64,000 bases of DNA from a bacterium HR10 (GCA_002923315.1 BEHM01000009.1:6571-70570); one strand, 5' to 3'; numbered from the stretch's first letter, positions 1 through 64,000 are shown. A program made the numbers and translations. The notes: generated by a model from the letters alone, not told the origin.

Positions 1-110
1 AGCACTTCTTTCGCAAGCATGGGCCGGGAGCTTACTATGGACAGCCCGGGTCTTCCTCCGCGCGCGCGTCTTGAGGGGTCACCCTCCCGCTGAGGTTTCG
101 GTCAGCGCGT

Positions 111-150
111 CCTTAACCCTATCCCAAGGCCTTAAGATCGTTCAAGACAA
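111..150 (+). promoter_or_regulatory. conserved roughly 40-nt upstream element, copy 1 (ACCCTA-TCC ... CCTTAAGATCGTTCAAGACAA), about 67 nt before the first TBDR start
   Basis: Near-identical core to 4141..4184 at the equivalent distance from the paralogous gene. Followed by the -10-like TATAGG at 165-170. Confidence 0.45.
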
Positions 151-216
151 CGCCGTCGAGTTGGTATAGGGTGCTCCCGCATCAGGAGGTGAGACCAAAC
201 GAGGGAGGATCGAACG

Positions 217-3200
217 ATGATGGTGAGGTCTTTCACCTGGCTCGTCTCCCGCATCATTCTCGTGGGGATCGCCGTATGGGGATCCGGTGGACCACTGGCG
301 TTCGCACAACTGCGGATCGTCGGGGCGATCTCCGGGACTGTCGAGGACCCCACCGGCGCTGTTGTTCCCAACGCGAAAGTGATCTTGAAGGACACGAAGA
401 CGGGGTTGACGAAAGAGACCGTCTCGAGTCCTCATGGGACATTCCTCTTTCCCGATCTGGCGAGCGGTGTCTATGAGATCACGGTGACTGCGCCCGGATT
501 CCAGACGGCTGTCATCTCGAATGTCTCCGTCTCCACAAGTCAGACGACGGATGTGCGCGTCAAGTTGGAGGTCGGTCAGATGACAGAGACCGTCACCGTC
601 GTGGGGCCGTCCGAGGGATTAGAGACGTCGTCTCAGCTCGTGGTGAGCACGATCGCGAAAGAGACGATCACCAAGCTGCCATTGGCCAATCGCAGTAACG
701 TCTTGGCCCTCGCTCGACTCGCTCCGGGAGCGGCTCCGGCTACGGGAGGCAGTACGCGCTACAACAATTTGGCGGGCGGTGCTCTGAACGTCACGGTTGA
801 TGGCATCAACAATGCGTCTAACGGCTTCAAAAGTGGTGGCACGGTTTTCTTCATGACCGTTCCGGTGCGTTTGGGGGCCGTCGAGGAGGTCTCCATCGAA
901 ACCGGTGGGCTCGGCGCGGATTCTGGAGCCCAGAGTGGCACGAACATCAAGTTCACGACCCGGCGGGGGGGCAGCGAGTACCACGGCAGCCTCTTTTATG
1001 AGCCTCGGAGCGAGAAGTTCAATGCCAATACCTGGGCGCGAAATGCTCAGGGTTTGCCGCGCCTGCGCTCGCGCTCGCATGACTATGGCGGGAATTTCGG
1101 AGGCCCTCTTTTGCCTTTCGGTCCCTTCAAGAGGAAGATGTTCTTCTTCGTCAACTTCGAACGTCGGTTTCAACCTCTGCGCGTGGCCCGTACGGTCGCC
1201 GTGCTGACGCCCGAGGCCCAGCGGGGAATTTACACATACGTGGTCGCCGGCACGACCAATCAGGTGAGGACGGTCAATGTCCTGGAGCTGGCGGCGGCGA
1301 AGGGCTTGCCGACGAAGCCGGATCGCGTGACGCAGGCGATCCTCGCACTGCACAATCAGGTCCCCAAGTATGCCACCCCAGTCCCGGATAATGATCTCAA
1401 CCGCGATACCTACGCGTGGGACGAGGAGAATAATCTGTATCAGTACTTCCCCACCGTCCGATTCGATTATCACATCACGCCGAAGCAGCAGTTCATCTTC
1501 ACATGGAATTATTACCACAGTTGGCAACCAGGACAGCGACGCTTGCCCGTACCGGGGTTGAGCCGGACCAATCCGTTTCGCTTGGGATATTTCATCTACT
1601 CCATGGCGTTGCAATCCACCTTCTCCCCTCGGACATTCAATGAATTTCGCTACGGGGTACAGCACAGCGGGGACACAAATACTCGGGCGGAATATGGCCT
1701 CTACTATCAATTCGACGGGACCCCGCTGCGCATCGGCACCACGTTGCCCTTCAATGTCGTTGTCCCCTTCATTGATCAGCAGAACGTGACGGGGCGCCAT
1801 TTCATCACGACGGTCTACGACACGCTGACGCTGACGCGTGGGGAGCACACCCTGACGTTAGGGGGGAGCTTCCGAAAGACCGTGTGGAACGATACGGCCG
1901 AGGTCTTCCCGCTCCCCACGTACGCGACGGGCACGCCGTCTGGGGATCCGCTGCAAGCCTCAACAGCCTTCACGACGGCGACGATCCCGGGGATCAACCC
2001 CACTCAATTGGGCGAGCCTCTGGCGCTTTATAACCTCTTGACCGGTCGTGTCGCTGCGGCGAATTTCGTGCGCGTGGTCAATCCGGACACGTTCCGATAC
2101 GACGGGTTCATCAATTTCACCTGGACGAACTCGCTCATGGGCGGTGTCTACGTGCAAGACCGGTGGCGGGTCACGCGGAGCTTGACCGTGAACTACGGAT
2201 TGCGCTGGGAGATTCAGGGCCCTATGAAGGACGGCAAGGGGATCACGGCCGTTCCCGATTTGGCGAGCATCTTCGGGCCCTCGCGGCGCTTGTTCGCCCC
2301 GGGCGAATTGAGCGGGAATAACAATCCGACGCTGCATGTGGGTCGAATCCCGTATCGGACCGATTGGCGTAATCTCGCGCCGAACTTCGGGTTCGCATGG
2401 AATCCCTCTCGGCTCGGTGGATGGTTGGGCAAGTTCTTCGGAGAAGGAAAGACAGTGATTCGCGCCTCGTATGGGATCATCTACTACGACGAGGGCACGC
2501 AGTTCTTCGCCGCGAACCTCGGTCCCAACGTCGGGAAATTCGTCAGCGCTATCCCGCTCATCCCGGGGCAGCCGGGGAAGACGGCGCTGCCCGCCTTTTA
2601 CACGCTCTCGGACATCGTCGCCAATCCACTCACGCTCTCGTCGTTCGATTTCCCCACGACCGAGTACAAGCGGGTCATCAATCAAGCGGATCAAACGTTC
2701 GCGCGCACTATCAACGGCTTTGATCCCACATTGCGCGCTCCGTATACGATCAATTGGAATTTCGGTATCCAACGCGAGTTGTGGCGAAACTCCGTATTGG
2801 AGATTCGATATGTGGGGAATCAATCGAAGCTCTCCTGGCGCACGAGCAATTTGAACGAGGTGAACATCTTCGAGAACGGGTTCCTGGCGGAGTTCTTGAA
2901 TGCGCAGCGGAATCTCGCGATCAATCAGGCGGCCGGAGTGAACAGCTTCCAATATCGAGGGCTTCCCGGACAAGTCCCGCTGCCCATCTTCGATGCCGCT
3001 TTCGGTGCGCGCGGGGGAGTGCCGCCGATCGCGCCTGGCTCTGGGTATCAATCGCCGACCTTCATCACTCAGTTGCAGACGGGAGCCGTCGGCGCTCTGG
3101 CCACGACGCTGGCGACGAATCCCAACTATGTGTGCCGGATGTTCGGCAGCGCCTTCAGCCCCTGTTTGCGGATTGATCCACGCTACAACGTCCCCGGACC

Positions 3201-4077
3201 GTATCCGATCAATTTCTTCCTCCTGAACCCATATGTCGCCGGTCGCCTGAACTATGTGGACGATACGGGATGGCACAGCTACAACGGGCTTCAGATCCAG
3301 CTCCGGCAGCGTCTCACGCATGGCCTGACCTGGACGACGAATTACACCTGGAGCAAGAGCATGACGAACCTCGCCGTGGACAACCAGAACCAGAGCCTCG
3401 ACTTCACCACGCTGCGGAACATTCGCTTGGACAAGCGGGTTTCTCCGTTCGACCTGCGTCATGTCATCCAATCGTTCGGGACATATGATCTGCCGATCGG
3501 GAGAGGGCGGTGGGTAGACCTCAACAATCGCGTACTCAACGGCGTGTTCGGAGGATGGACCTTGGGTTCGATCTTCGTATTCCAAACGGGAGCGCCCATT
3601 CAACTGACTGGCGGATTTCAGACGGTCAACAACACGAACAATCCGGCCGCGAGCGGTGTCCGACTCGCTCCCGGGGTCACGCTCAAGCAGATTCAGGAGA
3701 TGTTCAAGGCCCCGTTGAGACGTCTGACCGGTCGAGCCGGCGTGACCGATTTGCAACGGCTCGCCGTGGATCCCCGGCTGATTGGCCCCGATGGTCGGGC
3801 CAACCCGCAGTTCCTGCTCCCCAATACGACTCCCGGAGAGTTCGGGCAGTTGATCTTTCTGCGCGACCGGAATACGTTCCAGTGGGACGTCTCGCTCACG
3901 AAAACTATCCCGCTGGCCGAGCGCACGCACTTGGAGCTCTATGCGGCATTCAACAACGTCCTGAACCATCCGAGGTGGGGATTCCCTAACGCCAACGTCT
4001 TCAGCACGACGTTTGGCGTCGTCGGGGCTCCGACGGGGAACCGCACCATCAACCTGCGAGCCACGCTCAGCTTTTAG
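217..4077 (+). CDS. TonB-dependent-receptor-like outer-membrane protein with N-terminal carboxypeptidase-regulatory-like (CarboxypepD_reg) domain
   Basis: Long ORF with ATG at 217/220 and GAGGGAGGA 8-16 nt upstream. Signal-like N-terminus, then 'GTVEDPTGAVVPNAKVILKDTKTG...GTFLFPDLASGVYEITVTAPGF' (Ig-like CarboxypepD_reg signature). About 1100-aa plug/barrel-length body ending '...NLRATLSF'; a terminal Phe is typical of OM beta-barrels. Confidence 0.85.
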   Translation: MMVRSFTWLVSRIILVGIAVWGSGGPLAFAQLRIVGAISGTVEDPTGAVVPNAKVILKDTKTGLTKETVSSPHGTFLFPDLASGVYEITVTAPGFQTAVISNVSVSTSQTTDVRVKLEVGQMTETVTVVGPSEGLETSSQLVVSTIAKETITKLPLANRSNVLALARLAPGAAPATGGSTRYNNLAGGALNVTVDGINNASNGFKSGGTVFFMTVPVRLGAVEEVSIETGGLGADSGAQSGTNIKFTTRRGGSEYHGSLFYEPRSEKFNANTWARNAQGLPRLRSRSHDYGGNFGGPLLPFGPFKRKMFFFVNFERRFQPLRVARTVAVLTPEAQRGIYTYVVAGTTNQVRTVNVLELAAAKGLPTKPDRVTQAILALHNQVPKYATPVPDNDLNRDTYAWDEENNLYQYFPTVRFDYHITPKQQFIFTWNYYHSWQPGQRRLPVPGLSRTNPFRLGYFIYSMALQSTFSPRTFNEFRYGVQHSGDTNTRAEYGLYYQFDGTPLRIGTTLPFNVVVPFIDQQNVTGRHFITTVYDTLTLTRGEHTLTLGGSFRKTVWNDTAEVFPLPTYATGTPSGDPLQASTAFTTATIPGINPTQLGEPLALYNLLTGRVAAANFVRVVNPDTFRYDGFINFTWTNSLMGGVYVQDRWRVTRSLTVNYGLRWEIQGPMKDGKGITAVPDLASIFGPSRRLFAPGELSGNNNPTLHVGRIPYRTDWRNLAPNFGFAWNPSRLGGWLGKFFGEGKTVIRASYGIIYYDEGTQFFAANLGPNVGKFVSAIPLIPGQPGKTALPAFYTLSDIVANPLTLSSFDFPTTEYKRVINQADQTFARTINGFDPTLRAPYTINWNFGIQRELWRNSVLEIRYVGNQSKLSWRTSNLNEVNIFENGFLAEFLNAQRNLAINQAAGVNSFQYRGLPGQVPLPIFDAAFGARGGVPPIAPGSGYQSPTFITQLQTGAVGALATTLATNPNYVCRMFGSAFSPCLRIDPRYNVPGPYPINFFLLNPYVAGRLNYVDDTGWHSYNGLQIQLRQRLTHGLTWTTNYTWSKSMTNLAVDNQNQSLDFTTLRNIRLDKRVSPFDLRHVIQSFGTYDLPIGRGRWVDLNNRVLNGVFGGWTLGSIFVFQTGAPIQLTGGFQTVNNTNNPAASGVRLAPGVTLKQIQEMFKAPLRRLTGRAGVTDLQRLAVDPRLIGPDGRANPQFLLPNTTPGEFGQLIFLRDRNTFQWDVSLTKTIPLAERTHLELYAAFNNVLNHPRWGFPNANVFSTTFGVVGAPTGNRTINLRATLSF

Positions 4078-4088
4078 CCCTGAGGACT

Positions 4089-4124
4089 GGAGGTCCGGTC
4101 CTCCGGCGAAGGAGGCCGGGCCTC
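4089..4124 (+). terminator. two short GC hairpins after the first TBDR gene
   Basis: GGAGG-tccggt-CCTCC (4089-4104) and GAGGC-cgg-GCCTC (4112-4124). No U-tract. Confidence 0.35.
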
Positions 4125-4140
4125 ATTGATCCCGCAGGGC

Positions 4141-4184
4141 CTCACCCTAATCCTGTTCAATGACCCTAAGAGCGTTCAAGACAA
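4141..4184 (+). promoter_or_regulatory. conserved upstream element, copy 2 (CACCCTAATCC ... CCCTAAGAGCGTTCAAGACAA), about 73 nt before the second TBDR start
   Basis: The 11-nt GTTCAAGACAA is identical to 140-150, with flanking similarity. Followed by CATAGT at 4202-4207. Confidence 0.45.
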
Positions 4185-4256
4185 TCAGCTCGCGGGCGCG
4201 GCATAGTGGTGAGGGGTCAGCGTATGGGAATGCCAAGCCAACAAGGAGGTCGCAAG

Positions 4257-7200
4257 ATGCGGACGTCACTGAGATGTGCCTTCGCCATAGGCGTCATTGT
4301 CCTTCTATTTGGGAATGTGATGCCAGGGAGCGTTCGCGCCCAACAGCAACTGGGGACCATTCAGGGGACGATCGTTGATCCCACGGGGGCCTTAGTTCCG
4401 GGTGCGACCGTGACGGCGACGAACAAAGATACCGGAGAGACGCGAACGGTTCTCTCCAATGAGAGCGGATTCTACCGGATCGTGAACCTTCCCCCGGGGC
4501 GCTATGACGTAACGGTGGAGGCCAAGGGATTCCGAAGGGCCGTGCGCACCGATGTCGTCCTGTTCGTCGGCGCGACCCTGGGCGTGAATTTCGAGCTGGA
4601 GCCAGGCGTATTGGAGGAAGTCATCGAGGTGACGGCGGGACTGGCGCAGCTTCAGACGGAGAAGGCGGATGTCTCGGCCGTCGTCGAGCGGAAGAAGATC
4701 GTGGATCTGCCGCTTCAGCTTCGAAATGTCTTCCAACTGGCCGCGCTGCAGCCGGGGATCACGGGATTGGCGACGGGCGCCGACTTCCTGACGCCGGAAT
4801 ACGGGATCGGCATCAACGCGAACGGTCAGCGGGGATCCGGAAATAACGCCTCGCTCGATGGAGCCAGCATCAATGGGAATCCCTGGGGGGGGACGGTGCT
4901 CATGATCCCCAATGTCGAGTCGGTGCAGGAGTTCCAGGTGATCACCAACAACCCCTCGGCCGAGTATGGGCGGAATTCGGGCGCCATCATCAGCATCGTC
5001 ACCAAGTCGGGCACCAACGAGTTCCATGGGTCGGTCTTCTTCTTCCACCGCAACGACAACCTTCGCGCTCTGAACATCTTCGCGCGCGGCGCGCTCCGCC
5101 GAGATGCGACCAAGGAGGAGCGACAGCGCGTCGCCCCTGAATTCCGGCGGAACGATTTCGGCTACAGCCTCGGAGGTCCGATCCGTCGGGATAAGACGTT
5201 CTTCTTCACCTCATATGAGGGACTTCGGGCGGCGACCGGTCAAGCGTTCGTGACGACGGTGGAGACGAAGGAGTTCGTGGACTTCGTCCTGCGGACACGT
5301 CCTAATTCGATCGCGGCGTATCTGTTGAAGAACTTCCCGCCGTTGGCGTATCCGACGACCGGTTTGCGCGACTTGGGGAGTCCGGTCCCCGGAGCCACGC
5401 AGATCGGTCCTCCCGATGGGATCCCGGATGTCGGGAGCGTCACCGTCGCTCCCTCTGGCGTGCGCAATGGCGATCAGTTCAACATTCGGATTGACCATCT
5501 CCTCTTCGGGGGCAACGGGCGACTGCGCGGCACGTACTACCGGACGAAGCTCGATCCTGTGGACGTCGCGGTGCGACCGAAGTTCCGACAACCCTTCCCG
5601 CATCGGAACCAGTTCCTCAATCTCGCCTACACGCACATCATCTCTCCACGTACGGTGAATGAATTCAGCTTCGGGTACCTGCGCATGCACGGTCGCGCGC
5701 CGGATTTGAATCCGGAGTCGCCGACGATCACGATCTCCGGATTGGGCGCCGGATTCGGCACCGCGTTCTGGATGCCGATTCGCTTCGCGCAGAACGTCTT
5801 CGAGTACAAAGACACGCTCACGATGAACCGGGGGAATCATGGATTGAAGACAGGCTTCGAGATTCGTCGCGTGCAGGACAATCACGACTTCCATCACTGG
5901 GAGCGGCCGAACTATACGTTCAACAGCATCCTGAACTTCGCCAACGATGAGCCCTTGACCGAGCTGCGCGCCGTGGATCCTATGACGGGATTGGCGACGG
6001 GGATCTCGGCGGGCTATCGCAACTTCGAGTTCGCCGCGTTCATCCAGGATGATTGGAAAGTGCGGCGGAACTTCACGCTGAACATCGGGTTGCGATACGA
6101 GAACTTCGGCACGCCGAGCAAAGTCGGGTGGAAGTTCCAGAACATCATCTATGCGCCGGGGCGGAACGTCTTCGAGCGGATCGCCAATGCGCGCATGGCC
6201 TACGTGGATCAGCTCTTCAAGTCGGACAACAACAACTTCGCGCCGCGCTTCGGGTTCGCGTGGGACGTCTCCGGGAGAGGGAAGCTCGTGATTCGAGGCG
6301 GGACTGGGATCTCCTATAACCGGCTCAACAACACCATCTACACCGATGAGAAGATGAATCCGCCACGATTCGCCGCGGCCTCGACGGATGTGCGCACGCC
6401 GGGAGCTCCCCCGATCGTGTATACGCTGGGGCCGAAGTATCCACCCAATCCGGCGCTCGCGCGCGGTTTGGACGAGCGCGGGGGCATTCGCGGCACACGG
6501 GTGAACTTGAGGGTCGTGGATCCCAACATCACGACGCCGTACGCGCAGAACTGGTTCCTCGGCATCCAGCGCGAGTTGCCCGGTGGGCTGGTGGCGGAGA
6601 TCAACTACATCGGCTCGGTGGGGCGACACCTCCATACGGGCGACGGGCCGGGTGGCGAGAACTATAACCGCTTCGCCGGAGACCTGCTCGATGGCCGATT
6701 GGATCGGTTGAACCCGAGCTTCGGCAGCATCAGCCTGGGCGAGACGGCGGCCAGCTCCAGCTTCCATGGCGGGACCATTCAGGTGAGCCGGCGGTACAGT
6801 CAAGGCTTCGCGTTCCAAGCCGCCTTCACCTTCGGGAAGGCTTTGGAGACGCCGGGCGCGGCCATGGAGGTGACGCGGCGCGACTTGGATCGCTCGGTCA
6901 CCGGGTTCCATCGCGGGAAGAAGTTCTCGCTCAACCTCATCTGGGAGATCCCGTTCTGGCGGGAGCGTCCTGTGCTGCGGCACATCATCGGCGGGTGGCA
7001 GCTCAATGCGATCACGCAGATTCAATCGGGCGCGCCGTTCAGCGTTTTTCACGGAGCGCCATATCCCCGGGGTGACTTCAATGCGGATGGCCAGACGGGC
7101 GATCGGCCGAATACGCCGAGTTGGGGGAATACCAAACGCGATCTGAGCCGCAGCGATTTCTTGCGGGGGATCTTCACCGCCGCGGACTTCCCGTTGCCAG

Positions 7201-7454
7201 CTCCGGGGACCTTGGGGAACCTCGGGCGGAACACGTTCCGCGGTCCGTGGTATGCGAGCACGGATATCTCGCTCTTCAAGAACTTCCGGGTGACGGAGAC
7301 GGCGACGGTCCAATTCCGCGCCGAGTTCTTCAACGCCTTCAATCGTGTGAATCTGGGGACGCCCGTGGCGGATTTGAATAGCCCGCTCTTTGGGCGCTCC
7401 ACCGGTGCGGGAGATCCTCGCGACATCCAGCTTGCTTTGAAAGTCCTGTTCTGA
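4257..7454 (+). CDS. TonB-dependent-receptor-like outer-membrane protein with CarboxypepD_reg domain (paralogue of 217..4077)
   Basis: The ORF in the track starts at 4206, but ATG 4257 is preceded by AAGGAGG and gives signal peptide 'MRTSLRCAFAIGVIVLLFGNVMPGSVRA'. Contains 'GTIVDPTGALVPGATVTATNKDTGETRTV...GFYRIVNLPPGRYDVTVEAKGF' and ends '...LALKVLF'. Confidence 0.85.
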   Translation: MRTSLRCAFAIGVIVLLFGNVMPGSVRAQQQLGTIQGTIVDPTGALVPGATVTATNKDTGETRTVLSNESGFYRIVNLPPGRYDVTVEAKGFRRAVRTDVVLFVGATLGVNFELEPGVLEEVIEVTAGLAQLQTEKADVSAVVERKKIVDLPLQLRNVFQLAALQPGITGLATGADFLTPEYGIGINANGQRGSGNNASLDGASINGNPWGGTVLMIPNVESVQEFQVITNNPSAEYGRNSGAIISIVTKSGTNEFHGSVFFFHRNDNLRALNIFARGALRRDATKEERQRVAPEFRRNDFGYSLGGPIRRDKTFFFTSYEGLRAATGQAFVTTVETKEFVDFVLRTRPNSIAAYLLKNFPPLAYPTTGLRDLGSPVPGATQIGPPDGIPDVGSVTVAPSGVRNGDQFNIRIDHLLFGGNGRLRGTYYRTKLDPVDVAVRPKFRQPFPHRNQFLNLAYTHIISPRTVNEFSFGYLRMHGRAPDLNPESPTITISGLGAGFGTAFWMPIRFAQNVFEYKDTLTMNRGNHGLKTGFEIRRVQDNHDFHHWERPNYTFNSILNFANDEPLTELRAVDPMTGLATGISAGYRNFEFAAFIQDDWKVRRNFTLNIGLRYENFGTPSKVGWKFQNIIYAPGRNVFERIANARMAYVDQLFKSDNNNFAPRFGFAWDVSGRGKLVIRGGTGISYNRLNNTIYTDEKMNPPRFAAASTDVRTPGAPPIVYTLGPKYPPNPALARGLDERGGIRGTRVNLRVVDPNITTPYAQNWFLGIQRELPGGLVAEINYIGSVGRHLHTGDGPGGENYNRFAGDLLDGRLDRLNPSFGSISLGETAASSSFHGGTIQVSRRYSQGFAFQAAFTFGKALETPGAAMEVTRRDLDRSVTGFHRGKKFSLNLIWEIPFWRERPVLRHIIGGWQLNAITQIQSGAPFSVFHGAPYPRGDFNADGQTGDRPNTPSWGNTKRDLSRSDFLRGIFTAADFPLPAPGTLGNLGRNTFRGPWYASTDISLFKNFRVTETATVQFRAEFFNAFNRVNLGTPVADLNSPLFGRSTGAGDPRDIQLALKVLF

Positions 7455-7464
7455 CGCGCGGAGA

Positions 7465-7503
7465 GGAGCGGAGGAGACTTCTTCCGGGAGGTCTCCCCGC
7501 TCC
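7465..7503 (+). terminator. strong hairpin between the second TBDR gene and abfA
   Basis: GGAGCGGAGGAGAC ... GTCTCCCCGCTCC: a 13-bp stem with one bulge and a 12-nt loop. It ends one base before the abfA ATG and contains its GGAGG. Confidence 0.5.
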
Positions 7504-9189
7504 ATGTCTCTCTTCCACGAGCGGGCGATGGGACGAAGGGGGTATACGCGTCGCGCATTTCTCGGATCGGCGGTCACCGGGGCCGTGTTCGCGCTTCTGC
7601 GTCCTTCGCGTTTCGATCGGCACAGGGCGGCCTTGTGGGGGGCGCCGTCGGCGGTGGATTCCCGGATCGAGGTCCTGTTGAACGAGCCGATCGCTCGCAT
7701 TGCTCCGGAGATCTACGGGCACTTCATCGAGCACCTGGGCGGCGTGATTTATGATGGCGTTTGGGTCGGAGAGGACTCGCGGATTCCCAATATCGGAGGC
7801 ATTCGCAAGGCTCTGGTGGAGGCGATGCGCGAGATCAAGCCGGGCGTTGTGCGCTGGCCGGGTGGGTGCTTCGCCGATGCGTATGATTGGCGCGATGGGA
7901 TCGGGCCGCGCGAGAAGCGTCCGCGTCGAACGAACTTCTGGGTGGACAATCGCGAATGGCGGGATGTGGGCATCGTCCCGCAGAGATATGAGCCGAATCA
8001 CTTCGGCACGCACGAATTCATCCGCTTCTGCCGGTTGATCGGCGCCCAACCCTACATCGCGGCGAACGTGCGGACGCTACCGGCCAGCGTCTTCCACCAG
8101 TGGATCGAGTACTGCAACTCGCCGGCCGGCAGCACCACGTGGGCGGACGTGCGGGCCGCTCACGGAGATCGTGAGCCGTTCAACGTCCGCTACTGGGGCG
8201 TGGGCAACGAGTCATGGGGGTGCGGGGGGAACTTCACGCCGGAAGAATACGCAGCTGAATTTCGTCGCTTCACCACCTGGGCCGTGCCTGATTATGGTGT
8301 TGGGCTGCGCTTCATCGCCGCCGGGCCGAGTGGTCGGGACCTGGAGTGGACGCGCCGGTTCTTCGCGAAGATCGCTGAGCGCCGCGCCTTCGATCGGCTC
8401 TGGGGATGGGCGTTGCATCACTATTCGAGCTTCTCCGGAGGGGAAGCCATCAACTACGATGCCACGGGATGGTATGAGTTGCTGCAGAGCGCCGATCGCA
8501 TGGAATCGCTCATCACCGCTCATTGGCAGGTGATGGGGGAGATGGATCGCGAGCGTCGCGTCCGACTGGTCGTGGACGAATGGGGGGCGTGGTATCGCAT
8601 GACGACGAATATCCATCCGACGCATCTCTTCGGCCAGCAATCCACGATTCGAGATGCTGTGGTCGCGGGACTGACGTTGGACACATTCAATCGGCATGCG
8701 GACAAGGTCGGGATGGCGAACATCGCGCAGCTCATCAATTGCCTCCACTCGCTCTTTCTGGCGCACGAGGAGAAGTTCGTCCGAACGCCGACCTACTACG
8801 TCTTCGCCATGTACGCCGACCATCAGGAAGGACAAGCCGTGCGGGCGATCTTCTCCGCGCCGCGCGTGAGCTGGACCGATCGGGCGAATCGGCCGCAGTT
8901 CTTCTGGGGGCTCAATGGATCAGCTTCGGTGAAGGGGAATATCGTGACGCTCACGGTGACCAATCCCCATCTCTCGGAAGCGCGTGAGACCGAGATCCTC
9001 GTTCGGGGGGCGACGATCGCCTCCGCGCGCGCGACGATCCTGACGGCTCGGAGCATGCACGAGTGCAACACATTCGAGCAGCCGCAACTTGTCGTCCCGA
9101 GAGAAGAGGAGATCACCGTTCGAACCCCCGTCATGGTTTATGCGTTTCCTCCTGCCTCAGTCGTCAAGCTTCGCCTTGTACTCTCCTAG
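7504..9189 (+). CDS. abfA: alpha-L-arabinofuranosidase, glycoside hydrolase family 51
   Basis: GH51-type motifs 'IYGHFIEHLGGVIYDGVWVG', 'VRWPGGCFADAYDW' and 'YWGVGNESWGCGGNF'. Twin-arginine-like leader 'TRRAFLGSAVTGA'. Start could also be ATG 7528. Confidence 0.85.
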   Translation: MSLFHERAMGRRGYTRRAFLGSAVTGAVFALLRPSRFDRHRAALWGAPSAVDSRIEVLLNEPIARIAPEIYGHFIEHLGGVIYDGVWVGEDSRIPNIGGIRKALVEAMREIKPGVVRWPGGCFADAYDWRDGIGPREKRPRRTNFWVDNREWRDVGIVPQRYEPNHFGTHEFIRFCRLIGAQPYIAANVRTLPASVFHQWIEYCNSPAGSTTWADVRAAHGDREPFNVRYWGVGNESWGCGGNFTPEEYAAEFRRFTTWAVPDYGVGLRFIAAGPSGRDLEWTRRFFAKIAERRAFDRLWGWALHHYSSFSGGEAINYDATGWYELLQSADRMESLITAHWQVMGEMDRERRVRLVVDEWGAWYRMTTNIHPTHLFGQQSTIRDAVVAGLTLDTFNRHADKVGMANIAQLINCLHSLFLAHEEKFVRTPTYYVFAMYADHQEGQAVRAIFSAPRVSWTDRANRPQFFWGLNGSASVKGNIVTLTVTNPHLSEARETEILVRGATIASARATILTARSMHECNTFEQPQLVVPREEEITVRTPVMVYAFPPASVVKLRLVLS

Positions 9190-9253
9190 GGACGATGTCA
9201 TGAGCAAGTGCGCATTCGCTTGCTCGGCCTCAGGACTTCGGAGGGGGACTTCG

Positions 9254-11671
9254 ATGAGATCCTTTTCCCTTTGGCTCATGGTCTTTCTGATGAGTTCGTC
9301 GGCTTGGCCTCGGTCTTCGAATTCGTCCGCACCGCCGAACGATTATCCCATCACGGCCGTCTCATTCACCGACGTTCAACTGGAACCGGGATTTTGGCAG
9401 ACGCGGATCGAGACGAATCGGATCGCGACCGTTCCGCATATCCTGCGGCAATGCGAAGTGACCGGACGGGTCGGCAATTTCCTGAAGGCAGCCGGAAAGA
9501 TGGCCGGGTACTTCGACGGTTGGTGGTTCAACGATTCGGATGTGTACAAGTCTATCGAAGCGGCTTCCTACAGCCTCATGCTCCACCCCGATCCGGAGTT
9601 AACGCGATACCTGGATGACCTTATCGCGAAGATCGCCGCGGCGCAGGAGCCCGATGGGTATCTCTTCACCCCACGTCGAACAATGGCGCCGAATTATCGG
9701 TTCGCCGCCTCTGTGGGGCCGGAGCGCTGGTCGAGACTGGGATCCAGTCATGAGCTGTACTGCTTGGGCCACCTCTTCGAAGCGGCCGTGGCGCATTATC
9801 AGGCGACGGGAAAGCGCTCGCTTCTGGAGGTCGCTCTGAAGAGCGCCGATCTTTTGGATCGCGTGTTTGGGCCCGACAAGAAGCGTGATGTCCCCGGACA
9901 TCAAGAGGTCGAAATCGGATTGATCAAGCTCTATCGGGTGACGCGAGACGAACGGTATCTCCGCCTGGCGAAATTCTTCCTCGATGAACGCGGGCGCCCT
10001 CACGGGCGTCGGCTTTATGGGACGTACAGTCAGGACCATAAGCCCGTCATCGAGCAGGAGGAAGCCGTCGGCCACGCCGTCCGCGCCCTCTATATGTACA
10101 TGGCGATGGCGGACGTCGTCGCTCTGTTGCGCGATCCGGCGTATGCGCGAGCCTTGGACCGGCTGTGGGCGGATGTCGTCGGTCGGAAGATGTATGTGAC
10201 GGGTGGGATCGGGGCCGCCGGAGGGCACGAGGGATTCGGCGCGCCATACGAGTTGCCGAATCTCGCGGCTTATTGCGAGACGTGCGCGGCCATCGCTTTC
10301 GCCCTGTGGAATCACCGTATGTTCCTCCTCACTGGGGAGGGCAAATACGTGGACGTGCTCGAACGTGTCCTCTATAATGGGCTCCTCTCCGGCGCCTCGC
10401 TCGATGGGCAGACGTTCTTCTATCCGAATCCCTTGGAGTCGGACGGTCGTCACGCGAGGAGTCCCTGGTTCGCCGTCGCGTGTTGTCCGCCGAATATCGC
10501 GCGATTCCTATTCCAGGTCCCGGGGCTGGCCTATGCTCATCGCGGAGATCAGCTCTATGTTAATCTCTTCCTGTCCAGCCGCGCGACCATTCGCATGGCG
10601 GATCAGACGGTCTTCATCCGCCAGGAGACGAGATATCCGTGGCACGGAGAGATCGCGCTCGCCCTCGAACCGGAGCGGCCGGGGCGCGCGTCCACTCTGC
10701 AGGTGCGCATCCCTGGCTGGGCGCGCAATGAGGCTGTGCCGAGCGATCTCTATCGCTTCGCCGAGACCGTCCGAGAGCGACCCACGATTCGGGTCAACGG
10801 GCGCTCGGTCGCCTACACCGTGGATCGCGGATATGCGACTCTACGCCGAAAGTGGCAAGAAGGAGATGTCGTGACGGTGACCCTCCCTATGCCGGTGCGG
10901 CGCGTGATCAGCCATCCCCAGGTCGAGGACAATATCGGAAAGGTCGCTTTGCAACGAGGACCCATCGTGTATTGCCTTGAATGGCCGGATGTTCCCGGAG
11001 GCCATGTCGTGAATTTGGTCCTGCCGGATACAGAGCCCCTGCGTGCGGAATTTCACGAGGATCTGTTCGGGGGGATCTCCGCCATCCGAGGAACAGCCAT
11101 TGGCCTTCGGTGCGTGGATGCCCAAGGGAGATTGCAGCGAGAACGTGTGCCCTTCCTGGCGATCCCGTACTATGCGTGGGCTCATCGCGGTCGCGGCGAG
11201 ATGGCCGTCTGGATCGCTCGGGTGGAGTCGGCGGCGCGCCCCTTGCCGTGTCCGACGATCGCCTTCCGAGCGAAGGCCAGCTCCTCCGGTGGCGATGCTC
11301 GGGCCTTGAACGATCAACGCGAGCCGCGACGCTCGGCGGATCGCTCGAATCGGTATCTCCACTGGTGGCCGCGCAAGGGGACGACCGAGTGGGTGCAGTA
11401 CGATTTCGAAGCCCCGACGCGCGTCTCTGCCGTTGAGGCCTACTGGTATGATGATACGGGTATCGGCGAATGCCGCGTCCCGAAATCGTGGCATCTGCTC
11501 TATCGGGAGAACGGGGAGTGGAAGCCGGTGAGGAATCCGAGCGGCTATGGGGTCGAGAGAGATCGCTATAACCGCACGACGTTCGATCCGGTGATCACCG
11601 ATGGGCTTCGCCTCGTCGTCCAGGCGCAGGAGAACTTCTGCGCTGGGATCCACGAATGGCGCGTGTATTGA
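9254..11671 (+). CDS. beta-L-arabinofuranosidase-like glycoside hydrolase family 127 (DUF1680/HypBA1-like) with extra C-terminal beta-sandwich-like domain
   Basis: N-terminal 'FTDVQLEPGFWQTRIETNR...' and Cys cluster 'YCETCAAIAF' / 'VACCPPNIARF', as recalled for HypBA1-type enzymes. ATG 9254 gives signal peptide 'MRSFSLWLMVFLMSSSA'; alternatives are 9200 and 9089. C-terminal 'WVQYDFEAPTRVSAVEAYWYDD...IHEWRVY' looks discoidin/F5-8-like. Confidence 0.8.
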   Translation: MRSFSLWLMVFLMSSSAWPRSSNSSAPPNDYPITAVSFTDVQLEPGFWQTRIETNRIATVPHILRQCEVTGRVGNFLKAAGKMAGYFDGWWFNDSDVYKSIEAASYSLMLHPDPELTRYLDDLIAKIAAAQEPDGYLFTPRRTMAPNYRFAASVGPERWSRLGSSHELYCLGHLFEAAVAHYQATGKRSLLEVALKSADLLDRVFGPDKKRDVPGHQEVEIGLIKLYRVTRDERYLRLAKFFLDERGRPHGRRLYGTYSQDHKPVIEQEEAVGHAVRALYMYMAMADVVALLRDPAYARALDRLWADVVGRKMYVTGGIGAAGGHEGFGAPYELPNLAAYCETCAAIAFALWNHRMFLLTGEGKYVDVLERVLYNGLLSGASLDGQTFFYPNPLESDGRHARSPWFAVACCPPNIARFLFQVPGLAYAHRGDQLYVNLFLSSRATIRMADQTVFIRQETRYPWHGEIALALEPERPGRASTLQVRIPGWARNEAVPSDLYRFAETVRERPTIRVNGRSVAYTVDRGYATLRRKWQEGDVVTVTLPMPVRRVISHPQVEDNIGKVALQRGPIVYCLEWPDVPGGHVVNLVLPDTEPLRAEFHEDLFGGISAIRGTAIGLRCVDAQGRLQRERVPFLAIPYYAWAHRGRGEMAVWIARVESAARPLPCPTIAFRAKASSSGGDARALNDQREPRRSADRSNRYLHWWPRKGTTEWVQYDFEAPTRVSAVEAYWYDDTGIGECRVPKSWHLLYRENGEWKPVRNPSGYGVERDRYNRTTFDPVITDGLRLVVQAQENFCAGIHEWRVY

Positions 11672-11716
11672 GAAGGTGCGTTCGTGGGCGATGAAAGCGA
11701 TCGAGGAGGCATTCCG

Positions 11717-12847
11717 ATGCGGGTCCAGGTCTTTCTTCTGGTTTTGCTCCTGGCGGGACCTGTGGGAGGTAGTGATCGAAGAGGCTCGGCGATGGTGAGG
11801 AAGGAATTCTTCGGAAGGACGCCGGAGGGAGAAGTGGTGGACCTCTATACCCTCACCAATTCCAGGGGCATGGAGGTCAAGATCACGAACTATGGGGGGA
11901 TCGTCGTCGCCCTTCGCGTCCCGGACCGGCAGGGTCGGCTCGAAGACGTCGTCCTCGGATTTGACCGTCTGGAGGATTATCTGAAGGGGCATCCCTATTT
12001 CGGAGCCATCATCGGTCGGTACGCGAATCGAATCGCGGGCGGGCGCTTCACGTTGAACGGCGTCTCGTATCAACTCACGCTCAATGAGGGACAGAACCAT
12101 CTTCATGGGGGGCGGAGGGGATTCGATAAGGTCGTCTGGAAGGCGCGACCGGTGCGGTCGGCGTGGGGTGTCGGGGTGAGGCTCACTTACCTGAGCCGGG
12201 ATGGGGAGGAAGGGTATCCGGGGAATCTCTCCGTCACCGTGACGTACCTTCTGACAGAGGAGAACGAATTGCGAATCGAGTACGTCGCCACGACCGATCG
12301 CGACACGATCGTCAACCTCACGCACCATTCGTACTTCAATCTGGCGGGACAGGGCCGCCGGGATATTCTCGAGCATTTGTTGCAAATCAATGCGGAGTAT
12401 TTCACGCCGATTGATGCGAATCTGATTCCGACGGGGGAGATCCGCTTCGTGCGCGGGACGCCGTTTGATTTCACCAGACCGACGGCCATTGGGGCTCGGA
12501 TCGAGCAGGAGGATGAGCAATTGCGGTTTGGTCGCGGGTATGATCACAACTGGGTTTTGAGCGGTCCGCCGGGCACGTTGCGCTTGGCCGCTCGCGTCGT
12601 CGAGCCCGGTTCAGGGCGTGTCCTGGAAGTGTGGACGACCGAGCCCGGCCTTCAGTTTTACTCCGGGAATTTCCTCGATGGGACGATCACGGGGAAGGAG
12701 GGCCGGGTCTATAGGCATCGGTATGGCTTCTGCTTGGAGCCACAGCATTTTCCCGATTCGCCCAATAAGCCGCATTTCCCCTCCGTCGTCCTCCGGCGAG
12801 GCGCCCGGTACCATACGACGACGGTGTACAAATTCTCCGTGCAGTGA
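11717..12847 (+). CDS. galM: aldose 1-epimerase (mutarotase), apparently secreted
   Basis: Motifs 'ITNYGGIVVAL', 'YFGAIIGRYANRIAGGRF', 'NHLHGG', 'EGYPGNLSVTVTY' and 'CLEPQHFPDSPN'. ATG 11717 has GGAGG 7 nt upstream and gives the signal-like 'MRVQVFLLVLLLAGPVGG'. Confidence 0.85.
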   Translation: MRVQVFLLVLLLAGPVGGSDRRGSAMVRKEFFGRTPEGEVVDLYTLTNSRGMEVKITNYGGIVVALRVPDRQGRLEDVVLGFDRLEDYLKGHPYFGAIIGRYANRIAGGRFTLNGVSYQLTLNEGQNHLHGGRRGFDKVVWKARPVRSAWGVGVRLTYLSRDGEEGYPGNLSVTVTYLLTEENELRIEYVATTDRDTIVNLTHHSYFNLAGQGRRDILEHLLQINAEYFTPIDANLIPTGEIRFVRGTPFDFTRPTAIGARIEQEDEQLRFGRGYDHNWVLSGPPGTLRLAARVVEPGSGRVLEVWTTEPGLQFYSGNFLDGTITGKEGRVYRHRYGFCLEPQHFPDSPNKPHFPSVVLRRGARYHTTTVYKFSVQ

Positions 12848-12990
12848 CCGGGTGCTCCTCAAAAGGGCGTCGCTTCGTCTCTTCTCCGGACGGGGCGCAT
12901 GATCCTTATGGCGTCAAGCGCATCCGTCCTTTTTCGCCGCCGGATCGTGCTGTGTTAGAATTTTCGATCTCTTTGGAGGAGAGCGAGGCG

Positions 12991-14679
12991 ATGAGCGAAC
13001 GCATTGAGTTCGATGTATTGTTCGTGGGAGCTGGGCCGGCGAGCTTGAGCGGAGCGTTGCACCTGGCGAATCTCATTCGGCGGCATAATGAGCAGGTTGA
13101 AGCGGGGCGCCTTCAGGAGCGGCGATTAGATGTCAACATCGCGGTCATCGAGAAGGGCCGAGAGGTGGGGGCGCATATTCTCTCGGGCGCTGTTCTCGAT
13201 CCTCGCGCTCTTCGAGAGTTGGTCCCGGACTTCATCGAGCGCGGGGCGCCCCTCTCGACGCCGGTCATTGAGGATCAGGTGTGGTTCCTCACGCGGCGCA
13301 GGAAGATCGCGATGCCGATCATTCCTCCACCGCTGCGCAATCACGGGAACTACATCATCTCCCTCGGTCAGTTGGTGCGGTGGTTGGCTGGCTTGGTTGA
13401 GCAGGCAGGTGTGGACATCTTCCCGGAATTCCCCGGTGCTGAGTTGCTCATTGAGGATGGGATCGTCGTCGGTGTGCGCACGGGCGATCGAGGGGTGGAT
13501 CGCGCCGGCCAGCCAAAAGGGAATTATGAGCCGGGCGTCGAAATCCGCGCGAAGGTGACGGTTCTGGGGGAGGGCGTTCGGGGATCCCTGGCGAAGGTCC
13601 TCATTGAGCGCTTCGGCTTGCAGGCTGGGAGGCAGCCGCAAGTTTATTCCTTGGGCATCAAGGAGTTATGGGAAGTCGAACCGGGACGCGTGACCCCCGG
13701 GACGGTCATTCACACACTCGGATATCCGCTGGATGCGCGAACTTTTGGCGGGGGATTCCTCTACGCGGGAGCGGATCGCCTTGTGAGCGTGGGATTGGTC
13801 GTCGGGTTGAGTTATGAGGACCCGTGCTTGGACCCCCACCGGCTCTTCCAACAGTTCAAGACGCATCCGGAGGTGGCGCGCATCCTGAAGGGAGGGAAGC
13901 TCATTCGGTACGGGGCGAAGGCGCTGCCCGAAGGGGGGTATTATTCGATCCCCCGCCCGTATGTGGGCGGGGCGCTTCTGATTGGCGACAGCGCCGGATT
14001 TTTGAACTCGCAGCGCTTGAAGGGGATTCACCTCGCGATGAAGTCGGGGATGTTGGCCGCCGAGGCGATCTACGAAGCCTTGCGAAAGGGCGATTTCTCT
14101 GAGCGGCAGCTGGCTCGCTACGAGGAGCTGATTCGAATGAGCTGGATTCACGAGGAACTCTATCGGGTTCGGAATTTCCACCAAGCGATGGAGCGCGGAT
14201 TATGGTCGGGGCTCCTCCAGGCCGGGCTTCAGATGCTGACCGGAGGGCGCGGATGGCGGGATCCTCTTCCAGCCATCGCCGGGCATGCGCGGATGCGGAA
14301 GCTGGCCGAGTTTCAGGGGAGGCAGCAGACGGGATGTCCGCCTTCGGATTGGAAGCCTGATGGTGTTCTGACCTTTGACAAATTGACCGATGTGTATTAC
14401 TCGGGAACCTCCCACGAAGAGGACCAGCCGTGTCACCTCAAGATCGCCGATTTCGACATCTGCCACACGCGGTGTCCGGTCGAGTACGGGAATCCCTGCG
14501 AGCGCTTCTGCCCGGCCCATGTGTATGAAATGGTGATGACCCCGGATGGACGGAAGCGCTTGCAAATCAATGCATCTAACTGCGTCCACTGTAAGACATG
14601 TGATATCATGGATCCCTATCAGATCATCACTTGGGTGCCTCCGGAAGGCGGCGGTGGGCCGAATTACCTCATCCTGTAA
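12991..14679 (+). CDS. electron-transfer flavoprotein:ubiquinone oxidoreductase (ETF-QO)
   Basis: FAD-binding 'FDVLFVGAGPASLSGA', C-terminal ferredoxin-like 'NCVHCKTCD' and the 'ITWVPPEGGGGPNY' tail. ATG 12991 follows GGAGGAGAG. The 49-codon upstream extension in the track looks non-genic. Confidence 0.85.
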   Translation: MSERIEFDVLFVGAGPASLSGALHLANLIRRHNEQVEAGRLQERRLDVNIAVIEKGREVGAHILSGAVLDPRALRELVPDFIERGAPLSTPVIEDQVWFLTRRRKIAMPIIPPPLRNHGNYIISLGQLVRWLAGLVEQAGVDIFPEFPGAELLIEDGIVVGVRTGDRGVDRAGQPKGNYEPGVEIRAKVTVLGEGVRGSLAKVLIERFGLQAGRQPQVYSLGIKELWEVEPGRVTPGTVIHTLGYPLDARTFGGGFLYAGADRLVSVGLVVGLSYEDPCLDPHRLFQQFKTHPEVARILKGGKLIRYGAKALPEGGYYSIPRPYVGGALLIGDSAGFLNSQRLKGIHLAMKSGMLAAEAIYEALRKGDFSERQLARYEELIRMSWIHEELYRVRNFHQAMERGLWSGLLQAGLQMLTGGRGWRDPLPAIAGHARMRKLAEFQGRQQTGCPPSDWKPDGVLTFDKLTDVYYSGTSHEEDQPCHLKIADFDICHTRCPVEYGNPCERFCPAHVYEMVMTPDGRKRLQINASNCVHCKTCDIMDPYQIITWVPPEGGGGPNYLIL

Positions 14680-14685
14680 GCGGGT

Positions 14686-14714
14686 CTCATGCCCCAGGTC
14701 ACAGGGGGGATGAG
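14686..14714 (+). terminator. hairpin after the ETF-QO gene
   Basis: CTCATGCCCC-aggtcaca-GGGGGGATGAG. Confidence 0.35.
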
Positions 14715-14786
14715 CCTCGGAGCTTTTCTGGACTTCCCTCTTCAGGCGGTTTCGGGTAAACTTACACTTACAGCGAATGTGAGGTC

Positions 14787-15587
14787 ATGGTGGCGAAGGC
14801 CTTGACGATTGCGGGTTCGGATTCCGGTGGGGGAGCGGGGATTCAGGCGGATCTGAAGACCTTCACGGCGCTTCGAGTGTACGGGCTCTCGGTGCTGACG
14901 GCGATCACGGCGCAGGACACATGTCGGGTAGCCGGGGTGATTGAGGTGCCGGCGGATTTCGTCCGCCTGCAGTTAGACGTGGTCATGTGCGACATCGGAG
15001 CGGATGCGGCGAAGACCGGAATGCTCTCCAGCCCGGAGATCATCGAAGCGGTGGCCGAGGGGATACGGGAACATCGGATCGAGCGATTGGTCGTGGACCC
15101 GGTGATGCGGGCGAAGTCGGGGGATCGTCTTCTGCGCGCGGAAGCGGAGGAGGCACTGGTTCGGCGATTGCTCCCGTTGGCGTACCTGGTGACACCGAAT
15201 ATCCCGGAAGCGGAAGCGCTTGTCGGGTGGCCGATCCGATCGCTTGAGGACATGAGGAACGCAGCGCGACATATCTTCGAACTGGGGCCGCGAGCGGTGC
15301 TCGTCAAGGGGGGACATCTCGACTCCGGGTCGGAGGCCGTGGACATCCTCTATGACGGGCGGGAGTTTCACGAGGTCGTAGCCGAGCGCATTCCGACGCG
15401 GAATACGCATGGGACTGGATGCACGTATTCGGCCGCGATCACGGCCTATCTGGCGAGAGGGGAGGGCCTGCTGGAGGCGGTTCGTCGAGCGAAGCACTAT
15501 GTGACGATGGCGATCCGGTACGGGTTCCCCATCGGCCGAGGACATGGTCCGCTGAACCACTTCTGGAGAGAAGGCGAGGCGGAATAG
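14787..15587 (+). CDS. thiD: hydroxymethylpyrimidine / phosphomethylpyrimidine kinase
   Basis: 'LTIAGSDSGGGAGIQADLKTF' and 'NTHGTGCTYSAAITA' motifs; the 266-aa length is typical. Confidence 0.9.
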   Translation: MVAKALTIAGSDSGGGAGIQADLKTFTALRVYGLSVLTAITAQDTCRVAGVIEVPADFVRLQLDVVMCDIGADAAKTGMLSSPEIIEAVAEGIREHRIERLVVDPVMRAKSGDRLLRAEAEEALVRRLLPLAYLVTPNIPEAEALVGWPIRSLEDMRNAARHIFELGPRAVLVKGGHLDSGSEAVDILYDGREFHEVVAERIPTRNTHGTGCTYSAAITAYLARGEGLLEAVRRAKHYVTMAIRYGFPIGRGHGPLNHFWREGEAE

Positions 15588-15724
15588 CGCGCAGATCGCC
15601 CACCTGAGAGATTGCCGAGCGAACAGACGTCCGCGAAGCGGACCGCGCCCGTGGAGTGAGGGCATCGTCAAGAATATGCGAACCTCGAGGACGAGGGATC
15701 GCATCTAAGAAGGTGGAGTCCACA

Positions 15725-16594
15725 ATGAGGGGAAAGACAATGGTCGCCAAGGTCGCTAAACAGGAAATCGCTTTGAACCTGCCGCGCCGCCCGACGACGG
15801 TCGAGCGATATTTGAAGATCGTCAAATTCGCGCTCGGCCGCGATCGCGATGTCGAGGCGGTGGCGAAACATTTCGGGTGCTCCCCGGCGACGGTGCTCAA
15901 TGCCATCCGCGCGTTCGGGGTGACCTATGATCAAGTGCGGCGGCGGCGCACGCTCCCGCAGTTGAAAGTGGCGGAGGAGTACATTAAACTCGAACGGCGC
16001 TTGAGCGAGCGGGATCAGAAGATCATCGAGATGTACAACAGTCCGGAGGCGCCGACGCTGGAGCAGATCGGGCGTGCCTTCGGCTTGACGCGCCAGCGTG
16101 TCCATCAGATCCTGAAGAAGGCGAAGGCGCTCGGGGTGAAACTCGTCGAGCGCAAGACGCCGCCGGAGGGTCATTGGATCGAGCGGTGTCAGCTGTGCAA
16201 GCGGCTCCTCCAGCTTCAGGAGGAAGAGCCCTTGCTGACGCGTCGTCAGATCGCCGCGCGATTGGACATCCCCATCTGGGTCGTCCATTGGCACTTGAAT
16301 CGGTTGAAGGCGCGCGGGCTCGTGAAGCGGCATTTCGGGTATTTCCGGAGCGAGCGGTTGATCGAGGCGATCAAGCTCTACAACAGTGATCCGGAGGTGA
16401 GCGCGTGGAAGCTCGGGCGAATGCTCGGATACAAGAACTTGCCGGGCATCTTCTGCGAGTTGGAGAAGCGCGGCTTGGGGTATTTGCTGCGTCCCCGTCG
16501 GCAGCGTTCAGCGGGGCGACGTCGAACATCTCAGGCGGGAACGGTGATTGACGCCAAGCAGGCATTCCGCCAGCGGCGTGAGGGGAAGCGGTGA
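15725..16594 (+). CDS. hypothetical DNA-binding protein with about four helix-turn-helix-like modules (one sigma-70 region-4-like) and a basic tail
   Basis: ATG 15725 with GGTGGAG 7 nt upstream. Segments: 'DVEAVAKHFGCSPATVLNAIRAF'; 'LSERDQKIIEMY...TLEQIGRAFGLTRQRVHQILKKA' (region-4-like); 'LTRRQIAARLDIPIWVVHWHLNRLKARGLVKR' (winged-helix-like); 'SAWKLGRMLGYKNLPGIFCELEKRGLGY'. I do not recognise the family. Confidence 0.6.
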   Translation: MRGKTMVAKVAKQEIALNLPRRPTTVERYLKIVKFALGRDRDVEAVAKHFGCSPATVLNAIRAFGVTYDQVRRRRTLPQLKVAEEYIKLERRLSERDQKIIEMYNSPEAPTLEQIGRAFGLTRQRVHQILKKAKALGVKLVERKTPPEGHWIERCQLCKRLLQLQEEEPLLTRRQIAARLDIPIWVVHWHLNRLKARGLVKRHFGYFRSERLIEAIKLYNSDPEVSAWKLGRMLGYKNLPGIFCELEKRGLGYLLRPRRQRSAGRRRTSQAGTVIDAKQAFRQRREGKR

Positions 16595-16750
16595 CTGTCG
16601 CGGTGGCGCGCAGGGCGGAGGGGGCCGGTGACTCCGGGGAGGCCTCTCTCGATCGCGCGTGCATCGGTCGCGAGCTGCGGGCTCACGATCTCGCGCGCAT
16701 CTGGGCCTCGGGGAGCCGTGATCCCCTCTTCCTGGCGGTCATCCGAAGGG

Positions 16751-16766
16751 TGAATTGTTCCCATTC
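16751..16766 (+). promoter_or_regulatory. TGAAT-N7-ATTC inverted repeat upstream of argH (ARG-box-like half-sites with non-canonical spacing)
   Basis: 'gGTGAATtgttcccATTCGcc', about 45 nt upstream of the argH ATG. Confidence 0.25.
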
Positions 16767-16808
16767 GCCGACGCGAGGGCGTTGACCGACGATCCGAGGG
16801 GGGCGGGA

Positions 16809-18200
16809 ATGGAGAAGCTATGGGGAGGGCGGTTCCGCGAGGCGCTGGATCCGGAGTTCGCTCGCTTCAATGCCTCGTTCCCTTTTGATCGCCGGCTCCT
16901 TCGCGCAGATATTCGCGCCAACGTCGCTTATTGCCGCGCTCTGCGGCGAGCGGGTGTGCTCTCCGAAGATGAGGAGGCGCGGATCCTCGAGGGCTTGGAA
17001 CAGATTCTCGAACGCGCGGAACGAGATCCCAGCTATCTGGAGCGTTTCCCTGCGGAGGATGTCCATGGGTTCGTCGAGGCGCGCCTGGCCGAGCTGATCG
17101 GGGAGACGGCTTATAAACTCCGCACCGGGCGAAGTCGGAACGATCAGGTCAGCACGGATCTGCGGCTCTATCTCCGCGAACAGTGTGATCTTCTGCTTGA
17201 GGAGCTGCTGCAGTTGCAAACGGCCTTGCTCGATCTGGCCGAGCGATATGCGGACGTCGCGCTCCCCGGGTATACGCACCTGCAGCGCGCCCAACCCATT
17301 GTGTGGGGGCATTATCTGCTCGCATACTTCGAGATGTTCGAGCGTGATCGGGAGCGGGTGCGCATTGCGCGCGCGCGGGTGAATGTGCTTCCTCTCGGCT
17401 CGGGAGCGCTCGCGGGGACGAACTTTCCTATTGATCGGGAGTGGTTGGCTCGGGAGCTGGGATTCGAGCGCGTGGCCGGCAATAGCCTCGATGCCGTGAG
17501 CGATCGCGACTTCGTCCTCGAAGTCATCTTCGCCGCCGCCCTGCTGCAGATGCACCTCAGCCGCTTGGCCGAGGACTTCATTCTCTATGCCACTTCGGAG
17601 TTCGGATTCCTGACGCTCGGCGATGCCGTCGCCACCGGGTCCTCGCTCATGCCGCAGAAGAAGAATCCTGATGCCCTGGAGCTCATTCGGGGCAAAGCGG
17701 GGCGCGTCTTCGGTCATCTCATGAGCGCGCTCACGATGATGAAGGGCCTGCCGCTGGCGTACAACAAGGACATGCAGGAGGATAAAGAGGCCGTCTTCGA
17801 TGCGCTCGATACCGTGCGCGCCTGCGTGCGAGTGGCGACGGTGGTGCTCCGACATGTGGAGCTGCGGCCGGAACGCATGACTCAGGCGGCACTCGAGGGG
17901 TACACGAACGCGACCGAGCTGGCCGACTATCTTGTGCGAAAGGGCATGGCCTTCCGCCATGCTCATGAACTCGTCGGGCGCATCGTCCTCTATGCCGCTG
18001 AGAAGGGGAAGGGCTTGAATGAGCTTTCGCTGGAGGAGTATCAGCAGTTTGCTCCTCAAATCGAAGGGGATGTCTATGACGCCCTCTCGCTCGAGCGCGC
18101 GCTGGCTTCAAAGCGGACGATCGGCGGGACGGCTCCGGAGTGCGTCCGCCTCGCCCTCTGTGAAGCGCGAGAACGCCTGCAGGGGCCTCACGGGGGATGA
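16809..18200 (+). CDS. argH: argininosuccinate lyase
   Basis: 'MEKLWGGRF' N-terminus, 'GYTHLQRAQP' and the fumarate-lyase signature 'GSSLMPQKKNPD'. Start taken at ATG 16809 rather than the track start 16755. Confidence 0.92.
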   Translation: MEKLWGGRFREALDPEFARFNASFPFDRRLLRADIRANVAYCRALRRAGVLSEDEEARILEGLEQILERAERDPSYLERFPAEDVHGFVEARLAELIGETAYKLRTGRSRNDQVSTDLRLYLREQCDLLLEELLQLQTALLDLAERYADVALPGYTHLQRAQPIVWGHYLLAYFEMFERDRERVRIARARVNVLPLGSGALAGTNFPIDREWLARELGFERVAGNSLDAVSDRDFVLEVIFAAALLQMHLSRLAEDFILYATSEFGFLTLGDAVATGSSLMPQKKNPDALELIRGKAGRVFGHLMSALTMMKGLPLAYNKDMQEDKEAVFDALDTVRACVRVATVVLRHVELRPERMTQAALEGYTNATELADYLVRKGMAFRHAHELVGRIVLYAAEKGKGLNELSLEEYQQFAPQIEGDVYDALSLERALASKRTIGGTAPECVRLALCEARERLQGPHGG

Positions 18201-18211
18201 CGTGGGCCCGC

Positions 18212-19102
18212 TCAGACGGCGCTGATCATCGTTCCAGACCCCGCATCCGTGAAGATCTCTTGAAGCAGGGCGTTTCGCCGACAGCCGTTGATGATGTGCA
18301 CAGTCGTTTGTCCGCGCGCGAGCACGCGCCGGATCGCATCGGCTTTCGGGAGCATGCCTTCTGTGAGCCGTCCGCTGGCGAGCAGCTCCTCGAGCTGCGC
18401 GAGCGTCAGGCGTGAGAGCTTCGTCGTCGGATCGTCCCTCTTGAGGAAGATCCCGTCCACATCCGTCAGGAGGATGAGCTTCTCGGCTTCGAGCGCGAGG
18501 GCCAGCTCCGCCGCCAGGGTGTCGGCGTTGATGTTGAAGATGTTCCCTTGATCATCGGCGGCGAGGCAGCAGACGACCGGGAGATACCCGTTCTCCAAAA
18601 GGAGTTGCAGGAGTTGGCCGTTGACGGTCTCGATGTCGCCGACGTGACCGTAGTCGATCGTCTGCTCGCGCCCTGTGGCGGGATCCATCAGGCGTTGAGG
18701 CTGTCGGCGGCGGGCGCGGACGAGATAGCCATCGAAGCCTGTGAGTCCGACCGTGGGGAGTCCCGACCGATGCAGAGCGGCCGCCACTTCGGTGTTGATC
18801 TTCCCAGCGAAGATCATCTTCGCGATCTCCAGCGTCTCATCATCGGTGATGCGCCGTCCGAGAACGATCCGCTGTTCGACGCCCAAGCGTTGGGCCAGAT
18901 GCGTCACCTGATTCCCGCCGCCGTGCACGACGACGATCCGAATGCCCACTTGATGACAGAGAGCGATCTCCTCGGCCAGCGATTGCCGCGTCGCCGGATC
19001 CTCGGTGACCTTCCCGCTCAACTTCACGACGAAGGTCTTCCCTTTGAATTTCTGGATGTACGGGAGTGCTTCGCGCAGGAGCTCCAGGCGATCGTAGGTC
19101 AT
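18212..19102 (-). CDS. argB: acetylglutamate kinase
   Basis: Amino-acid kinase fold: 'KTFVVKLSG', 'VVVHGGGNQ', 'GHVGDIETVN', 'NINADTLAAELA'. Start ATG 19102 ('MTYDRLELL'). Confidence 0.9.
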   Translation of the reverse strand: MTYDRLELLREALPYIQKFKGKTFVVKLSGKVTEDPATRQSLAEEIALCHQVGIRIVVVHGGGNQVTHLAQRLGVEQRIVLGRRITDDETLEIAKMIFAGKINTEVAAALHRSGLPTVGLTGFDGYLVRARRRQPQRLMDPATGREQTIDYGHVGDIETVNGQLLQLLLENGYLPVVCCLAADDQGNIFNINADTLAAELALALEAEKLILLTDVDGIFLKRDDPTTKLSRLTLAQLEELLASGRLTEGMLPKADAIRRVLARGQTTVHIINGCRRNALLQEIFTDAGSGTMISAV

Positions 19103-19139
19103 CGTGCGTTCCTCTCCTTCCCCGCGCATCCTCGTCCTC

Positions 19140-20180
19140 TCAAAGAAGCATGGAGAGAAGGGCCTTCTGAACGTGGAGGCGATTCTCGGCCTGTTGGATC
19201 ACGAGGGAGCGCTCGCTGTCGAGAACGGCGTCGGTCACAACCACGTTCCGCCGCACGGGGAGGCAATGCATGAAATAGCCCTGGGCGGTCAGGCGCATCA
19301 GCGCCTCGTCCACGATCCACTCGCGATACCGCTCGCGCACTTTTCGTTCCTCCTCCCATCGCCCGTAGTAATGGCGACTGCCCCAGCTCTTGGCATAGAT
19401 GACCTCCGCGCCTCGGCACGCTTCGCGCCGGTCGTGAAGGACGCGCACGGAGGCACCGTTGCGGCGGGCGTGCTCGCGAATCCGCTCCATGAGCTCGGGA
19501 TCCAGCTCGTATTCGGGAGGGCACGCGATCGTCAGGTCCATCCCGAATTGCGCGGCGATCAAGGCGAACGAGTTCGGGACGGCCATCGGGAGGGGCTTCG
19601 GATGATACGCCCAGCAGAGGACCACGCGGCGCTGATCCACGAGCCCGAAGGTCTCTCGAATCGTCATCACATCGGCCATCGCTTGCAGCGGGTGGAACAT
19701 CGCCGATTCCATATTGATGATCGGCACGGTGCTGTAGCGGGCGAAGCTGCGGAGGACGGGATCGTGCCGCTCCTCCTCGAAGGAGCGCAGAGCGGGGAAG
19801 CTGCGCACGCCGATGGCCGCCACATATCGTGAGAGGACGCGCGCCGCCTCCTTGATGTGTTCGCTCCTGTCGCCATCCATGATGACGCCCTCGCGGTACT
19901 CGAGCGCCCAAGTCCCCTTCCCGACGTCGAGCACGACGGCCTGCCCGCCCAATTGCTGGATGGCGATCTCCATCGAGACGCGCGTGCGGAGCGAGGGGTC
20001 GAAGAAGAGGAGGGCGACGGATCGACCCTGCAGGGGGCGTCCGTGCCCGAGCGTCTTGTACTGGATCGCCAGATCGAGCACCTCGGATAACTCTTCTCGC
20101 GTGAAGTCCTCGGTAGTGAGGAAGCTCCGCCCTTTGAGCGTCGCGCGCGGCGTGGGTGCGTGTTTCGTCGAGATGGCCAT
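19140..20180 (-). CDS. argF': N-acyl-L-ornithine carbamoyltransferase (acetyl-/succinyl-ornithine transcarbamylase family), not a classical OTCase
   Basis: 'LLFFDPSLRTRVSME' (SxRTR), 'GVIMDGDRSEH', 'WAYHPKPLPMAVPNSF' and 'YFMHCLPVRRNVVVTD' closely match what I recall of the Xanthomonas AOTCase / Bacteroides SOTCase family. ATG 20180 has GAGGAG 8 nt upstream. Confidence 0.8.
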   Translation of the reverse strand: MAISTKHAPTPRATLKGRSFLTTEDFTREELSEVLDLAIQYKTLGHGRPLQGRSVALLFFDPSLRTRVSMEIAIQQLGGQAVVLDVGKGTWALEYREGVIMDGDRSEHIKEAARVLSRYVAAIGVRSFPALRSFEEERHDPVLRSFARYSTVPIINMESAMFHPLQAMADVMTIRETFGLVDQRRVVLCWAYHPKPLPMAVPNSFALIAAQFGMDLTIACPPEYELDPELMERIREHARRNGASVRVLHDRREACRGAEVIYAKSWGSRHYYGRWEEERKVRERYREWIVDEALMRLTAQGYFMHCLPVRRNVVVTDAVLDSERSLVIQQAENRLHVQKALLSMLL

Positions 20181-20191
20181 AGGTCGACTCC

Positions 20192-21241
20192 TCAGGGATG
20201 GCTTCCCGGCCATGTCAAGCCCGTCGTCTCCGCCCAGCCGAACATCACGTTCATATTCTGCACGGCCTGGCCGGCTGCGCCTTTGACCAGATTGTCAATG
20301 GCCGTGAAGACGATCGCTCTCGTCCCTTGCACAGCCCATCCGATGTCGCAGAAGTTCGTGTGTTTCACCCAGGTGATGTCCGGGGAGACGTTCGGTCCCA
20401 GCAGGCGGATGAAGAAATCCTCCGCATAGAATCGGCGAAAGAGGTCGCCGATCTCCTCGGCCGTCATCGGCCCTGCGAGCGTGAGATAGAGCGAAGCGAA
20501 GATCCCGCGCACGACCGGCGCCGAGTGCACTTGCAGAAGGAGGCGTTCGGACCAGCCGTCTGCTGAGAGGCGCGCGAGGGTCTCGGCGATCTCCGGCAGG
20601 TGCTGATGGACGAACGGCTTGTAGGCGAAGAAGCTGTTGGCCCGTCGCGGATGGTGCGTCGTCTCCAGGGGCTTGGCCCCAGCGCCCGAGGATCCGGTCT
20701 TGGCATCGGCGATCACCGGGCCGACCAAAAGCCGCGCGGCCACTAACGGCGCGAGCCCAAGGAGAATGGCCGTCGCGAAGCATCCCGGATTGGCCACGCG
20801 TGACGCCCGGGCGATCTCCGCGCGGTGCAGCTCCGTCAATCCGTACACGAATTGCTCGAACTGCTCCGGCGCGCGGTGTGGCTTCCCGTAGTATGTCTCG
20901 AAGGCCTCGCGATCCTTCAGCCGAAAATCGCCGGCCAGATCAATCACCTTCACATTGTTGGGGATGTGCGGGACCAGCTCCATGCTCCGCCCATGCGGCA
21001 GGGCGAGGAATATGCACTCAACTTCCTCGGCGAGCCGCCCGATGGATTCTGGCGTCGGCATGGGGAGCAACGGCAGCTCCGTCAGCCGACGGAGGTTGGG
21101 ATGGACGTCGGCGACCGATCGCCCCGCGTGTTCGTGAGCCGTCACCCAGGCGATCTCCACATGAGGATGGAAGAGGAGCAGTCGGAGCAGTTCACCGCCT
21201 CCGTAGCCGGATCCGCCGAGGATACCCACCCGAATCGTCAT
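20192..21241 (-). CDS. argC: N-acetyl-gamma-glutamyl-phosphate reductase
   Basis: 'IRVGILGGSGYGGGELLRLL' and active-site 'ANPGCFATA'. ATG 21241 overlaps the stop of the upstream gene (ATGA) and is preceded by GGAGGGG. Confidence 0.9.
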   Translation of the reverse strand: MTIRVGILGGSGYGGGELLRLLLFHPHVEIAWVTAHEHAGRSVADVHPNLRRLTELPLLPMPTPESIGRLAEEVECIFLALPHGRSMELVPHIPNNVKVIDLAGDFRLKDREAFETYYGKPHRAPEQFEQFVYGLTELHRAEIARASRVANPGCFATAILLGLAPLVAARLLVGPVIADAKTGSSGAGAKPLETTHHPRRANSFFAYKPFVHQHLPEIAETLARLSADGWSERLLLQVHSAPVVRGIFASLYLTLAGPMTAEEIGDLFRRFYAEDFFIRLLGPNVSPDITWVKHTNFCDIGWAVQGTRAIVFTAIDNLVKGAAGQAVQNMNVMFGWAETTGLTWPGSHP

Positions 21242-22398
21242 CGCCCCTCCGTGAGGTCGAACGCTCGTCCGGCACGAGACGTCGCGTCCCGAGCCGCGAG
21301 GACTTTCCTCTCCACAAGCCGGTAGAGTTTCTCGCCGTTCCTCAGGGCGTTGGCCGCCGGAATCCCCCATTCGCGCTCAATGAACTCGCGCCCCATGGCG
21401 CTATCGGTGACGGCGCCGGAGATGACGGTGATCGGCACGCCCTGGGCTTCGAGGAACCGTATCCCTCCCCATGCGCCGACGAAATCGCTCGCGCAGAAGA
21501 CCGTCGCCGCCGTGAACCGCATCAGCTCTGGATCCTCGAAGAGCACATGCACGTTATATCCGCCGATGATCCCGTCGCCCAGCTCCAGGACGATCACATC
21601 CGGCTCGACCGTGTTCAGCTCGGCGATGAGCGCCTTGGCGATCGCCGGGAGATGAGGAACGGAGACGGTCGAGGGATATCCGCAGTCGAGGAACGAGAGC
21701 GTTCGTACCGCTCCGTGATCCTCCATGTTCAGCGTATCCCGAAGGCAGGCGATGCCGGTGAGCTTGGCCGCGGCGACGCGGTATCCGGCGTGCGTGAAGT
21801 GCTTGATGAGCTGCGTGGCCGCGAACGTCTTCCCCGAATTCATGCACGTCCCCGCCACGAGGACCAATGGGCACGAGCGCTCCAGGTGCTCGCGAGGCGG
21901 GAGGGCGTTCTTCGCGATGTTCAAGATGGCGGGCGAGCACACGCCCTCTCCATCGGCGACCATGCCGAGCAGCTCGACCTCGATGGCGTCGCCGAGCTCG
22001 TTGTAATGATCCAGGCAGCGCCCGATCACTCCCCCCAGGTTCAGAATATGCAGTCGGTCTCCCGGGGCGAGCGTCGGGGGGACGTCGCCCACGAAACCTT
22101 TGAGCGCGCGCCGCTGGCCGAGGACGCCGACGATCACGTCATGGCGATTGATCTTGCACAACCGCCCGGTGGGGAGCTCCAGATGATTATAGGCGGCGTT
22201 CTCGGTGAGGACCCGCACGACAACCACATTGCCGATGCGCGCCTCGCATCGCCTCGTCACCGGGACCACGTGCGGGAGTCGCAGATTCACCGTCGCCGAT
22301 CCGATTTTATCCACCCGCATGAGTCGAATCGCCGACGCCTCCGAATCTTCGGGAGCGTGTCCGCAGGCTGTCTCCATCGTGCGCTCTCTCTCGTTCAC
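21238..22398 (-). CDS. uncharacterised P-loop (BioD/CobQ-like GTxxxxGKT) protein embedded in the arg operon ('gene X')
   Basis: The ORF runs to 22452, but GTG 22398 sits 9 nt after AGGAGG; alternatives are ATG 22377 and 22320. About 170-aa beta-rich N-domain, then 'PLVLVAGTCMNSGKTFAATQLIKHF', 'AKLTGIACLRD' and 'VLELGDGIIGGYN'. High GC3. Its stop overlaps the argC start. Confidence 0.7.
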   Translation of the reverse strand: MNERERTMETACGHAPEDSEASAIRLMRVDKIGSATVNLRLPHVVPVTRRCEARIGNVVVVRVLTENAAYNHLELPTGRLCKINRHDVIVGVLGQRRALKGFVGDVPPTLAPGDRLHILNLGGVIGRCLDHYNELGDAIEVELLGMVADGEGVCSPAILNIAKNALPPREHLERSCPLVLVAGTCMNSGKTFAATQLIKHFTHAGYRVAAAKLTGIACLRDTLNMEDHGAVRTLSFLDCGYPSTVSVPHLPAIAKALIAELNTVEPDVIVLELGDGIIGGYNVHVLFEDPELMRFTAATVFCASDFVGAWGGIRFLEAQGVPITVISGAVTDSAMGREFIEREWGIPAANALRNGEKLYRLVERKVLAARDATSRAGRAFDLTEGR

Positions 22399-22411
22399 GC
22401 GTCCAGTCCTC

Positions 22412-23638
22412 CTATCGCGAGATGATGGCTTCGGCCGCCTCGCGCATCCCATGAAGCCGGAGTCGCAGGGCGTTCAATCGGATGAAGCCCGCCGCATCCC
22501 GCTGGTCATAGACCTCATCAGCTTCGAACGTAGCGTACTCCGGCCGATACAGCGAGCACGGCGATTTGCGTCCGAGGATGATGACGTTCCCCTTGTACAG
22601 CCGCAAGCGGACCGTCCCCGTCACGTTCTTCTGCGTGTGATCAATGAACGCTTTCAGCGCTTGAAATTCCGGCGAGTACCAGAAGCCGTAGTAGATCAGC
22701 TCGGCGATCTTCGGCAGGAGCGCATCGCGGAGTCGGCCGAGTTCGCGATCGAGCGTGATGGACTCCAGCGCGCGATGCGCGACGTGCAGGATCGTGCCCC
22801 CGGGCGTCTCATACACCCCTCGCGACTTCATGCCGACGAAGCGGTTCTCCACCATGTCCACGCGCCCGACGCCATTCTCTCCGCCAATGGCGTTGAGCGT
22901 CTCCAGAAGCGCCACGGGATTCAAATATTCTCCGTTGACGGCGACGGGCACGCCCTCCTCAAAGGTGATCTCGATCGTCGTCGGCCGATCGGGCGCTCGT
23001 TCTGGGGAGACCGTCAGCAGGAACATGTCCTCCGGCGGCTCGCGCCAGGGGTCCTCCAGAATCCCCCCCTCGTAACTGACGTGCAGGAGATTGCGATCAA
23101 TCGAATACGGCTTCTCCCGGGTCGCGCTCACGGGGATGCCATGTCGCGCCGCATATTCGATCAGGTCGGTGCGCGATCGGAACTCCCACTCGCGCCAGGG
23201 GGCGATCACGCGGATGTCCGGGTCGAGGGCATAGTAGGTCAGCTCGAACCGCACCTGATCGTTCCCTTTCCCCGTCGCCCCATGCGCGACAGCGTCTGCT
23301 CCCTCCTGCCGTGCGATCTCGATCTGCCGCTTCGCGATGAGCGGTCGCGCTAGGCTCGTCCCCAGCAGATAGAAGCCCTCATAGACGGCATTGGCCTTGA
23401 TGGCCGTGAAGACGAAGTCGCGCACGAACTCCTCGCGCAGGTCCTCGATATAACATCGGCTCGCGCCCGTGGCGAGGGCCTTCTCCTCGAGGCCTTTCAG
23501 TTCATCCCCCTGGCCGATGTCAGCCGTGAAGGTGATGACCTCGCATCCGTAGCGGTCCTTGATCCATTTGAGCATCACTGACGTGTCGAGCCCTCCCGAA
23601 TAGGCGAGCACGACCTTTCGAATCGTCGCGTCCGTCAT
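22412..23638 (-). CDS. argG: argininosuccinate synthase
   Basis: PP-loop '[12 protein letters not shown]' and '[14 protein letters not shown]'. ATG 23638 lies 8 nt after GGAGGA; the alternative ATG 23647 is the track start. Confidence 0.92.
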
Positions 23639-23680
23639 ATGCCCCATCCTCCCATGTTCTCAATGACCGAGAGCGGCATC

Positions 23681-24121
23681 TTATGCGCTCCGGGACGGTC
23701 GCAAGGTGAAGAGCTGACTGATGCGCGCGATCGCTTTGCGTTGCGCTTCGCGGTCCCTCACGGCGATGAAGACCGTGTCATCGCCGGCAACCGTCCCCAC
23801 GATCTCCGGGAAGTTCGCATGGTCAATCTTCAGAGCGACGGGGGAAGCCTGGCCCGGTTCGGTCTTCACCACGATGAGGTGATCTCCGGCCGTATCGAGA
23901 TCGAGGATCTCCAGAACGCCGGCGATCGGATGCACAAGACGCGGCAGGGTGTAGTAGCCGTTGATCTTGACCGCCCCGAGCCGCGCCAGATCGCGCGAGA
24001 CCGAGGATTGCGTGGCGCGGATCCCCCGCCGACGCAACTCCTCGACCAGCTCGGCTTGCGTCCGAAACCGTTTGGTCCGAATCAGCTCGAGCACCTTCTG
24101 TTGGCGCGTTCGCTTCCGCAT
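23681..24121 (-). CDS. argR: arginine repressor
   Basis: From ATG 24121: 'MRKRTRQQKVLELIRTKRFRTQAELVEELRRRGIRATQSSVSRDLARLGAVKI' (winged helix) and C-terminal 'IVGTVAGDDTVFIAV' (arginine-binding GTxAGDDT). About 146 aa, as expected. The 99-codon upstream extension in the track looks spurious. Confidence 0.88.
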   Translation of the reverse strand: MRKRTRQQKVLELIRTKRFRTQAELVEELRRRGIRATQSSVSRDLARLGAVKINGYYTLPRLVHPIAGVLEILDLDTAGDHLIVVKTEPGQASPVALKIDHANFPEIVGTVAGDDTVFIAVRDREAQRKAIARISQLFTLRPSRSA

Positions 24122-24170
24122 AATATGCAAAATTTCTGCATTCTTCGAAAATGGCTGCATATTTATAGGC
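24122..24170. promoter_or_regulatory. AT-rich island with ATGCA-N7-TGCAT imperfect palindrome and repeated TGCAT half-sites; candidate ArgR operator/promoter region
   Basis: 'aatATGCAaaatttcTGCATtcttcgaaaatggcTGCATatttatagg' abuts the argR start. On the minus strand TATAAAT is a -10 candidate. TGnAT/ATnCA are the ARG-box half-site consensus. Confidence 0.4.
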
Positions 24171-24332
24171 GATCTCTCCTCGCTTGTCAATCCCCTCGCC
24201 GGACGTTGAGCCGTTCTTCGACCCGGGGGAGCGAGGCCATGGCCACAGCAGAATGGAGGGATGGTCTCGAACGGACTTGTCAGAGGTGGGGATTCCTGGT
24301 ACGCTGAAGCATTCTCGACGTGGAGGAGAAGC

Positions 24333-26081
24333 ATGGGGAGAAAACGACAGGACCTCGCTATCACGCTCATCGAGCTTCCGGCGACTGTGGATGGGACGCT
24401 TGATGGAAAATTGGCCAAGGACGTCTATTCGCTCCTCGATTATCCGGCCCGAGGCATCCCTCTGCTCACGGCGATCCTGAAGAAGGCTGGATATACGGAC
24501 ACGGTGGCCATCAATCCCAAGTACAATCGTCGGACCCGAGGGCATTTGGATCGCGGGGATTGGGCGCGGCTGCTCTCGTCGGATGTCGTCGGCATCTCGG
24601 CCATCACGCGGACGGCGCCGCAATCGCTGGAGTTGGCGCGGCGGTTGAAGGAGGCGAATCCGCGCATCCGGGTCGTCTTCGGGGGGCCGCATCCCACGGC
24701 CCTGCCCGAAGAGGCGCTGCAGGTCGCGGACGTCGTCGTCCGGCATGAAGGGGATCACACGTTCCCGGAGCTGCTCGACCGATTCCGGGAAGATCTCGAG
24801 CGCCCTTTTCTGGACGATGTCTTGGGCATTGCGTATCGAACGTCCGAGGGAGAGATCCGGCTGACGCCGAATCGGCCCTTTCTGACCTCGGAGCAGCTCT
24901 CGGCTCTTCCGTTCCCCGAGTATACGGAGGGCGAGCGGCGCGGCGTCACGCATCTGGTGGTGAACACCTCGCGCGGATGTCCGTTCGAGTGCGAATATTG
25001 TTCGGTGATTGATAATTTCGGGCGTCAGTTCCGGTTCCTGGATGATGACACGACGATCGCGCTGATCCGGCACACGCTCGGCGTGAAGCGATGTCCGATC
25101 TTCTTCGGCGATGACATCTTCAATGCGAATCGGGCGCGGGTGAAGCGCATCCTGGAGCGCCTCTTGCGCGAGGGGATTCGGATCCCGCGGTGGTTCGCTC
25201 AGGTACGGGTGGAGGCGGCCAACGATCCGGAGCTGCTGCGCCTGATGGCGCGAACCGGATGCGCCTGCGTCTTCATCGGGCTCGAATCGGTCAACGATGA
25301 GACGTTGCGGCTCTATCACAAGCATTCGACCCTGGAGAAGAATCGCGCGGCGATCGAGGCCTTCCATCGGGTGGGGATCCGCGTGCATGGGATGTTCGTG
25401 CTCGGCTCGGACGCTGACACGGTCGAGACGATCGAACAGACGTTCCGCTTCGCGAAAACGATGAATCTGGATACGGCGCAATTCTTCGCGTTGACGCCGG
25501 TCCCGGGGCCGCCGCTCACGGCTCGCTATGCGCGGGAGGGGAAGATCATCGCGCCCGGACAATGGCACCTCTACGATGCGCAGCATGCCGTCATCTGGCC
25601 GGCGAAGATGACGCCCTATGAGCTGCAGATGGGGACGATCCGCGCATCGCTCGATTTCTATTCCTATCGCGAGGCGTGGCGGCATTGGCGAGAGGGACGC
25701 GGCCTGTTCAACGCCATGATCCGGATCAAGGGACGGAGATTGGCTCGGCAGATCATTCGGGACAGTGCCCCGTATCTGGCGGCGCTCCGGCAGTTGGATG
25801 TGTGGTGGAAGCACCTGGAGCGGGAGCGCGCAGCGTGGAGCGAGCGCGTGAGGCGTCTGGCCGAGGACCATGGGGTGCGACTGGAGGAGAAGCGCGCGCG
25901 AATGCGAGACCTCGTGGACGACATCTGCGCACAGATCCGCGCCAGTGCCGAATCCCTCGCTGCGGAATTTCGTCCGTATATCCAGCAGCTCGCGGATCGG
26001 CTCTCGGCGGCGCTTCAGCGAGAATTTGAGGAGCTCGTGGGGATCCAGAGCGCGTCCTCACCCACTGTGGCGGTCGGATGA
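24333..26081 (+). CDS. B12-binding-domain radical SAM protein (class B) with a roughly 130-aa C-terminal helical/coiled-coil extension
   Basis: ATG 24333 follows GGAGGAGAAGC. Cobalamin-binding Rossmann 'DVVGISAITRTAPQSLELARRLKEANPRIRVVFGGPHPT' and radical SAM cluster motif 'NTSRGCPFECEYCS'. The tail 'WWKHLERERAAWSERVRRLAEDHGVRLEEKRARMRDLVDD...' is strongly helical. Confidence 0.8.
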   Translation: MGRKRQDLAITLIELPATVDGTLDGKLAKDVYSLLDYPARGIPLLTAILKKAGYTDTVAINPKYNRRTRGHLDRGDWARLLSSDVVGISAITRTAPQSLELARRLKEANPRIRVVFGGPHPTALPEEALQVADVVVRHEGDHTFPELLDRFREDLERPFLDDVLGIAYRTSEGEIRLTPNRPFLTSEQLSALPFPEYTEGERRGVTHLVVNTSRGCPFECEYCSVIDNFGRQFRFLDDDTTIALIRHTLGVKRCPIFFGDDIFNANRARVKRILERLLREGIRIPRWFAQVRVEAANDPELLRLMARTGCACVFIGLESVNDETLRLYHKHSTLEKNRAAIEAFHRVGIRVHGMFVLGSDADTVETIEQTFRFAKTMNLDTAQFFALTPVPGPPLTARYAREGKIIAPGQWHLYDAQHAVIWPAKMTPYELQMGTIRASLDFYSYREAWRHWREGRGLFNAMIRIKGRRLARQIIRDSAPYLAALRQLDVWWKHLERERAAWSERVRRLAEDHGVRLEEKRARMRDLVDDICAQIRASAESLAAEFRPYIQQLADRLSAALQREFEELVGIQSASSPTVAVG

Positions 26082-26093
26082 CCCCCGTGGGAA

Positions 26094-26978
26094 TCAGGGG
26101 AGGAACTGCCGGATGTGCGGATCGCGCGCGTTCCAGAAGAGCTCGTCCGCTCCGTCGAAGATCACGCGTCCCTCGGCGAGCATGAGGATCTTCGTATTGA
26201 TCAGGCAGAATTGATCGCCTTCGCGGCGGAAGAGGAGTCGGCCATCAGTCGTCCGCTCGTAGAAGTGGGAAGCCAGGTATCGGACCTCGTCCATATTCTG
26301 CGTGATCCACATCGAGGTGACCCCGTGAAGATCGCGCAGGCGCATGGCGAGTCGGCTGATGCGCCGACCGATCACGGGGTCTAAACCCGAGAGGGGGGAA
26401 TCGTAGAGGATGATCTCCGGGTCGCCCACGAGCGCGCGGGCGATGGCCGTGCGCCGACTCATTCCTCCGGAGAGCTCGCTGGGCATCATCCCGTAGGCGT
26501 GTTCCAAACCCACCAGGCGCAGCGTCCGTCGCACGTCGTCTTCCACGTCTTCGAGCGCGTATCCTTGTTCGAGGAGGCGATAGGCGACGTTCTCAGCTAC
26601 TGTCAATGAGGTGAAGAGGGCGTCTTCCTGAAAGACGACGCCGATCCGTTGCCGGAGCTGCAAGATCTCCTCTTCGGTCATGGCGGTGATCTCTTGACCG
26701 TTCAGGAAGATCTGTCCTTCATCGGGGCGCAGCAGCCCGATCGTCAGGCGGAGGATCGTGGATTTCCCGGAGCCCGTTGGTCCCAGGATGATGCGCATCT
26801 CGCCCTTGTAGACTTTGAAGCTGATGCGGTCCAGGACGCGTCGCGGCGGATCATCGAAGGAGATGGAGACTTCTCGGAATTCGATGACGGGACGATCCGC
26901 GAGAGGGGATGGGGGGCCTGCCGAGCCGGTGTCCTGCGTAGCGATGTCGTGGCGACCGAGAAAGAGCGACCGCATCAT
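26094..26978 (-). CDS. MlaF-like ABC transporter ATP-binding protein, degenerate (Walker B Glu to Ser, H-loop His to Gln)
   Basis: Walker A 'GPTGSGKST', Q-loop 'VVFQEDALF', signature 'LSGGMSRR'. Walker B reads 'IILYDSPLSGLD' (D-S, not D-E) and the H-loop region reads 'SMWITQNMDEV'. Its start overlaps the stop of the upstream ATPase (ATGATG/TGA at 26973-26978). Confidence 0.85.
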   Translation of the reverse strand: MMRSLFLGRHDIATQDTGSAGPPSPLADRPVIEFREVSISFDDPPRRVLDRISFKVYKGEMRIILGPTGSGKSTILRLTIGLLRPDEGQIFLNGQEITAMTEEEILQLRQRIGVVFQEDALFTSLTVAENVAYRLLEQGYALEDVEDDVRRTLRLVGLEHAYGMMPSELSGGMSRRTAIARALVGDPEIILYDSPLSGLDPVIGRRISRLAMRLRDLHGVTSMWITQNMDEVRYLASHFYERTTDGRLLFRREGDQFCLINTKILMLAEGRVIFDGADELFWNARDPHIRQFLP

Positions 26979-27835
26979 TCGCGCATGAGCTCCTCGAACA
27001 CCTCTTGCTCCTCGATCTCCTCCAGAGCGCCGATGAATTCCCGAACGTAGGGATCCTCCGAGCGGCGAAGCTGCTCCTCGGTCCCGCTGAAGTAGATGCG
27101 ATGGTGGCGCAGGATGAGGAAGCGCGTGTTGATGAGCGAGAACGCGTCGTCCTCCCGATGAAGGACGAGGATCTCTCCGGCAGCGTTGCGGGTATAGAGG
27201 ACCGAGGAGAGGAAGCGCACATCATCCATGCGATGGGTGACGAAGATGGAGCTGACGCCTTGCAGATCGCGATACTTGGCGGCCAGCTCGCAGAGCGTGC
27301 GGGCTGTCGGGGGATCGAGTCCGGCCGTGGGTTCGTCGAAGAGCAGGATCTCGGGACCGCCGACCATCGCGCGCGCGATGGCGACGGCGCGGCGCATGCC
27401 CCCGGAGAGTTCGCCGGGGAGGGCGTGGACGTCCCCCTTGAAGTCGATGAACGCGAGCTGTCGCATCACCTCTTCCTCGATCCGATCTTCCGGCCATCCT
27501 TCTTCGCGGAGCCGATAGGCGACGTTCTCATAGACGCTCAGGCTATCGAACAGGGCGCCGGATTGGAAGACGATCCCGATCTTCCGACGCACCTTCAGAA
27601 GCTCCTGCTCGGTCATGGAGGTGATCTCCTGACCCTGGATGAGGATCTCCCCATCATCGGGGCGAATGAGCCCGAGCGTGAGGCGCAGGATCGTTGATTT
27701 TCCGCTCCCGGAGCCCCCGAGGATGACGGTCATCTCGCCCGGCCCCACCGAGAACGAGATGTCCTCGAGCACGAAATGCTCGCCGTCGTAGGAGTGCCAG
27801 ACGTTTCGGAACTCGATGACCGACGGCATCGCCAT
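26975..27835 (-). CDS. MlaF-like ABC transporter ATP-binding protein, canonical motifs
   Basis: Walker A 'GGSGSGKST', 'IVFQSGALF', 'LSGGMRRA', Walker B 'ILLFDEPTAGLD', H-loop 'IFVTHRMDDV'. Start ATG 27835 ('MAMPSVIEFRNV') is preferred over track start 27892. No clear SD for either, so the start is uncertain. Confidence 0.85.
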   Translation of the reverse strand: MAMPSVIEFRNVWHSYDGEHFVLEDISFSVGPGEMTVILGGSGSGKSTILRLTLGLIRPDDGEILIQGQEITSMTEQELLKVRRKIGIVFQSGALFDSLSVYENVAYRLREEGWPEDRIEEEVMRQLAFIDFKGDVHALPGELSGGMRRAVAIARAMVGGPEILLFDEPTAGLDPPTARTLCELAAKYRDLQGVSSIFVTHRMDDVRFLSSVLYTRNAAGEILVLHREDDAFSLINTRFLILRHHRIYFSGTEEQLRRSEDPYVREFIGALEEIEEQEVFEELMRE

Positions 27836-27920
27836 CTGCACCCAGCGCGATCGTCGCCAGTGACTCTTGTTTATATCACACGATCGGCCCATCGGGCCAT
27901 AGGGAGGGCGGGTTCGGCGA

Positions 27921-27950
27921 TTGACACAGGGGGGTGCAGCCGAGTATAAA
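27921..27950 (+). promoter_or_regulatory. sigma-70-like promoter for the 28010 gene
   Basis: TTGACA, 18 nt, TATAAA. Confidence 0.45.
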
Positions 27951-28009
27951 TCGGCGCGAGCGATCGCGGTGTTGGATTCGCGACAAGGTGCGGGGTTGAG
28001 GGAGCCGAC

Positions 28010-28663
28010 GTGGAGCAGACGGGAGCGTACGTCTACTGCAATCGCTACAGCGAAGTGAAGTCGGTGCTGATCTGCGCCGTGCGGTGTCCGTATGCGCTCG
28101 GGTGTCGGGATTGGGCGGGAGCGCTGGCCAGCGATCGGCGCGAGCGCATCGAGCGGGAAGTGCGCGCCTATGCGGAGGCGAAGGGCCTCATCCTCAATCC
28201 CGAGGTATGGTATCCCCTCTCGGGACGGCGGAAGCGCAAGAGGAGCTCGCCGCAGGCGGTGGATACGGGTTCGCTCTCATCCTCGTCGCCTTCGGGCGCG
28301 ACGGGGTCATCTTCCCGGTCACACATCGAGGATTCTCGGAGCGGGGAGGGAAGACGCATGGGAGGAGAGAAGAGCGCGGACGTGAAGCGGACGGAGCCAT
28401 TCGCCATCGCGCGGGAGAGCGAGTCCCAGTCCGCGAAGCGCAAGAAAGGGGCGAGGGCTTCCTCGCGCCGGAAGAAGCGGGAGGCGCAACCGGCGGGGAC
28501 GATCTTCCTCATCCTCGATCGGAATGGGCGATATCGGGAGGTCAAGAGTGAGGAGGAGATGAAGCGCATCGCCATCGAGAGCGCGGGGCGGAATAAGAAA
28601 GGATTGCGCTTCGCGCGGGCGACGCTGCTGGAGGTCGAGGTCACGTTTCGCCCGGTCCGATGA
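28010..28663 (+). CDS. hypothetical protein: N-terminal 4-Cys module, long Ser/Arg/Lys-rich disordered linker, small C-terminal domain
   Basis: GTG start at 28010 with GAGGGAG 6 nt upstream and a good sigma-70-like promoter at 27921-27950. High GC3 throughout. 'YVYCNRYSEVKSVLICAVRCPYALGC' and C-terminal 'IFLILDRNGRYREVKSEEEMKRIAIE...LLEVEVTFRPV'. Confidence 0.6.
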   Translation: MEQTGAYVYCNRYSEVKSVLICAVRCPYALGCRDWAGALASDRRERIEREVRAYAEAKGLILNPEVWYPLSGRRKRKRSSPQAVDTGSLSSSSPSGATGSSSRSHIEDSRSGEGRRMGGEKSADVKRTEPFAIARESESQSAKRKKGARASSRRKKREAQPAGTIFLILDRNGRYREVKSEEEMKRIAIESAGRNKKGLRFARATLLEVEVTFRPVR

Positions 28664-28704
28664 TGGCGATGCGCCCCGGAGGGGGCGCATCGCGCGGGGG
28701 CGGA

Positions 28705-29355
28705 TCATCCGAGGCAGAATCCGACGTTCACCAATCCGACGCCGATGGGGACGACGAACCCCAAGCAGGGGACGATCTTGAAAAACGGCGGCGTATTGGT
28801 GAGCACGACGTTGAACCCGATGGCGGGGCCGATGATCCCCAGCAGGGATTGCGCGGCCTCGACGCTGGTGGCCGAGGCGCGCTTCGGAAGTGGCGTGAAC
28901 TTGTATTCGCTGGCCGGGAGGCTCGCGACGACATTGCCGAACCGATCGCGGAGATTCAGGGAGAGGCGCCGCGTCTGCGGATGGCCTCCGATCTCGAGCG
29001 TGTAGAGGCCAGCCGGCAGCGTCTTATTCTGCACGGAGAACGCCTTCCCGGCCTCGAGGATCCCCACCGTGCCCAGGCGTCGCGGATCCCAGGACGAGGC
29101 GGGCGTCAGTGTCACCGGCGTATCGCCGATCTGCAAGAGCTTCGCCTGACTGGAGTCCACCGTCATCCCGATCTCCACGGCGCGATTCTGGACGAAGAGG
29201 TCGAGCGTCTGAAAGAGGCTCGGAACGTCGAGACCGTTCACGCCCGCGAGGTCTTGGGGAGGTTCGGAAGCGGTCGTGAGCGCCGCTTCCCGGGAGGAGG
29301 GGAAGGAGAGAGCCAGCAGGAACGCGATCATCATCATCGCCGTACGCATCTTCAT
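28705..29355 (-). CDS. hypothetical secreted protein with a Gly/Val-rich hydrophobic C-terminal tail
   Basis: ATG 29355 lies 9 nt after GGAGG and gives signal peptide 'MKMRTAMMMIAFLLALSFPSS'. The rest of the 398-aa track ORF upstream is Arg-rich junk. Tail: 'GIIGPAIGFNVVLTNTPPFFKIVPCLGFVVPIGVGLVNVGFCLG'. Confidence 0.6.
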   Translation of the reverse strand: MKMRTAMMMIAFLLALSFPSSREAALTTASEPPQDLAGVNGLDVPSLFQTLDLFVQNRAVEIGMTVDSSQAKLLQIGDTPVTLTPASSWDPRRLGTVGILEAGKAFSVQNKTLPAGLYTLEIGGHPQTRRLSLNLRDRFGNVVASLPASEYKFTPLPKRASATSVEAAQSLLGIIGPAIGFNVVLTNTPPFFKIVPCLGFVVPIGVGLVNVGFCLG

Positions 29356-29572
29356 CGTCTTTCGCCTCCAGAGAAGATCACTTCGCGCACGACGCCGTGA
29401 GGGTGCCGACCTGGGCGCTCTCTCGCGCTCCGCTCGGTGACCTCTTTTCGGCGTCGTTTCCCTTGTCATCCGCCAGATGGGACGGCGGGCGAGCGAGCGA
29501 GTGTTGTATGGATTTTTAGGGGGGAGGCGCACGTCATCGCCGAACGTGCGCTTTCGAGGCGAGGCGCGCGTC

Positions 29573-29602
29573 TTGTCCCCTCTCCCTCGGGTCGAGTACA
29601 AT
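29573..29602 (+). promoter_or_regulatory. sigma-70-like promoter for the M14 peptidase gene
   Basis: TTGTCC, 18 nt, TACAAT. Confidence 0.35.
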
Positions 29603-29650
29603 GCCGCTTCCACGAACACGTGAGGAGAACGCTTGAGGAGGGGGAGACGT

Positions 29651-32194
29651 ATGCTCGGACGCGCACGGGGTTGGTCGAGTCTTCTGCTCATCATCTTGAC
29701 GGTCGGGGGAGCGCTTCCGGCGCAGCGGGCCATTCCTTCCCCGAGAGAGTATTTGGGGTTCGACATCGGGGAGGATCGCCGACTCGCCAGTTGGCCGCAG
29801 ATCGTCGAATATCTCCGGCGGTTGGACGAAGCCTCGGATCGTCTGCGCGTTGTGGAGCTTGGGCTGACGACGGAAGGGCGCCCCTTCATCATGGCGATCA
29901 TCGCGGCTCCGCAGACGCTCGCTCACCTGGAGGAGTATCGTCAGCTCCAGAAGCGGCTCGCCGATCCGCGCGGCCTCTCCGAGGCGGAAGCGCGGGCGTT
30001 GATCGAGCGGGGGAAGGTCGTCGTCTTGATCACCTGCAATATTCATTCGACGGAGGTGGCCAGCGCGCAAACGGCGCTTGAGTTCGCGTGGCGCATGGTG
30101 ACTGAGGATTCGCCGCGCGTGCGGGAGATCCTGGAGAATGTGATCCTGCTGCTCATCCCCTCGCTCAATCCGGATGGGAATCAGATGGTCTACGAGTGGT
30201 ATCAGCGGACGCTCGGCACGCCGTATGAAGGGACGAGTCCGCCGTGGCTCTATCACAAGTACGTGGGGCACGACAACAATCGGGATTGGTACATGTTCAC
30301 GCAGGTGGAGACGCAGCTCACCGTGGAGAAGGTGCATAACGCCTGGCACCCGCAGATCGTCTACGATGTCCATCAGATGGGAGCCTATGGAGCGCGCATC
30401 TTCGCGCCGCCCTGGATTGATCCGATCGAGCCGAACATTGACCCGATCCTCGTGCAGGGGATGAACTGGTTGGGCATGAAGATAGCGGCCGATCTCACAG
30501 CGGAAGGGAAGACGGGGGTCGTCGTCAATGCGATTTACGATCTCTGGACGCCGGCGCGGTGCTACCAGTGCTATCATGGGGGCTTGCGGATCTTGACCGA
30601 ATCGGCGAGCGTGCGCATCGCCTCGCCCATTGAGATCCCTTTCGAGCGGCTGCAGGGGGGACGCGGTTATGATGCGCGACAACCGAGTTGGAATTTCCCT
30701 CAGCCCTGGCCCGGAGGCGTTTGGCGCTTGCGCGATATTGTGGACTATCAGCTCTCGGCCTTCTTCTCGCTCTTGCAGACGGCGGCGCGGCATCGGGATC
30801 ACTTCTTGTGGAATTTTTATCGGGTCGGGAAGCGGGCGGTCGAGCGGCAGGGGCCGCCGTATGCCTTCGTCATCCTGGCGGAGCAGAGAGATCCGGCGGC
30901 GGCCCGCGTGCTCATCGAGACCTTGCGCTTCGGACTCGTAGAGGTCTGGCGAGCGCGAGCGGCGTTTCAGGCGGACGGGCGGATGTTCTCGGCCGGCAGT
31001 TATGTCATCCCGTTGGCACAACCCTATGGCGCGTTCGCCAAGGCGTTGCTCGAGCGGCAGCACTATCCCGATCTGCGGGAGTACCCGGGGGGACCGCCCA
31101 AGCGCCCCTATGACGTGACCGCACACACGCTCCCGCTGCTGATGGGTGTGGACGTGGTGGAGATCGCTCGCCCCTTCTCTGCCGAGCTGGAGCGCGTGGA
31201 GCGAGTGGATGAACCGAGAGGGGGGATCGTGGGCGGACGGTCTCCGCATGGGTATCTGATTCGGCCGGAGGGGCATCATGAGATCGCTGCGCTCTTTGAG
31301 CTGCTCAGGCGAGGAGCGCGTGTGTATCGGCTTCTGGAGGCGTCGGCTTTTCCCCCGGGCACGGCGTTCATCCCCTCCGGACAGGAGGCGCTTCTTGAAG
31401 AGGTCGCCCGACGCTTCTCGATCACGGTGCATGCGGCGCGCGAACGTCCGCGCGGGGCTGCTCTTGAGTTGCGACTGCCGCGCGTGGGGATATATCGGAG
31501 CTATGTCCCCTCGATGGACGAGGGGTGGACGCGGTGGGTCTTCGACCGCTTCGGCATCCCGTATGAGAACGTCTACGATCGCGATGTGCGAGCCGGGAAT
31601 TTGCGCGCGCGCTTCGATGTCCTCCTCTTACCCGATCACGCGCCACGCGCGATCGTGGAAGGGCATCGGCCGGGTACGATGCCCGAAGAGTACACGGGAG
31701 GGCTTGGCGACGTCGGCCTCGCGCAGTTGCGCGCCTTCGCTGAGGCGGGGGGAACCCTCGTGGCGTTCAATCAGGCTTCGACGGTCCTCCTGCGAAGCGT
31801 TCATCCCGCTGTGCGCGATGTGCTCGCGGGCGTTTCCGAGCGAGAGTTCTATGGACCGGGTTCGATCCTGAGAGCCGAGTTCGATCCCGCGCATCCGGTC
31901 GCCTTCGGCATGGACCGCGAGGCGGCGATCTGGTTCGAGGAAGGACCAGCGTTCGAGATGGGGGAATCGGCGGTGGCCATCGCGCGGTATCCGTCGGGCG
32001 ATCCGCTGTTGAGCGGATGGCTGCTGGGTGGGGAGCGGCTCTCCGGGAAAGCCGCGCTCGTCGAGGTCCCGATCGGTCGAGGTCGCGCCATCCTCTTCGG
32101 GTTCCGACCGCAATATCGGGGACAGTCTTACGCCACGTTCAAGACGGTCTTCAACGCGCTGCTCTATGCGGCTTCGGAGCGAGTGACCTGGTGA
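29651..32194 (+). CDS. M14-family zinc carboxypeptidase-like protein (large, secreted)
   Basis: ATG 29651 follows GAGGAGGGGGAG. Signal 'MLGRARGWSSLLLIILTVGGA'. 'ITCNIHSTEVAS' (HxxE zinc ligands), 'LIPSLNPDGNQ', 'GHDNNRDWYMF'. Confidence 0.8.
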   Translation: MLGRARGWSSLLLIILTVGGALPAQRAIPSPREYLGFDIGEDRRLASWPQIVEYLRRLDEASDRLRVVELGLTTEGRPFIMAIIAAPQTLAHLEEYRQLQKRLADPRGLSEAEARALIERGKVVVLITCNIHSTEVASAQTALEFAWRMVTEDSPRVREILENVILLLIPSLNPDGNQMVYEWYQRTLGTPYEGTSPPWLYHKYVGHDNNRDWYMFTQVETQLTVEKVHNAWHPQIVYDVHQMGAYGARIFAPPWIDPIEPNIDPILVQGMNWLGMKIAADLTAEGKTGVVVNAIYDLWTPARCYQCYHGGLRILTESASVRIASPIEIPFERLQGGRGYDARQPSWNFPQPWPGGVWRLRDIVDYQLSAFFSLLQTAARHRDHFLWNFYRVGKRAVERQGPPYAFVILAEQRDPAAARVLIETLRFGLVEVWRARAAFQADGRMFSAGSYVIPLAQPYGAFAKALLERQHYPDLREYPGGPPKRPYDVTAHTLPLLMGVDVVEIARPFSAELERVERVDEPRGGIVGGRSPHGYLIRPEGHHEIAALFELLRRGARVYRLLEASAFPPGTAFIPSGQEALLEEVARRFSITVHAARERPRGAALELRLPRVGIYRSYVPSMDEGWTRWVFDRFGIPYENVYDRDVRAGNLRARFDVLLLPDHAPRAIVEGHRPGTMPEEYTGGLGDVGLAQLRAFAEAGGTLVAFNQASTVLLRSVHPAVRDVLAGVSEREFYGPGSILRAEFDPAHPVAFGMDREAAIWFEEGPAFEMGESAVAIARYPSGDPLLSGWLLGGERLSGKAALVEVPIGRGRAILFGFRPQYRGQSYATFKTVFNALLYAASERVTW

Positions 32195-32242
32195 ACCAAA
32201 CGGCGGGGTGACTCGGCGGACGTGCGGCGCCTGCGGTGACGC

Positions 32243-33139
32243 TCACAGCCGGGCGCGGCGCCGATAGAGCGCGATCAGCCCTTGCGTCCCCTGTTCGCCG
32301 AGTCCCTCGGCGACCGCCTCGCGGAAGAGGCGGAAGGCGAGCGCCGCTCCTGGAAAGATCTCCGGCTCATCCTCGAGTGCTCGCCCCGAGATCTGCTCGA
32401 TGGCTTCGCGCACCAGGCGCAGGTCTTTCTGTTGAAGAGCGATCTTGAACCCCGGCGCGAAGTCGTTCTGCATGATCTTCGGGACAAGCGTCGAGAGCAT
32501 CCAGGAGGCGGCCGCTCCACCAGCGACGGCGCGGAACGTCGTCTCCAGGTTGAGCCCCAAGCTCTCCGCCAGGTGAACCCCTTCGACGACGGCGATGATG
32601 GTGAGGGCGCAGATGAGCTGATTCACGAGCTTCGTCTTCTGACCGCTTCCGCTGGGTCCCGTGTAGATGATCGTCTTCCCCAAGGCGCGAAGGACGGGCA
32701 AGCATCGCTGGAAGGTATCTTCTCGGCCTCCGACCATAATGGCGAGCGTGCCCTCGATGGCGCCACGTTCTCCGCCGCTGACGGGGGCATCGAGCATCTC
32801 GCATCCTCGCTCGGCGAGGCGCCGCGCGAACGCTGTGGCGGCCTCCGGAGCGATCGTGCTCATCTCGATCACGGTGCTCCCCGGGCGGATGCCCTCCCAG
32901 ACCCCTCCCGGACCAAAGAGCACGGCTTCGACATCGGGCGTGTCCGAGAGCATGGTGAGGACGACTTCGGACGCTTCGGCGAGGTCAGCTGGGGAAGGCG
33001 CCCACGCGGCGCCCATCTCAAGGAGCGGCTGGGCCTTGCTCGCCGTGCGATTATAAACGGTCAGGGGGAATCCCGCCTTGAGGAGATTCATCGCCATGGG
33101 GCGTCCCATCGTGCCGAGTCCGATGAATCCGAGGCGCAT
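32243..33139 (-). CDS. NAD(P)-dependent 3-hydroxyisobutyrate / 2-hydroxy-3-oxopropionate reductase-family dehydrogenase
   Basis: 'MRLGFIGLGTMGRPMAMNLLKAGFPLTVYNRT' dinucleotide fold and 'GSGQKTKLVNQ' motif. Confidence 0.85.
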   Translation of the reverse strand: MRLGFIGLGTMGRPMAMNLLKAGFPLTVYNRTASKAQPLLEMGAAWAPSPADLAEASEVVLTMLSDTPDVEAVLFGPGGVWEGIRPGSTVIEMSTIAPEAATAFARRLAERGCEMLDAPVSGGERGAIEGTLAIMVGGREDTFQRCLPVLRALGKTIIYTGPSGSGQKTKLVNQLICALTIIAVVEGVHLAESLGLNLETTFRAVAGGAAASWMLSTLVPKIMQNDFAPGFKIALQQKDLRLVREAIEQISGRALEDEPEIFPGAALAFRLFREAVAEGLGEQGTQGLIALYRRRARL

Positions 33140-33149
33140 ACGTTCCTCC

Positions 33150-34901
33150 TCATCGTGTCGTCGTCAGGCCATGTCCGATCGGATAGGCGCCGGGCAGGCT
33201 GATGGGAAGTTTCCCGGTGAAGGGGATCTCACCGAGAATGGCTCGGAGCGCCGCGCGCTCGGCCTCCGGATAGTACTCGTAGGTCAGGATGTAGGTCGGC
33301 AGTTCGGGGACGACGGAGAGCGCGTAGGGGCTGCCGAAGAGGGTGAAGACGAACGGTTTCTCCAATGTCGAGAGGAAGCGGAGCAGGTCCAGCTGCCCCT
33401 CGGTCAGATCAATGGAGCCTTTGTACGCGGCGACGCGGATGAAGCCATTGGCCAGAATGACGTCGCAGAGACTGGCCAGTTTCTTGATGACTTCGATCGT
33501 CTCGCGCGATGTCCTCTCGTCAATCGTCACTTCGACCACATTCTGATGGCGCTTGAGGAGTTCTACGCGGAAGGCGGCTCCGGGCGGACCTTCGCGCCAT
33601 CCCTCCCGCGCGTCGAGGATTGTGAGCAACAGGACGCGTTGCGCTTCCTGCAGCGAGAGCGGGAGGACGCGGCGCTCATCGCGCACCAGTGTGATCGCGC
33701 GTTCGATCATCATGCGCGCCCATTGCTGATGGTCGTGCTGACCGACGATCGCTTCGATTCGGTCGAGGTCCACGTACCGATTCCGGTGCAGGCCGAGCCG
33801 CGCCTTCGCCTCCAGAAGCCGTCGCACCGAAGCCTCGATGCGCTCCAGGGGGATCTCGCCGCGTTCGACGGCGCGGCGGAGCGCCGTGAAGGATCGCTCG
33901 ATGTCCACGGGGAAGAGGATCACATCGGCTCCGGCGCGTACGGCGCGCAGCGTCGCTTCCTCCGGCGTGAAGTGATCGGCGATCCCCCGCATCTCCATGG
34001 CATCGGTGAAGATCAGCCCCTGAAAGCCCAGCTCCCTCCGAAGGAGCCCGGTGAGGATCGCGGGCGAGAGCGTCGCGGGTACGCCCCGCTCCGGCTCCAG
34101 GTGAGGCAGCGCGATGTGAGCCGTCATGATCGCCGCCACGCCCGCGCGGATAGCCGCGCGGAAGGGGGGGAGCTCCACCTGCTCCAGGCGATCGCGCCCG
34201 ACCGTGATGACGGGCAGCTCCAGATGCGAATCCTGGCTCGTATCGCCATGGCCGGGGAAATGCTTGGCCGTCGCCAGTTGTCCGTTCTCTTGCGCGCCGC
34301 GAATGTATGCTTGACCGAGCCGCGAGACGAGCGCGACGTCCTCGCCGAACGATCGGATGTTGATGATGGGGTTTCTCGGATTGTTGTTGACATCCAGGAC
34401 TGGGTAGAAATTCACGTGAATTCCCATGGCGCGCCCCTCGATGGCCGTGATCTGGCCGGCGCGATACGCCAGCTCTTCGCTCCCAGTCGCGCCCAGAGCC
34501 ATCGCGCGCGGCAGACGCGTCGCTCCGCGAAACTGGTATCCCGGTCCGCCCTCCAGATCCGCCGTGATCAAAAGCGGGATCTTCGCCAGTCGTTGCATGC
34601 GATTCAACAGGGCCGCCAGGGCGACGGGATCTCCGCCGAAGGCGTGGTAGCCGCCAACGTGAAAGTCCACGATGTTCCGCTCGATGCGGCGAAACTCCTC
34701 GCTCTCGCGATTCATGAAGACGGGAGACATCGCGGGGATGAGCATCTGTCCGATCTTCTCCTCCAGCGTCATCTCCCGGAGCGTCTCTTCGACCCAGGCG
34801 CGATCTTCCGGACTCAAGGGGCGTGAGACGTCCTGTCGCGCGATGACGGACGTCGTGAACGAGAGCCACAGGACGAGTGCGATGATCCCGGCTCGTTTCA
34901 T
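33150..34901 (-). CDS. glycoside hydrolase family 3 (beta-N-acetylhexosaminidase/NagZ-like), secreted
   Basis: Signal 'MKRAGIIALVLWLSFTTSVIA', 'ADLEGG', 'KHFPGHGDTSQDSHLELP', plus a C-terminal alpha/beta domain. Confidence 0.85.
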   Translation of the reverse strand: MKRAGIIALVLWLSFTTSVIARQDVSRPLSPEDRAWVEETLREMTLEEKIGQMLIPAMSPVFMNRESEEFRRIERNIVDFHVGGYHAFGGDPVALAALLNRMQRLAKIPLLITADLEGGPGYQFRGATRLPRAMALGATGSEELAYRAGQITAIEGRAMGIHVNFYPVLDVNNNPRNPIINIRSFGEDVALVSRLGQAYIRGAQENGQLATAKHFPGHGDTSQDSHLELPVITVGRDRLEQVELPPFRAAIRAGVAAIMTAHIALPHLEPERGVPATLSPAILTGLLRRELGFQGLIFTDAMEMRGIADHFTPEEATLRAVRAGADVILFPVDIERSFTALRRAVERGEIPLERIEASVRRLLEAKARLGLHRNRYVDLDRIEAIVGQHDHQQWARMMIERAITLVRDERRVLPLSLQEAQRVLLLTILDAREGWREGPPGAAFRVELLKRHQNVVEVTIDERTSRETIEVIKKLASLCDVILANGFIRVAAYKGSIDLTEGQLDLLRFLSTLEKPFVFTLFGSPYALSVVPELPTYILTYEYYPEAERAALRAILGEIPFTGKLPISLPGAYPIGHGLTTTR

Positions 34902-34994
34902 CTTCCCCCCTCCCCGCGAGATTCCGATGAATCGTGAGTGTAGCGTTCGTCCGGTCCGCTCCGCAAATCCCCGGATGGGAGGAGCTGCGGACGC

Positions 34995-35876
34995 TTATGG
35001 TTCGGGCGCTCTCGGGTCCTCGGATCGCTCGATCGGGCGCGCGGGGTCGGTGATCCATTCGCTCCAAGAGCCGGCGTAGAGTCGGGCCTCGCCGAGGCCT
35101 GCGTGCGCGAGCGCCAGGAGGTTATGTGCGGCCGTCACGCCGGAGCCGCAGTAGAAGATCGCGCGCGAGGCCGGGACACCGCCCAAGATCCGCTCGAAGC
35201 GCTGACGCAGCTCGGCGGCTGGGCGAAATCGGCCTCGGGCATCGAGATTTTCGAGATAAGGCGCGCAGATGGCTCCCGGGATGTGGCCGGCCACCGGATC
35301 AATCGGCTCGTACTCACCGCGATACCGCTCCTGGCTTCGCGAATCAATCAGCCGGATGTGGGGATTGCCCAGGGCCGCCAAGACATCCTCGACACTCGCC
35401 ACCAGTTCCGGGCGGGGGCGGGGGACGAAGCAGCGGGGAGAGCGCCATTCGCGCCCACGACGGAACGGGCGGCCTTCGGCGCGCCAGCACGACCAGCCGC
35501 CATCCAGGACGGCGACGGCCTCGTGCCCGAGCCACCGCAGCAGCCACCAGAGGCGCGCGGCCACGGAGCCACCGCTGTCATCATAGGCGACGACCTGAAC
35601 GGTCGCCGCGATCCCCCACGCGCTGAATCGTTCGACCAGATGTTCGATGGGCGGGAGCGGATGACGTCCGGTCTTCCCCGGAATGACCGGGCCCGTGAGG
35701 TCTCGCTCCAGGTGCGCATAGAGCGCGCCCGGGATGTGTCCCTGTTCATACGCGCGTTCGCCTCGCGTGGGGTCCTCCAATGCGAACCGGCAGTCCACGA
35801 GCACCCAGGCCGGATCGTCCACATGCTGCTGCAAGACTTCGGTCGAGATCAGCGTGCGAGAGATCATCGAGCGCAC
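34995..35876 (-). CDS. sseA: 3-mercaptopyruvate/thiosulfate sulfurtransferase (tandem rhodanese)
   Basis: Two rhodanese domains with active-site loop '[10 protein letters not shown]'. The start may be ATG 35867, which forms an ATGA overlap with the rpiB stop. Confidence 0.85.
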
Positions 35877-36337
35877 TCACCCTGAGGTCTCAGGAATCGA
35901 GCTTCGAGTTGGCGGAGTTTCTCCAGGCGACGACGATGTCGTTCCTCACCGCTGAAGCGCGCGTTCAGGAACGCGCGCACAAGTTCTTTCGCCAGCTCCG
36001 GACCGATGACGCGCGCGCCAAGGACGAGCACGTTGAGGTCATCGTGTTCGACGCCCTGGCGCGCGGAATACGTGTCATGGCACAGCCCCGCGCGAATCCC
36101 CGGCACCTTGTTGGCGGCGACCGAGGCGCCGACGCCGCTCCCGCAGATGAGGATGCCGCGCTCGGCTCGCCCTTGCAGGAGGGCGTCGGCGACGGCTTCG
36201 GCGTAGTCGGGATAATCCACCGGATCCGCGCTCTGGGTCCCCAGGTCTTCCACGTCATGTCCGAGCTCGCGCAGATGGGCGACGAGCATCTGCTTCAGCT
36301 CGAAACCGGCGTGATCGGCTCCGATGACGATGCGCAT
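35864..36337 (-). CDS. rpiB: ribose-5-phosphate isomerase B
   Basis: '[15 protein letters not shown]' and '[17 protein letters not shown]'. Confidence 0.9.
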
Positions 36338-36450
36338 GTTCGGCCTCCGCAGCTCCGGATTCGGGGAAAGTGTACCAAAGGGGCGTCGCTCGGGGGAAGG
36401 CGTGGTTGCGGTCTATAAGGGGAGATGATTTCGGCAGAAAAAGAATAAAT

Positions 36451-36479
36451 TTTACAAATGCCGGGGTGATCGCTACACT
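36451..36479 (+). promoter_or_regulatory. sigma-70-like promoter for ilvBNC
   Basis: TTTACA, 17 nt, TACACT, within an unusually AT-rich patch. Confidence 0.45.
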
Positions 36480-36513
36480 ATCTCTCTCGCGAGGGGAAAG
36501 GAGAATGGGCGGT

Positions 36514-38262
36514 ATGAAGAGAATGAAGGGGACGGAGATCTTCGTCGAGTGTTTGCGGCGAGAAGGCGTGGAGGTGATCTTCGGGCATCCGGGTGGGGCG
36601 ATTCTGCCGATCTACGATCGGTTGTACGATGCGGAGATTCGACATATCTTGATGCGGCATGAGCAAGCGGCGGCGCACGCGGCCGACGGATATGCGCGGG
36701 CGTCGGGGCGCGTGGGAGTGGCGATGGCGACTTCGGGGCCAGGGGCGACGAATCTGGTGACCGGTATCGCGAGCGCCTTCATGGATTCGGTGCCGATGGT
36801 GGTCTTCACGGGGCAGGTGCCCTCGACGCTGATCGGGACCGATGCGTTTCAGGAAGCGGATGTGGTGGGGATCACGCGGCCGTGCACGAAGCACAACTAC
36901 TTGGTGTTGCGGACGGAGGATTTGGCGCGCACCATTCGGGAGGCGTTCTATCTGGCGCGGACGGGGCGGCCCGGTCCTGTCCTGGTGGACCTGCCCAAGG
37001 ACATACAGCTGAGCGAATGCGAGTTCGAATACCCAGAGCAGGTGCATCTGCGGGGATATCGGCCGGTCCTGGACGGCGATCGAGAAGCGATCCGGCGAGC
37101 GGCGGTGGCGATCCTGGAGGCGGAGCGCCCGGTCATTTACGCGGGCGGTGGGGTGATCGCCTCCGATGGGGCCGAGGAGCTGCGTCGGTTGGCGGAGATA
37201 GGACGCATCCCGGTGGCGACGACGCTGATGGGGTTGGGGGGATTTCCGACGGAGCATCCGTTGTCGTTGGGGATGCTGGGCATGCATGGGAGCTGGTATG
37301 CGAACACGGCCATCAGTCGGTGCGATCTGCTGATCGCCCTGGGCGTGCGATTCGATGATCGGGTGACGGGGAAGCTCTCGGAGTTCGCGCCGACGGCGCG
37401 GAAGATTCATGTGGATATTGATCCGGCGGAGATCAACAAGAACGTGCGGGTGGACATCCCGATCGTGGGGGATGTGCGACGCGTGCTCTCGGTCTTGAAC
37501 GCAGAGATGGAGGGACTCGTGAGCACGCATGGCACGGCGGCGTGGGTGCGGAAGCGACAGCAGTGGCTGGCGCAGATCGCGGAGTGGAAGCGGACGTATC
37601 CGTTCCGCTACGAATACGACGAGCGGGTGATCAAGCCGCAGTGGGTGATCGAGGAGATCGCGCGGATCACGCAAGGGGAGGCGATTCTGACGACCGATGT
37701 GGGGCAGCATCAGATGTGGGCGGCGCAGTATTATCGGTTCAAGCATCCGCGGACGTGGATCACGTCGGGGGGATTGGGAGCAATGGGATTCGGATTGCCG
37801 GCGGCCATTGGGGCGTGGTTCGCGCGACGGGATCGGCCCGTGATCGCCATCTGCGGGGATGGGAGTTTTCAGATGACGATGCAGGAGCTGGCCGTGGTGG
37901 CCGAGCATCGGATCCCAGTGAAGGTGGTGATCTTGAACAATTTCTTCCTGGGGATGGTGCGGCAGTGGCAGCAGATTTTCTACAACGGCCGATATGCGGC
38001 GAGCGATCTTCGGGTCTCGCCCGATTATGCGAAGATCGCCGAGGCCTATGGGTTGCGGGGGCACACGGTGCGCCGGCCCGAGGAGTTGGTGGGGCTTTTG
38101 GAACAGACGTTGCTCGCGAGCGAGCCCGTGATCCTGGATGTGCAGGTGGCGGCGGAGGAGAATGTCTATCCCATGGTGCCGCCCGGAGCGGCGATCACGG
38201 AGATGATCCTGGGGCCGTTGGAGACGACGGCTGTGGCCGACAGCAAGGAGTCGATCGCCTGA
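36514..38262 (+). CDS. ilvB: acetolactate synthase, large (catalytic) subunit
   Basis: 'GTEIFVECLRREGVEVIFGHPGGAILPIYD', the TPP motif region 'GDGSFQMTMQELAVV...ILNN'. ATGs at 36505/36514/36523 follow AAAGGAGA; 36514 has the best spacing. Confidence 0.92.
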   Translation: MKRMKGTEIFVECLRREGVEVIFGHPGGAILPIYDRLYDAEIRHILMRHEQAAAHAADGYARASGRVGVAMATSGPGATNLVTGIASAFMDSVPMVVFTGQVPSTLIGTDAFQEADVVGITRPCTKHNYLVLRTEDLARTIREAFYLARTGRPGPVLVDLPKDIQLSECEFEYPEQVHLRGYRPVLDGDREAIRRAAVAILEAERPVIYAGGGVIASDGAEELRRLAEIGRIPVATTLMGLGGFPTEHPLSLGMLGMHGSWYANTAISRCDLLIALGVRFDDRVTGKLSEFAPTARKIHVDIDPAEINKNVRVDIPIVGDVRRVLSVLNAEMEGLVSTHGTAAWVRKRQQWLAQIAEWKRTYPFRYEYDERVIKPQWVIEEIARITQGEAILTTDVGQHQMWAAQYYRFKHPRTWITSGGLGAMGFGLPAAIGAWFARRDRPVIAICGDGSFQMTMQELAVVAEHRIPVKVVILNNFFLGMVRQWQQIFYNGRYAASDLRVSPDYAKIAEAYGLRGHTVRRPEELVGLLEQTLLASEPVILDVQVAAEENVYPMVPPGAAITEMILGPLETTAVADSKESIA

Positions 38263-38263
38263 G

Positions 38264-38737
38264 ATGTTGCGGACGTTGATCCTGCGGGTGGAGAATCGGC
38301 CGGGGGCGTTGGCGCGGATCACGGGCTTGTTCAGCGCGCGGGGGATCAATATCGAGAGCCTGACGGTGGCGCGGACCGAGGATCCGACGCTCTCGCACAT
38401 GACGATCGTGGTGGATTTGGACGATGTGGCGTTGGAGAAGTTGGTGAAGTTGCTGGACCGGCTGGTGGATGTGGTGACGGTGACGGTCGTGGACACGCGG
38501 GAGGCGGTCGAGCGGGAGCTGCTGCTGTTGAAGGTGCGACAGGAGCCGGGGCAGAAGCTGGAGTTGCTCAAGGAGGCGGAGCTGTTCCGAGCGCGCGTCG
38601 TGGACGTCGCGCCGCACTCGTATGTGTTGGAAGTGACCGGGGATGAGGATAAACTGGAGGCGTTCATTCGGGTCTTCGAGAAGTATGGGATTCTCGAAGT
38701 GGTGCGGTCGGGGAAGGTGGCCCTGGCGCGGGGATGA
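38264..38737 (+). CDS. ilvN: acetolactate synthase, small (regulatory) subunit
   Basis: ACT domain 'LILRVENRPGALARITGLFSARGINIESLTVA'. Starts 2 nt after the ilvB stop. Confidence 0.9.
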   Translation: MLRTLILRVENRPGALARITGLFSARGINIESLTVARTEDPTLSHMTIVVDLDDVALEKLVKLLDRLVDVVTVTVVDTREAVERELLLLKVRQEPGQKLELLKEAELFRARVVDVAPHSYVLEVTGDEDKLEAFIRVFEKYGILEVVRSGKVALARG

Positions 38738-38776
38738 GCGCGGGGCCTCCCCAGGATATGTGAGGAGGAGGAGACG

Positions 38777-39784
38777 ATGGCGACGATCTACTACGATAAG
38801 GATGCCGATCTGCGAGTGTTGGCGGGGAAGACGATCGCAATCGTGGGCTATGGGAGTCAAGGGCATGCGCACGCGTTGAACTTGCGCGATAGTGGGCAAC
38901 GCGTCGTGGTGGGGTTGTACCGAGGGAGTCGGTCGTGGGCGAAGGCGGAACAGGAAGAGCTGACGGTGCTGCCGGTGCGAGAGGCGGCTGAGCGGGGGGA
39001 TGTGATCATGCTCCTGGTGCCGGACCCGGTGCAGCCGGCGGTTTACGCGCAGGAGATCGCGCCCGCGCTGAAGCCGGGGAAGATGCTCCTGTTCGCGCAC
39101 GGGTTCAACATCCACTATGGGCAGATCGTGCCGCCGCCAGAGGTGGACGTGGCGATGGTGGCGCCCAAGGGGCCGGGACACCGGATGCGGGAGTTGTTCA
39201 TCGAAGGGCAAGGAGTTCCGGCTCTTCTGGCCGTGCATCAGGATGCGTCGGGACGAGCGAAGGAGCTGGCCCTGGCCTATGCCAAAGGAATTGGGGCGAC
39301 GCGCGCTGGCGTGATCGAGACGACCTTTCGGGAGGAGACGGAGACCGATCTCTTCGGAGAGCAGACGGTGCTGTGCGGGGGGGTGACGGCGTTGATCAAG
39401 GCGGGGTTTGAGACGTTGGTGGAGGCGGGGTATCAGCCGGAGGTCGCCTACTTCGAGTGCCTGCACGAGCTGAAGCTGATCGTGGATTTGATCTACGAGG
39501 GGGGATTGGGTTACATGCGCTACTCGATCAGCGACACGGCCGAGTATGGCGATTATACGCGGGGGCCGCGTGTCATCAATGAGTCGGTGCGGGCGGAGAT
39601 GCGACGGATTCTCGCGGAGATCCAGGATGGGACTTTCGCTCGCGAGTGGATCCTGGAGAATCAGGCCGGGCGGCCGAGCCTCACCGCTCATCGGCGGCGG
39701 GAAGCCGAATTGCTCATTGAGCAGGTGGGCCGAACCTTGCGCGAGAGGATTCTGGGGCTGAAAGCCCGCTCGACTTCCGCTTGA
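38777..39784 (+). CDS. ilvC: ketol-acid reductoisomerase
   Basis: '[21 protein letters not shown]', '[11 protein letters not shown]'. Confidence 0.93.
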
Positions 39785-39924
39785 GCAAGGGTGGGGAGGA
39801 GCCATCCCCCCGGCGAAACGGCCTTTCATTCCTTGCTGTGAGAGCGATCTCCGTCTAAGGTATCTCCCTTCGGGGCGAGGCGGCGTGCTCCGTTCGTCTC
39901 TGAGAGATAAAGGGGGAGGAGCCT

Positions 39925-40551
39925 ATGGGCATCCTTGATGAAGACGTCGCTCGGTATCTCGAAGCTCTCGCTCCCGATCGCCTCGACGTCCTTCGCGAGC
40001 AGGAGGAAGTGGCGCGTCGGCGGCGCATCCCCATTGTGGGGCCGATCGTGGGGCGGTGGCTGCACCAATTGGCGCGCATGATCGGCGCGCGGCGAATCTT
40101 CGAGATGGGATCGGCGATCGGGTATTCGACGATCTGGTTGGCCCTGGCGGTCCCAGAGGATGGGATCGTGTACTACACCGACGGCGATCCGACCAATGCG
40201 CGGGAAGCGCTCGGGTATTTTCAGCGCGCGGGGGTGGCCGATCGCGTTCAGATTCTCGTGGGGGATGCGTTGAAACTGCTGGATCAGGTGGAGGGGGAAT
40301 TCGATCTGATCTTCAATGACGTGGACAAGCACCAGTATCCGGACGTCTTTCGGAAAGCGGTGCCGCGTCTTCGACGTGGCGGTCTGCTGGTGGCCGATAA
40401 TGTGCTGTGGGGTGGGCGCGTGGCTCGTGGGGAGACCGATCCCGATACCTCGGCCATTCGCGAGTTCAATCGGTTGATCTTCTCGGCGCCGGATTTGGTG
40501 ACGACGATCGTCCCCTTGCGCGATGGCATCTCGGTGAGCTTGAAGCTGTGA
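39925..40551 (+). CDS. class I SAM-dependent O-methyltransferase (caffeoyl-CoA OMT-like family)
   Basis: 'IFEMGSAIGYSTIWLA', 'FDLIFNDVDKHQYP', 'GGLLVADNVLWGG'. Confidence 0.8.
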   Translation: MGILDEDVARYLEALAPDRLDVLREQEEVARRRRIPIVGPIVGRWLHQLARMIGARRIFEMGSAIGYSTIWLALAVPEDGIVYYTDGDPTNAREALGYFQRAGVADRVQILVGDALKLLDQVEGEFDLIFNDVDKHQYPDVFRKAVPRLRRGGLLVADNVLWGGRVARGETDPDTSAIREFNRLIFSAPDLVTTIVPLRDGISVSLKL

Positions 40552-40569
40552 GGGGGTGCGGAAGTGGAC

Positions 40570-41535
40570 TCATGCGGTGGCGAAGAGCGCGGCGGCGCCG
40601 AGGATCCCGACGTCCGCTTCCAGGCGCGCGGGGACGATGGCGATCTCTGCCGCGCGCGGCAGGATCGAATAGGTGGGCGTGAGCTGACGCAAGCGGGGGA
40701 ACAGGAGGTCGCCCCATTGGGAGACACCTCCGCCCAGGATGATGATGTCAGGATCGAAGACATTGATCATGCCGCCGAGCCAGATGCTCAGAAAGCGCGC
40801 TGTCTCCTCGACGATCTCCAGCGCCACGGGATCGCCCCGGCGCGCGGCCTCGCCGACGACAATGGGCGTGATCGCCTCGATGTCTCCGGCGACCAGCTCC
40901 AGAATCTGCGAACGTTCTCGCGTCGCGCGCAGCTTCTCTTTAGCCCGCCGTGCGATAGCGGTGCCCGAGGCGAACGCCTCGATGCATCCCCGGTGGCCGC
41001 AGTTGCACAATGGGCCTTCGTGATCAATGGTGACGTGCCCGGCCTCGACGGCCATTCCCGTTCTCCCGCCGTAGATCTTCCCGCGCAGGATGACCCCCGT
41101 TCCAATGCCGGTGCTCACGGTGACATAGAAGACGTACTCGTATCCCGCGCCGGCTCCGAAGAGGGCCTCGGCGAGTCCGGCTGCATTGGCATCGTTCTCG
41201 ATGAGAACCGGACGGCCATAGCGCTCGCGCATCAGGCGCGCCAGAGGGACATTCCGCAAAGCCGGGATATTCGGCGAATAGAGCAACTCTCCGGTTCGTG
41301 GGTCGAGCGGACCTGGAGCGACGACGCCGATGCCGCCGATGTCCTCAGCGCGACGCCCCGCGCGTTCGAGGACGAGGTCCACGGAAGCGAAGACTTGACG
41401 GAGCACGTCCTCCTGGGACCGATCCGCCAGCGTGGGCAGGACGACGCGCTCCACCACGCGTGTGCAGCGAACCAAGCCCGTCGCGATCTTCGTCCCGCCG
41501 ATGTCCACGCCGATGACTTCCCGTTCATCGTTCAT
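40570..41535 (-). CDS. ROK-family sugar kinase (glucokinase-like)
   Basis: 'IGVDIGGTKIATGLV' and the ROK zinc motif 'CNCGHRGCIEAF'. Confidence 0.88.
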   Translation of the reverse strand: MNDEREVIGVDIGGTKIATGLVRCTRVVERVVLPTLADRSQEDVLRQVFASVDLVLERAGRRAEDIGGIGVVAPGPLDPRTGELLYSPNIPALRNVPLARLMRERYGRPVLIENDANAAGLAEALFGAGAGYEYVFYVTVSTGIGTGVILRGKIYGGRTGMAVEAGHVTIDHEGPLCNCGHRGCIEAFASGTAIARRAKEKLRATRERSQILELVAGDIEAITPIVVGEAARRGDPVALEIVEETARFLSIWLGGMINVFDPDIIILGGGVSQWGDLLFPRLRQLTPTYSILPRAAEIAIVPARLEADVGILGAAALFATA

Positions 41536-41646
41536 GCTCGGTCCCTCCTCTGCCCGGAGGCGTTCGCGCGAAGACGGGCATCGTAAGCCGCGCGTGGCGC
41601 GTTTGTCAATGGAGGGTTCGCGGGAGGCTCCGGGGAGGGCGTGATC

Positions 41647-43797
41647 TCATCCTCGGGAGCGGCCCTCGACGATGAAGACGGGCTCCGTCAGCAGGAGCGC
41701 GCACAAGATGCGCTCGGTCCATCGTTGCACTTGCTCGGGAGAGGCGGCGTGCGTGAGATCGAGGCAGTGCGTCGCCGAGAGAAGGTAGCGACGTGTCGAA
41801 GGCGCGACGGCGCGCTCGCGATCCAGCAGGCGCGTGAGTATCGCCGGGGCCTCTGCGGCCGTCGTTGTGGTGATCGTCGCTTCTTCCAAAGCGAAGACGA
41901 CGTTCCCCTCTTTATCACAGGCACACAGTTTGGGCTGTGCTGTCTCGCGCCAGCGGAGGAAACGGCGACGCGAGGCGCGACCTTGGTAGATCTCAAATCC
42001 TTCGGTCTCGGCCACAAGTTCGACGTGATCTTCTGGGATGGCCATCACGGTCGCAGCAAGGGCCGCGCGTTGATCCGGCGTCACGCGCAGGGACGGGCGC
42101 TCGGGATGTGGGCTCAGGCGCCCCGTCACTGTGAGGCGCGCGCGCTGCGTTACCGAATCCCGGTGAACGGTCGTTCGGAGCGAAGCTCGTTCCGCCCCCC
42201 ACTTGAGCAGCGTTCGCTCGGCTTCCTGGCGCCAGCGCTCCAGCTCTTGCTCCTCCGAGTGCGCGAGCGAATGCTCGATCGTCTCTCGCAGATCTGCCGT
42301 GGCGGCGCCGAGAGCGCTCATCATCTCCCCCTGTTCGAGGAGGGTGGACCGCAACCCGAGCCGTTGCGCCAGCAGCGGCAGCAAGAGCGGAGCCGATGTT
42401 CCCATTCCGATCAGTGGCGGAGCAGGATCTCGGAAGTGTCGGCGCAGCGCTTTTTGAACCATATCGGCGAGCGCACCGATCGCGCGCTCCACGATCACTT
42501 CGGCCGCGTCTTCGGGCGTGAGCGCGAATCGCACGGCCAGCCGCTCGATGGCCTTGCGAGCGATCGCCCTTCGCTCCTCATCGGCCTCGTCGAGTCCCAG
42601 GCACAGTGCCGCATCGCCGACCGTGAGCGCGTAGCGGTGGCCGTCAGGTGTAGCGATCGCCAGGAACTCTTCGGAAGATCCGGGCACCGGGTGAAAGGCG
42701 ACCACGCGCGCGCCCTCAAGGGCTTCTCCGGTGGCCCTTTGGGCCGGAGCCATCGCGAGCGTCGAAGCGCTCCAGGGCCCGATGCCCGCGATCATGCCGC
42801 GTCGGAAACTCAGCAGGCTCTCGCTCCCCACAGCGAGTGAGAAGATTTCGAGAGCCCGAAGCGGCACCCGCATGTTCCCGAGCTCCGCCTCCCCTTCGAA
42901 GGCGCGCCCCTGCTGAATCATCGCGACGTGCGAGACGCTTCGTCCCATCTGGACGAGGATGCCCTCTTGAAGCCGGGCGCGCTGAAGCGCTCCGAGAATT
43001 CCAGCCACGGGGCCGGAGAGGAGACCGAGCGAAGGATGATGGAGCAGATGGCTCCACGGTACGAGACCGCCGTCATTGCGGACGATGAAGAGCGGCGCCC
43101 GGAAGCCGGCCTGTCGTGCGCATTCCTGAAGCAATTCGCCAATGGTGAAGACGTCGGCCAGGGCAGTCACCAGGCAGAGGGCCGCTCGAAGGCGAAGCTT
43201 TGGATCTGATGCCGCGGGGAACTCCGAAATGCTGCATATCGGCACGCCCAATCGCGGACGGGATTCCAGAAGCGTCCACTCAGTGTGGGAGCGTTCGCGC
43301 GTGGGGACGAGGACGAAACCTTCGGCGCCGCGCGCGCGCAGTGCGAGAAGGGGATCGAGCCAGTCCTCCGCGCCCTCCAGATCAGAGGAGCGAAGGACGA
43401 GACGCGCGATGGGAACCGCATGGCCCGAGAGCAGGGGGATCGCTTCCAGATCGGCCTCAGTGAGAGAAGGGGGCGAAGCGCGCTCCTTCGAATCGAGCGT
43501 GATGAGGCCGATAAGAGAAGGGTGAGCCTGCAGGGCAGCTCTCACGCCCAGAGTCGTGCTGAAGCAGAGCGCGAGGACGCGCTCGGGCGGGAATCCCCCC
43601 CTGGCCAGAAGAGTCCGCAGGGCGCGACGCATCTCCTCGGCGCGATCTCTCCACGCGATCGGTGGCACCGCACCGTCGCGCGAGCGCTCGCCGTGAATGG
43701 CCAGAACGTCCAGAGTTTCGTGGTCGAGCGCCGCCACATACGTGCCCTCCTCCTCGACGGCGATCCCGATGCGGATCCATGCTCGCTCGTTCCTCAT
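41647..43797 (-). CDS. hydantoinase/oxoprolinase-A-like ASKHA-fold protein with degenerate ATP-binding motifs and a roughly 270-aa C-terminal extension
   Basis: 'LLSGPVAGILGA' and the overall layout resemble Hydantoinase_A. However 'IRIGIAVEEEGTYVA' replaces IGIDVGGTFTD and 'VQMGRSVSHVA' replaces DMGGTSTD. Confidence 0.55.
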   Translation of the reverse strand: MRNERAWIRIGIAVEEEGTYVAALDHETLDVLAIHGERSRDGAVPPIAWRDRAEEMRRALRTLLARGGFPPERVLALCFSTTLGVRAALQAHPSLIGLITLDSKERASPPSLTEADLEAIPLLSGHAVPIARLVLRSSDLEGAEDWLDPLLALRARGAEGFVLVPTRERSHTEWTLLESRPRLGVPICSISEFPAASDPKLRLRAALCLVTALADVFTIGELLQECARQAGFRAPLFIVRNDGGLVPWSHLLHHPSLGLLSGPVAGILGALQRARLQEGILVQMGRSVSHVAMIQQGRAFEGEAELGNMRVPLRALEIFSLAVGSESLLSFRRGMIAGIGPWSASTLAMAPAQRATGEALEGARVVAFHPVPGSSEEFLAIATPDGHRYALTVGDAALCLGLDEADEERRAIARKAIERLAVRFALTPEDAAEVIVERAIGALADMVQKALRRHFRDPAPPLIGMGTSAPLLLPLLAQRLGLRSTLLEQGEMMSALGAATADLRETIEHSLAHSEEQELERWRQEAERTLLKWGAERASLRTTVHRDSVTQRARLTVTGRLSPHPERPSLRVTPDQRAALAATVMAIPEDHVELVAETEGFEIYQGRASRRRFLRWRETAQPKLCACDKEGNVVFALEEATITTTTAAEAPAILTRLLDRERAVAPSTRRYLLSATHCLDLTHAASPEQVQRWTERILCALLLTEPVFIVEGRSRG

Positions 43798-43858
43798 CGC
43801 TCATCTTCGCGGGGCGCACTCTTGGCGAGCTCCGGCAGTCAGCGCGTCTCTCCTCCGT

Positions 43859-44437
43859 TCACGCTGAGGCGGAGCCGGAGGATGACGGCGGTGGTCCGAA
43901 GCTCGCTTCCTCTTCCGCGGCATGGGCCTCGCGGTTGATCGCGCGCGCCAGGACGAAGAGGAGGTCGGAGAGGCGGTTCAGATAAACGAGGACATGCTCG
44001 TTGATCGGTTCTTCGGCCGCCAGTCGCACGACGCGTCGCTCCGCTCGGCGCGCGACGGCGCGGGCCAGGTGCAGCAGGGCACCCGGCACGCTCCCTCCCG
44101 GAAGGATGAATTCGCGTAAGGGGGGGAGCGTTCGGTTCCACTCATCAATCGCCCGCTCCAGGCGCGCGACGTGTTCTGGCTCGATGCGCGGCGCTTTGAT
44201 CTCAAGCGGACTGGCCAGATCGGCGCCGACCGTGAACAGCTCGTTTTGAATCTCGGCCAAGAGCCGATTCACCGGAGAGTCCTTCACGTGTGCGCGCACG
44301 ACACCGAGGAGCGAGTTCAGCTCATCCACCTCCCCATAGGCTTCGACGCGCGCGGAGTCTTTCCGCACGCGCCGACCTCCGACGAGCGATGTCTCTCCCT
44401 GATCGCCCGTTCGCGTGTAGACTTTTGTGATGCGCAT
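43859..44437 (-). CDS. PduO-type ATP:cob(I)alamin adenosyltransferase
   Basis: 'MRITKVYTRTGDQGETSLVGGRRVRKDSARVEAYGEVDELNSLLG' is a typical PduO/MMAB N-terminus. Confidence 0.9.
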   Translation of the reverse strand: MRITKVYTRTGDQGETSLVGGRRVRKDSARVEAYGEVDELNSLLGVVRAHVKDSPVNRLLAEIQNELFTVGADLASPLEIKAPRIEPEHVARLERAIDEWNRTLPPLREFILPGGSVPGALLHLARAVARRAERRVVRLAAEEPINEHVLVYLNRLSDLLFVLARAINREAHAAEEEASFGPPPSSSGSASA

Positions 44438-44511
44438 ATGACGCCCCCATTATAGCCGTGCTGCCCAAGGGGCGGCAATTCCGGTGAGGATGGCTCATAG
44501 GGGGGCACCGC

Positions 44512-44541
44512 TTGACGGAAGGAGGGGCGAACGGGTACACT
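44512..44541 (+). promoter_or_regulatory. sigma-70-like promoter at the head of the metal-efflux operon
   Basis: TTGACG, 18 nt, TACACT. The ATG at 44551 is only 9 nt downstream of the -10 box. Confidence 0.35.
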
Positions 44542-44550
44542 TTCTGCGCA

Positions 44551-44979
44551 ATGAAGCGGGCATCGCTGGCCATCCTCCTCCTTCTGGCCCTCGGTGGCGT
44601 GGGGCGGACCGCGATGCTCTGCGCGCGATCTCTCTGTTCGATTCCCTTCTCGGTATGTTGTTGTCATCGTGTGGAGCATGGCGCATCGGTGCGCCTCGCG
44701 CGTCCGATGACCTGTGAGGAGACTCACGGGATGGCAGGAGATCTTCACTTGAGCGCACCGGCGCGCGCGTGCTGCACCTTCTCTTCCGCCCCGACCCGGA
44801 CTCTTGGCGAAGCGGCTTCTCGGTCTCCGGCGGCGCAGCTGTGTGAGGGAGAGATGGTGCGCTCTGCGGAGCTGGGGGCGTGTGGGAGTTCTCCTCCGGC
44901 CATGGCCCGCGCTTCATTGCCGGATGCCTCTGCGGGAATACTCCCGATCTATCTCCGTTTCGCCGTCCTGCGTATTTAG
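44551..44979 (+). CDS. putative small secreted Cys/His-rich protein heading the metal-efflux operon
   Basis: ATG 44551 gives signal peptide 'MKRASLAILLLLALGGVG'. Then 'CARSLCSIPFSVCCCHRVEH...CEETH...ACC...C...C'. Coding support is weak: moderate GC3, no SD, and the ATG is 9 nt after a -10-like box. Confidence 0.4.
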   Translation: MKRASLAILLLLALGGVGRTAMLCARSLCSIPFSVCCCHRVEHGASVRLARPMTCEETHGMAGDLHLSAPARACCTFSSAPTRTLGEAASRSPAAQLCEGEMVRSAELGACGSSPPAMARASLPDASAGILPIYLRFAVLRI

Positions 44980-45199
44980 CCTCTTCTCTCTGATTCTGTG
45001 GTTGAGCCGCAGGGACTGCTCCCCATCTGAGGGGGTTCCTCTGAGAACGAGCGAGGTCTCGTGCGGCATTCACGCGATGACGCGTGTGAGGGCTTGATTC
45101 CCGAAGACACGGAGGTGGGCAATGAGGAGAGGCTATTGGATACGGATCTCGCGTCCATTCGGTGGTTCGTGGCGAAAGCGTTGGGCCGCACATGCATCG

Positions 45200-46624
45200 G
45201 TGAAACGGTGGTGGGGGATGGCGACGCTCGTGGGGATTTTCGCGAACATCTTCACCGCGCCCGCTCTAGGACAGCCGGCCGATCGTCGTGCTGGCGTCGC
45301 GGAGAGAGCGTTCTCTTGGGGAGGATTCCCGGACCCAGCGGGACTCTCTCCCGATCGGTCTTCGGCCGATCGGAAGGCTCAGGAGGTGGCGCACTCCGGT
45401 GAGGCGGACGCCACGCAAGAAGTGAGTGTGCCGGGATCATCTTCGGTCGTCACGTTGGAGGAGCTGATCGCTGAGGCCATGCGAAGGAATCCGGAGATCC
45501 TGGCCGCGCGGCGGCAGTACGATATGAAGCGCGCGCGTATTCCGCAAATGACAGCTCCACCCGAGCCAATGCTCTCGGTGGCTTCGATGGGGAATCTGCT
45601 CCCGTTCTCCGTCCAGGTCGGAGATCCCTCCAGCGCGCGCATCGTGAGCTTCTCGCAAGATATTCCATTCCCCGGGAAACTCGCCCTTCAGGGGAAGGCC
45701 GCAGCCATGGAAGCGGAGGCTGAATGGTGGGCGTATGAGCGGACGTGGCGGACAGTGATCGCCGATCTGAAAGTGGCCTACTACGACCTCTATTTCGTGG
45801 AGAAATCCACCGAGATCATCACCCGGGTCAAGGGTCTGCTTGAGCAACTGCTCAAGATCGCCGAGGCTCGCTATCAAGTGGGGAAGGCGGCGCAGCAGGA
45901 CGTCCTCAAGGCCCAGACGGAGATCTCGATCCTCATCGAGCGGTTGACCCTTTTAGAGCAACAGCGCGCCCGTCTGGTCGCGCGCATCAATGCCCTCCTG
46001 GATCGTCCTCCGGAGGCCCCCCTTGGGCGGACCGTGGAGGTGAAGAAAGGTGCGTTGCCCTATTCGCTTCAGGAGCTGTATGGCATGGCCGCGGCCCAGT
46101 ATCCCGACCTCAAGCGACAAGAACGATACATTGATCGCGCGCAGTATGCCGTCGCCCTGGCGAGGAAGACGTTCTACCCGGATTTCGCCGTCGGGTTCCA
46201 GTATTTCCAGCGTCCCCGGATGCCGGAGATGTGGGGGATCAGTTTCAGCGTGAAGCTCCCGCTCTACTTCTGGAAGCGGCAGCGGCCGGCGCTCGAGGAA
46301 GCAGCCGCCGAGCTCGCTCAAGCTCGACATGAGCACGAAGGAATTCGGGCGCAGCTCTTCTTCCAGGTCAAAGATCAATATCTGGTGGCGACGACGGCGG
46401 AGCGACTCCTTCGACTCTATGAGGAAGGGATCATTCCTCAAGCGACGTTGACCCTGGAGTCTTCGATCGCCTCGTATCAGGTCGGGGCCGTGGACTTTTT
46501 GACGCTCCTCACGAATGCGATCACCGTGTTGACCTATGAACTGAACTATTACGAGCAATTGGTCACCTTTCAGAAGGCGTTGGCGCAATTGGAACCGCTC
46601 ATCGCGCGGGAATTGACGCGGTGA
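45200..46624 (+). CDS. TolC-family outer-membrane efflux protein (CzcC/CusC-like)
   Basis: Two OEP repeats ('LEELIAEAMRRNPEILAARRQYDMKRA...', 'LQELYGMAAAQYPDLKRQERYIDRA...'). Start uncertain: GTG 45200 gives 'VKRWWGMATLVGIFANIFTAPALG'; the track start is 45122. Confidence 0.8.
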   Translation: MKRWWGMATLVGIFANIFTAPALGQPADRRAGVAERAFSWGGFPDPAGLSPDRSSADRKAQEVAHSGEADATQEVSVPGSSSVVTLEELIAEAMRRNPEILAARRQYDMKRARIPQMTAPPEPMLSVASMGNLLPFSVQVGDPSSARIVSFSQDIPFPGKLALQGKAAAMEAEAEWWAYERTWRTVIADLKVAYYDLYFVEKSTEIITRVKGLLEQLLKIAEARYQVGKAAQQDVLKAQTEISILIERLTLLEQQRARLVARINALLDRPPEAPLGRTVEVKKGALPYSLQELYGMAAAQYPDLKRQERYIDRAQYAVALARKTFYPDFAVGFQYFQRPRMPEMWGISFSVKLPLYFWKRQRPALEEAAAELAQARHEHEGIRAQLFFQVKDQYLVATTAERLLRLYEEGIIPQATLTLESSIASYQVGAVDFLTLLTNAITVLTYELNYYEQLVTFQKALAQLEPLIARELTR

Positions 46625-46664
46625 GCCCTCCCGGGAGGCGGCGTTCTCGGGAGGAAGACACTGG

Positions 46665-48188
46665 ATGCGGAGGGAGAGCGCGATGGAGAGAGAGCGAGTG
46701 AAGGATCAGGCCTCGGGCAAAGAGGACCCCTTGGATGTGCTGCGAGAGGCTCATGCCCTTCTGAAGGAGGGGCATGATGAGGCCCCGCTTCGGGAGACTC
46801 CTTCGGGATCCTCGGTTGGAGCTTCCGAGCGCAGAGGCGTTCGTTCGCGCCTTCTGTGGATCGGTCTGCTCCTGATCCTGGTGCTCATCGGGATCGGTCT
46901 TGGATCTCGATACTACCAGCACCGACGGGCCGTGGAGCCCGGAGGGGGAGCGGGCCTGAATGGGCAGGCGCAGTCAGGGAAGGCCGTCTACTACTGTCCG
47001 ATGCATCCGGAATACACTTCGGAGAAGCCTGGAGAATGCCCCGTGTGCGGGATGACGCTCGTGAAACGGGAGGAGCCCGGTCATCCGCCGGCGCACGAGG
47101 AAGCGCTGCCTCCGGGGACGGTGCGGATCAGCCCCGTCAAGCAACAGCTCATCGGCATCACCTATGGGGAGGTGGCTTTTGAGCCGGTCGTTCACACGAT
47201 CCGAACCGTAGGCAAGGTCACCTATGATGAGACGAAGATCGCGCGCGTTCATGCCAAGATCGAGGGGTGGATCGAAAAGGTCCATGTGGATTATGTGGGG
47301 AAGTTCGTTCGGAAGGGGCAACCGCTTCTGGAGATCTACAGTCCGGAGCTGGTCGCCACGCAACAGGAGCTATTGCTGGCGCTCCGGGCGAAGGAATCGT
47401 TGGGCCGCAGTCCGTATCGCGAGATCGCTTCTGGGGCGCATTCGCTCTACGAGGCGAGTCGGAAGCGATTGGAGCTCTGGGATATTCCGGAGGAGGAGAT
47501 CCAGCGGATTCAACGTCAGGGTGAGCCCCTGCGCACGCTCACGCTCTATGCACCGGTGACCGGATTCGTCCTGGCGCGGAATGCCTTCGAGCGGCAACGG
47601 GTGACGCCGGAGACCGAGCTATACACCATCGCCGATCTCTCGACCGTCTGGGTTCTGGTGGACATGTACGAATATGAGGCGCCGCTTGTCCGGGTCGGGC
47701 AGAAGGCGACGATGACGCTCCCCTATTTCCCCGGGAAGGTCTTTCACGGTCGCGTCGCCTATATCTATCCACAGCTGGACCCAATGACGCGCACGCTGAA
47801 GATTCGCTTGGAATTCCCCAATCCCGGACTCGTGTTGAAGCCGGACATGTACGCCAATGTCGAGCTGCGAATCGAGTACGGTCGGCGGTTGTCCGTCCCG
47901 GAGGAGGCTGTCCTCGATTCCGGCACGGAGCAGATCGTCTTTGTCGCTCGCGAAGGCGGGTATTTCGAGCCGCGTCGCGTTCGCGTGGGGCCGAAGGTGG
48001 CGAACCGGTATATCATCCTCGAGGGCTTGAAGGCCGGAGAGCGAATCGTCACCTCGGGGAACTTTCTCATTGATTCTGAGAGCCGTCTCCAGTCGGCCTT
48101 GCAGGGCATGAGGCAAGGTGGCCATGGAGGGGCGTCGGCTCCCGGTCCATCTCCGGCACCGGGGGGACATTCGGGACATCGCCCGTGA
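46665..48188 (+). CDS. RND efflux periplasmic adaptor (CusB/CzcB-like) with an N-terminal Cys4 heavy-metal-binding domain
   Basis: TM 'LLWIGLLLILVLIGIGLG', 'YYCPMHPEYTSEKPGECPVCGMTLV', then barrel-sandwich/beta-barrel MFP regions ('VHAKIEGWIEKVHV', 'LLEIYSPELVATQQELL'). Confidence 0.88.
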   Translation: MRRESAMERERVKDQASGKEDPLDVLREAHALLKEGHDEAPLRETPSGSSVGASERRGVRSRLLWIGLLLILVLIGIGLGSRYYQHRRAVEPGGGAGLNGQAQSGKAVYYCPMHPEYTSEKPGECPVCGMTLVKREEPGHPPAHEEALPPGTVRISPVKQQLIGITYGEVAFEPVVHTIRTVGKVTYDETKIARVHAKIEGWIEKVHVDYVGKFVRKGQPLLEIYSPELVATQQELLLALRAKESLGRSPYREIASGAHSLYEASRKRLELWDIPEEEIQRIQRQGEPLRTLTLYAPVTGFVLARNAFERQRVTPETELYTIADLSTVWVLVDMYEYEAPLVRVGQKATMTLPYFPGKVFHGRVAYIYPQLDPMTRTLKIRLEFPNPGLVLKPDMYANVELRIEYGRRLSVPEEAVLDSGTEQIVFVAREGGYFEPRRVRVGPKVANRYIILEGLKAGERIVTSGNFLIDSESRLQSALQGMRQGGHGGASAPGPSPAPGGHSGHRP

Positions 48189-48212
48189 GCGGATCGGAGG
48201 ACGGAGGCTCGT

Positions 48213-51200
48213 ATGATCAATCGCCTCATCGAATTTTGCGCGCATCATAAGTTCCTCGTTCTCCTCATAGTTGGCGTGGCCGTCTTGCTCGGTCTCTATG
48301 CGATGAAGAACATCACGCTCGATGCGATCCCGGATCTCTCGGATACGCAGGTGATCATTTACTCGCGGTGGGATCGCAGCCCGGACATCATCGAGGATCA
48401 GGTCACCTATCCGATCATCACGGCGTTGCTCGGGCTACCTCGGGTGAAGGACATTCGCGGCTTCTCGGACTTCGGCTACTCGTACGTCTACGTCATCTTC
48501 GAGGACGGGACGGACCTCTATTGGGCGCGATCGCGGACGCTGGAATACTTGAGCAGCATCCTCCCGAGGCTTCCGGAGGGCGTGCAGGTGGAGTTGGCCA
48601 AGGATGCGACGGCCGTCGGGTGGGTCTTCCAGTACGCTCTGGTGGATACGACGGGGAAGCACAGTCTGGCGCAGCTCCGTTCGATTCAGGACTGGTACCT
48701 GCGGTATGAGCTGCAGGCCGTCCCAGGAGTGGCCGAAGTCGCCCCGGTGGGGGGCTTCGTCCGCCAGTATCAGGTGAACCTCGATCCCAATGCATTGCTC
48801 GCCTACCGGATCCCCCTGGAGCGGGTCGTGGAAGCGATTCGGGAGGGGAACAACGATGTCGGCGGGCGATTGATCGAGTTCTCCGGACGGGAATACATGG
48901 TGCGGGGACGAGGGTATATCCGTTCCGTGCGCGATGTGGAGAACATCGTCGTGGGGGTGAATCCGGAGACGGGCGCGCCCATCCTGGTGAAGCACGTGGG
49001 AACGGTCGCTCTGGGGCCGGACATCCGGCGAGGCATCGCGGAGCTGGATGGCGAGGGGGAGACTGTCGGGGCCATCGTGATCATGCGCTATGGGGAGAAT
49101 GCGCTCAAGGTGATCGAGCGGGTGAAGGCGCGGCTGGCTGAGATCGAACGCACGCTGCCCGAGGGGGTGAAGATCGTCACGACCTACGATCGGTCGGACC
49201 TGATCCTCCGCTCCATCGAGACCTTGAAGCGGACGCTCATCGAAGAGCTGACGATCGTGAGCCTGGTCATTCTCATCTTCCTCTGGCACATCCCGAGCGC
49301 CCTCATTCCGATCCTCACGATCCCGACGGCGGTGATCCTCTCGTTCATCCCCATGTACGCGATGAATATCACGGCCAATATCATGTCGCTGGGGGGGATC
49401 GCCATCGCCATCGGCGCCATGGTGGATGCCGCCATCGTCGTCGTCGAGCAGACGCACAAGAAGCTCGAGCATTGGGAGGCGGAGGGGCGGCCGGGCGATT
49501 TTCGGGATGTCGTCATCGCCGCCGTCAAGGAGGTCGGCGGGCCGAGCTTCTTCGCCCTGTTGGTGATCGCGGTCTCCTTCATGCCCATCTTCGCTCTGGA
49601 GGCCCAGGAGGGGCGACTCTTCAAGCCGCTCGCCTTCACGAAGAACTTCTCCATGGCCATCGCGGCCGTCCTGGCCATCACACTCGATCCGGCCATTCGA
49701 TTGCTCTTCACGCGCGCGCGGGAGTTCGATTTCCGTCCCCGCTGGCTCTGCCGGCTGGCCAATGCCATCCTCGTGGGGAAGATCCACAGCGAGGAGAAGC
49801 ATCCTATCAGCCGCCCGTTGATGCGGGTGTATGAACCCGTCGTGCACTTCGTCCTGCGCCATCCGTATGCGACGATCGCCAGCGCCCTGCTCATCGTGGC
49901 GCTCACTGTCCCGATCTACTTCCGGCTCGGTTCGGAGTTCATGCCGCCTTTGGACGAGGGCGTTCTCCTCTACATGCCGACGACGCTGCCGGGCATCTCG
50001 GTGACCGAGGCCGCGCGGCTGCTTCAGGTTCAGGACAAGATCCTGAAGTCGTTCCCCGAGGTGGAGCGCGTCTTCGGCAAAGTGGGGAGAGCGGAGACGG
50101 CTACGGATCCGGCGCCCTTCTCGATGGTGGAGACCGTCGTGGTGCTCAAGCCTCCCGATCAATGGCCGAAGGTGAAGCGTTGGTATTCCGATTGGGCGCC
50201 GCCGTGGATGCAGAGGGTTCTTCGGCGCATTTGGCCCGATCGTCGGACGACCGAGGAGTTGATCTACGGTCCGGGGGGATTGAACGAAGCTCTGCAGCTG
50301 CCGGGCGTCGTCAATGCCTGGACGATGCCAATCAAGGCGCGCATTGACATGCTCACGACCGGCGTGCGGACGCCCGTGGGCATCAAGATCCTCGGCGATG
50401 ATTTGAACAAGATCCAGGAGATCGGCGAGCACATCGAGCGCGTGCTCCGCGATGTCCCCGGGACGACGAGCGTCTTCGCCGAGCGCACGGCCGGCGGGTA
50501 CTTCCTGGACTTCGCCCTCAAGCGCGAGGAGCTGGCCCGCTACGGCCTCACGATCGGTCAGGCGCAGATGGTCATCATGTCGGCCATCGGCGGGGAGAAC
50601 ATCACCATGACGGTCGAGGGGCGGGAGCGCTATCCGGTCAACGTTCGCTACCTGCGCGACTACCGGAGCACGCTCGATCGGTTGAGCCGCGTCCTCGTGC
50701 CTACGCCCACAGGCGCCCAGATCCCGATCGCCCAGATCGCTGAGATCCGGCTCGCTTACGGTCCCGGGATGATCCGGGATGAGAATGGCCGATTGAGCGG
50801 CTATGTCTACGTGGATGTCTCCGGGCGCGATATCGGGGGGTATGTGGAGGAAGCCAAGCGCCTCGTCCGGGAGAAGGTCCCACTGCCGCCCGGATACACG
50901 CTGGTCTGGAGTGGCCAGTATGAGTACATGCAGCGCGTGAAAGAGCGGTTGGCGATCGTGGTCCCGATCACCCTCTTCATCATCTTTCTGTTGCTGTACG
51001 GCAATACCGGTTCAGTGGCCAAGACGCTCATCATCTTTCTGGCTGTGCCCTTCTCGGCGGTCGGCGCGATCTGGCTGCTCTATCTGCTCGACTACAATCT
51101 GAGCATCGCCGTGTGGGTGGGATTGATCGCCTTATTGGGCGTGGATGCTGAGACGGGCGTGTTCATGCTGCTCTATCTCGATCTGGCCTATCAGGAGATG

Positions 51201-51491
51201 CGTTCAAAGGGCATGATGAAGACGCGGGAGCATCTGCATGAGGCCATCGTGCACGGGGCCGTCAAACGATTGCGTCCGAAATTCATGACGGTGGCTACGA
51301 TGTTCATGGGATTGGTTCCCATCATGTGGTCCACCGGTGCTGGGGCGGACGTGATGAAGCGGATCGCGGCGCCGATGATCGGCGGCATCTTCACTTCGTT
51401 CCTCATGGAGCTCGTGGTCTATCCGGCCATCTACGATCTGTGGCGCTGGCATTTTCACGTGAAGAAGGAGGCGCGGGCAGCCGGAGCGTGA
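48213..51491 (+). CDS. CusA/CzcA-family heavy-metal RND efflux pump
   Basis: 1092 aa. 'MINRLIEFCAHHKFLVLLIVGV', 'DAIPDLSDTQVIIYS', 12-TM RND architecture. Confidence 0.92.
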   Translation: MINRLIEFCAHHKFLVLLIVGVAVLLGLYAMKNITLDAIPDLSDTQVIIYSRWDRSPDIIEDQVTYPIITALLGLPRVKDIRGFSDFGYSYVYVIFEDGTDLYWARSRTLEYLSSILPRLPEGVQVELAKDATAVGWVFQYALVDTTGKHSLAQLRSIQDWYLRYELQAVPGVAEVAPVGGFVRQYQVNLDPNALLAYRIPLERVVEAIREGNNDVGGRLIEFSGREYMVRGRGYIRSVRDVENIVVGVNPETGAPILVKHVGTVALGPDIRRGIAELDGEGETVGAIVIMRYGENALKVIERVKARLAEIERTLPEGVKIVTTYDRSDLILRSIETLKRTLIEELTIVSLVILIFLWHIPSALIPILTIPTAVILSFIPMYAMNITANIMSLGGIAIAIGAMVDAAIVVVEQTHKKLEHWEAEGRPGDFRDVVIAAVKEVGGPSFFALLVIAVSFMPIFALEAQEGRLFKPLAFTKNFSMAIAAVLAITLDPAIRLLFTRAREFDFRPRWLCRLANAILVGKIHSEEKHPISRPLMRVYEPVVHFVLRHPYATIASALLIVALTVPIYFRLGSEFMPPLDEGVLLYMPTTLPGISVTEAARLLQVQDKILKSFPEVERVFGKVGRAETATDPAPFSMVETVVVLKPPDQWPKVKRWYSDWAPPWMQRVLRRIWPDRRTTEELIYGPGGLNEALQLPGVVNAWTMPIKARIDMLTTGVRTPVGIKILGDDLNKIQEIGEHIERVLRDVPGTTSVFAERTAGGYFLDFALKREELARYGLTIGQAQMVIMSAIGGENITMTVEGRERYPVNVRYLRDYRSTLDRLSRVLVPTPTGAQIPIAQIAEIRLAYGPGMIRDENGRLSGYVYVDVSGRDIGGYVEEAKRLVREKVPLPPGYTLVWSGQYEYMQRVKERLAIVVPITLFIIFLLLYGNTGSVAKTLIIFLAVPFSAVGAIWLLYLLDYNLSIAVWVGLIALLGVDAETGVFMLLYLDLAYQEMRSKGMMKTREHLHEAIVHGAVKRLRPKFMTVATMFMGLVPIMWSTGAGADVMKRIAAPMIGGIFTSFLMELVVYPAIYDLWRWHFHVKKEARAAGA

Positions 51492-52792
51492 TGAGCGGTA
51501 TGGGGGTCCGACGCGTGGAGGAGGGACTTCGCTTCGGATCGGGCGCGGGGAGCCAAGCGGGGAGATCCGCGTGGTGCGCGCTGCTCCCCTTGGGGATCGG
51601 TGTCGTCCTGGGGCCGACGGGCTTGGGGTGGCTTCACCCATTTGTTCTGCCGGGGGGATGGGAGGTCGGCGATAGAGGTTGGCCGCGCGCGGCAATCGCG
51701 GGGATGGCGGAATTGGGGTTGGTGCAGATCATTTTCCTCGCCGGAGCGCGCGACGGACGAGAGTCCTGGAGATGGAGGGCGCTCTTGCGTCTGGCCGCGA
51801 GTCATTTCGCCTTCGGGGCGGGAAGCCTTCTGGTCGTGGCGCTTGCGCTCGGTGTCGAAGGCGCGGCGGCCTGCGCCATCGCCGGCGTGCTCTCGACGGC
51901 GAGCTTTGTGCTCTCGCCCTTTGGCTCGGTGTGGGCGAGAAGGGAGGAGCCGAGGGCGGCCGATCCGGCATCCGTGCTGGCCGTTCTCGGAGCGCTTCTG
52001 GTTCTCATCGCCGTGGGATGGGAGTGGACGTCGAGCTCCGGCGCCCATCTGGCTGCAATCGGCGTCGGACTCTACATCGTGAAGACGGGACTGGTGGTCG
52101 GAATCGCCGATCGGATCTTGGCGTGGTATGTGATGCGTGTGGAGAGGTGGGCGAGAGTCGAGCGGAGAGTCGGCGCGGGTTCCGGGATCGAACTTCGCCA
52201 CCAGGCGTTTGTGGGCTTCCTCATTCTGTTTGCGATCTTCTACGGATGGGCGGCCTGGCGGGTCGGGCCTCTCGCGGCGATGGGCGTGGCCTATCTGGGA
52301 GGGAGGCGATTTGGCCGTTCGCTCTTTCGGAACAAAAGCGCGATGGGTGCTTTCCCCTGGCTGGCTCGGCTTCCGGTCGGGGCGCTCTTCCTGGCGTTGG
52401 GGGCGACCCTCGATGCGCGAGCGCTCGGCCAGAGGATCGGGGAATTCCTCGCGCTTCTTGGAGGCGGAGCGATCGGGAAGGCTCTCGGTCTGCTCGCCAC
52501 CGCGCGGTGGATGCGATCGAGCGACTTGACGGACGTCCCTTGCGATTCGGAAGGTCGCGCGAGGGCGAGAAGTCGCCGCGCGCTCGACATGCCTTGGGGC
52601 GGAGAGATCGGCTGGGTCCTGGCGGGATTCGCCTTCTCTCGAGGCGTCATCTCACCTGAGGTGCTGTCTGTGGTTCTTGGGATCATCGGCTCGACGACGC
52701 TCGGTGCGCTCCTCTTCAGAGGAGGGGAAGCCCGGGTGGGTGACGGCGCCACGCCGAATTCTTTACGAGGAGGGAGACGGTGGGGAGAGTGA
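51491..52792 (+). CDS. divergent cation:proton-antiporter-like (CPA2/Kef-like) polytopic membrane protein
   Basis: ATG 51491 overlaps the cusA stop (TGATG). 'LLPLGIGVVLGPTGLGWL' and 'MAELGLVQIIFLAGAR' resemble the first CPA TM helices, and there are multiple further hydrophobic helices. The track's 51326 start lies inside cusA. Confidence 0.5.
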   Translation: MSGMGVRRVEEGLRFGSGAGSQAGRSAWCALLPLGIGVVLGPTGLGWLHPFVLPGGWEVGDRGWPRAAIAGMAELGLVQIIFLAGARDGRESWRWRALLRLAASHFAFGAGSLLVVALALGVEGAAACAIAGVLSTASFVLSPFGSVWARREEPRAADPASVLAVLGALLVLIAVGWEWTSSSGAHLAAIGVGLYIVKTGLVVGIADRILAWYVMRVERWARVERRVGAGSGIELRHQAFVGFLILFAIFYGWAAWRVGPLAAMGVAYLGGRRFGRSLFRNKSAMGAFPWLARLPVGALFLALGATLDARALGQRIGEFLALLGGGAIGKALGLLATARWMRSSDLTDVPCDSEGRARARSRRALDMPWGGEIGWVLAGFAFSRGVISPEVLSVVLGIIGSTTLGALLFRGGEARVGDGATPNSLRGGRRWGE

Positions 52793-53490
52793 TGGGGGTC
52801 TTCTTCATCTCGGTCTTCGCAACGGGGGTCCGAAGCGGCCTCGCTCAGGAGTTTCGCATCCCCGTTCGACACGATCACGCTCTGAGGTCTTGCCGGGGTG
52901 AGCTGGTGATCACTGGCGAGGAGATCGTGTATCAAACGGCGCACCGGCACCATGCGCGCCGATGGCGATTCTCGGAGATTCAGATGCTCACGGTCGCCTC
53001 GCGCACGGAGCTGATCATCCTCACGTACGAATCCGGCCGATGGACATTCGGGCGGGATCGCGCCTTCCGATTCCGGGTTGCGGAAGGAGAGCTTTCGCCG
53101 GAGGTGGGGGCGTTTCTCCTCTCGAGGATTGAGCGGCCCATGGCGATGACCCTCGCCGCCCCTTGGCGGGAGCCCCTGCAGGAGCTGGCCGTACGCCACC
53201 GCCATCGTTTCGGGGGATGCCAGGGGGTGCTTCGCCTTCATCCGGAAGGCGTGGCCTACGTCTCATCGGATCAGCCGCGGGATTCCCGCTTTTGGCGGTG
53301 GTCGGATATTCAGGGGATCGGTCGGCTCGGCCCTCATCAGTTCGAGGTCACAACGTATGAGCCGGAGTTCGGCGGGCCCACGCGCACCTATGTGTTCGAT
53401 CTGAAAACGGGCCTGTCGAACGAGGCGTACGATTTCATCTGGGAAAGGGTCTATCGTACGACGCCTCATGCGACCGGGGGGCTTCGCTGA
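52792..53490 (+). CDS. hypothetical periplasmic protein made of two tandem homologous domains, each with a VRHxH...C.G motif
   Basis: ATG 52792 overlaps the upstream stop (TGATG). Signal-like 'MGVFFISVFATGVRSGLA'. The internal repeat aligns 'VRHDHALRSCRGELV...WRFSEIQ...LTYE' with 'VRHRHRFGGCQGVLR...WRWSDIQ...TTYE'. Confidence 0.6.
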   Translation: MGVFFISVFATGVRSGLAQEFRIPVRHDHALRSCRGELVITGEEIVYQTAHRHHARRWRFSEIQMLTVASRTELIILTYESGRWTFGRDRAFRFRVAEGELSPEVGAFLLSRIERPMAMTLAAPWREPLQELAVRHRHRFGGCQGVLRLHPEGVAYVSSDQPRDSRFWRWSDIQGIGRLGPHQFEVTTYEPEFGGPTRTYVFDLKTGLSNEAYDFIWERVYRTTPHATGGLR

Positions 53491-53570
53491 AGGGGTTCCC
53501 GTATGGGGCGTTCGGGCGAGCGCCTTCGCCTGAGAGCGAAGGTGAAATCCCGTTGATCTGGAGGAGGGAG

Positions 53571-53951
53571 ATGAAGACCATCTGGTCGCTTCTCAGCATC
53601 GTGTTCATCGTCGGCGTGAGCGTGTGGGCTCAGCACGCGCATCCGTCGGGGACCACTCGCGAGACGACGATCGTGGGAGAAGTGATTGATCCGGTGTGTT
53701 ATCTCAGCCACGGGTCTACGGGAAAAGCGCATCGCAAGTGCGCCGAGTATTGCGTGCGGCAGGGGATTCCCCTCGGCATTTTGGAGGAGAAGACGGGGCG
53801 GGTGTACCTCTCGCTTCCCGTGGATCATTCCAATCCGAACGCGAAGCTGAAGGATTTCATCGCCGAGAAGGTGAGGGTGACGGGGACGGTCTACAGTAAG
53901 GGCGGGCTCACGGGCATCCACGTGAAGCGCGTCGAGCGAGTGGGGACATAG
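53571..53951 (+). CDS. hypothetical small periplasmic Cys/His-containing protein
   Basis: ATG 53571 follows GGAGGAGGGAG. Signal '[20 protein letters not shown]'. 'QHAHPSG', '[22 protein letters not shown]'. Confidence 0.6.
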
Positions 53952-54103
53952 GGGTCTCAATTTGCCCGGAGCTCAGCGTAGACGCGCCTGACTGTGGATG
54001 GGGTGTCCCCGCGAGGGCATCGCTCGGGAGGGGTTTCGTTTTCATCGAGCGCGGGGGACAATATAGTCTTCGCGCGAAGCCAGAGCGAGTGGGAGGAGGA
54101 CAT

Positions 54104-56560
54104 ATGCACGACATTAAGGGCGCGCAGTCAGGAGCCGGAGCCTCGGTGACGGATCCGGTATGTGGGATGGTGGTGAGCCCGGAGCGGGCGGCGGGCTCGC
54201 TCGAATACGAGGGGCGAACGTACTTCTTCTGCTGCGAACACTGCTTGGAGAAGTTCCGCGCGGAGCCAGGACGATACGTGGGTCGCGCCGAGCAACGACT
54301 TACGCTTCGGCGCCTCCGCCGGGAGCCGGAGCTGTCCCCCGCAGCAGAAGGTGAGTATGCATGTCCTATGCACGCGGGGGTGCGGCAGGCGCAGCCGGGA
54401 ACGTGTCCGGAATGTGGGATGGCTTTGGAGCCATTCTTACCCTCGGTGTGGGAGTACACGTGTCCGATGCACCCGGAAGTGGTGCGACGGGAACCCGGAG
54501 CCTGTCCGATCTGTGGGATGGCCTTAGAGCCGAAGCTCGCGCTCGGCCAGGAGCCTCCCCAACCGGAGCTTGTGGACATGAGCCGCCGATTTTGGATCAG
54601 CGCGGTGCTGACGGCACCGATCCTGCTCTTGGCCATGTCCGATCTGATCGGGGGAATCCGCGGCCTGCCGGCCCACTGGCTCAACGGGATTCAACTCGTC
54701 CTCGCCACGCCGGTCGTCCTCTGGGGGGGATGGCCGTTCTTCCATCGCGCGTGGATGTCGGTGAAGCACCGACGACCGAATATGTTCACGTTGATCGCCA
54801 TGGGCACGGGAGCCGCTTATCTCTACAGCGTGATTGCGGCGCTCTTTCCCGGCCTTTTCCCATCCTCATTTCGCGGCCCGCAGGGTGAGGTCGCCGTCTA
54901 TTTCGAAGCGGCGGCCGTCATCACGACGCTTGTCCTGCTGGGGCAGGTGTTAGAATTGCGAGGTCGCCGCCGGACGGGTGACGCGATTCGAGCTTTGCTC
55001 GGTTTGGCGCCACGGACAGCTCGGGTGATTCGCGATGATGGGAGAGAGAAAGACGTTCCCCTGGAGCGCGTGCGTGTAGGCGATCGCCTGCGGGTTCGTC
55101 CGGGAGAGCGCATCCCTGTGGATGGCGTTGTGCTCGAAGGCACGAGCTTCGTGGATGAATCCATGGTGACGGGCGAACCGATGCCGGTGGAGAAGGGGCC
55201 CGGGAGTTGGGTCATCGGAGGGACGGTCAACGGGACGGGCAGCTTCCTGATGCGCGCCGAGCGCGTCGGTCATGAGATGCTCTTGCAGCAGATCGTGCGC
55301 CTGGTGAGCGAGGCGCAGCGCAGTCGGGCGCCGATCCAGCAGTTGGCCGATCGGGTGTCGGCGTACTTCGTCCCCGCGGTCATTTTCGTGGCGGCGATCA
55401 CGTTCCTGGTCTGGAGCGTCGTGGGTCCGGAGCCGCGTCTGGCGCATGCGCTGGTGAATGCCGTCGCCGTCTTGATCATCGCGTGTCCGTGCGCTTTGGG
55501 GCTCGCCACGCCGATGGCGATCATGGTGGGGACGGGCCGGGGCGCTCTGGCCGGCGTGCTCGTGCGCAACGCCGAGGCCCTGGAGCTGTTGGAGAAGGTG
55601 GACACGCTCGTCCTCGATAAGACGGGTACGCTTACGGAAGGGCGACCGCACGTGACCTCCATCGTCGCGTTAGCGGAGTTGACCGAGGCCGAGGTGCTTC
55701 GCTTCGCCGCGAGCCTGGAGCGGGGGAGTGAGCATCCCATAGCGCATGCCGTGCTTGAGGCCGCCAAACGAAAGGGGATCTCGCTGGCCGAAGTGCGGGA
55801 CTTTCGATCGCTCCCAGGGCAGGGAGCGCAAGGGATGGTTGATGGACATACGGTGGCCATCGGAAACGAGCACCTCGTCGAAGAGCTCGGTCTGGAGACC
55901 GAGGCCGATATGGTGCGTCCTCAAGTCGAAGCCATGCGACGCCTTGGGCAAACGGTGCTGTTCGTCATCGTGGATAGGAAGCTCGTCGGGCTGCTGGGGG
56001 TCGCCGATCCCATCAAGGAATCGGCGCGCGAGGCTATTGCGGCGCTGCGTCGAGAGAGACTGCGCATTGTGATGGTCACGGGCGATCATCGCCAGACGGC
56101 CGAAGCAGTGGCTCGTGAATTAGGGATTGATGAGGTGATCGCCGAGGTGATGCCCGAGCAGAAGGCCGATGTGGTGCGGCGTTTGAAGGCCGAAGGTCGC
56201 TGCGTGGCGATGGCCGGGGATGGCGTGAATGATGCGCCCGCACTCGCCGAAGCCCATGTGGGCATCGCCATGGGGACGGGGACGGACGTCGCCATCGAGA
56301 GTGCGGCCATTGTGCTCGTGAAAGGGGACGTGCGCGGGATCGTGCGCGCTCGGCGGCTCAGTCGGGCGACGATGCGGAACATCCGGCAGAATCTCTTCTT
56401 CGCCTTTGTGTATAACCTGCTCGGCGTGCCCATTGCGGCCGGCATCTTCTATCCGATCTTCGGACTCTTGCTGAGTCCGATGATCGCCGCGGTGGCGATG
56501 ACATTCAGCTCGGTCTCGGTCGTCACGAACGCTTTGCGTCTGCACCGGCTCGCCTTGTGA
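54104..56560 (+). CDS. copA: heavy-metal (Cu/Ag-type) P1B-type ATPase with non-classical N-terminal metal-binding modules
   Basis: ATG 54104 follows GGGAGGAGGA. TRASH/YHS-like '[11 protein letters not shown]...[12 protein letters not shown]'. Two Cys4 modules, '[25 protein letters not shown]' and '[25 protein letters not shown]'. '[11 protein letters not shown]', '[11 protein letters not shown]', '[10 protein letters not shown]'. Confidence 0.92.
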
Positions 56561-56627
56561 TGATTCAAACGGGGGTCGTGGAAGATTGGTTTGCGGGTCG
56601 CAGAGCGGCGTGGTGGCATGGAAGTGA

Positions 56628-56650
56628 GGGGCGGACCGAGAGCCCGCCCC
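56628..56650. terminator. GC-rich hairpin between convergent copA and hup (bidirectional terminator candidate)
   Basis: GGGGCGG-accgagagc-CCGCCCC. Confidence 0.45.
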
Positions 56651-56668
56651 CCCTTATTCAGGGTGAAG

Positions 56669-56968
56669 TCATTTCTTCGCCGGCAGGACGGAGTCCTTCA
56701 GGGTCTTGGCGATCCGAAACCGCAAGACCGTCTTGGCCGGGATCTTAATGGGCTCTCCGGTCCGCGGATTTCGGCCCATGCGAGCCTTCCGCTTGGAGAG
56801 GACGAATTTGCCGAGTCCCGGGAGCGTGAAGACACCCGCTTTCTTCACCTCTTTGGCCACGAGCGCTGACAATTCATCCAGGAAACTGCGAGCGGTCGCT
56901 CGGTTGACGCCGAGTTTCTCCGCCAGTTGTCCCACAAGTTGAGCCTTCGTCAGTCCCTTTTTCGCCAT
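56669..56968 (-). CDS. hup: HU/IHF-family nucleoid-associated DNA-binding protein
   Basis: 'LTKAQLVGQLAEKLG...', 'FTLPGLGKFVLSKRKARMGRNPRTGEPIKIPA'. Confidence 0.9.
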   Translation of the reverse strand: MAKKGLTKAQLVGQLAEKLGVNRATARSFLDELSALVAKEVKKAGVFTLPGLGKFVLSKRKARMGRNPRTGEPIKIPAKTVLRFRIAKTLKDSVLPAKK

Positions 56969-57026
56969 ATCCTCCTCCTCTCGCTTGAGATGCTCACCGC
57001 ACGAGCGCCCCTATCTTAGCACGAAA

Positions 57027-57650
57027 TCACGAGCGCGTCACCGACAGGGCTTCTTCCTCAGGGACTTCGCGCCGGTGCAGGACCTTATCAATCAGGCCGT
57101 AGGCGACGGCTTGATCGGCCGTGAGGATGAAATCGCGCTCCACGTCTCGCTCGATCTGTTCGAGCGTGCGCCCAGTATGCTTGGCCAGCAGCGAGCTGAT
57201 CAGGCGTCGCAGGCGCATCAACTCTTCAGCGTGGATGCGAATGTCGGTGGCCTGACCGGAGACGCCGTAGATATACGGCTGGTAGATCACGATTCGAGAG
57301 CTGGGGAGCGCATATCGCTTCCCCGGGGCTCCGGCCGCCAGCAGCAGGGCGGCGATCGCTTCCGCCTCCCCCGTGCAGATCGTCGCCACGTCGGGGCGGA
57401 TGAATTGCATGGTATCGTAGATGGCGAGGCCTGCCGTGAGCGACCCCCCCGGGCTGTTGATGTAGAGGTTGATGTCCCGATCCGGGTCCTCGGCCTCGAG
57501 ATAGAGCAGTTGCGCGATGATCAGATTGGCCACCTGATCGTCAATGGGAGTGCCCAGGAAGACGATGCGCTCCTTCAAGAGGCGAGAATAGATGTCGTAG
57601 GCGCGTTCGCCGCGACTGGTCGTCTCAACCACGATCGGCACAAAGTGCAT
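57027..57650 (-). CDS. ClpP-family paralogue lacking the catalytic Ser and His (ClpR-like, predicted proteolytically inactive)
   Basis: Collinear with ClpP ('[29 protein letters not shown]', 'LYINSPGGS', '[12 protein letters not shown]'). However '[11 protein letters not shown]' replaces GQAASMGAFLL (Ser to Ala98, codon 57357-57359) and 'RIVIYQP' replaces RVMIHQP (His to Tyr123, codon 57282-57284). The Asp in 'VERDF' is retained. Confidence 0.85.
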
Positions 57651-57693
57651 AACCTCACCTCCCGCTCTGCAATTTTAGCATGAATCGGCGCTC

Positions 57694-57708
57694 TGGCAAT
57701 CGCTGCCA
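57694..57708. promoter_or_regulatory. perfect palindrome TGGCA-N5-TGCCA in the divergent clpP-like / sigma-54-activator intergenic region
   Basis: 'TGGCAatcgcTGCCA'. On the minus strand TTGCCA serves as a -35 (16-nt spacer) for a TAAAAT -10 at 57672-57677, upstream of the clpP-like gene. Confidence 0.4.
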
Positions 57709-57782
57709 CGTGTTCTCGCGGCCTGTCGGAGCCTTGCTTTTCGAGGAGAAATCGGCTATCACTCGCAAAAAGTGAAGCGGTC

Positions 57783-59321
57783 ATGAGGAGCGAGGTGAAT
57801 CAAGACGTTCAGAAGCTGGCGACGCTGCTCAACATCAGCCAGACGCTGGGGACGACGCTCAACCTGCGACAGGCTTTGCTGCGGGTGCTGGAGATCCTGG
57901 AGGAGAATCACGGCGTGGTCTCCGGTGTGATCGCCCTGTTGGAGGAGAGCGGCGAGGAGGTGGTCATCGAGGTCTCGGTGGGGCTGACGCGCGAGGCGCA
58001 ACAGCGCGGTCGCTACCGGGTGGGCGAGGGGATCATCGGGCGCGTCGTCGAAAGTGGCAAGCCCATCGTCGTCCCCAAGGCGAGCCAAGAGCCGCTCTTC
58101 TTGGACCGCACGGGCGTGCTCCGAGCCTCTCGCGAGGAGCTGACCTTCATCTGCGTGCCCGTCTCCGTGGATCAGCAGACGATCGGCGCCATGGGCGTGG
58201 TGCTCCCCTATCGCCCGGATCGCGACTACGATCAAGCCACGAAGTTCTTCAGCGTCGTCGGCTCGATGGTGGCGCAGGCGGTGAAGGTGAATCAGCTCAT
58301 CGAGGCCGAGAAGCGCCGCCTGATGGACGAGAACCTCGCCCTGCGCCGAGAGTTGCGGGAGCGCTACGACTTCAGCAATATCATCGGCACGAGCCGCCCG
58401 ATGCAGGAAGTCTACGCGCAGGTCGCGCAGGTCGCTCGCACGAATACAACCGTCCTCATTCGGGGGGAGTCGGGAACGGGGAAGGAGTTGATCGCGCGCG
58501 CGATCCATTACAATTCGCTGCGGGCCGATCAACCGTTCATCAAGGTCAGTTGCGCCGCTCTGCCCGAGAGCCTCATCGAGGCCGAGCTGTTCGGATATGA
58601 GAAGGGGGCGTTCACCGGGGCCTACGCGCGGAAGAAGGGGCGGTTCGAGCTGGCCGATCGGGGGACGCTCTTCCTGGATGAGGTCGGCGATCTCCCCCTC
58701 TCGGTCCAGGTCAAGCTCTTGCGCGTGCTGCAGGAACGGGAGTTCGAGCGGCTCGGCGGGACCGAGACGATCAAAGTGGATGTGCGATTGATCGCCGCCA
58801 CCAATCGCGACCTCGAGCAGGCCATGCGCGAGGGGACATTCCGCGAGGACCTCTATTATCGCCTGAACGTGTTCACGATCTTCCTCCCCCCACTTCGAGA
58901 GCGGAAGTCGGACATCCCGCTTCTGGCCGATCACTTCCTGGAGAAGTACGCCCGCTTGCATGGCAAGGACATCCGGCGCATTTCGACGCCCGCCATTGAT
59001 ATGCTCATGAGCTACCATTGGCCGGGGAATGTTCGCGAATTGGAGAACTGCATCGAACGCGCCGTGCTCGTCTGCGAGGGGAGCGTGATCCACAGCCATC
59101 ACCTGCCCCCCACGCTGCAGACGGCGGAGGCGTCGGGAACCGTCCCCCGCCTCTCCTTGAGCGAGGCCGTGGCCGCCTATGAGAAGGACTTGATCCTCGA
59201 TGCCCTGAAGACGGCCCGAGGGAATATCTCGCGCGCCGCGCGCCTGTTGAATACCACGAAGCGCATCCTCGGCTATAAGGTCAAGAAGTACGGGATCAAT
59301 CCTCGTCGGTTCAAAGAGTAG
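57783..59321 (+). CDS. sigma-54-dependent transcriptional activator (GAF sensor + AAA+ + Fis-type HTH; NifA-like architecture)
   Basis: N-terminal GAF-like region, '[19 protein letters not shown]', 'GAFTGA' loop ('[10 protein letters not shown]'), 'LFLDEVGDL', C-terminal '[26 protein letters not shown]'. Confidence 0.9.
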
Positions 59322-59394
59322 TCCGGGGCGGGTGCATCGCGCATCAGGGCGGACGCCTGTCGTCTCGCGCGAGCGCTGTCCCCGGGAGCACGCG

Positions 59395-59423
59395 TTGACA
59401 GTGGACGCGAGCTCTGATATATC
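59395..59423 (+). promoter_or_regulatory. sigma-70-like promoter for the S9 peptidase gene
   Basis: TTGACA, 17 nt, TATATC. Confidence 0.4.
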
Positions 59424-59490
59424 CCTTGGCTCCCTGCACATAGGGGGCATCATTGCCCTGGGGGGGAGATTCGAGGCAAGGAGGAGGACT

Positions 59491-61593
59491 ATGATCGGAG
59501 GGCATCGTCTGCGTCGTGGCGTCATCGGGATTCTCCTTTCGGCTGCCCTTGTGAGCGGTCTTCCGGTGATCGCGCGGGATCAGGAGGATCGGCTCACGCC
59601 GATGGATCTTTTCGAGGTGGAGTACGCCAGCGATCCCCAGATCTCGCCCGACGGGCGGTATATCGTCTACGTGCGGCGGGCCAGCGACGTCATGACGGAT
59701 CAGCGGTATTCCAACCTTTGGATCGTCTCCTTCGATGGGAAAGAGCATCGGCCGTTGACGACCGGCATTCATCGGGATACTTCGCCGCGCTGGTCACCCG
59801 ATGGCACGCGGATCGCCTACATCTCGGATCGAGAGGGCTCGCCGCAGATCTACGTGCGGTGGATGGATACGGGACAGGTGGCGCGGATCACCAACGTGCC
59901 GTTCCCGCCGGAGGGGATCGCGTGGTCTCCCGATGGGCGATACCTCTCGTTCGCGATGTTCGTGCCGGAGCCCCCGCGACAGATCGGGAGTTTCCCGTCG
60001 CCGCCTTCCGGAGCCAAGTGGGCGGATCCCGCGATGGTGATTGACCGCCTTGTTTATCGGTTCAACGGCGCGGGGTATTTGAAACCGGGATACACACATC
60101 TGTTCATCGTTCCGGCGGAAGGGGGGACGCCGCGGCAAATCTCCAGCGGGAAATTCCATCACGGTGGCGTCGGCTTCCGCGCCAGCGAGGCCGTGTGGAC
60201 CCCTGACGGGAGAGCGTTGCTCATCTCGGCCAATCGCCGGCCAGATTTTGAGCAGGAGCCGCTCGATACGGAGATCTACGAGTTCTCCATCGCCGATGGC
60301 TCGGTTCGAGCGCTGACCAACCGCCGGGGACCGGACAACGCTCCGGCGATCTCACCCGATGGGCGGTTCATCGCGTACGTCGGCTTCGATGACGCCTATC
60401 AAGGGTATCAGGTGACGCGCCTCTACGTGATGAATCGAGATGGGAGTGGTTCGCGCGTGCTCTCGACTGCGCTCGATCGCGATGTCGTGCGACCCTGTTG
60501 GACCCCGGATGGTCGTGGCCTTCTCTTCCTCTACGATGATCAGGGTACGACGAAACTCGGTCTCTATACATTGGACGGGACTTTCCGGACGCTCGCGACC
60601 CATATCGGGAGCGGAGAGCTCGCCTACAGCATGGGCGGGGCTTTCAGCGTAGCGAAGAATGGTGCTTTCGCCGTGACCTACACGCGTCCGGATGTGCCGG
60701 GTGATATCGCCGTGGGAACGCTCGCCGATCCGACGCTTCGGGTGATCACCGCCTTGAACGCGGACCTCTTCGCGCGGAAGAAGCTGGGGCGCGTCGAGGA
60801 GATCTGGTACACGTCGTCGCTCGACGGGCGAAAGATCCAGGGATGGATCATCACGCCACCGGACTTCGACCCATCGAAGAAGTACCCTCTGATCCTGGAG
60901 ATTCACGGCGGGCCGTTCGCCAACTACGGCGACCGATTCGACGTGGAGAAGCAATTGTGGGCGGCGCGGGGGTATGTCGTCCTCTATACGAACCCGCGCG
61001 GGAGTACGAGCTACGGGGAGGAATTCGGCAACCTGATTCATCACGCCTATCCCGGCGATGATTTCTACGATCTCATGTCCGGTGTGGATGCCGTCATCGC
61101 GCGCGGGTATGTGGATCCGGAGAACCTCTTCGTCACCGGTGGCAGCGGTGGCGGCGTCTTGACCTGTTGGGTGATCGGGCGAACGAATCGGTTTCGGGCT
61201 GCGGCGGCCGCCTATCCCGTGATCAATTGGTATAGTTTCGTGTTGACGGCCGACATCGCCGCCTTCGCCATCAAATATTGGTTCCCCGGATTCCCGTGGG
61301 ATCACGTCCAGCATTACGAGAGGCGATCGCTCTTGTCGGTCGTCAAGAACGTGCGCACGCCGACGCTCATCATCACGGGCGAGGAGGATTATCGCACGCC
61401 CATGTCCGAATCCGAACAGTATTTCACGGCGCTGAAGCTCTTGGGCGTCGAGACGGTGCTCGTGCGCGTTCCCGGAGAACCACATGGGATCATGCGGCGG
61501 CCAAGCCATCACATGGCCAAGATCTTGTACATCGTCAATTGGTTTGACGAGCACCGGAGACGTTCGGGAGCGCGCGCGTCGGATCGGCCCTGA
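59491..61593 (+). CDS. S9-family serine peptidase (acylaminoacyl-peptidase/dipeptidyl-peptidase-like) with N-terminal beta-propeller
   Basis: ATG 59491 follows AAGGAGGAGGA, with a signal peptide. TolB-like repeats ('SPDGRYIVYV', 'SPDGTRIAYIS', 'SPDGRYLSF', 'SPDGRFIAYV'). Nucleophile elbow 'VTGGSGGGVL'. Confidence 0.88.
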   Translation: MIGGHRLRRGVIGILLSAALVSGLPVIARDQEDRLTPMDLFEVEYASDPQISPDGRYIVYVRRASDVMTDQRYSNLWIVSFDGKEHRPLTTGIHRDTSPRWSPDGTRIAYISDREGSPQIYVRWMDTGQVARITNVPFPPEGIAWSPDGRYLSFAMFVPEPPRQIGSFPSPPSGAKWADPAMVIDRLVYRFNGAGYLKPGYTHLFIVPAEGGTPRQISSGKFHHGGVGFRASEAVWTPDGRALLISANRRPDFEQEPLDTEIYEFSIADGSVRALTNRRGPDNAPAISPDGRFIAYVGFDDAYQGYQVTRLYVMNRDGSGSRVLSTALDRDVVRPCWTPDGRGLLFLYDDQGTTKLGLYTLDGTFRTLATHIGSGELAYSMGGAFSVAKNGAFAVTYTRPDVPGDIAVGTLADPTLRVITALNADLFARKKLGRVEEIWYTSSLDGRKIQGWIITPPDFDPSKKYPLILEIHGGPFANYGDRFDVEKQLWAARGYVVLYTNPRGSTSYGEEFGNLIHHAYPGDDFYDLMSGVDAVIARGYVDPENLFVTGGSGGGVLTCWVIGRTNRFRAAAAAYPVINWYSFVLTADIAAFAIKYWFPGFPWDHVQHYERRSLLSVVKNVRTPTLIITGEEDYRTPMSESEQYFTALKLLGVETVLVRVPGEPHGIMRRPSHHMAKILYIVNWFDEHRRRSGARASDRP

Positions 61594-61638
61594 AAGCAGC
61601 GAGGCGCGCTCGTCAAATCCCGATCGAGGAGGTGTGAG

Positions 61639-63192
61639 ATGAGAACCATCCGGTTGATCCTCGTCACCCTCCTGCTGCTCATCAGTGTGAGCCCATTGGG
61701 GTATGGTTTGGCCCGGCCGGGGCTGCCTGAGGAAGGCCTTCAGGACCTGGAGGCGTATATCGCTCGCGCGATGCGCGAATGGGAGGTTCCGGGGCTGGCG
61801 TTGGCCATCGTCAAGGATGATGCGCTCGTGCTCGCCAAGGGATATGGGGTCAAGCGGCTCGGGGAGTCGGCCCCGGTGACCGAACGCACGGTCTTCGCCA
61901 TCGGCTCGGCCTCGAAAGCGTTCACGACGGCGGCGCTAGCCATGCTGGTGGAGGAGGGGAAGATCCGCTGGGATGATCCGGTCATCCGGTACCTTCCGCA
62001 TTTTCAGCTGTTCGACCCCTATGTCACTCGCGAGCTGACGATCCGCGATCTGGTCACGCACCGCAGCGGACTCGAACGCGCCGATCTGCTCTGGTACGGC
62101 ACAGCCTTCGATCGCGAGGAGATCATTCGGCGCCTTCGGTTCTTGCGACCGCGCTGGGGGTTCCGCAGCCATTTCGGGTATCAGAACATCCTCTATCTGG
62201 CCGCCGGTCAGCTCATCCGCGCCGTCACTGGGAAGACGTGGGAGGACTTCATCCGCGAGCGCATTTTCCAGCCTTTGGGAATGACGACGAGCACCACGAG
62301 CGTGAAGGCCTTGCGCGATATTTCGGATGTCGCAACGCCGCATGCGAAGATCGAGGGAGTCGTGCGACCGATCCCGTGGCGGGACATCGACAACATCGCT
62401 CCAGCGGGTTCCATCAACTCCAATGTCCTGGAGATGGCCGAATGGATCCGCGTGCATCTGAACGAAGGGGCGCATCGCGGACAACGGCTTTGGAGCGCCG
62501 CCGCCGAGCGCGAGATGCAGACGCCACAGACGATCATTCGCCCGGAGCCGCCGTATTCCACGCTCTTTCCGGAGGCGCGATTCCTGACCTATGGGCTCGG
62601 GTGGTTCCTCCACGACTATCGAGGCCGGAAGATCGTCGAGCACGGCGGCAATATTGATGGGATGAGCGCCCTGGTCGCCCTCGTCCCGGAAGAGCGGCTG
62701 GGCTTCGTCATCCTCACGAATATGAATGGGACGCTTCTGGTGCACGCGCTCAAGTACCGCATCATGGATGTCTTCTTCGGGGCGCCCTCCAAGGACTGGA
62801 GCGCCGACTTCCAGCAGCGCGCCAAGGCGCTTCAAGAGCAACAGCAAGTGGCCATGAAGAAGATCGAAGACGCGCGCGTTCTCGGAACGAAACCCGCCTT
62901 GCCGCCGGCGCGGTACGTGGGGACGTACGAGAACGAGGTGTATGGGGAAGTGACCGTCCGTGAGGAAGAGGGGCGATTCGTGCTGCGATGGGGAGCGATG
63001 CGCGTGGGCGATCTGGAGCATTGGCACTATGAGACCTTCCGGGTTCGCTGGCGCGATCCCCTCCTGCCTCCGGCTTTTGTGACCTTCGTCCCCGATGTCG
63101 AAGGGGCGGTCGGTGAGTTGAAGATGAAGCTCTCCGGCCTCTTCGAGGACTTGATCTTCCGCCGCGTCCGAGAAGAGGGGCGCGAGCGCTGA
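61639..63192 (+). CDS. beta-lactamase-fold serine hydrolase (class C/PBP-like) with C-terminal lipocalin-like domain
   Basis: Signal peptide. SxxK 'FAIGSASKAFT', 'YQN' ('GYQNILY'). The C-terminal 'YVGTYENEVYGEVTV...' is typical of the DUF3471-type tail as I recall it. Confidence 0.85.
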   Translation: MRTIRLILVTLLLLISVSPLGYGLARPGLPEEGLQDLEAYIARAMREWEVPGLALAIVKDDALVLAKGYGVKRLGESAPVTERTVFAIGSASKAFTTAALAMLVEEGKIRWDDPVIRYLPHFQLFDPYVTRELTIRDLVTHRSGLERADLLWYGTAFDREEIIRRLRFLRPRWGFRSHFGYQNILYLAAGQLIRAVTGKTWEDFIRERIFQPLGMTTSTTSVKALRDISDVATPHAKIEGVVRPIPWRDIDNIAPAGSINSNVLEMAEWIRVHLNEGAHRGQRLWSAAAEREMQTPQTIIRPEPPYSTLFPEARFLTYGLGWFLHDYRGRKIVEHGGNIDGMSALVALVPEERLGFVILTNMNGTLLVHALKYRIMDVFFGAPSKDWSADFQQRAKALQEQQQVAMKKIEDARVLGTKPALPPARYVGTYENEVYGEVTVREEEGRFVLRWGAMRVGDLEHWHYETFRVRWRDPLLPPAFVTFVPDVEGAVGELKMKLSGLFEDLIFRRVREEGRER

Positions 63193-63262
63193 GGGGCTTG
63201 TCTGCAGAAGGGGCATTGTGATAGTCTCAAGCGCGCTGAATCTCAAACTGAGGAGGTGGCCG

Positions 63263-64000
63263 ATGAGGAGGAGCATCATCGCGATCGCCGTACTCGCGCT
63301 CTCGGTCTGCCGGGGCCTCGCGCTCGGGCAGACGGCCGCGACGGCCACCCTGAGCGGGACAGTCTTGGACCCGACGGGGGCTGTCGTCGCAGGCGCCGAG
63401 ATCACCGTGACCGAGACGGCGACCAATGTGAGCCGAACGGTCAAGACCAACGAGAACGGACAATATGTCGTCACGAACCTCTCGCCAGGAGTGTATCGCA
63501 TCACGGCGACGGCCCCGGGCTTCCGCCAGGCCGTCATCTCCGGACTCAAGATTGATGTCGCTCGCGGATACACAGTGAACCTTCAACTGGAGGTCGGCGA
63601 GATCGCCGAGACCGTTGAAGTCACTGCCGGAGCCGGCGTGGAGTTGCAGACCGTGGACGCAACCGTTGGGAATGTCCTCAAAGGGGAAACGCTCCTGCGC
63701 TTGCCTAACATCAATCGCAGCGCTGTCTCGATCTACCTGCTGCAACCGCTGACGATGCCGTATCGGGGCGTGGGCGTCAATGACAACGTGGGCGGGCAGG
63801 TCGCCGGCGCGCGCAGCGATCAGAACACGTTCATCCTCGATGGCGTGGACATCACCGATAACACGGTGGGCACGCACCCGGTGAAACCCTTAAGCAGCGG
63901 GCCGGAGCCGATCATCCCCGTCCCGGTCGAGAGCATTGAGGAGTTCCGCGTGGGCACGACCAATCCCAATGCGACGTTCGGCCGCAGCTCGGGCGGGCAG
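63263..64000 (+). CDS. third CarboxypepD_reg/TonB-dependent-receptor-like protein, 5' part only (runs off the window end)
   Basis: Not in the ORF track because it has no stop in the window. Hand translation from ATG 63263 (AGGAGG 6 nt upstream) gives 'MRRSIIAIAVLALSVCRGLALGQTAATATLSGTVLDPTGAVVAGAEITVTETATNVSRTVKTNENGQYVVTNLSPGVYRITATAPGF...' and stays open to 64000. Confidence 0.8.
   Translation, partial: MRRSIIAIAVLALSVCRGLALGQTAATATLSGTVLDPTGAVVAGAEITVTETATNVSRTVKTNENGQYVVTNLSPGVYRITATAPGFRQAVISGLKIDVARGYTVNLQLEVGEIAETVEVTAGAGVELQTVDATVGNVLKGETLLRLPNINRSAVSIYLLQPLTMPYRGVGVNDNVGGQVAGARSDQNTFILDGVDITDNTVGTHPVKPLSSGPEPIIPVPVESIEEFRVGTTNPNATFGRSSGGQ

Follow-up and report, generated by a model that had tools for sequence, protein, structure and literature searches.

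A conserved ClpP paralogue with replaced catalytic residues: a putative ClpR-like pseudoprotease of thermophilic Blastocatellia

Can a non-photosynthetic bacterium have evolved its own non-catalytic subunit of the Clp protease core? In the literature consulted, such subunits are listed for cyanobacteria and for plastids and apicoplasts, but not beyond (PMC7966870, PMC4673316), and why protease cores carry dead subunits is still unclear (PMC4673316). The question is raised by one gene in the 64-kb stretch of DNA analysed here (the window, taken at its whole length), the product of which had been presented in a preliminary description as a ClpR-like pseudoprotease:

57027-57650, minus strand: clpP-like coding sequence (207 amino acids plus stop) for a predicted non-catalytic ClpP paralogue, without N-terminal propeptide

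The reading frame is intact (ATG start, 207 codons, TGA stop) and a Shine-Dalgarno sequence, GGAGGTGA, lies 5-6 nt before the ATG. The product gives a whole-length match to Pfam CLP_protease (PF00574; 4.7e-78, residues 13-193). When compared with the PDB using phmmer, it aligned collinearly with solved ClpPs, as had been claimed for it: the top match was ClpP 8r04 (8.6e-84, collinear from end to end), and E. coli ClpP 1tyf was matched at 4e-77. An AF2 monomer superposes on 8r04 (Foldseek TM 0.81/0.93, rmsd 1.4 Å); since its confidence is only moderate (mean pLDDT 68.5, with low values at residues 1-23, the N-terminal loop, and 128-134, the handle strand), it says nothing about the geometry of the pocket. 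By domain and fold the protein belongs to ClpP (peptidase family S14). Its identity to active ClpPs is 65-75%; it passes the NCBIfam model of the ClpP subfamily (NF001368) and fails the clpP equivalog TIGR00493 (297.5, cut-off 308.6).

The window protein is exactly P0121, from a 90% identity cluster of 25 members (NCBI, JGI, ENA and Logan assemblies) whose representative is indexed in 93 blocks and occurs in dozens of independent contigs. With P0002 and P0003 (85% identity) and P0004 (81%) it makes up a clade of uncultured thermophilic Blastocatellia, four clusters at the 90% level, which is monophyletic in 200/200 neighbour-joining (NJ) bootstraps and is hereafter called the dead clade. Its lineages differ at no more than 19% of protein positions, synonymous sites being saturated. 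The sister group (198/200 NJ bootstraps) is formed by P0006, P0055 and P0085, ClpP2 proteins with an intact triad (GQAASGA, IHQPFIYGGG). The genes of this active sister are encoded apart from clpX and adjoin a PALP-family gene in L107; the contig of P0006/P0008 (L106) is short, possibly chimeric, and carries no usable context. The group comprising the dead clade and the active ClpP2 joins the canonical ClpP1 of the same lineage with 83-85% support (NJ). ClpP1 is about equally distant from the dead clade (0.30-0.41) and from the active sister (0.35-0.39), so that no marked acceleration of rate is apparent in the former.

The clade is very narrow: a profile built from its specific C-terminal two-thirds and compared with 5.8 billion proteins gave ~250 bits for P0001, P0002 and P0004 and nothing more above 171 bits. 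Among the matches listed in a contig search of genomes only canonical ClpPs were found, at 72% identity or less, and no member of the clade. The source records are named 'Blastocatellia bacterium' (MAGs) or 'bacterium HR08', and most of the sequencing runs in which the locus occurs are hot-spring metagenomes. Chloracidobacterium was considered as host and rejected (its ClpP locus, L086, is just 72% identical to the ClpP1 of the lineage, and the NCBI names differ).

Three stretches of the protein hold the positions of the former catalytic triad:

57351-57371, minus strand: former nucleophile elbow, GEAEAIA in place of GQAASM[GA], with Glu95, Glu97 and Ala98 (from translation)
57264-57290, minus strand: former general-base and substrate-binding strand, VIYQPYIYG, with Tyr123 (for His), Tyr126 and Tyr128 (for Gly) (from translation)
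57132-57140, minus strand: Glu171-Arg172-Asp173, the third triad residue and the Glu/Arg pair of the ring-ring 'oligomerisation sensor', kept

Where a catalytic ClpP has Ser-His-Asp (S97, H122 and D171 in E. coli), this protein has Ala98, Tyr123 and Asp173. Both codons given in the preliminary description are right (GCG at 57357-57359 for Ala98 and TAC at 57282-57284 for Tyr123), Asp173 lies at 57132-57134 within a VERDFI motif, and alignment with homologues likewise bears out a ClpP paralogue with Ser to Ala and His to Tyr replacements and a retained Asp. Among the 177 nearest homologues outside the clade, the triad columns contain Ser in 177/177, His in 176/177 and Asp in 177/177; the deviation at positions 98 and 123 is therefore far outside the variation of the family.

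All five lineages have a Tyr codon, TAC or TAT, at position 123. Codon 98 reads GCG, GCG, GCC and GCA (Ala), and TCG (Ser) in L087, the P0004 lineage; Ala98 is found in three of four lineages and the catalytic His is gone in all. Of the two replacements described earlier, Tyr123 is thus invariant among orthologues and Ala98 is not fixed; the one orthologue that has Ser keeps Tyr123, and the triad is not restored. Given that P0004 (Ser98) groups with P0002 (Ala98) at 87% bootstrap, residue 98 appears to toggle between two small residues and does not seem to be selected as a nucleophile.

The changes go beyond the triad. Glu95 and Glu97 are invariant in the clade, as opposed to Gln (98%) and Ala (93%) in the 177 homologues, and Tyr123, Tyr126 and Tyr128, equally invariant, occur at these positions in none of the 177. 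Residues fixed throughout the clade yet hardly ever found outside it comprise Gln10 to Thr, Gln95 to Glu, Ala97 to Glu, Leu121 to Val/Ile, His123 to Tyr, Tyr126, Gly128 to Tyr and Gln161 to Arg, with Ser98 to Ala/Ser joining the list; most lie within or around the active site, i.e. in the nucleophile elbow and in the base and substrate-binding strand. The replacement of the pocket motif LGG by YIYG, also pointed out earlier, is peculiar with respect to Tyr126 and to Tyr128, which replaces Gly, but not with respect to the one-residue-longer loop after QP, since that loop has the same length in the active ClpP1 of the lineage (HQPHAGG).

Replacement of canonical catalytic positions is what would be seen in a dying gene or through an error, and the gene could in principle be a relic without function, or else a normal clpP that was misassembled or misread in sequencing. 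This explanation is effectively refuted. The reading frame is intact, the identical motif recurs in dozens of contigs from NCBI, JGI, ENA and Logan, the Tyr codon is present as TAC or TAT in every lineage, promoter and Shine-Dalgarno sequence are conserved, and RNA contigs cover the gene (see below). Pairwise dN/dS (Nei-Gojobori) is 0.017-0.064, with dS from 0.9 to saturation, as compared to 0.018 for the canonical clpP of the lineage and 0.035-0.10 for the adjoining hup gene, and ~85% nucleotide identity is found alongside 97-99% protein identity. The clpP-like gene is neither an error nor decaying; it is under strong purifying selection, as is the canonical clpP. In the automatic annotation 'ATP-dependent Clp protease proteolytic subunit', the part that refers to activity is very probably wrong.

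Outside the active site the features of the protein are canonical and mostly the same as in the ClpP1 of the lineage. The N-terminal gating loop, VP(I/M)V(V/I)..., has 16 of 20 positions in common with ClpP1, the sole clade-specific change being Gln10 to Thr. The ATPase-docking pocket, which in E. coli is formed by L23, L48, F49, A52, Y62, F82, I90, F112, L114 and L189, is hydrophobic and conserved. The oxyanion-hole Gly69 is retained, and Glu171, Arg172 and Asp173 are invariant across the clade, ClpP1 and E. coli ClpP. The protein begins at the mature N-terminus, whereas ClpP1 has an extension of ~10 residues; absence of a propeptide is expected for a subunit unable to process itself.

The gene had been called an orphan, and this holds for the window: tblastn detected no further ClpP, ClpX, ClpX2, trigger factor or second HU in the 64 kb, and Pfam scans of its largest open reading frames found no Clp ATPase. 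It does not hold for the genome, to judge from a sibling (GCA_033579395.1; 97% protein identity, local synteny as in the window) which has both tig-clpP-clpX and a second ClpX. On a single contig of this assembly, JAVQVS010000002.1 (3,082,426 bp), the dead paralogue P0122 is at 403-416 kb, and ClpX2, tig, clpP1 (P0016) and clpX1 are at 1,303-1,316 kb, ~900 kb away. Paired accession series indicate that the dead paralogue and the canonical locus coexist in three more assemblies.

The second unfoldase, ClpX2, is a 398-residue protein with CxxC...CxxC, Walker A and B, a GYVG pore loop, an RKH loop and a GIGF docking loop. It forms a narrow clade of its own (75-98% identity, followed by a fall from 597 to 467 bits) and was not found in the tig-clpP-clpX surroundings of >30 other Acidobacteriota loci. 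ClpX2 P0218 is present in exactly the three JGI samples that hold the dead paralogue P0004 (3/3), and ClpX2 P0225 comes from the same sample as the active sister P0055. In two lineages ClpX2 lies beside tig-clpP1 on one contig, and one of these contigs carries the pseudo-ClpP. ClpX2 therefore seems to be part of a ClpP2/ClpX2 pair older than the loss of catalysis, and not confined to the dead form; except at the ClpX2-tig-clpP1-clpX1 loci, this pairing is seen as co-occurrence by sample.

The immediate neighbourhood of the gene includes the following features:

56669-56968, minus strand: hup, a 99-residue HU/IHF-family DNA-bending protein (Pfam Bac_DNA_binding 3.5e-27; best PDB match IHF, 7e-19)
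57672-57699, minus strand: sigma-70-type promoter of the clpP-like gene (TTGCCA, 16 nt, TG-C-TAAAAT, an extended -10)
57651-57663, minus strand: short 5' leader with the Shine-Dalgarno sequence; probable transcript 5' end at 57663
57013-57021, minus strand: extended -10-like TGCTAAGAT in the 58-bp spacer, a probable extra hup promoter, kept in 4/5 lineages

The preliminary description had placed the gene 5' of hup and in divergent orientation to a sigma-54 GAF activator, which is correct for the window. Of these two neighbours only hup is constant: it lies directly 3' of the clpP-like gene, after a gap of 55-62 bp, in all lineages examined, whereas the other flanks differ. The divergent NifA-like GAF/sigma-54 activator is found only in the P0001, P0121 and P0122 lineages; because it is absent beside P0004 and P0002, i.e. 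in two of four lineages, it is an incidental neighbour. Control of the gene by this activator through sigma-54 was also rejected, given its absence there and the spacing of 10, not 12, in the GG/GC-like element. Judging from the sequences, the former active site appears to have been rebuilt into an invariant pocket of two Glu, three Tyr and Asp, and the gene that encodes it to have become fixed in a two-gene unit with HU/IHF. In E. coli the gene order is clpP-clpX-lon-hupB, and the unit was considered as a remnant of such a cluster; this found no support, since the canonical locus (ClpX2-tig-clpP-clpX-GTPase-rho) has no hup and the active sister is not beside hup.

The promoter of the clpP-like gene scores 10/12 in a consensus scan and has in addition the TG motif, with 0.4 sites expected in the region. 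The sequence GATTGCCnG...ATTCrTGCTAAAAT is invariant in five lineages, and the rest of the intergenic DNA is unalignable. Metatranscriptome contig X25 (record 5) stops at 57663, where Illumina adapter follows, and another stops at 57653; position 57663 is 9 nt downstream of the -10 and fits a transcription start, although this is suggestive only. A 949-nt metatranscriptome contig with 97% identity to the window runs from 56711, inside hup, to 57653, just upstream of the clpP-like start, and is consistent with co-transcription of the two genes, albeit unstranded contigs show presence and not exact transcript structure. RNA contigs reach a depth of 18-42 over the clpP-like gene and of up to 186 over hup, as against 4-8 over neighbouring genes; the higher values over hup are in keeping with its probable extra promoter. 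A PADLOC search for anti-phage defence and an Rfam scan of the window gave no matches.

How does this protein relate to ClpR? Both have the ClpP fold without a working Ser-His-Asp triad and have been kept by selection beside a catalytic ClpP; the absence of a propeptide is shared with PfClpR (PMC7966870), and the presumed role, that of a structural and docking subunit which dilutes the active sites, may by analogy be the same. The mark of ClpR, that functional catalytic residues are lacking in a protein nonetheless conserved, is found here, with an invariant Tyr123, Ala or Ser at residue 98 and dN/dS of 0.02-0.06. In contrast to ClpR, the protein appears to be of independent origin, with 72-75% identity to active ClpP. 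Its Asp has been kept, as has Ser in one lineage, it has no ClpR-type insertion, its gene is not beside a clpP and its host is a non-cyanobacterial thermophile. Its closest relatives are Acidobacteriota ClpPs (72-75% identity), with the clade nested together with the ClpP1 and ClpP2 of its own lineage. It also fails NCBIfam NF009204/PRK12552, presumably the cyanobacterial ClpR-type model (194.8, cut-off 263). In view of this nesting and this failure, descent from the ClpR clade is not indicated and the resemblance to cyanobacterial and plastid ClpR appears to be convergent, as judged from a tree without an authentic ClpR sequence. The designation 'ClpR-like pseudoprotease' is accordingly apt in a functional sense, the gene being conserved and expressed with Ser and His replaced and its product probably non-proteolytic, but not as membership of the ClpR family.

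Two-ClpP systems (Mycobacterium, Listeria, Pseudomonas, Chlamydia, Leptospira, Myxococcus) provide a second comparison. There too the second clpP is apart from tig-clpP-clpX and stems from a lineage-specific duplication, as here; JAVQVS010000002.1 has the corresponding layout, two clpP genes of which one is in tig-clpP-clpX, without the nucleophilic Ser being kept in both paralogues. The two-ClpP systems that we found keep this Ser and have at most the third residue altered, whereas here His is replaced in all lineages and Ser in most. Listeria ClpP1, for instance, is Ser-His-Asn. P. plecoglossicida ClpP1 is Ser-His-Pro (PMC12900304), and the orphan ClpP2 of M. xanthus, with an intact triad, is inactive in vitro (PMC11423568); M. 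xanthus has two ClpPs and three ClpXs (PMC11423568), extra ClpX copies being found here too. The second ClpP of such systems has little or no activity by itself and functions as part of heterotetradecamers (PMC12900304). For the clpP-like subunit, binding of a partner could not switch activity on, since His is lost in all lineages and Ser in most.

The nearest comparison is the active sister ClpP2 (P0006, P0055, P0085). Like the dead clade, it has no propeptide, an orphan location and ClpX2 by sample, and it shares F/Y-I-Y-G after QP, a C-terminal ELxRLR and ERDFILTA. Unlike the dead clade, it keeps Ser, His and Asp, its loop is two residues longer and hup is not downstream.

A rewritten active site with kept surfaces, selection at the level of ClpP1, the absence of a propeptide and a genome with ClpP1 and two ClpX together lead us to favour, by a modest degree, a core subunit or ring devoid of catalysis, with ClpP1 as its partner, a ClpX-type unfoldase docking on it and a ClpR-like function. 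The protein would be a ClpP2-type paralogue without peptidase chemistry, its general base being gone and its nucleophile too in most lineages, while retaining the structural and docking features of a Clp core subunit. It would co-assemble with the catalytic ClpP1 encoded in the distant tig-clpP-clpX locus, either as a heptameric ring of its own stacked on a ClpP1 ring, as in the bacterial ClpP1P2 heterotetradecamers (PMC12900304, PMC11423568), or by mixing with ClpP1 inside rings, as in the mixed ClpP3/ClpR rings of cyanobacteria (PMC4673316, PMC7966870). Both arrangements would give a chamber with fewer active sites; gating loops and hydrophobic pockets would dock a ClpX-type unfoldase (ClpX1 and ClpX2 being the candidates), and the translocated polypeptide would be cut at ClpP1 sites only. 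Hetero-oligomerisation, to which analogy and conserved surfaces point, is what we infer for this protein, as are the identity of its ATPase partner and its physiological role.

Several observations sit less easily with pairing to ClpP1. The clpP-like gene adjoins neither clpP1 nor a Clp ATPase, so that operon evidence for a partner is absent; ClpX2 is not specific to the dead form, and its co-occurrence is mostly by metagenome sample; the conserved linkage to hup is left unexplained; and two invariant Glu and three invariant Tyr exceed simple loss and hint at a gained function.

Some of these features would suit a protein that assembles by itself, i.e. a non-proteolytic homo-oligomer, of 7 or 14 subunits and standing alone, that binds ClpX or ClpX2 and acts as a competitive damper of ClpXP1 or as a remodelling or holding platform, with HU/IHF as a possible client. 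Docking pocket and gating loops are intact, and the gene is unlinked to clpP1. The conserved operon-like arrangement with hup dates from the emergence of the dead clade, the active sister having none, and with two invariant new Glu in each subunit the region of the former active site becomes more acidic. There is also the orphan ClpP2 of M. xanthus, inactive and poorly oligomeric alone (PMC11423568). Yet the conserved ring-ring sensor and the 72% identity to ClpP1 are explained at least as well by hetero-assembly, and adjacency to hup, which appears to have a promoter of its own too, may reflect only co-expression with a highly expressed housekeeping gene. A dead-end sink that burns ATP would moreover be costly, and we know of no precedent for one. 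On balance we regard the stand-alone chamber as possible but rather unlikely.

A neofunctionalised site, in which Glu95, Glu97, Tyr123, Tyr126, Tyr128 and Asp173 would serve a catalysis other than Ser-His or bind a metal or ligand, would account for the fact that five new residues, whose fixation is not needed for simple loss, are invariant in spite of protein divergence of up to 19% and synonymous saturation, and that Asp173 is kept. Such a gain would to our knowledge be without precedent in family S14. Residue 98 toggles between Ala and Ser, which leaves no conserved nucleophile there, and bulky Tyr residues on the substrate-binding strand may just fill and stabilise an unused groove; we consider this explanation very doubtful. 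A broader proposal, that the locus represents something new, either a non-degradative ClpX2-'ClpP2*' chamber holding or binding basic clients such as HU/IHF or a new ligand or metal site, strikes us as improbable, if slightly less so.

From its sequences, the clade appears to be an independently evolved and minimally diverged ClpR-like pseudoprotease with a rebuilt pocket, a linkage to hup and a lineage-specific ClpX2, and would represent a recent and independent birth of such a protein, seen almost in the act. In a full-text literature search (ClpP pseudoprotease, Acidobacteria) of partial coverage the clade was not described, and MEROPS-style lists of non-peptidases may include similar cases. 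Should ClpR-like subunits have arisen a second time, and independently, in a lineage that is not photosynthetic, the dilution of active sites in Clp cores would be a recurrent evolutionary solution. The case further draws attention to a possible dedicated ClpX2 partner and to an unexplained tie with a nucleoid protein. It is also a tractable one: the dead subunit is ~72% identical to its presumed active partner and a handful of substitutions separate the two states, so that reversion and swap experiments are straightforward. A set for comparison is at hand in the active orphan ClpP2 sister, the His-less intermediate that keeps Ser and the fully dead forms.

Divergent from the clpP-like gene lies a sigma-54 activator, and S9 peptidases with PD40/Tricorn-like beta-propellers are grouped close to the locus, with a single one in the window and a tandem pair in the lineage of P0001, an orthologue of the catalytically dead ClpP:

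57783-59321, +, sigma-54 activator with GAF, AAA+ and HTH_8 domains
59332-61593, +, prolyl-oligopeptidase-family (S9) peptidase, PD40/Tricorn-like beta-propeller
L001:1-3077 (P0001 lineage), two prolyl-oligopeptidase-family (S9) peptidases in tandem, PD40/Tricorn-like beta-propellers

The activator scores above the NCBIfam equivalog cut-off for NifA (545 versus 528.85); its role may lie in nitrogen-related regulation and not in the control of nif genes. The S9 peptidase comes directly after the activator in the window; the P0001 lineage has a 79-aa ORF and then glnA downstream of the activator.

Two long antisense ORFs lie at the same locus:

56985-57683, +, 232 aa, overlapping the clpP-like gene
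57759-59525, -, 588 aa, overlapping the sigma-54 activator

Neither has family support and long antisense ORFs such as these are typical of DNA with 63% GC; they are almost certainly not genes.

Further gene blocks were found elsewhere in the window:

217-4077 and 4206-7454, two large outer-membrane receptors (CarboxypepD_reg/OMP_b-brl_4)
7504-9189, arabinofuranosidase gene (GH51-like C-terminal domain)
9089-11671, arabinofuranosidase gene (GH127)
48213-56560, copper/metal resistance block, comprising an RND pump (48213-51491; ACR_tran) and a P-type ATPase (54089-56560; YHS and two HMBD domains)

With the receptors placed first and the arabinofuranosidase genes after them, the stretch 217-11671 looks like a polysaccharide-utilisation-type cluster. 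The copper/metal resistance block adjoins hup, the HU/IHF-family gene, in the lineages of the dead-ClpP orthologues P0001 and P0122, and does not in those of P0004 and P0002.

Outside the window, relatives of its genome encode a second ClpX of 398 aa, ClpX2 (L103:3134-4330; also L092:5150-6346), which forms a narrow clade of its own and whose position directly upstream of tig-clpP-clpX is seen only in the lineage of these relatives. Its Walker A/B, GYVG, RKH and GIGF motifs are all intact; the CxxC...CxxC of the zinc-binding domain is present, yet the domain is not recognised by Pfam.

Among the 177 close homologues, the sole further deviation in the triad was found in P0146, encoded on an ENA contig of ~1 kb, where the catalytic His is replaced by Pro (SRILIPQPLIGG) in an otherwise canonical Acidobacteriota-like ClpP; this could be either another variant or an error. 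Two other ClpP sequences, P0005 (260 aa) and P0007 (244 aa), contain internally duplicated ClpP segments; they are probably chimeras resulting from assembly or gene calling and were left out of the analyses. On the 1,014-bp contig L106 (P0008), the active sister ClpP2 (the orphan group with an intact triad) is followed downstream, in another frame, by a mid-protein PALP/threonine-dehydratase-like stretch, whereas L107 has a PALP gene on the upstream side; the difference stems from a rearrangement or from chimerism of the contig.
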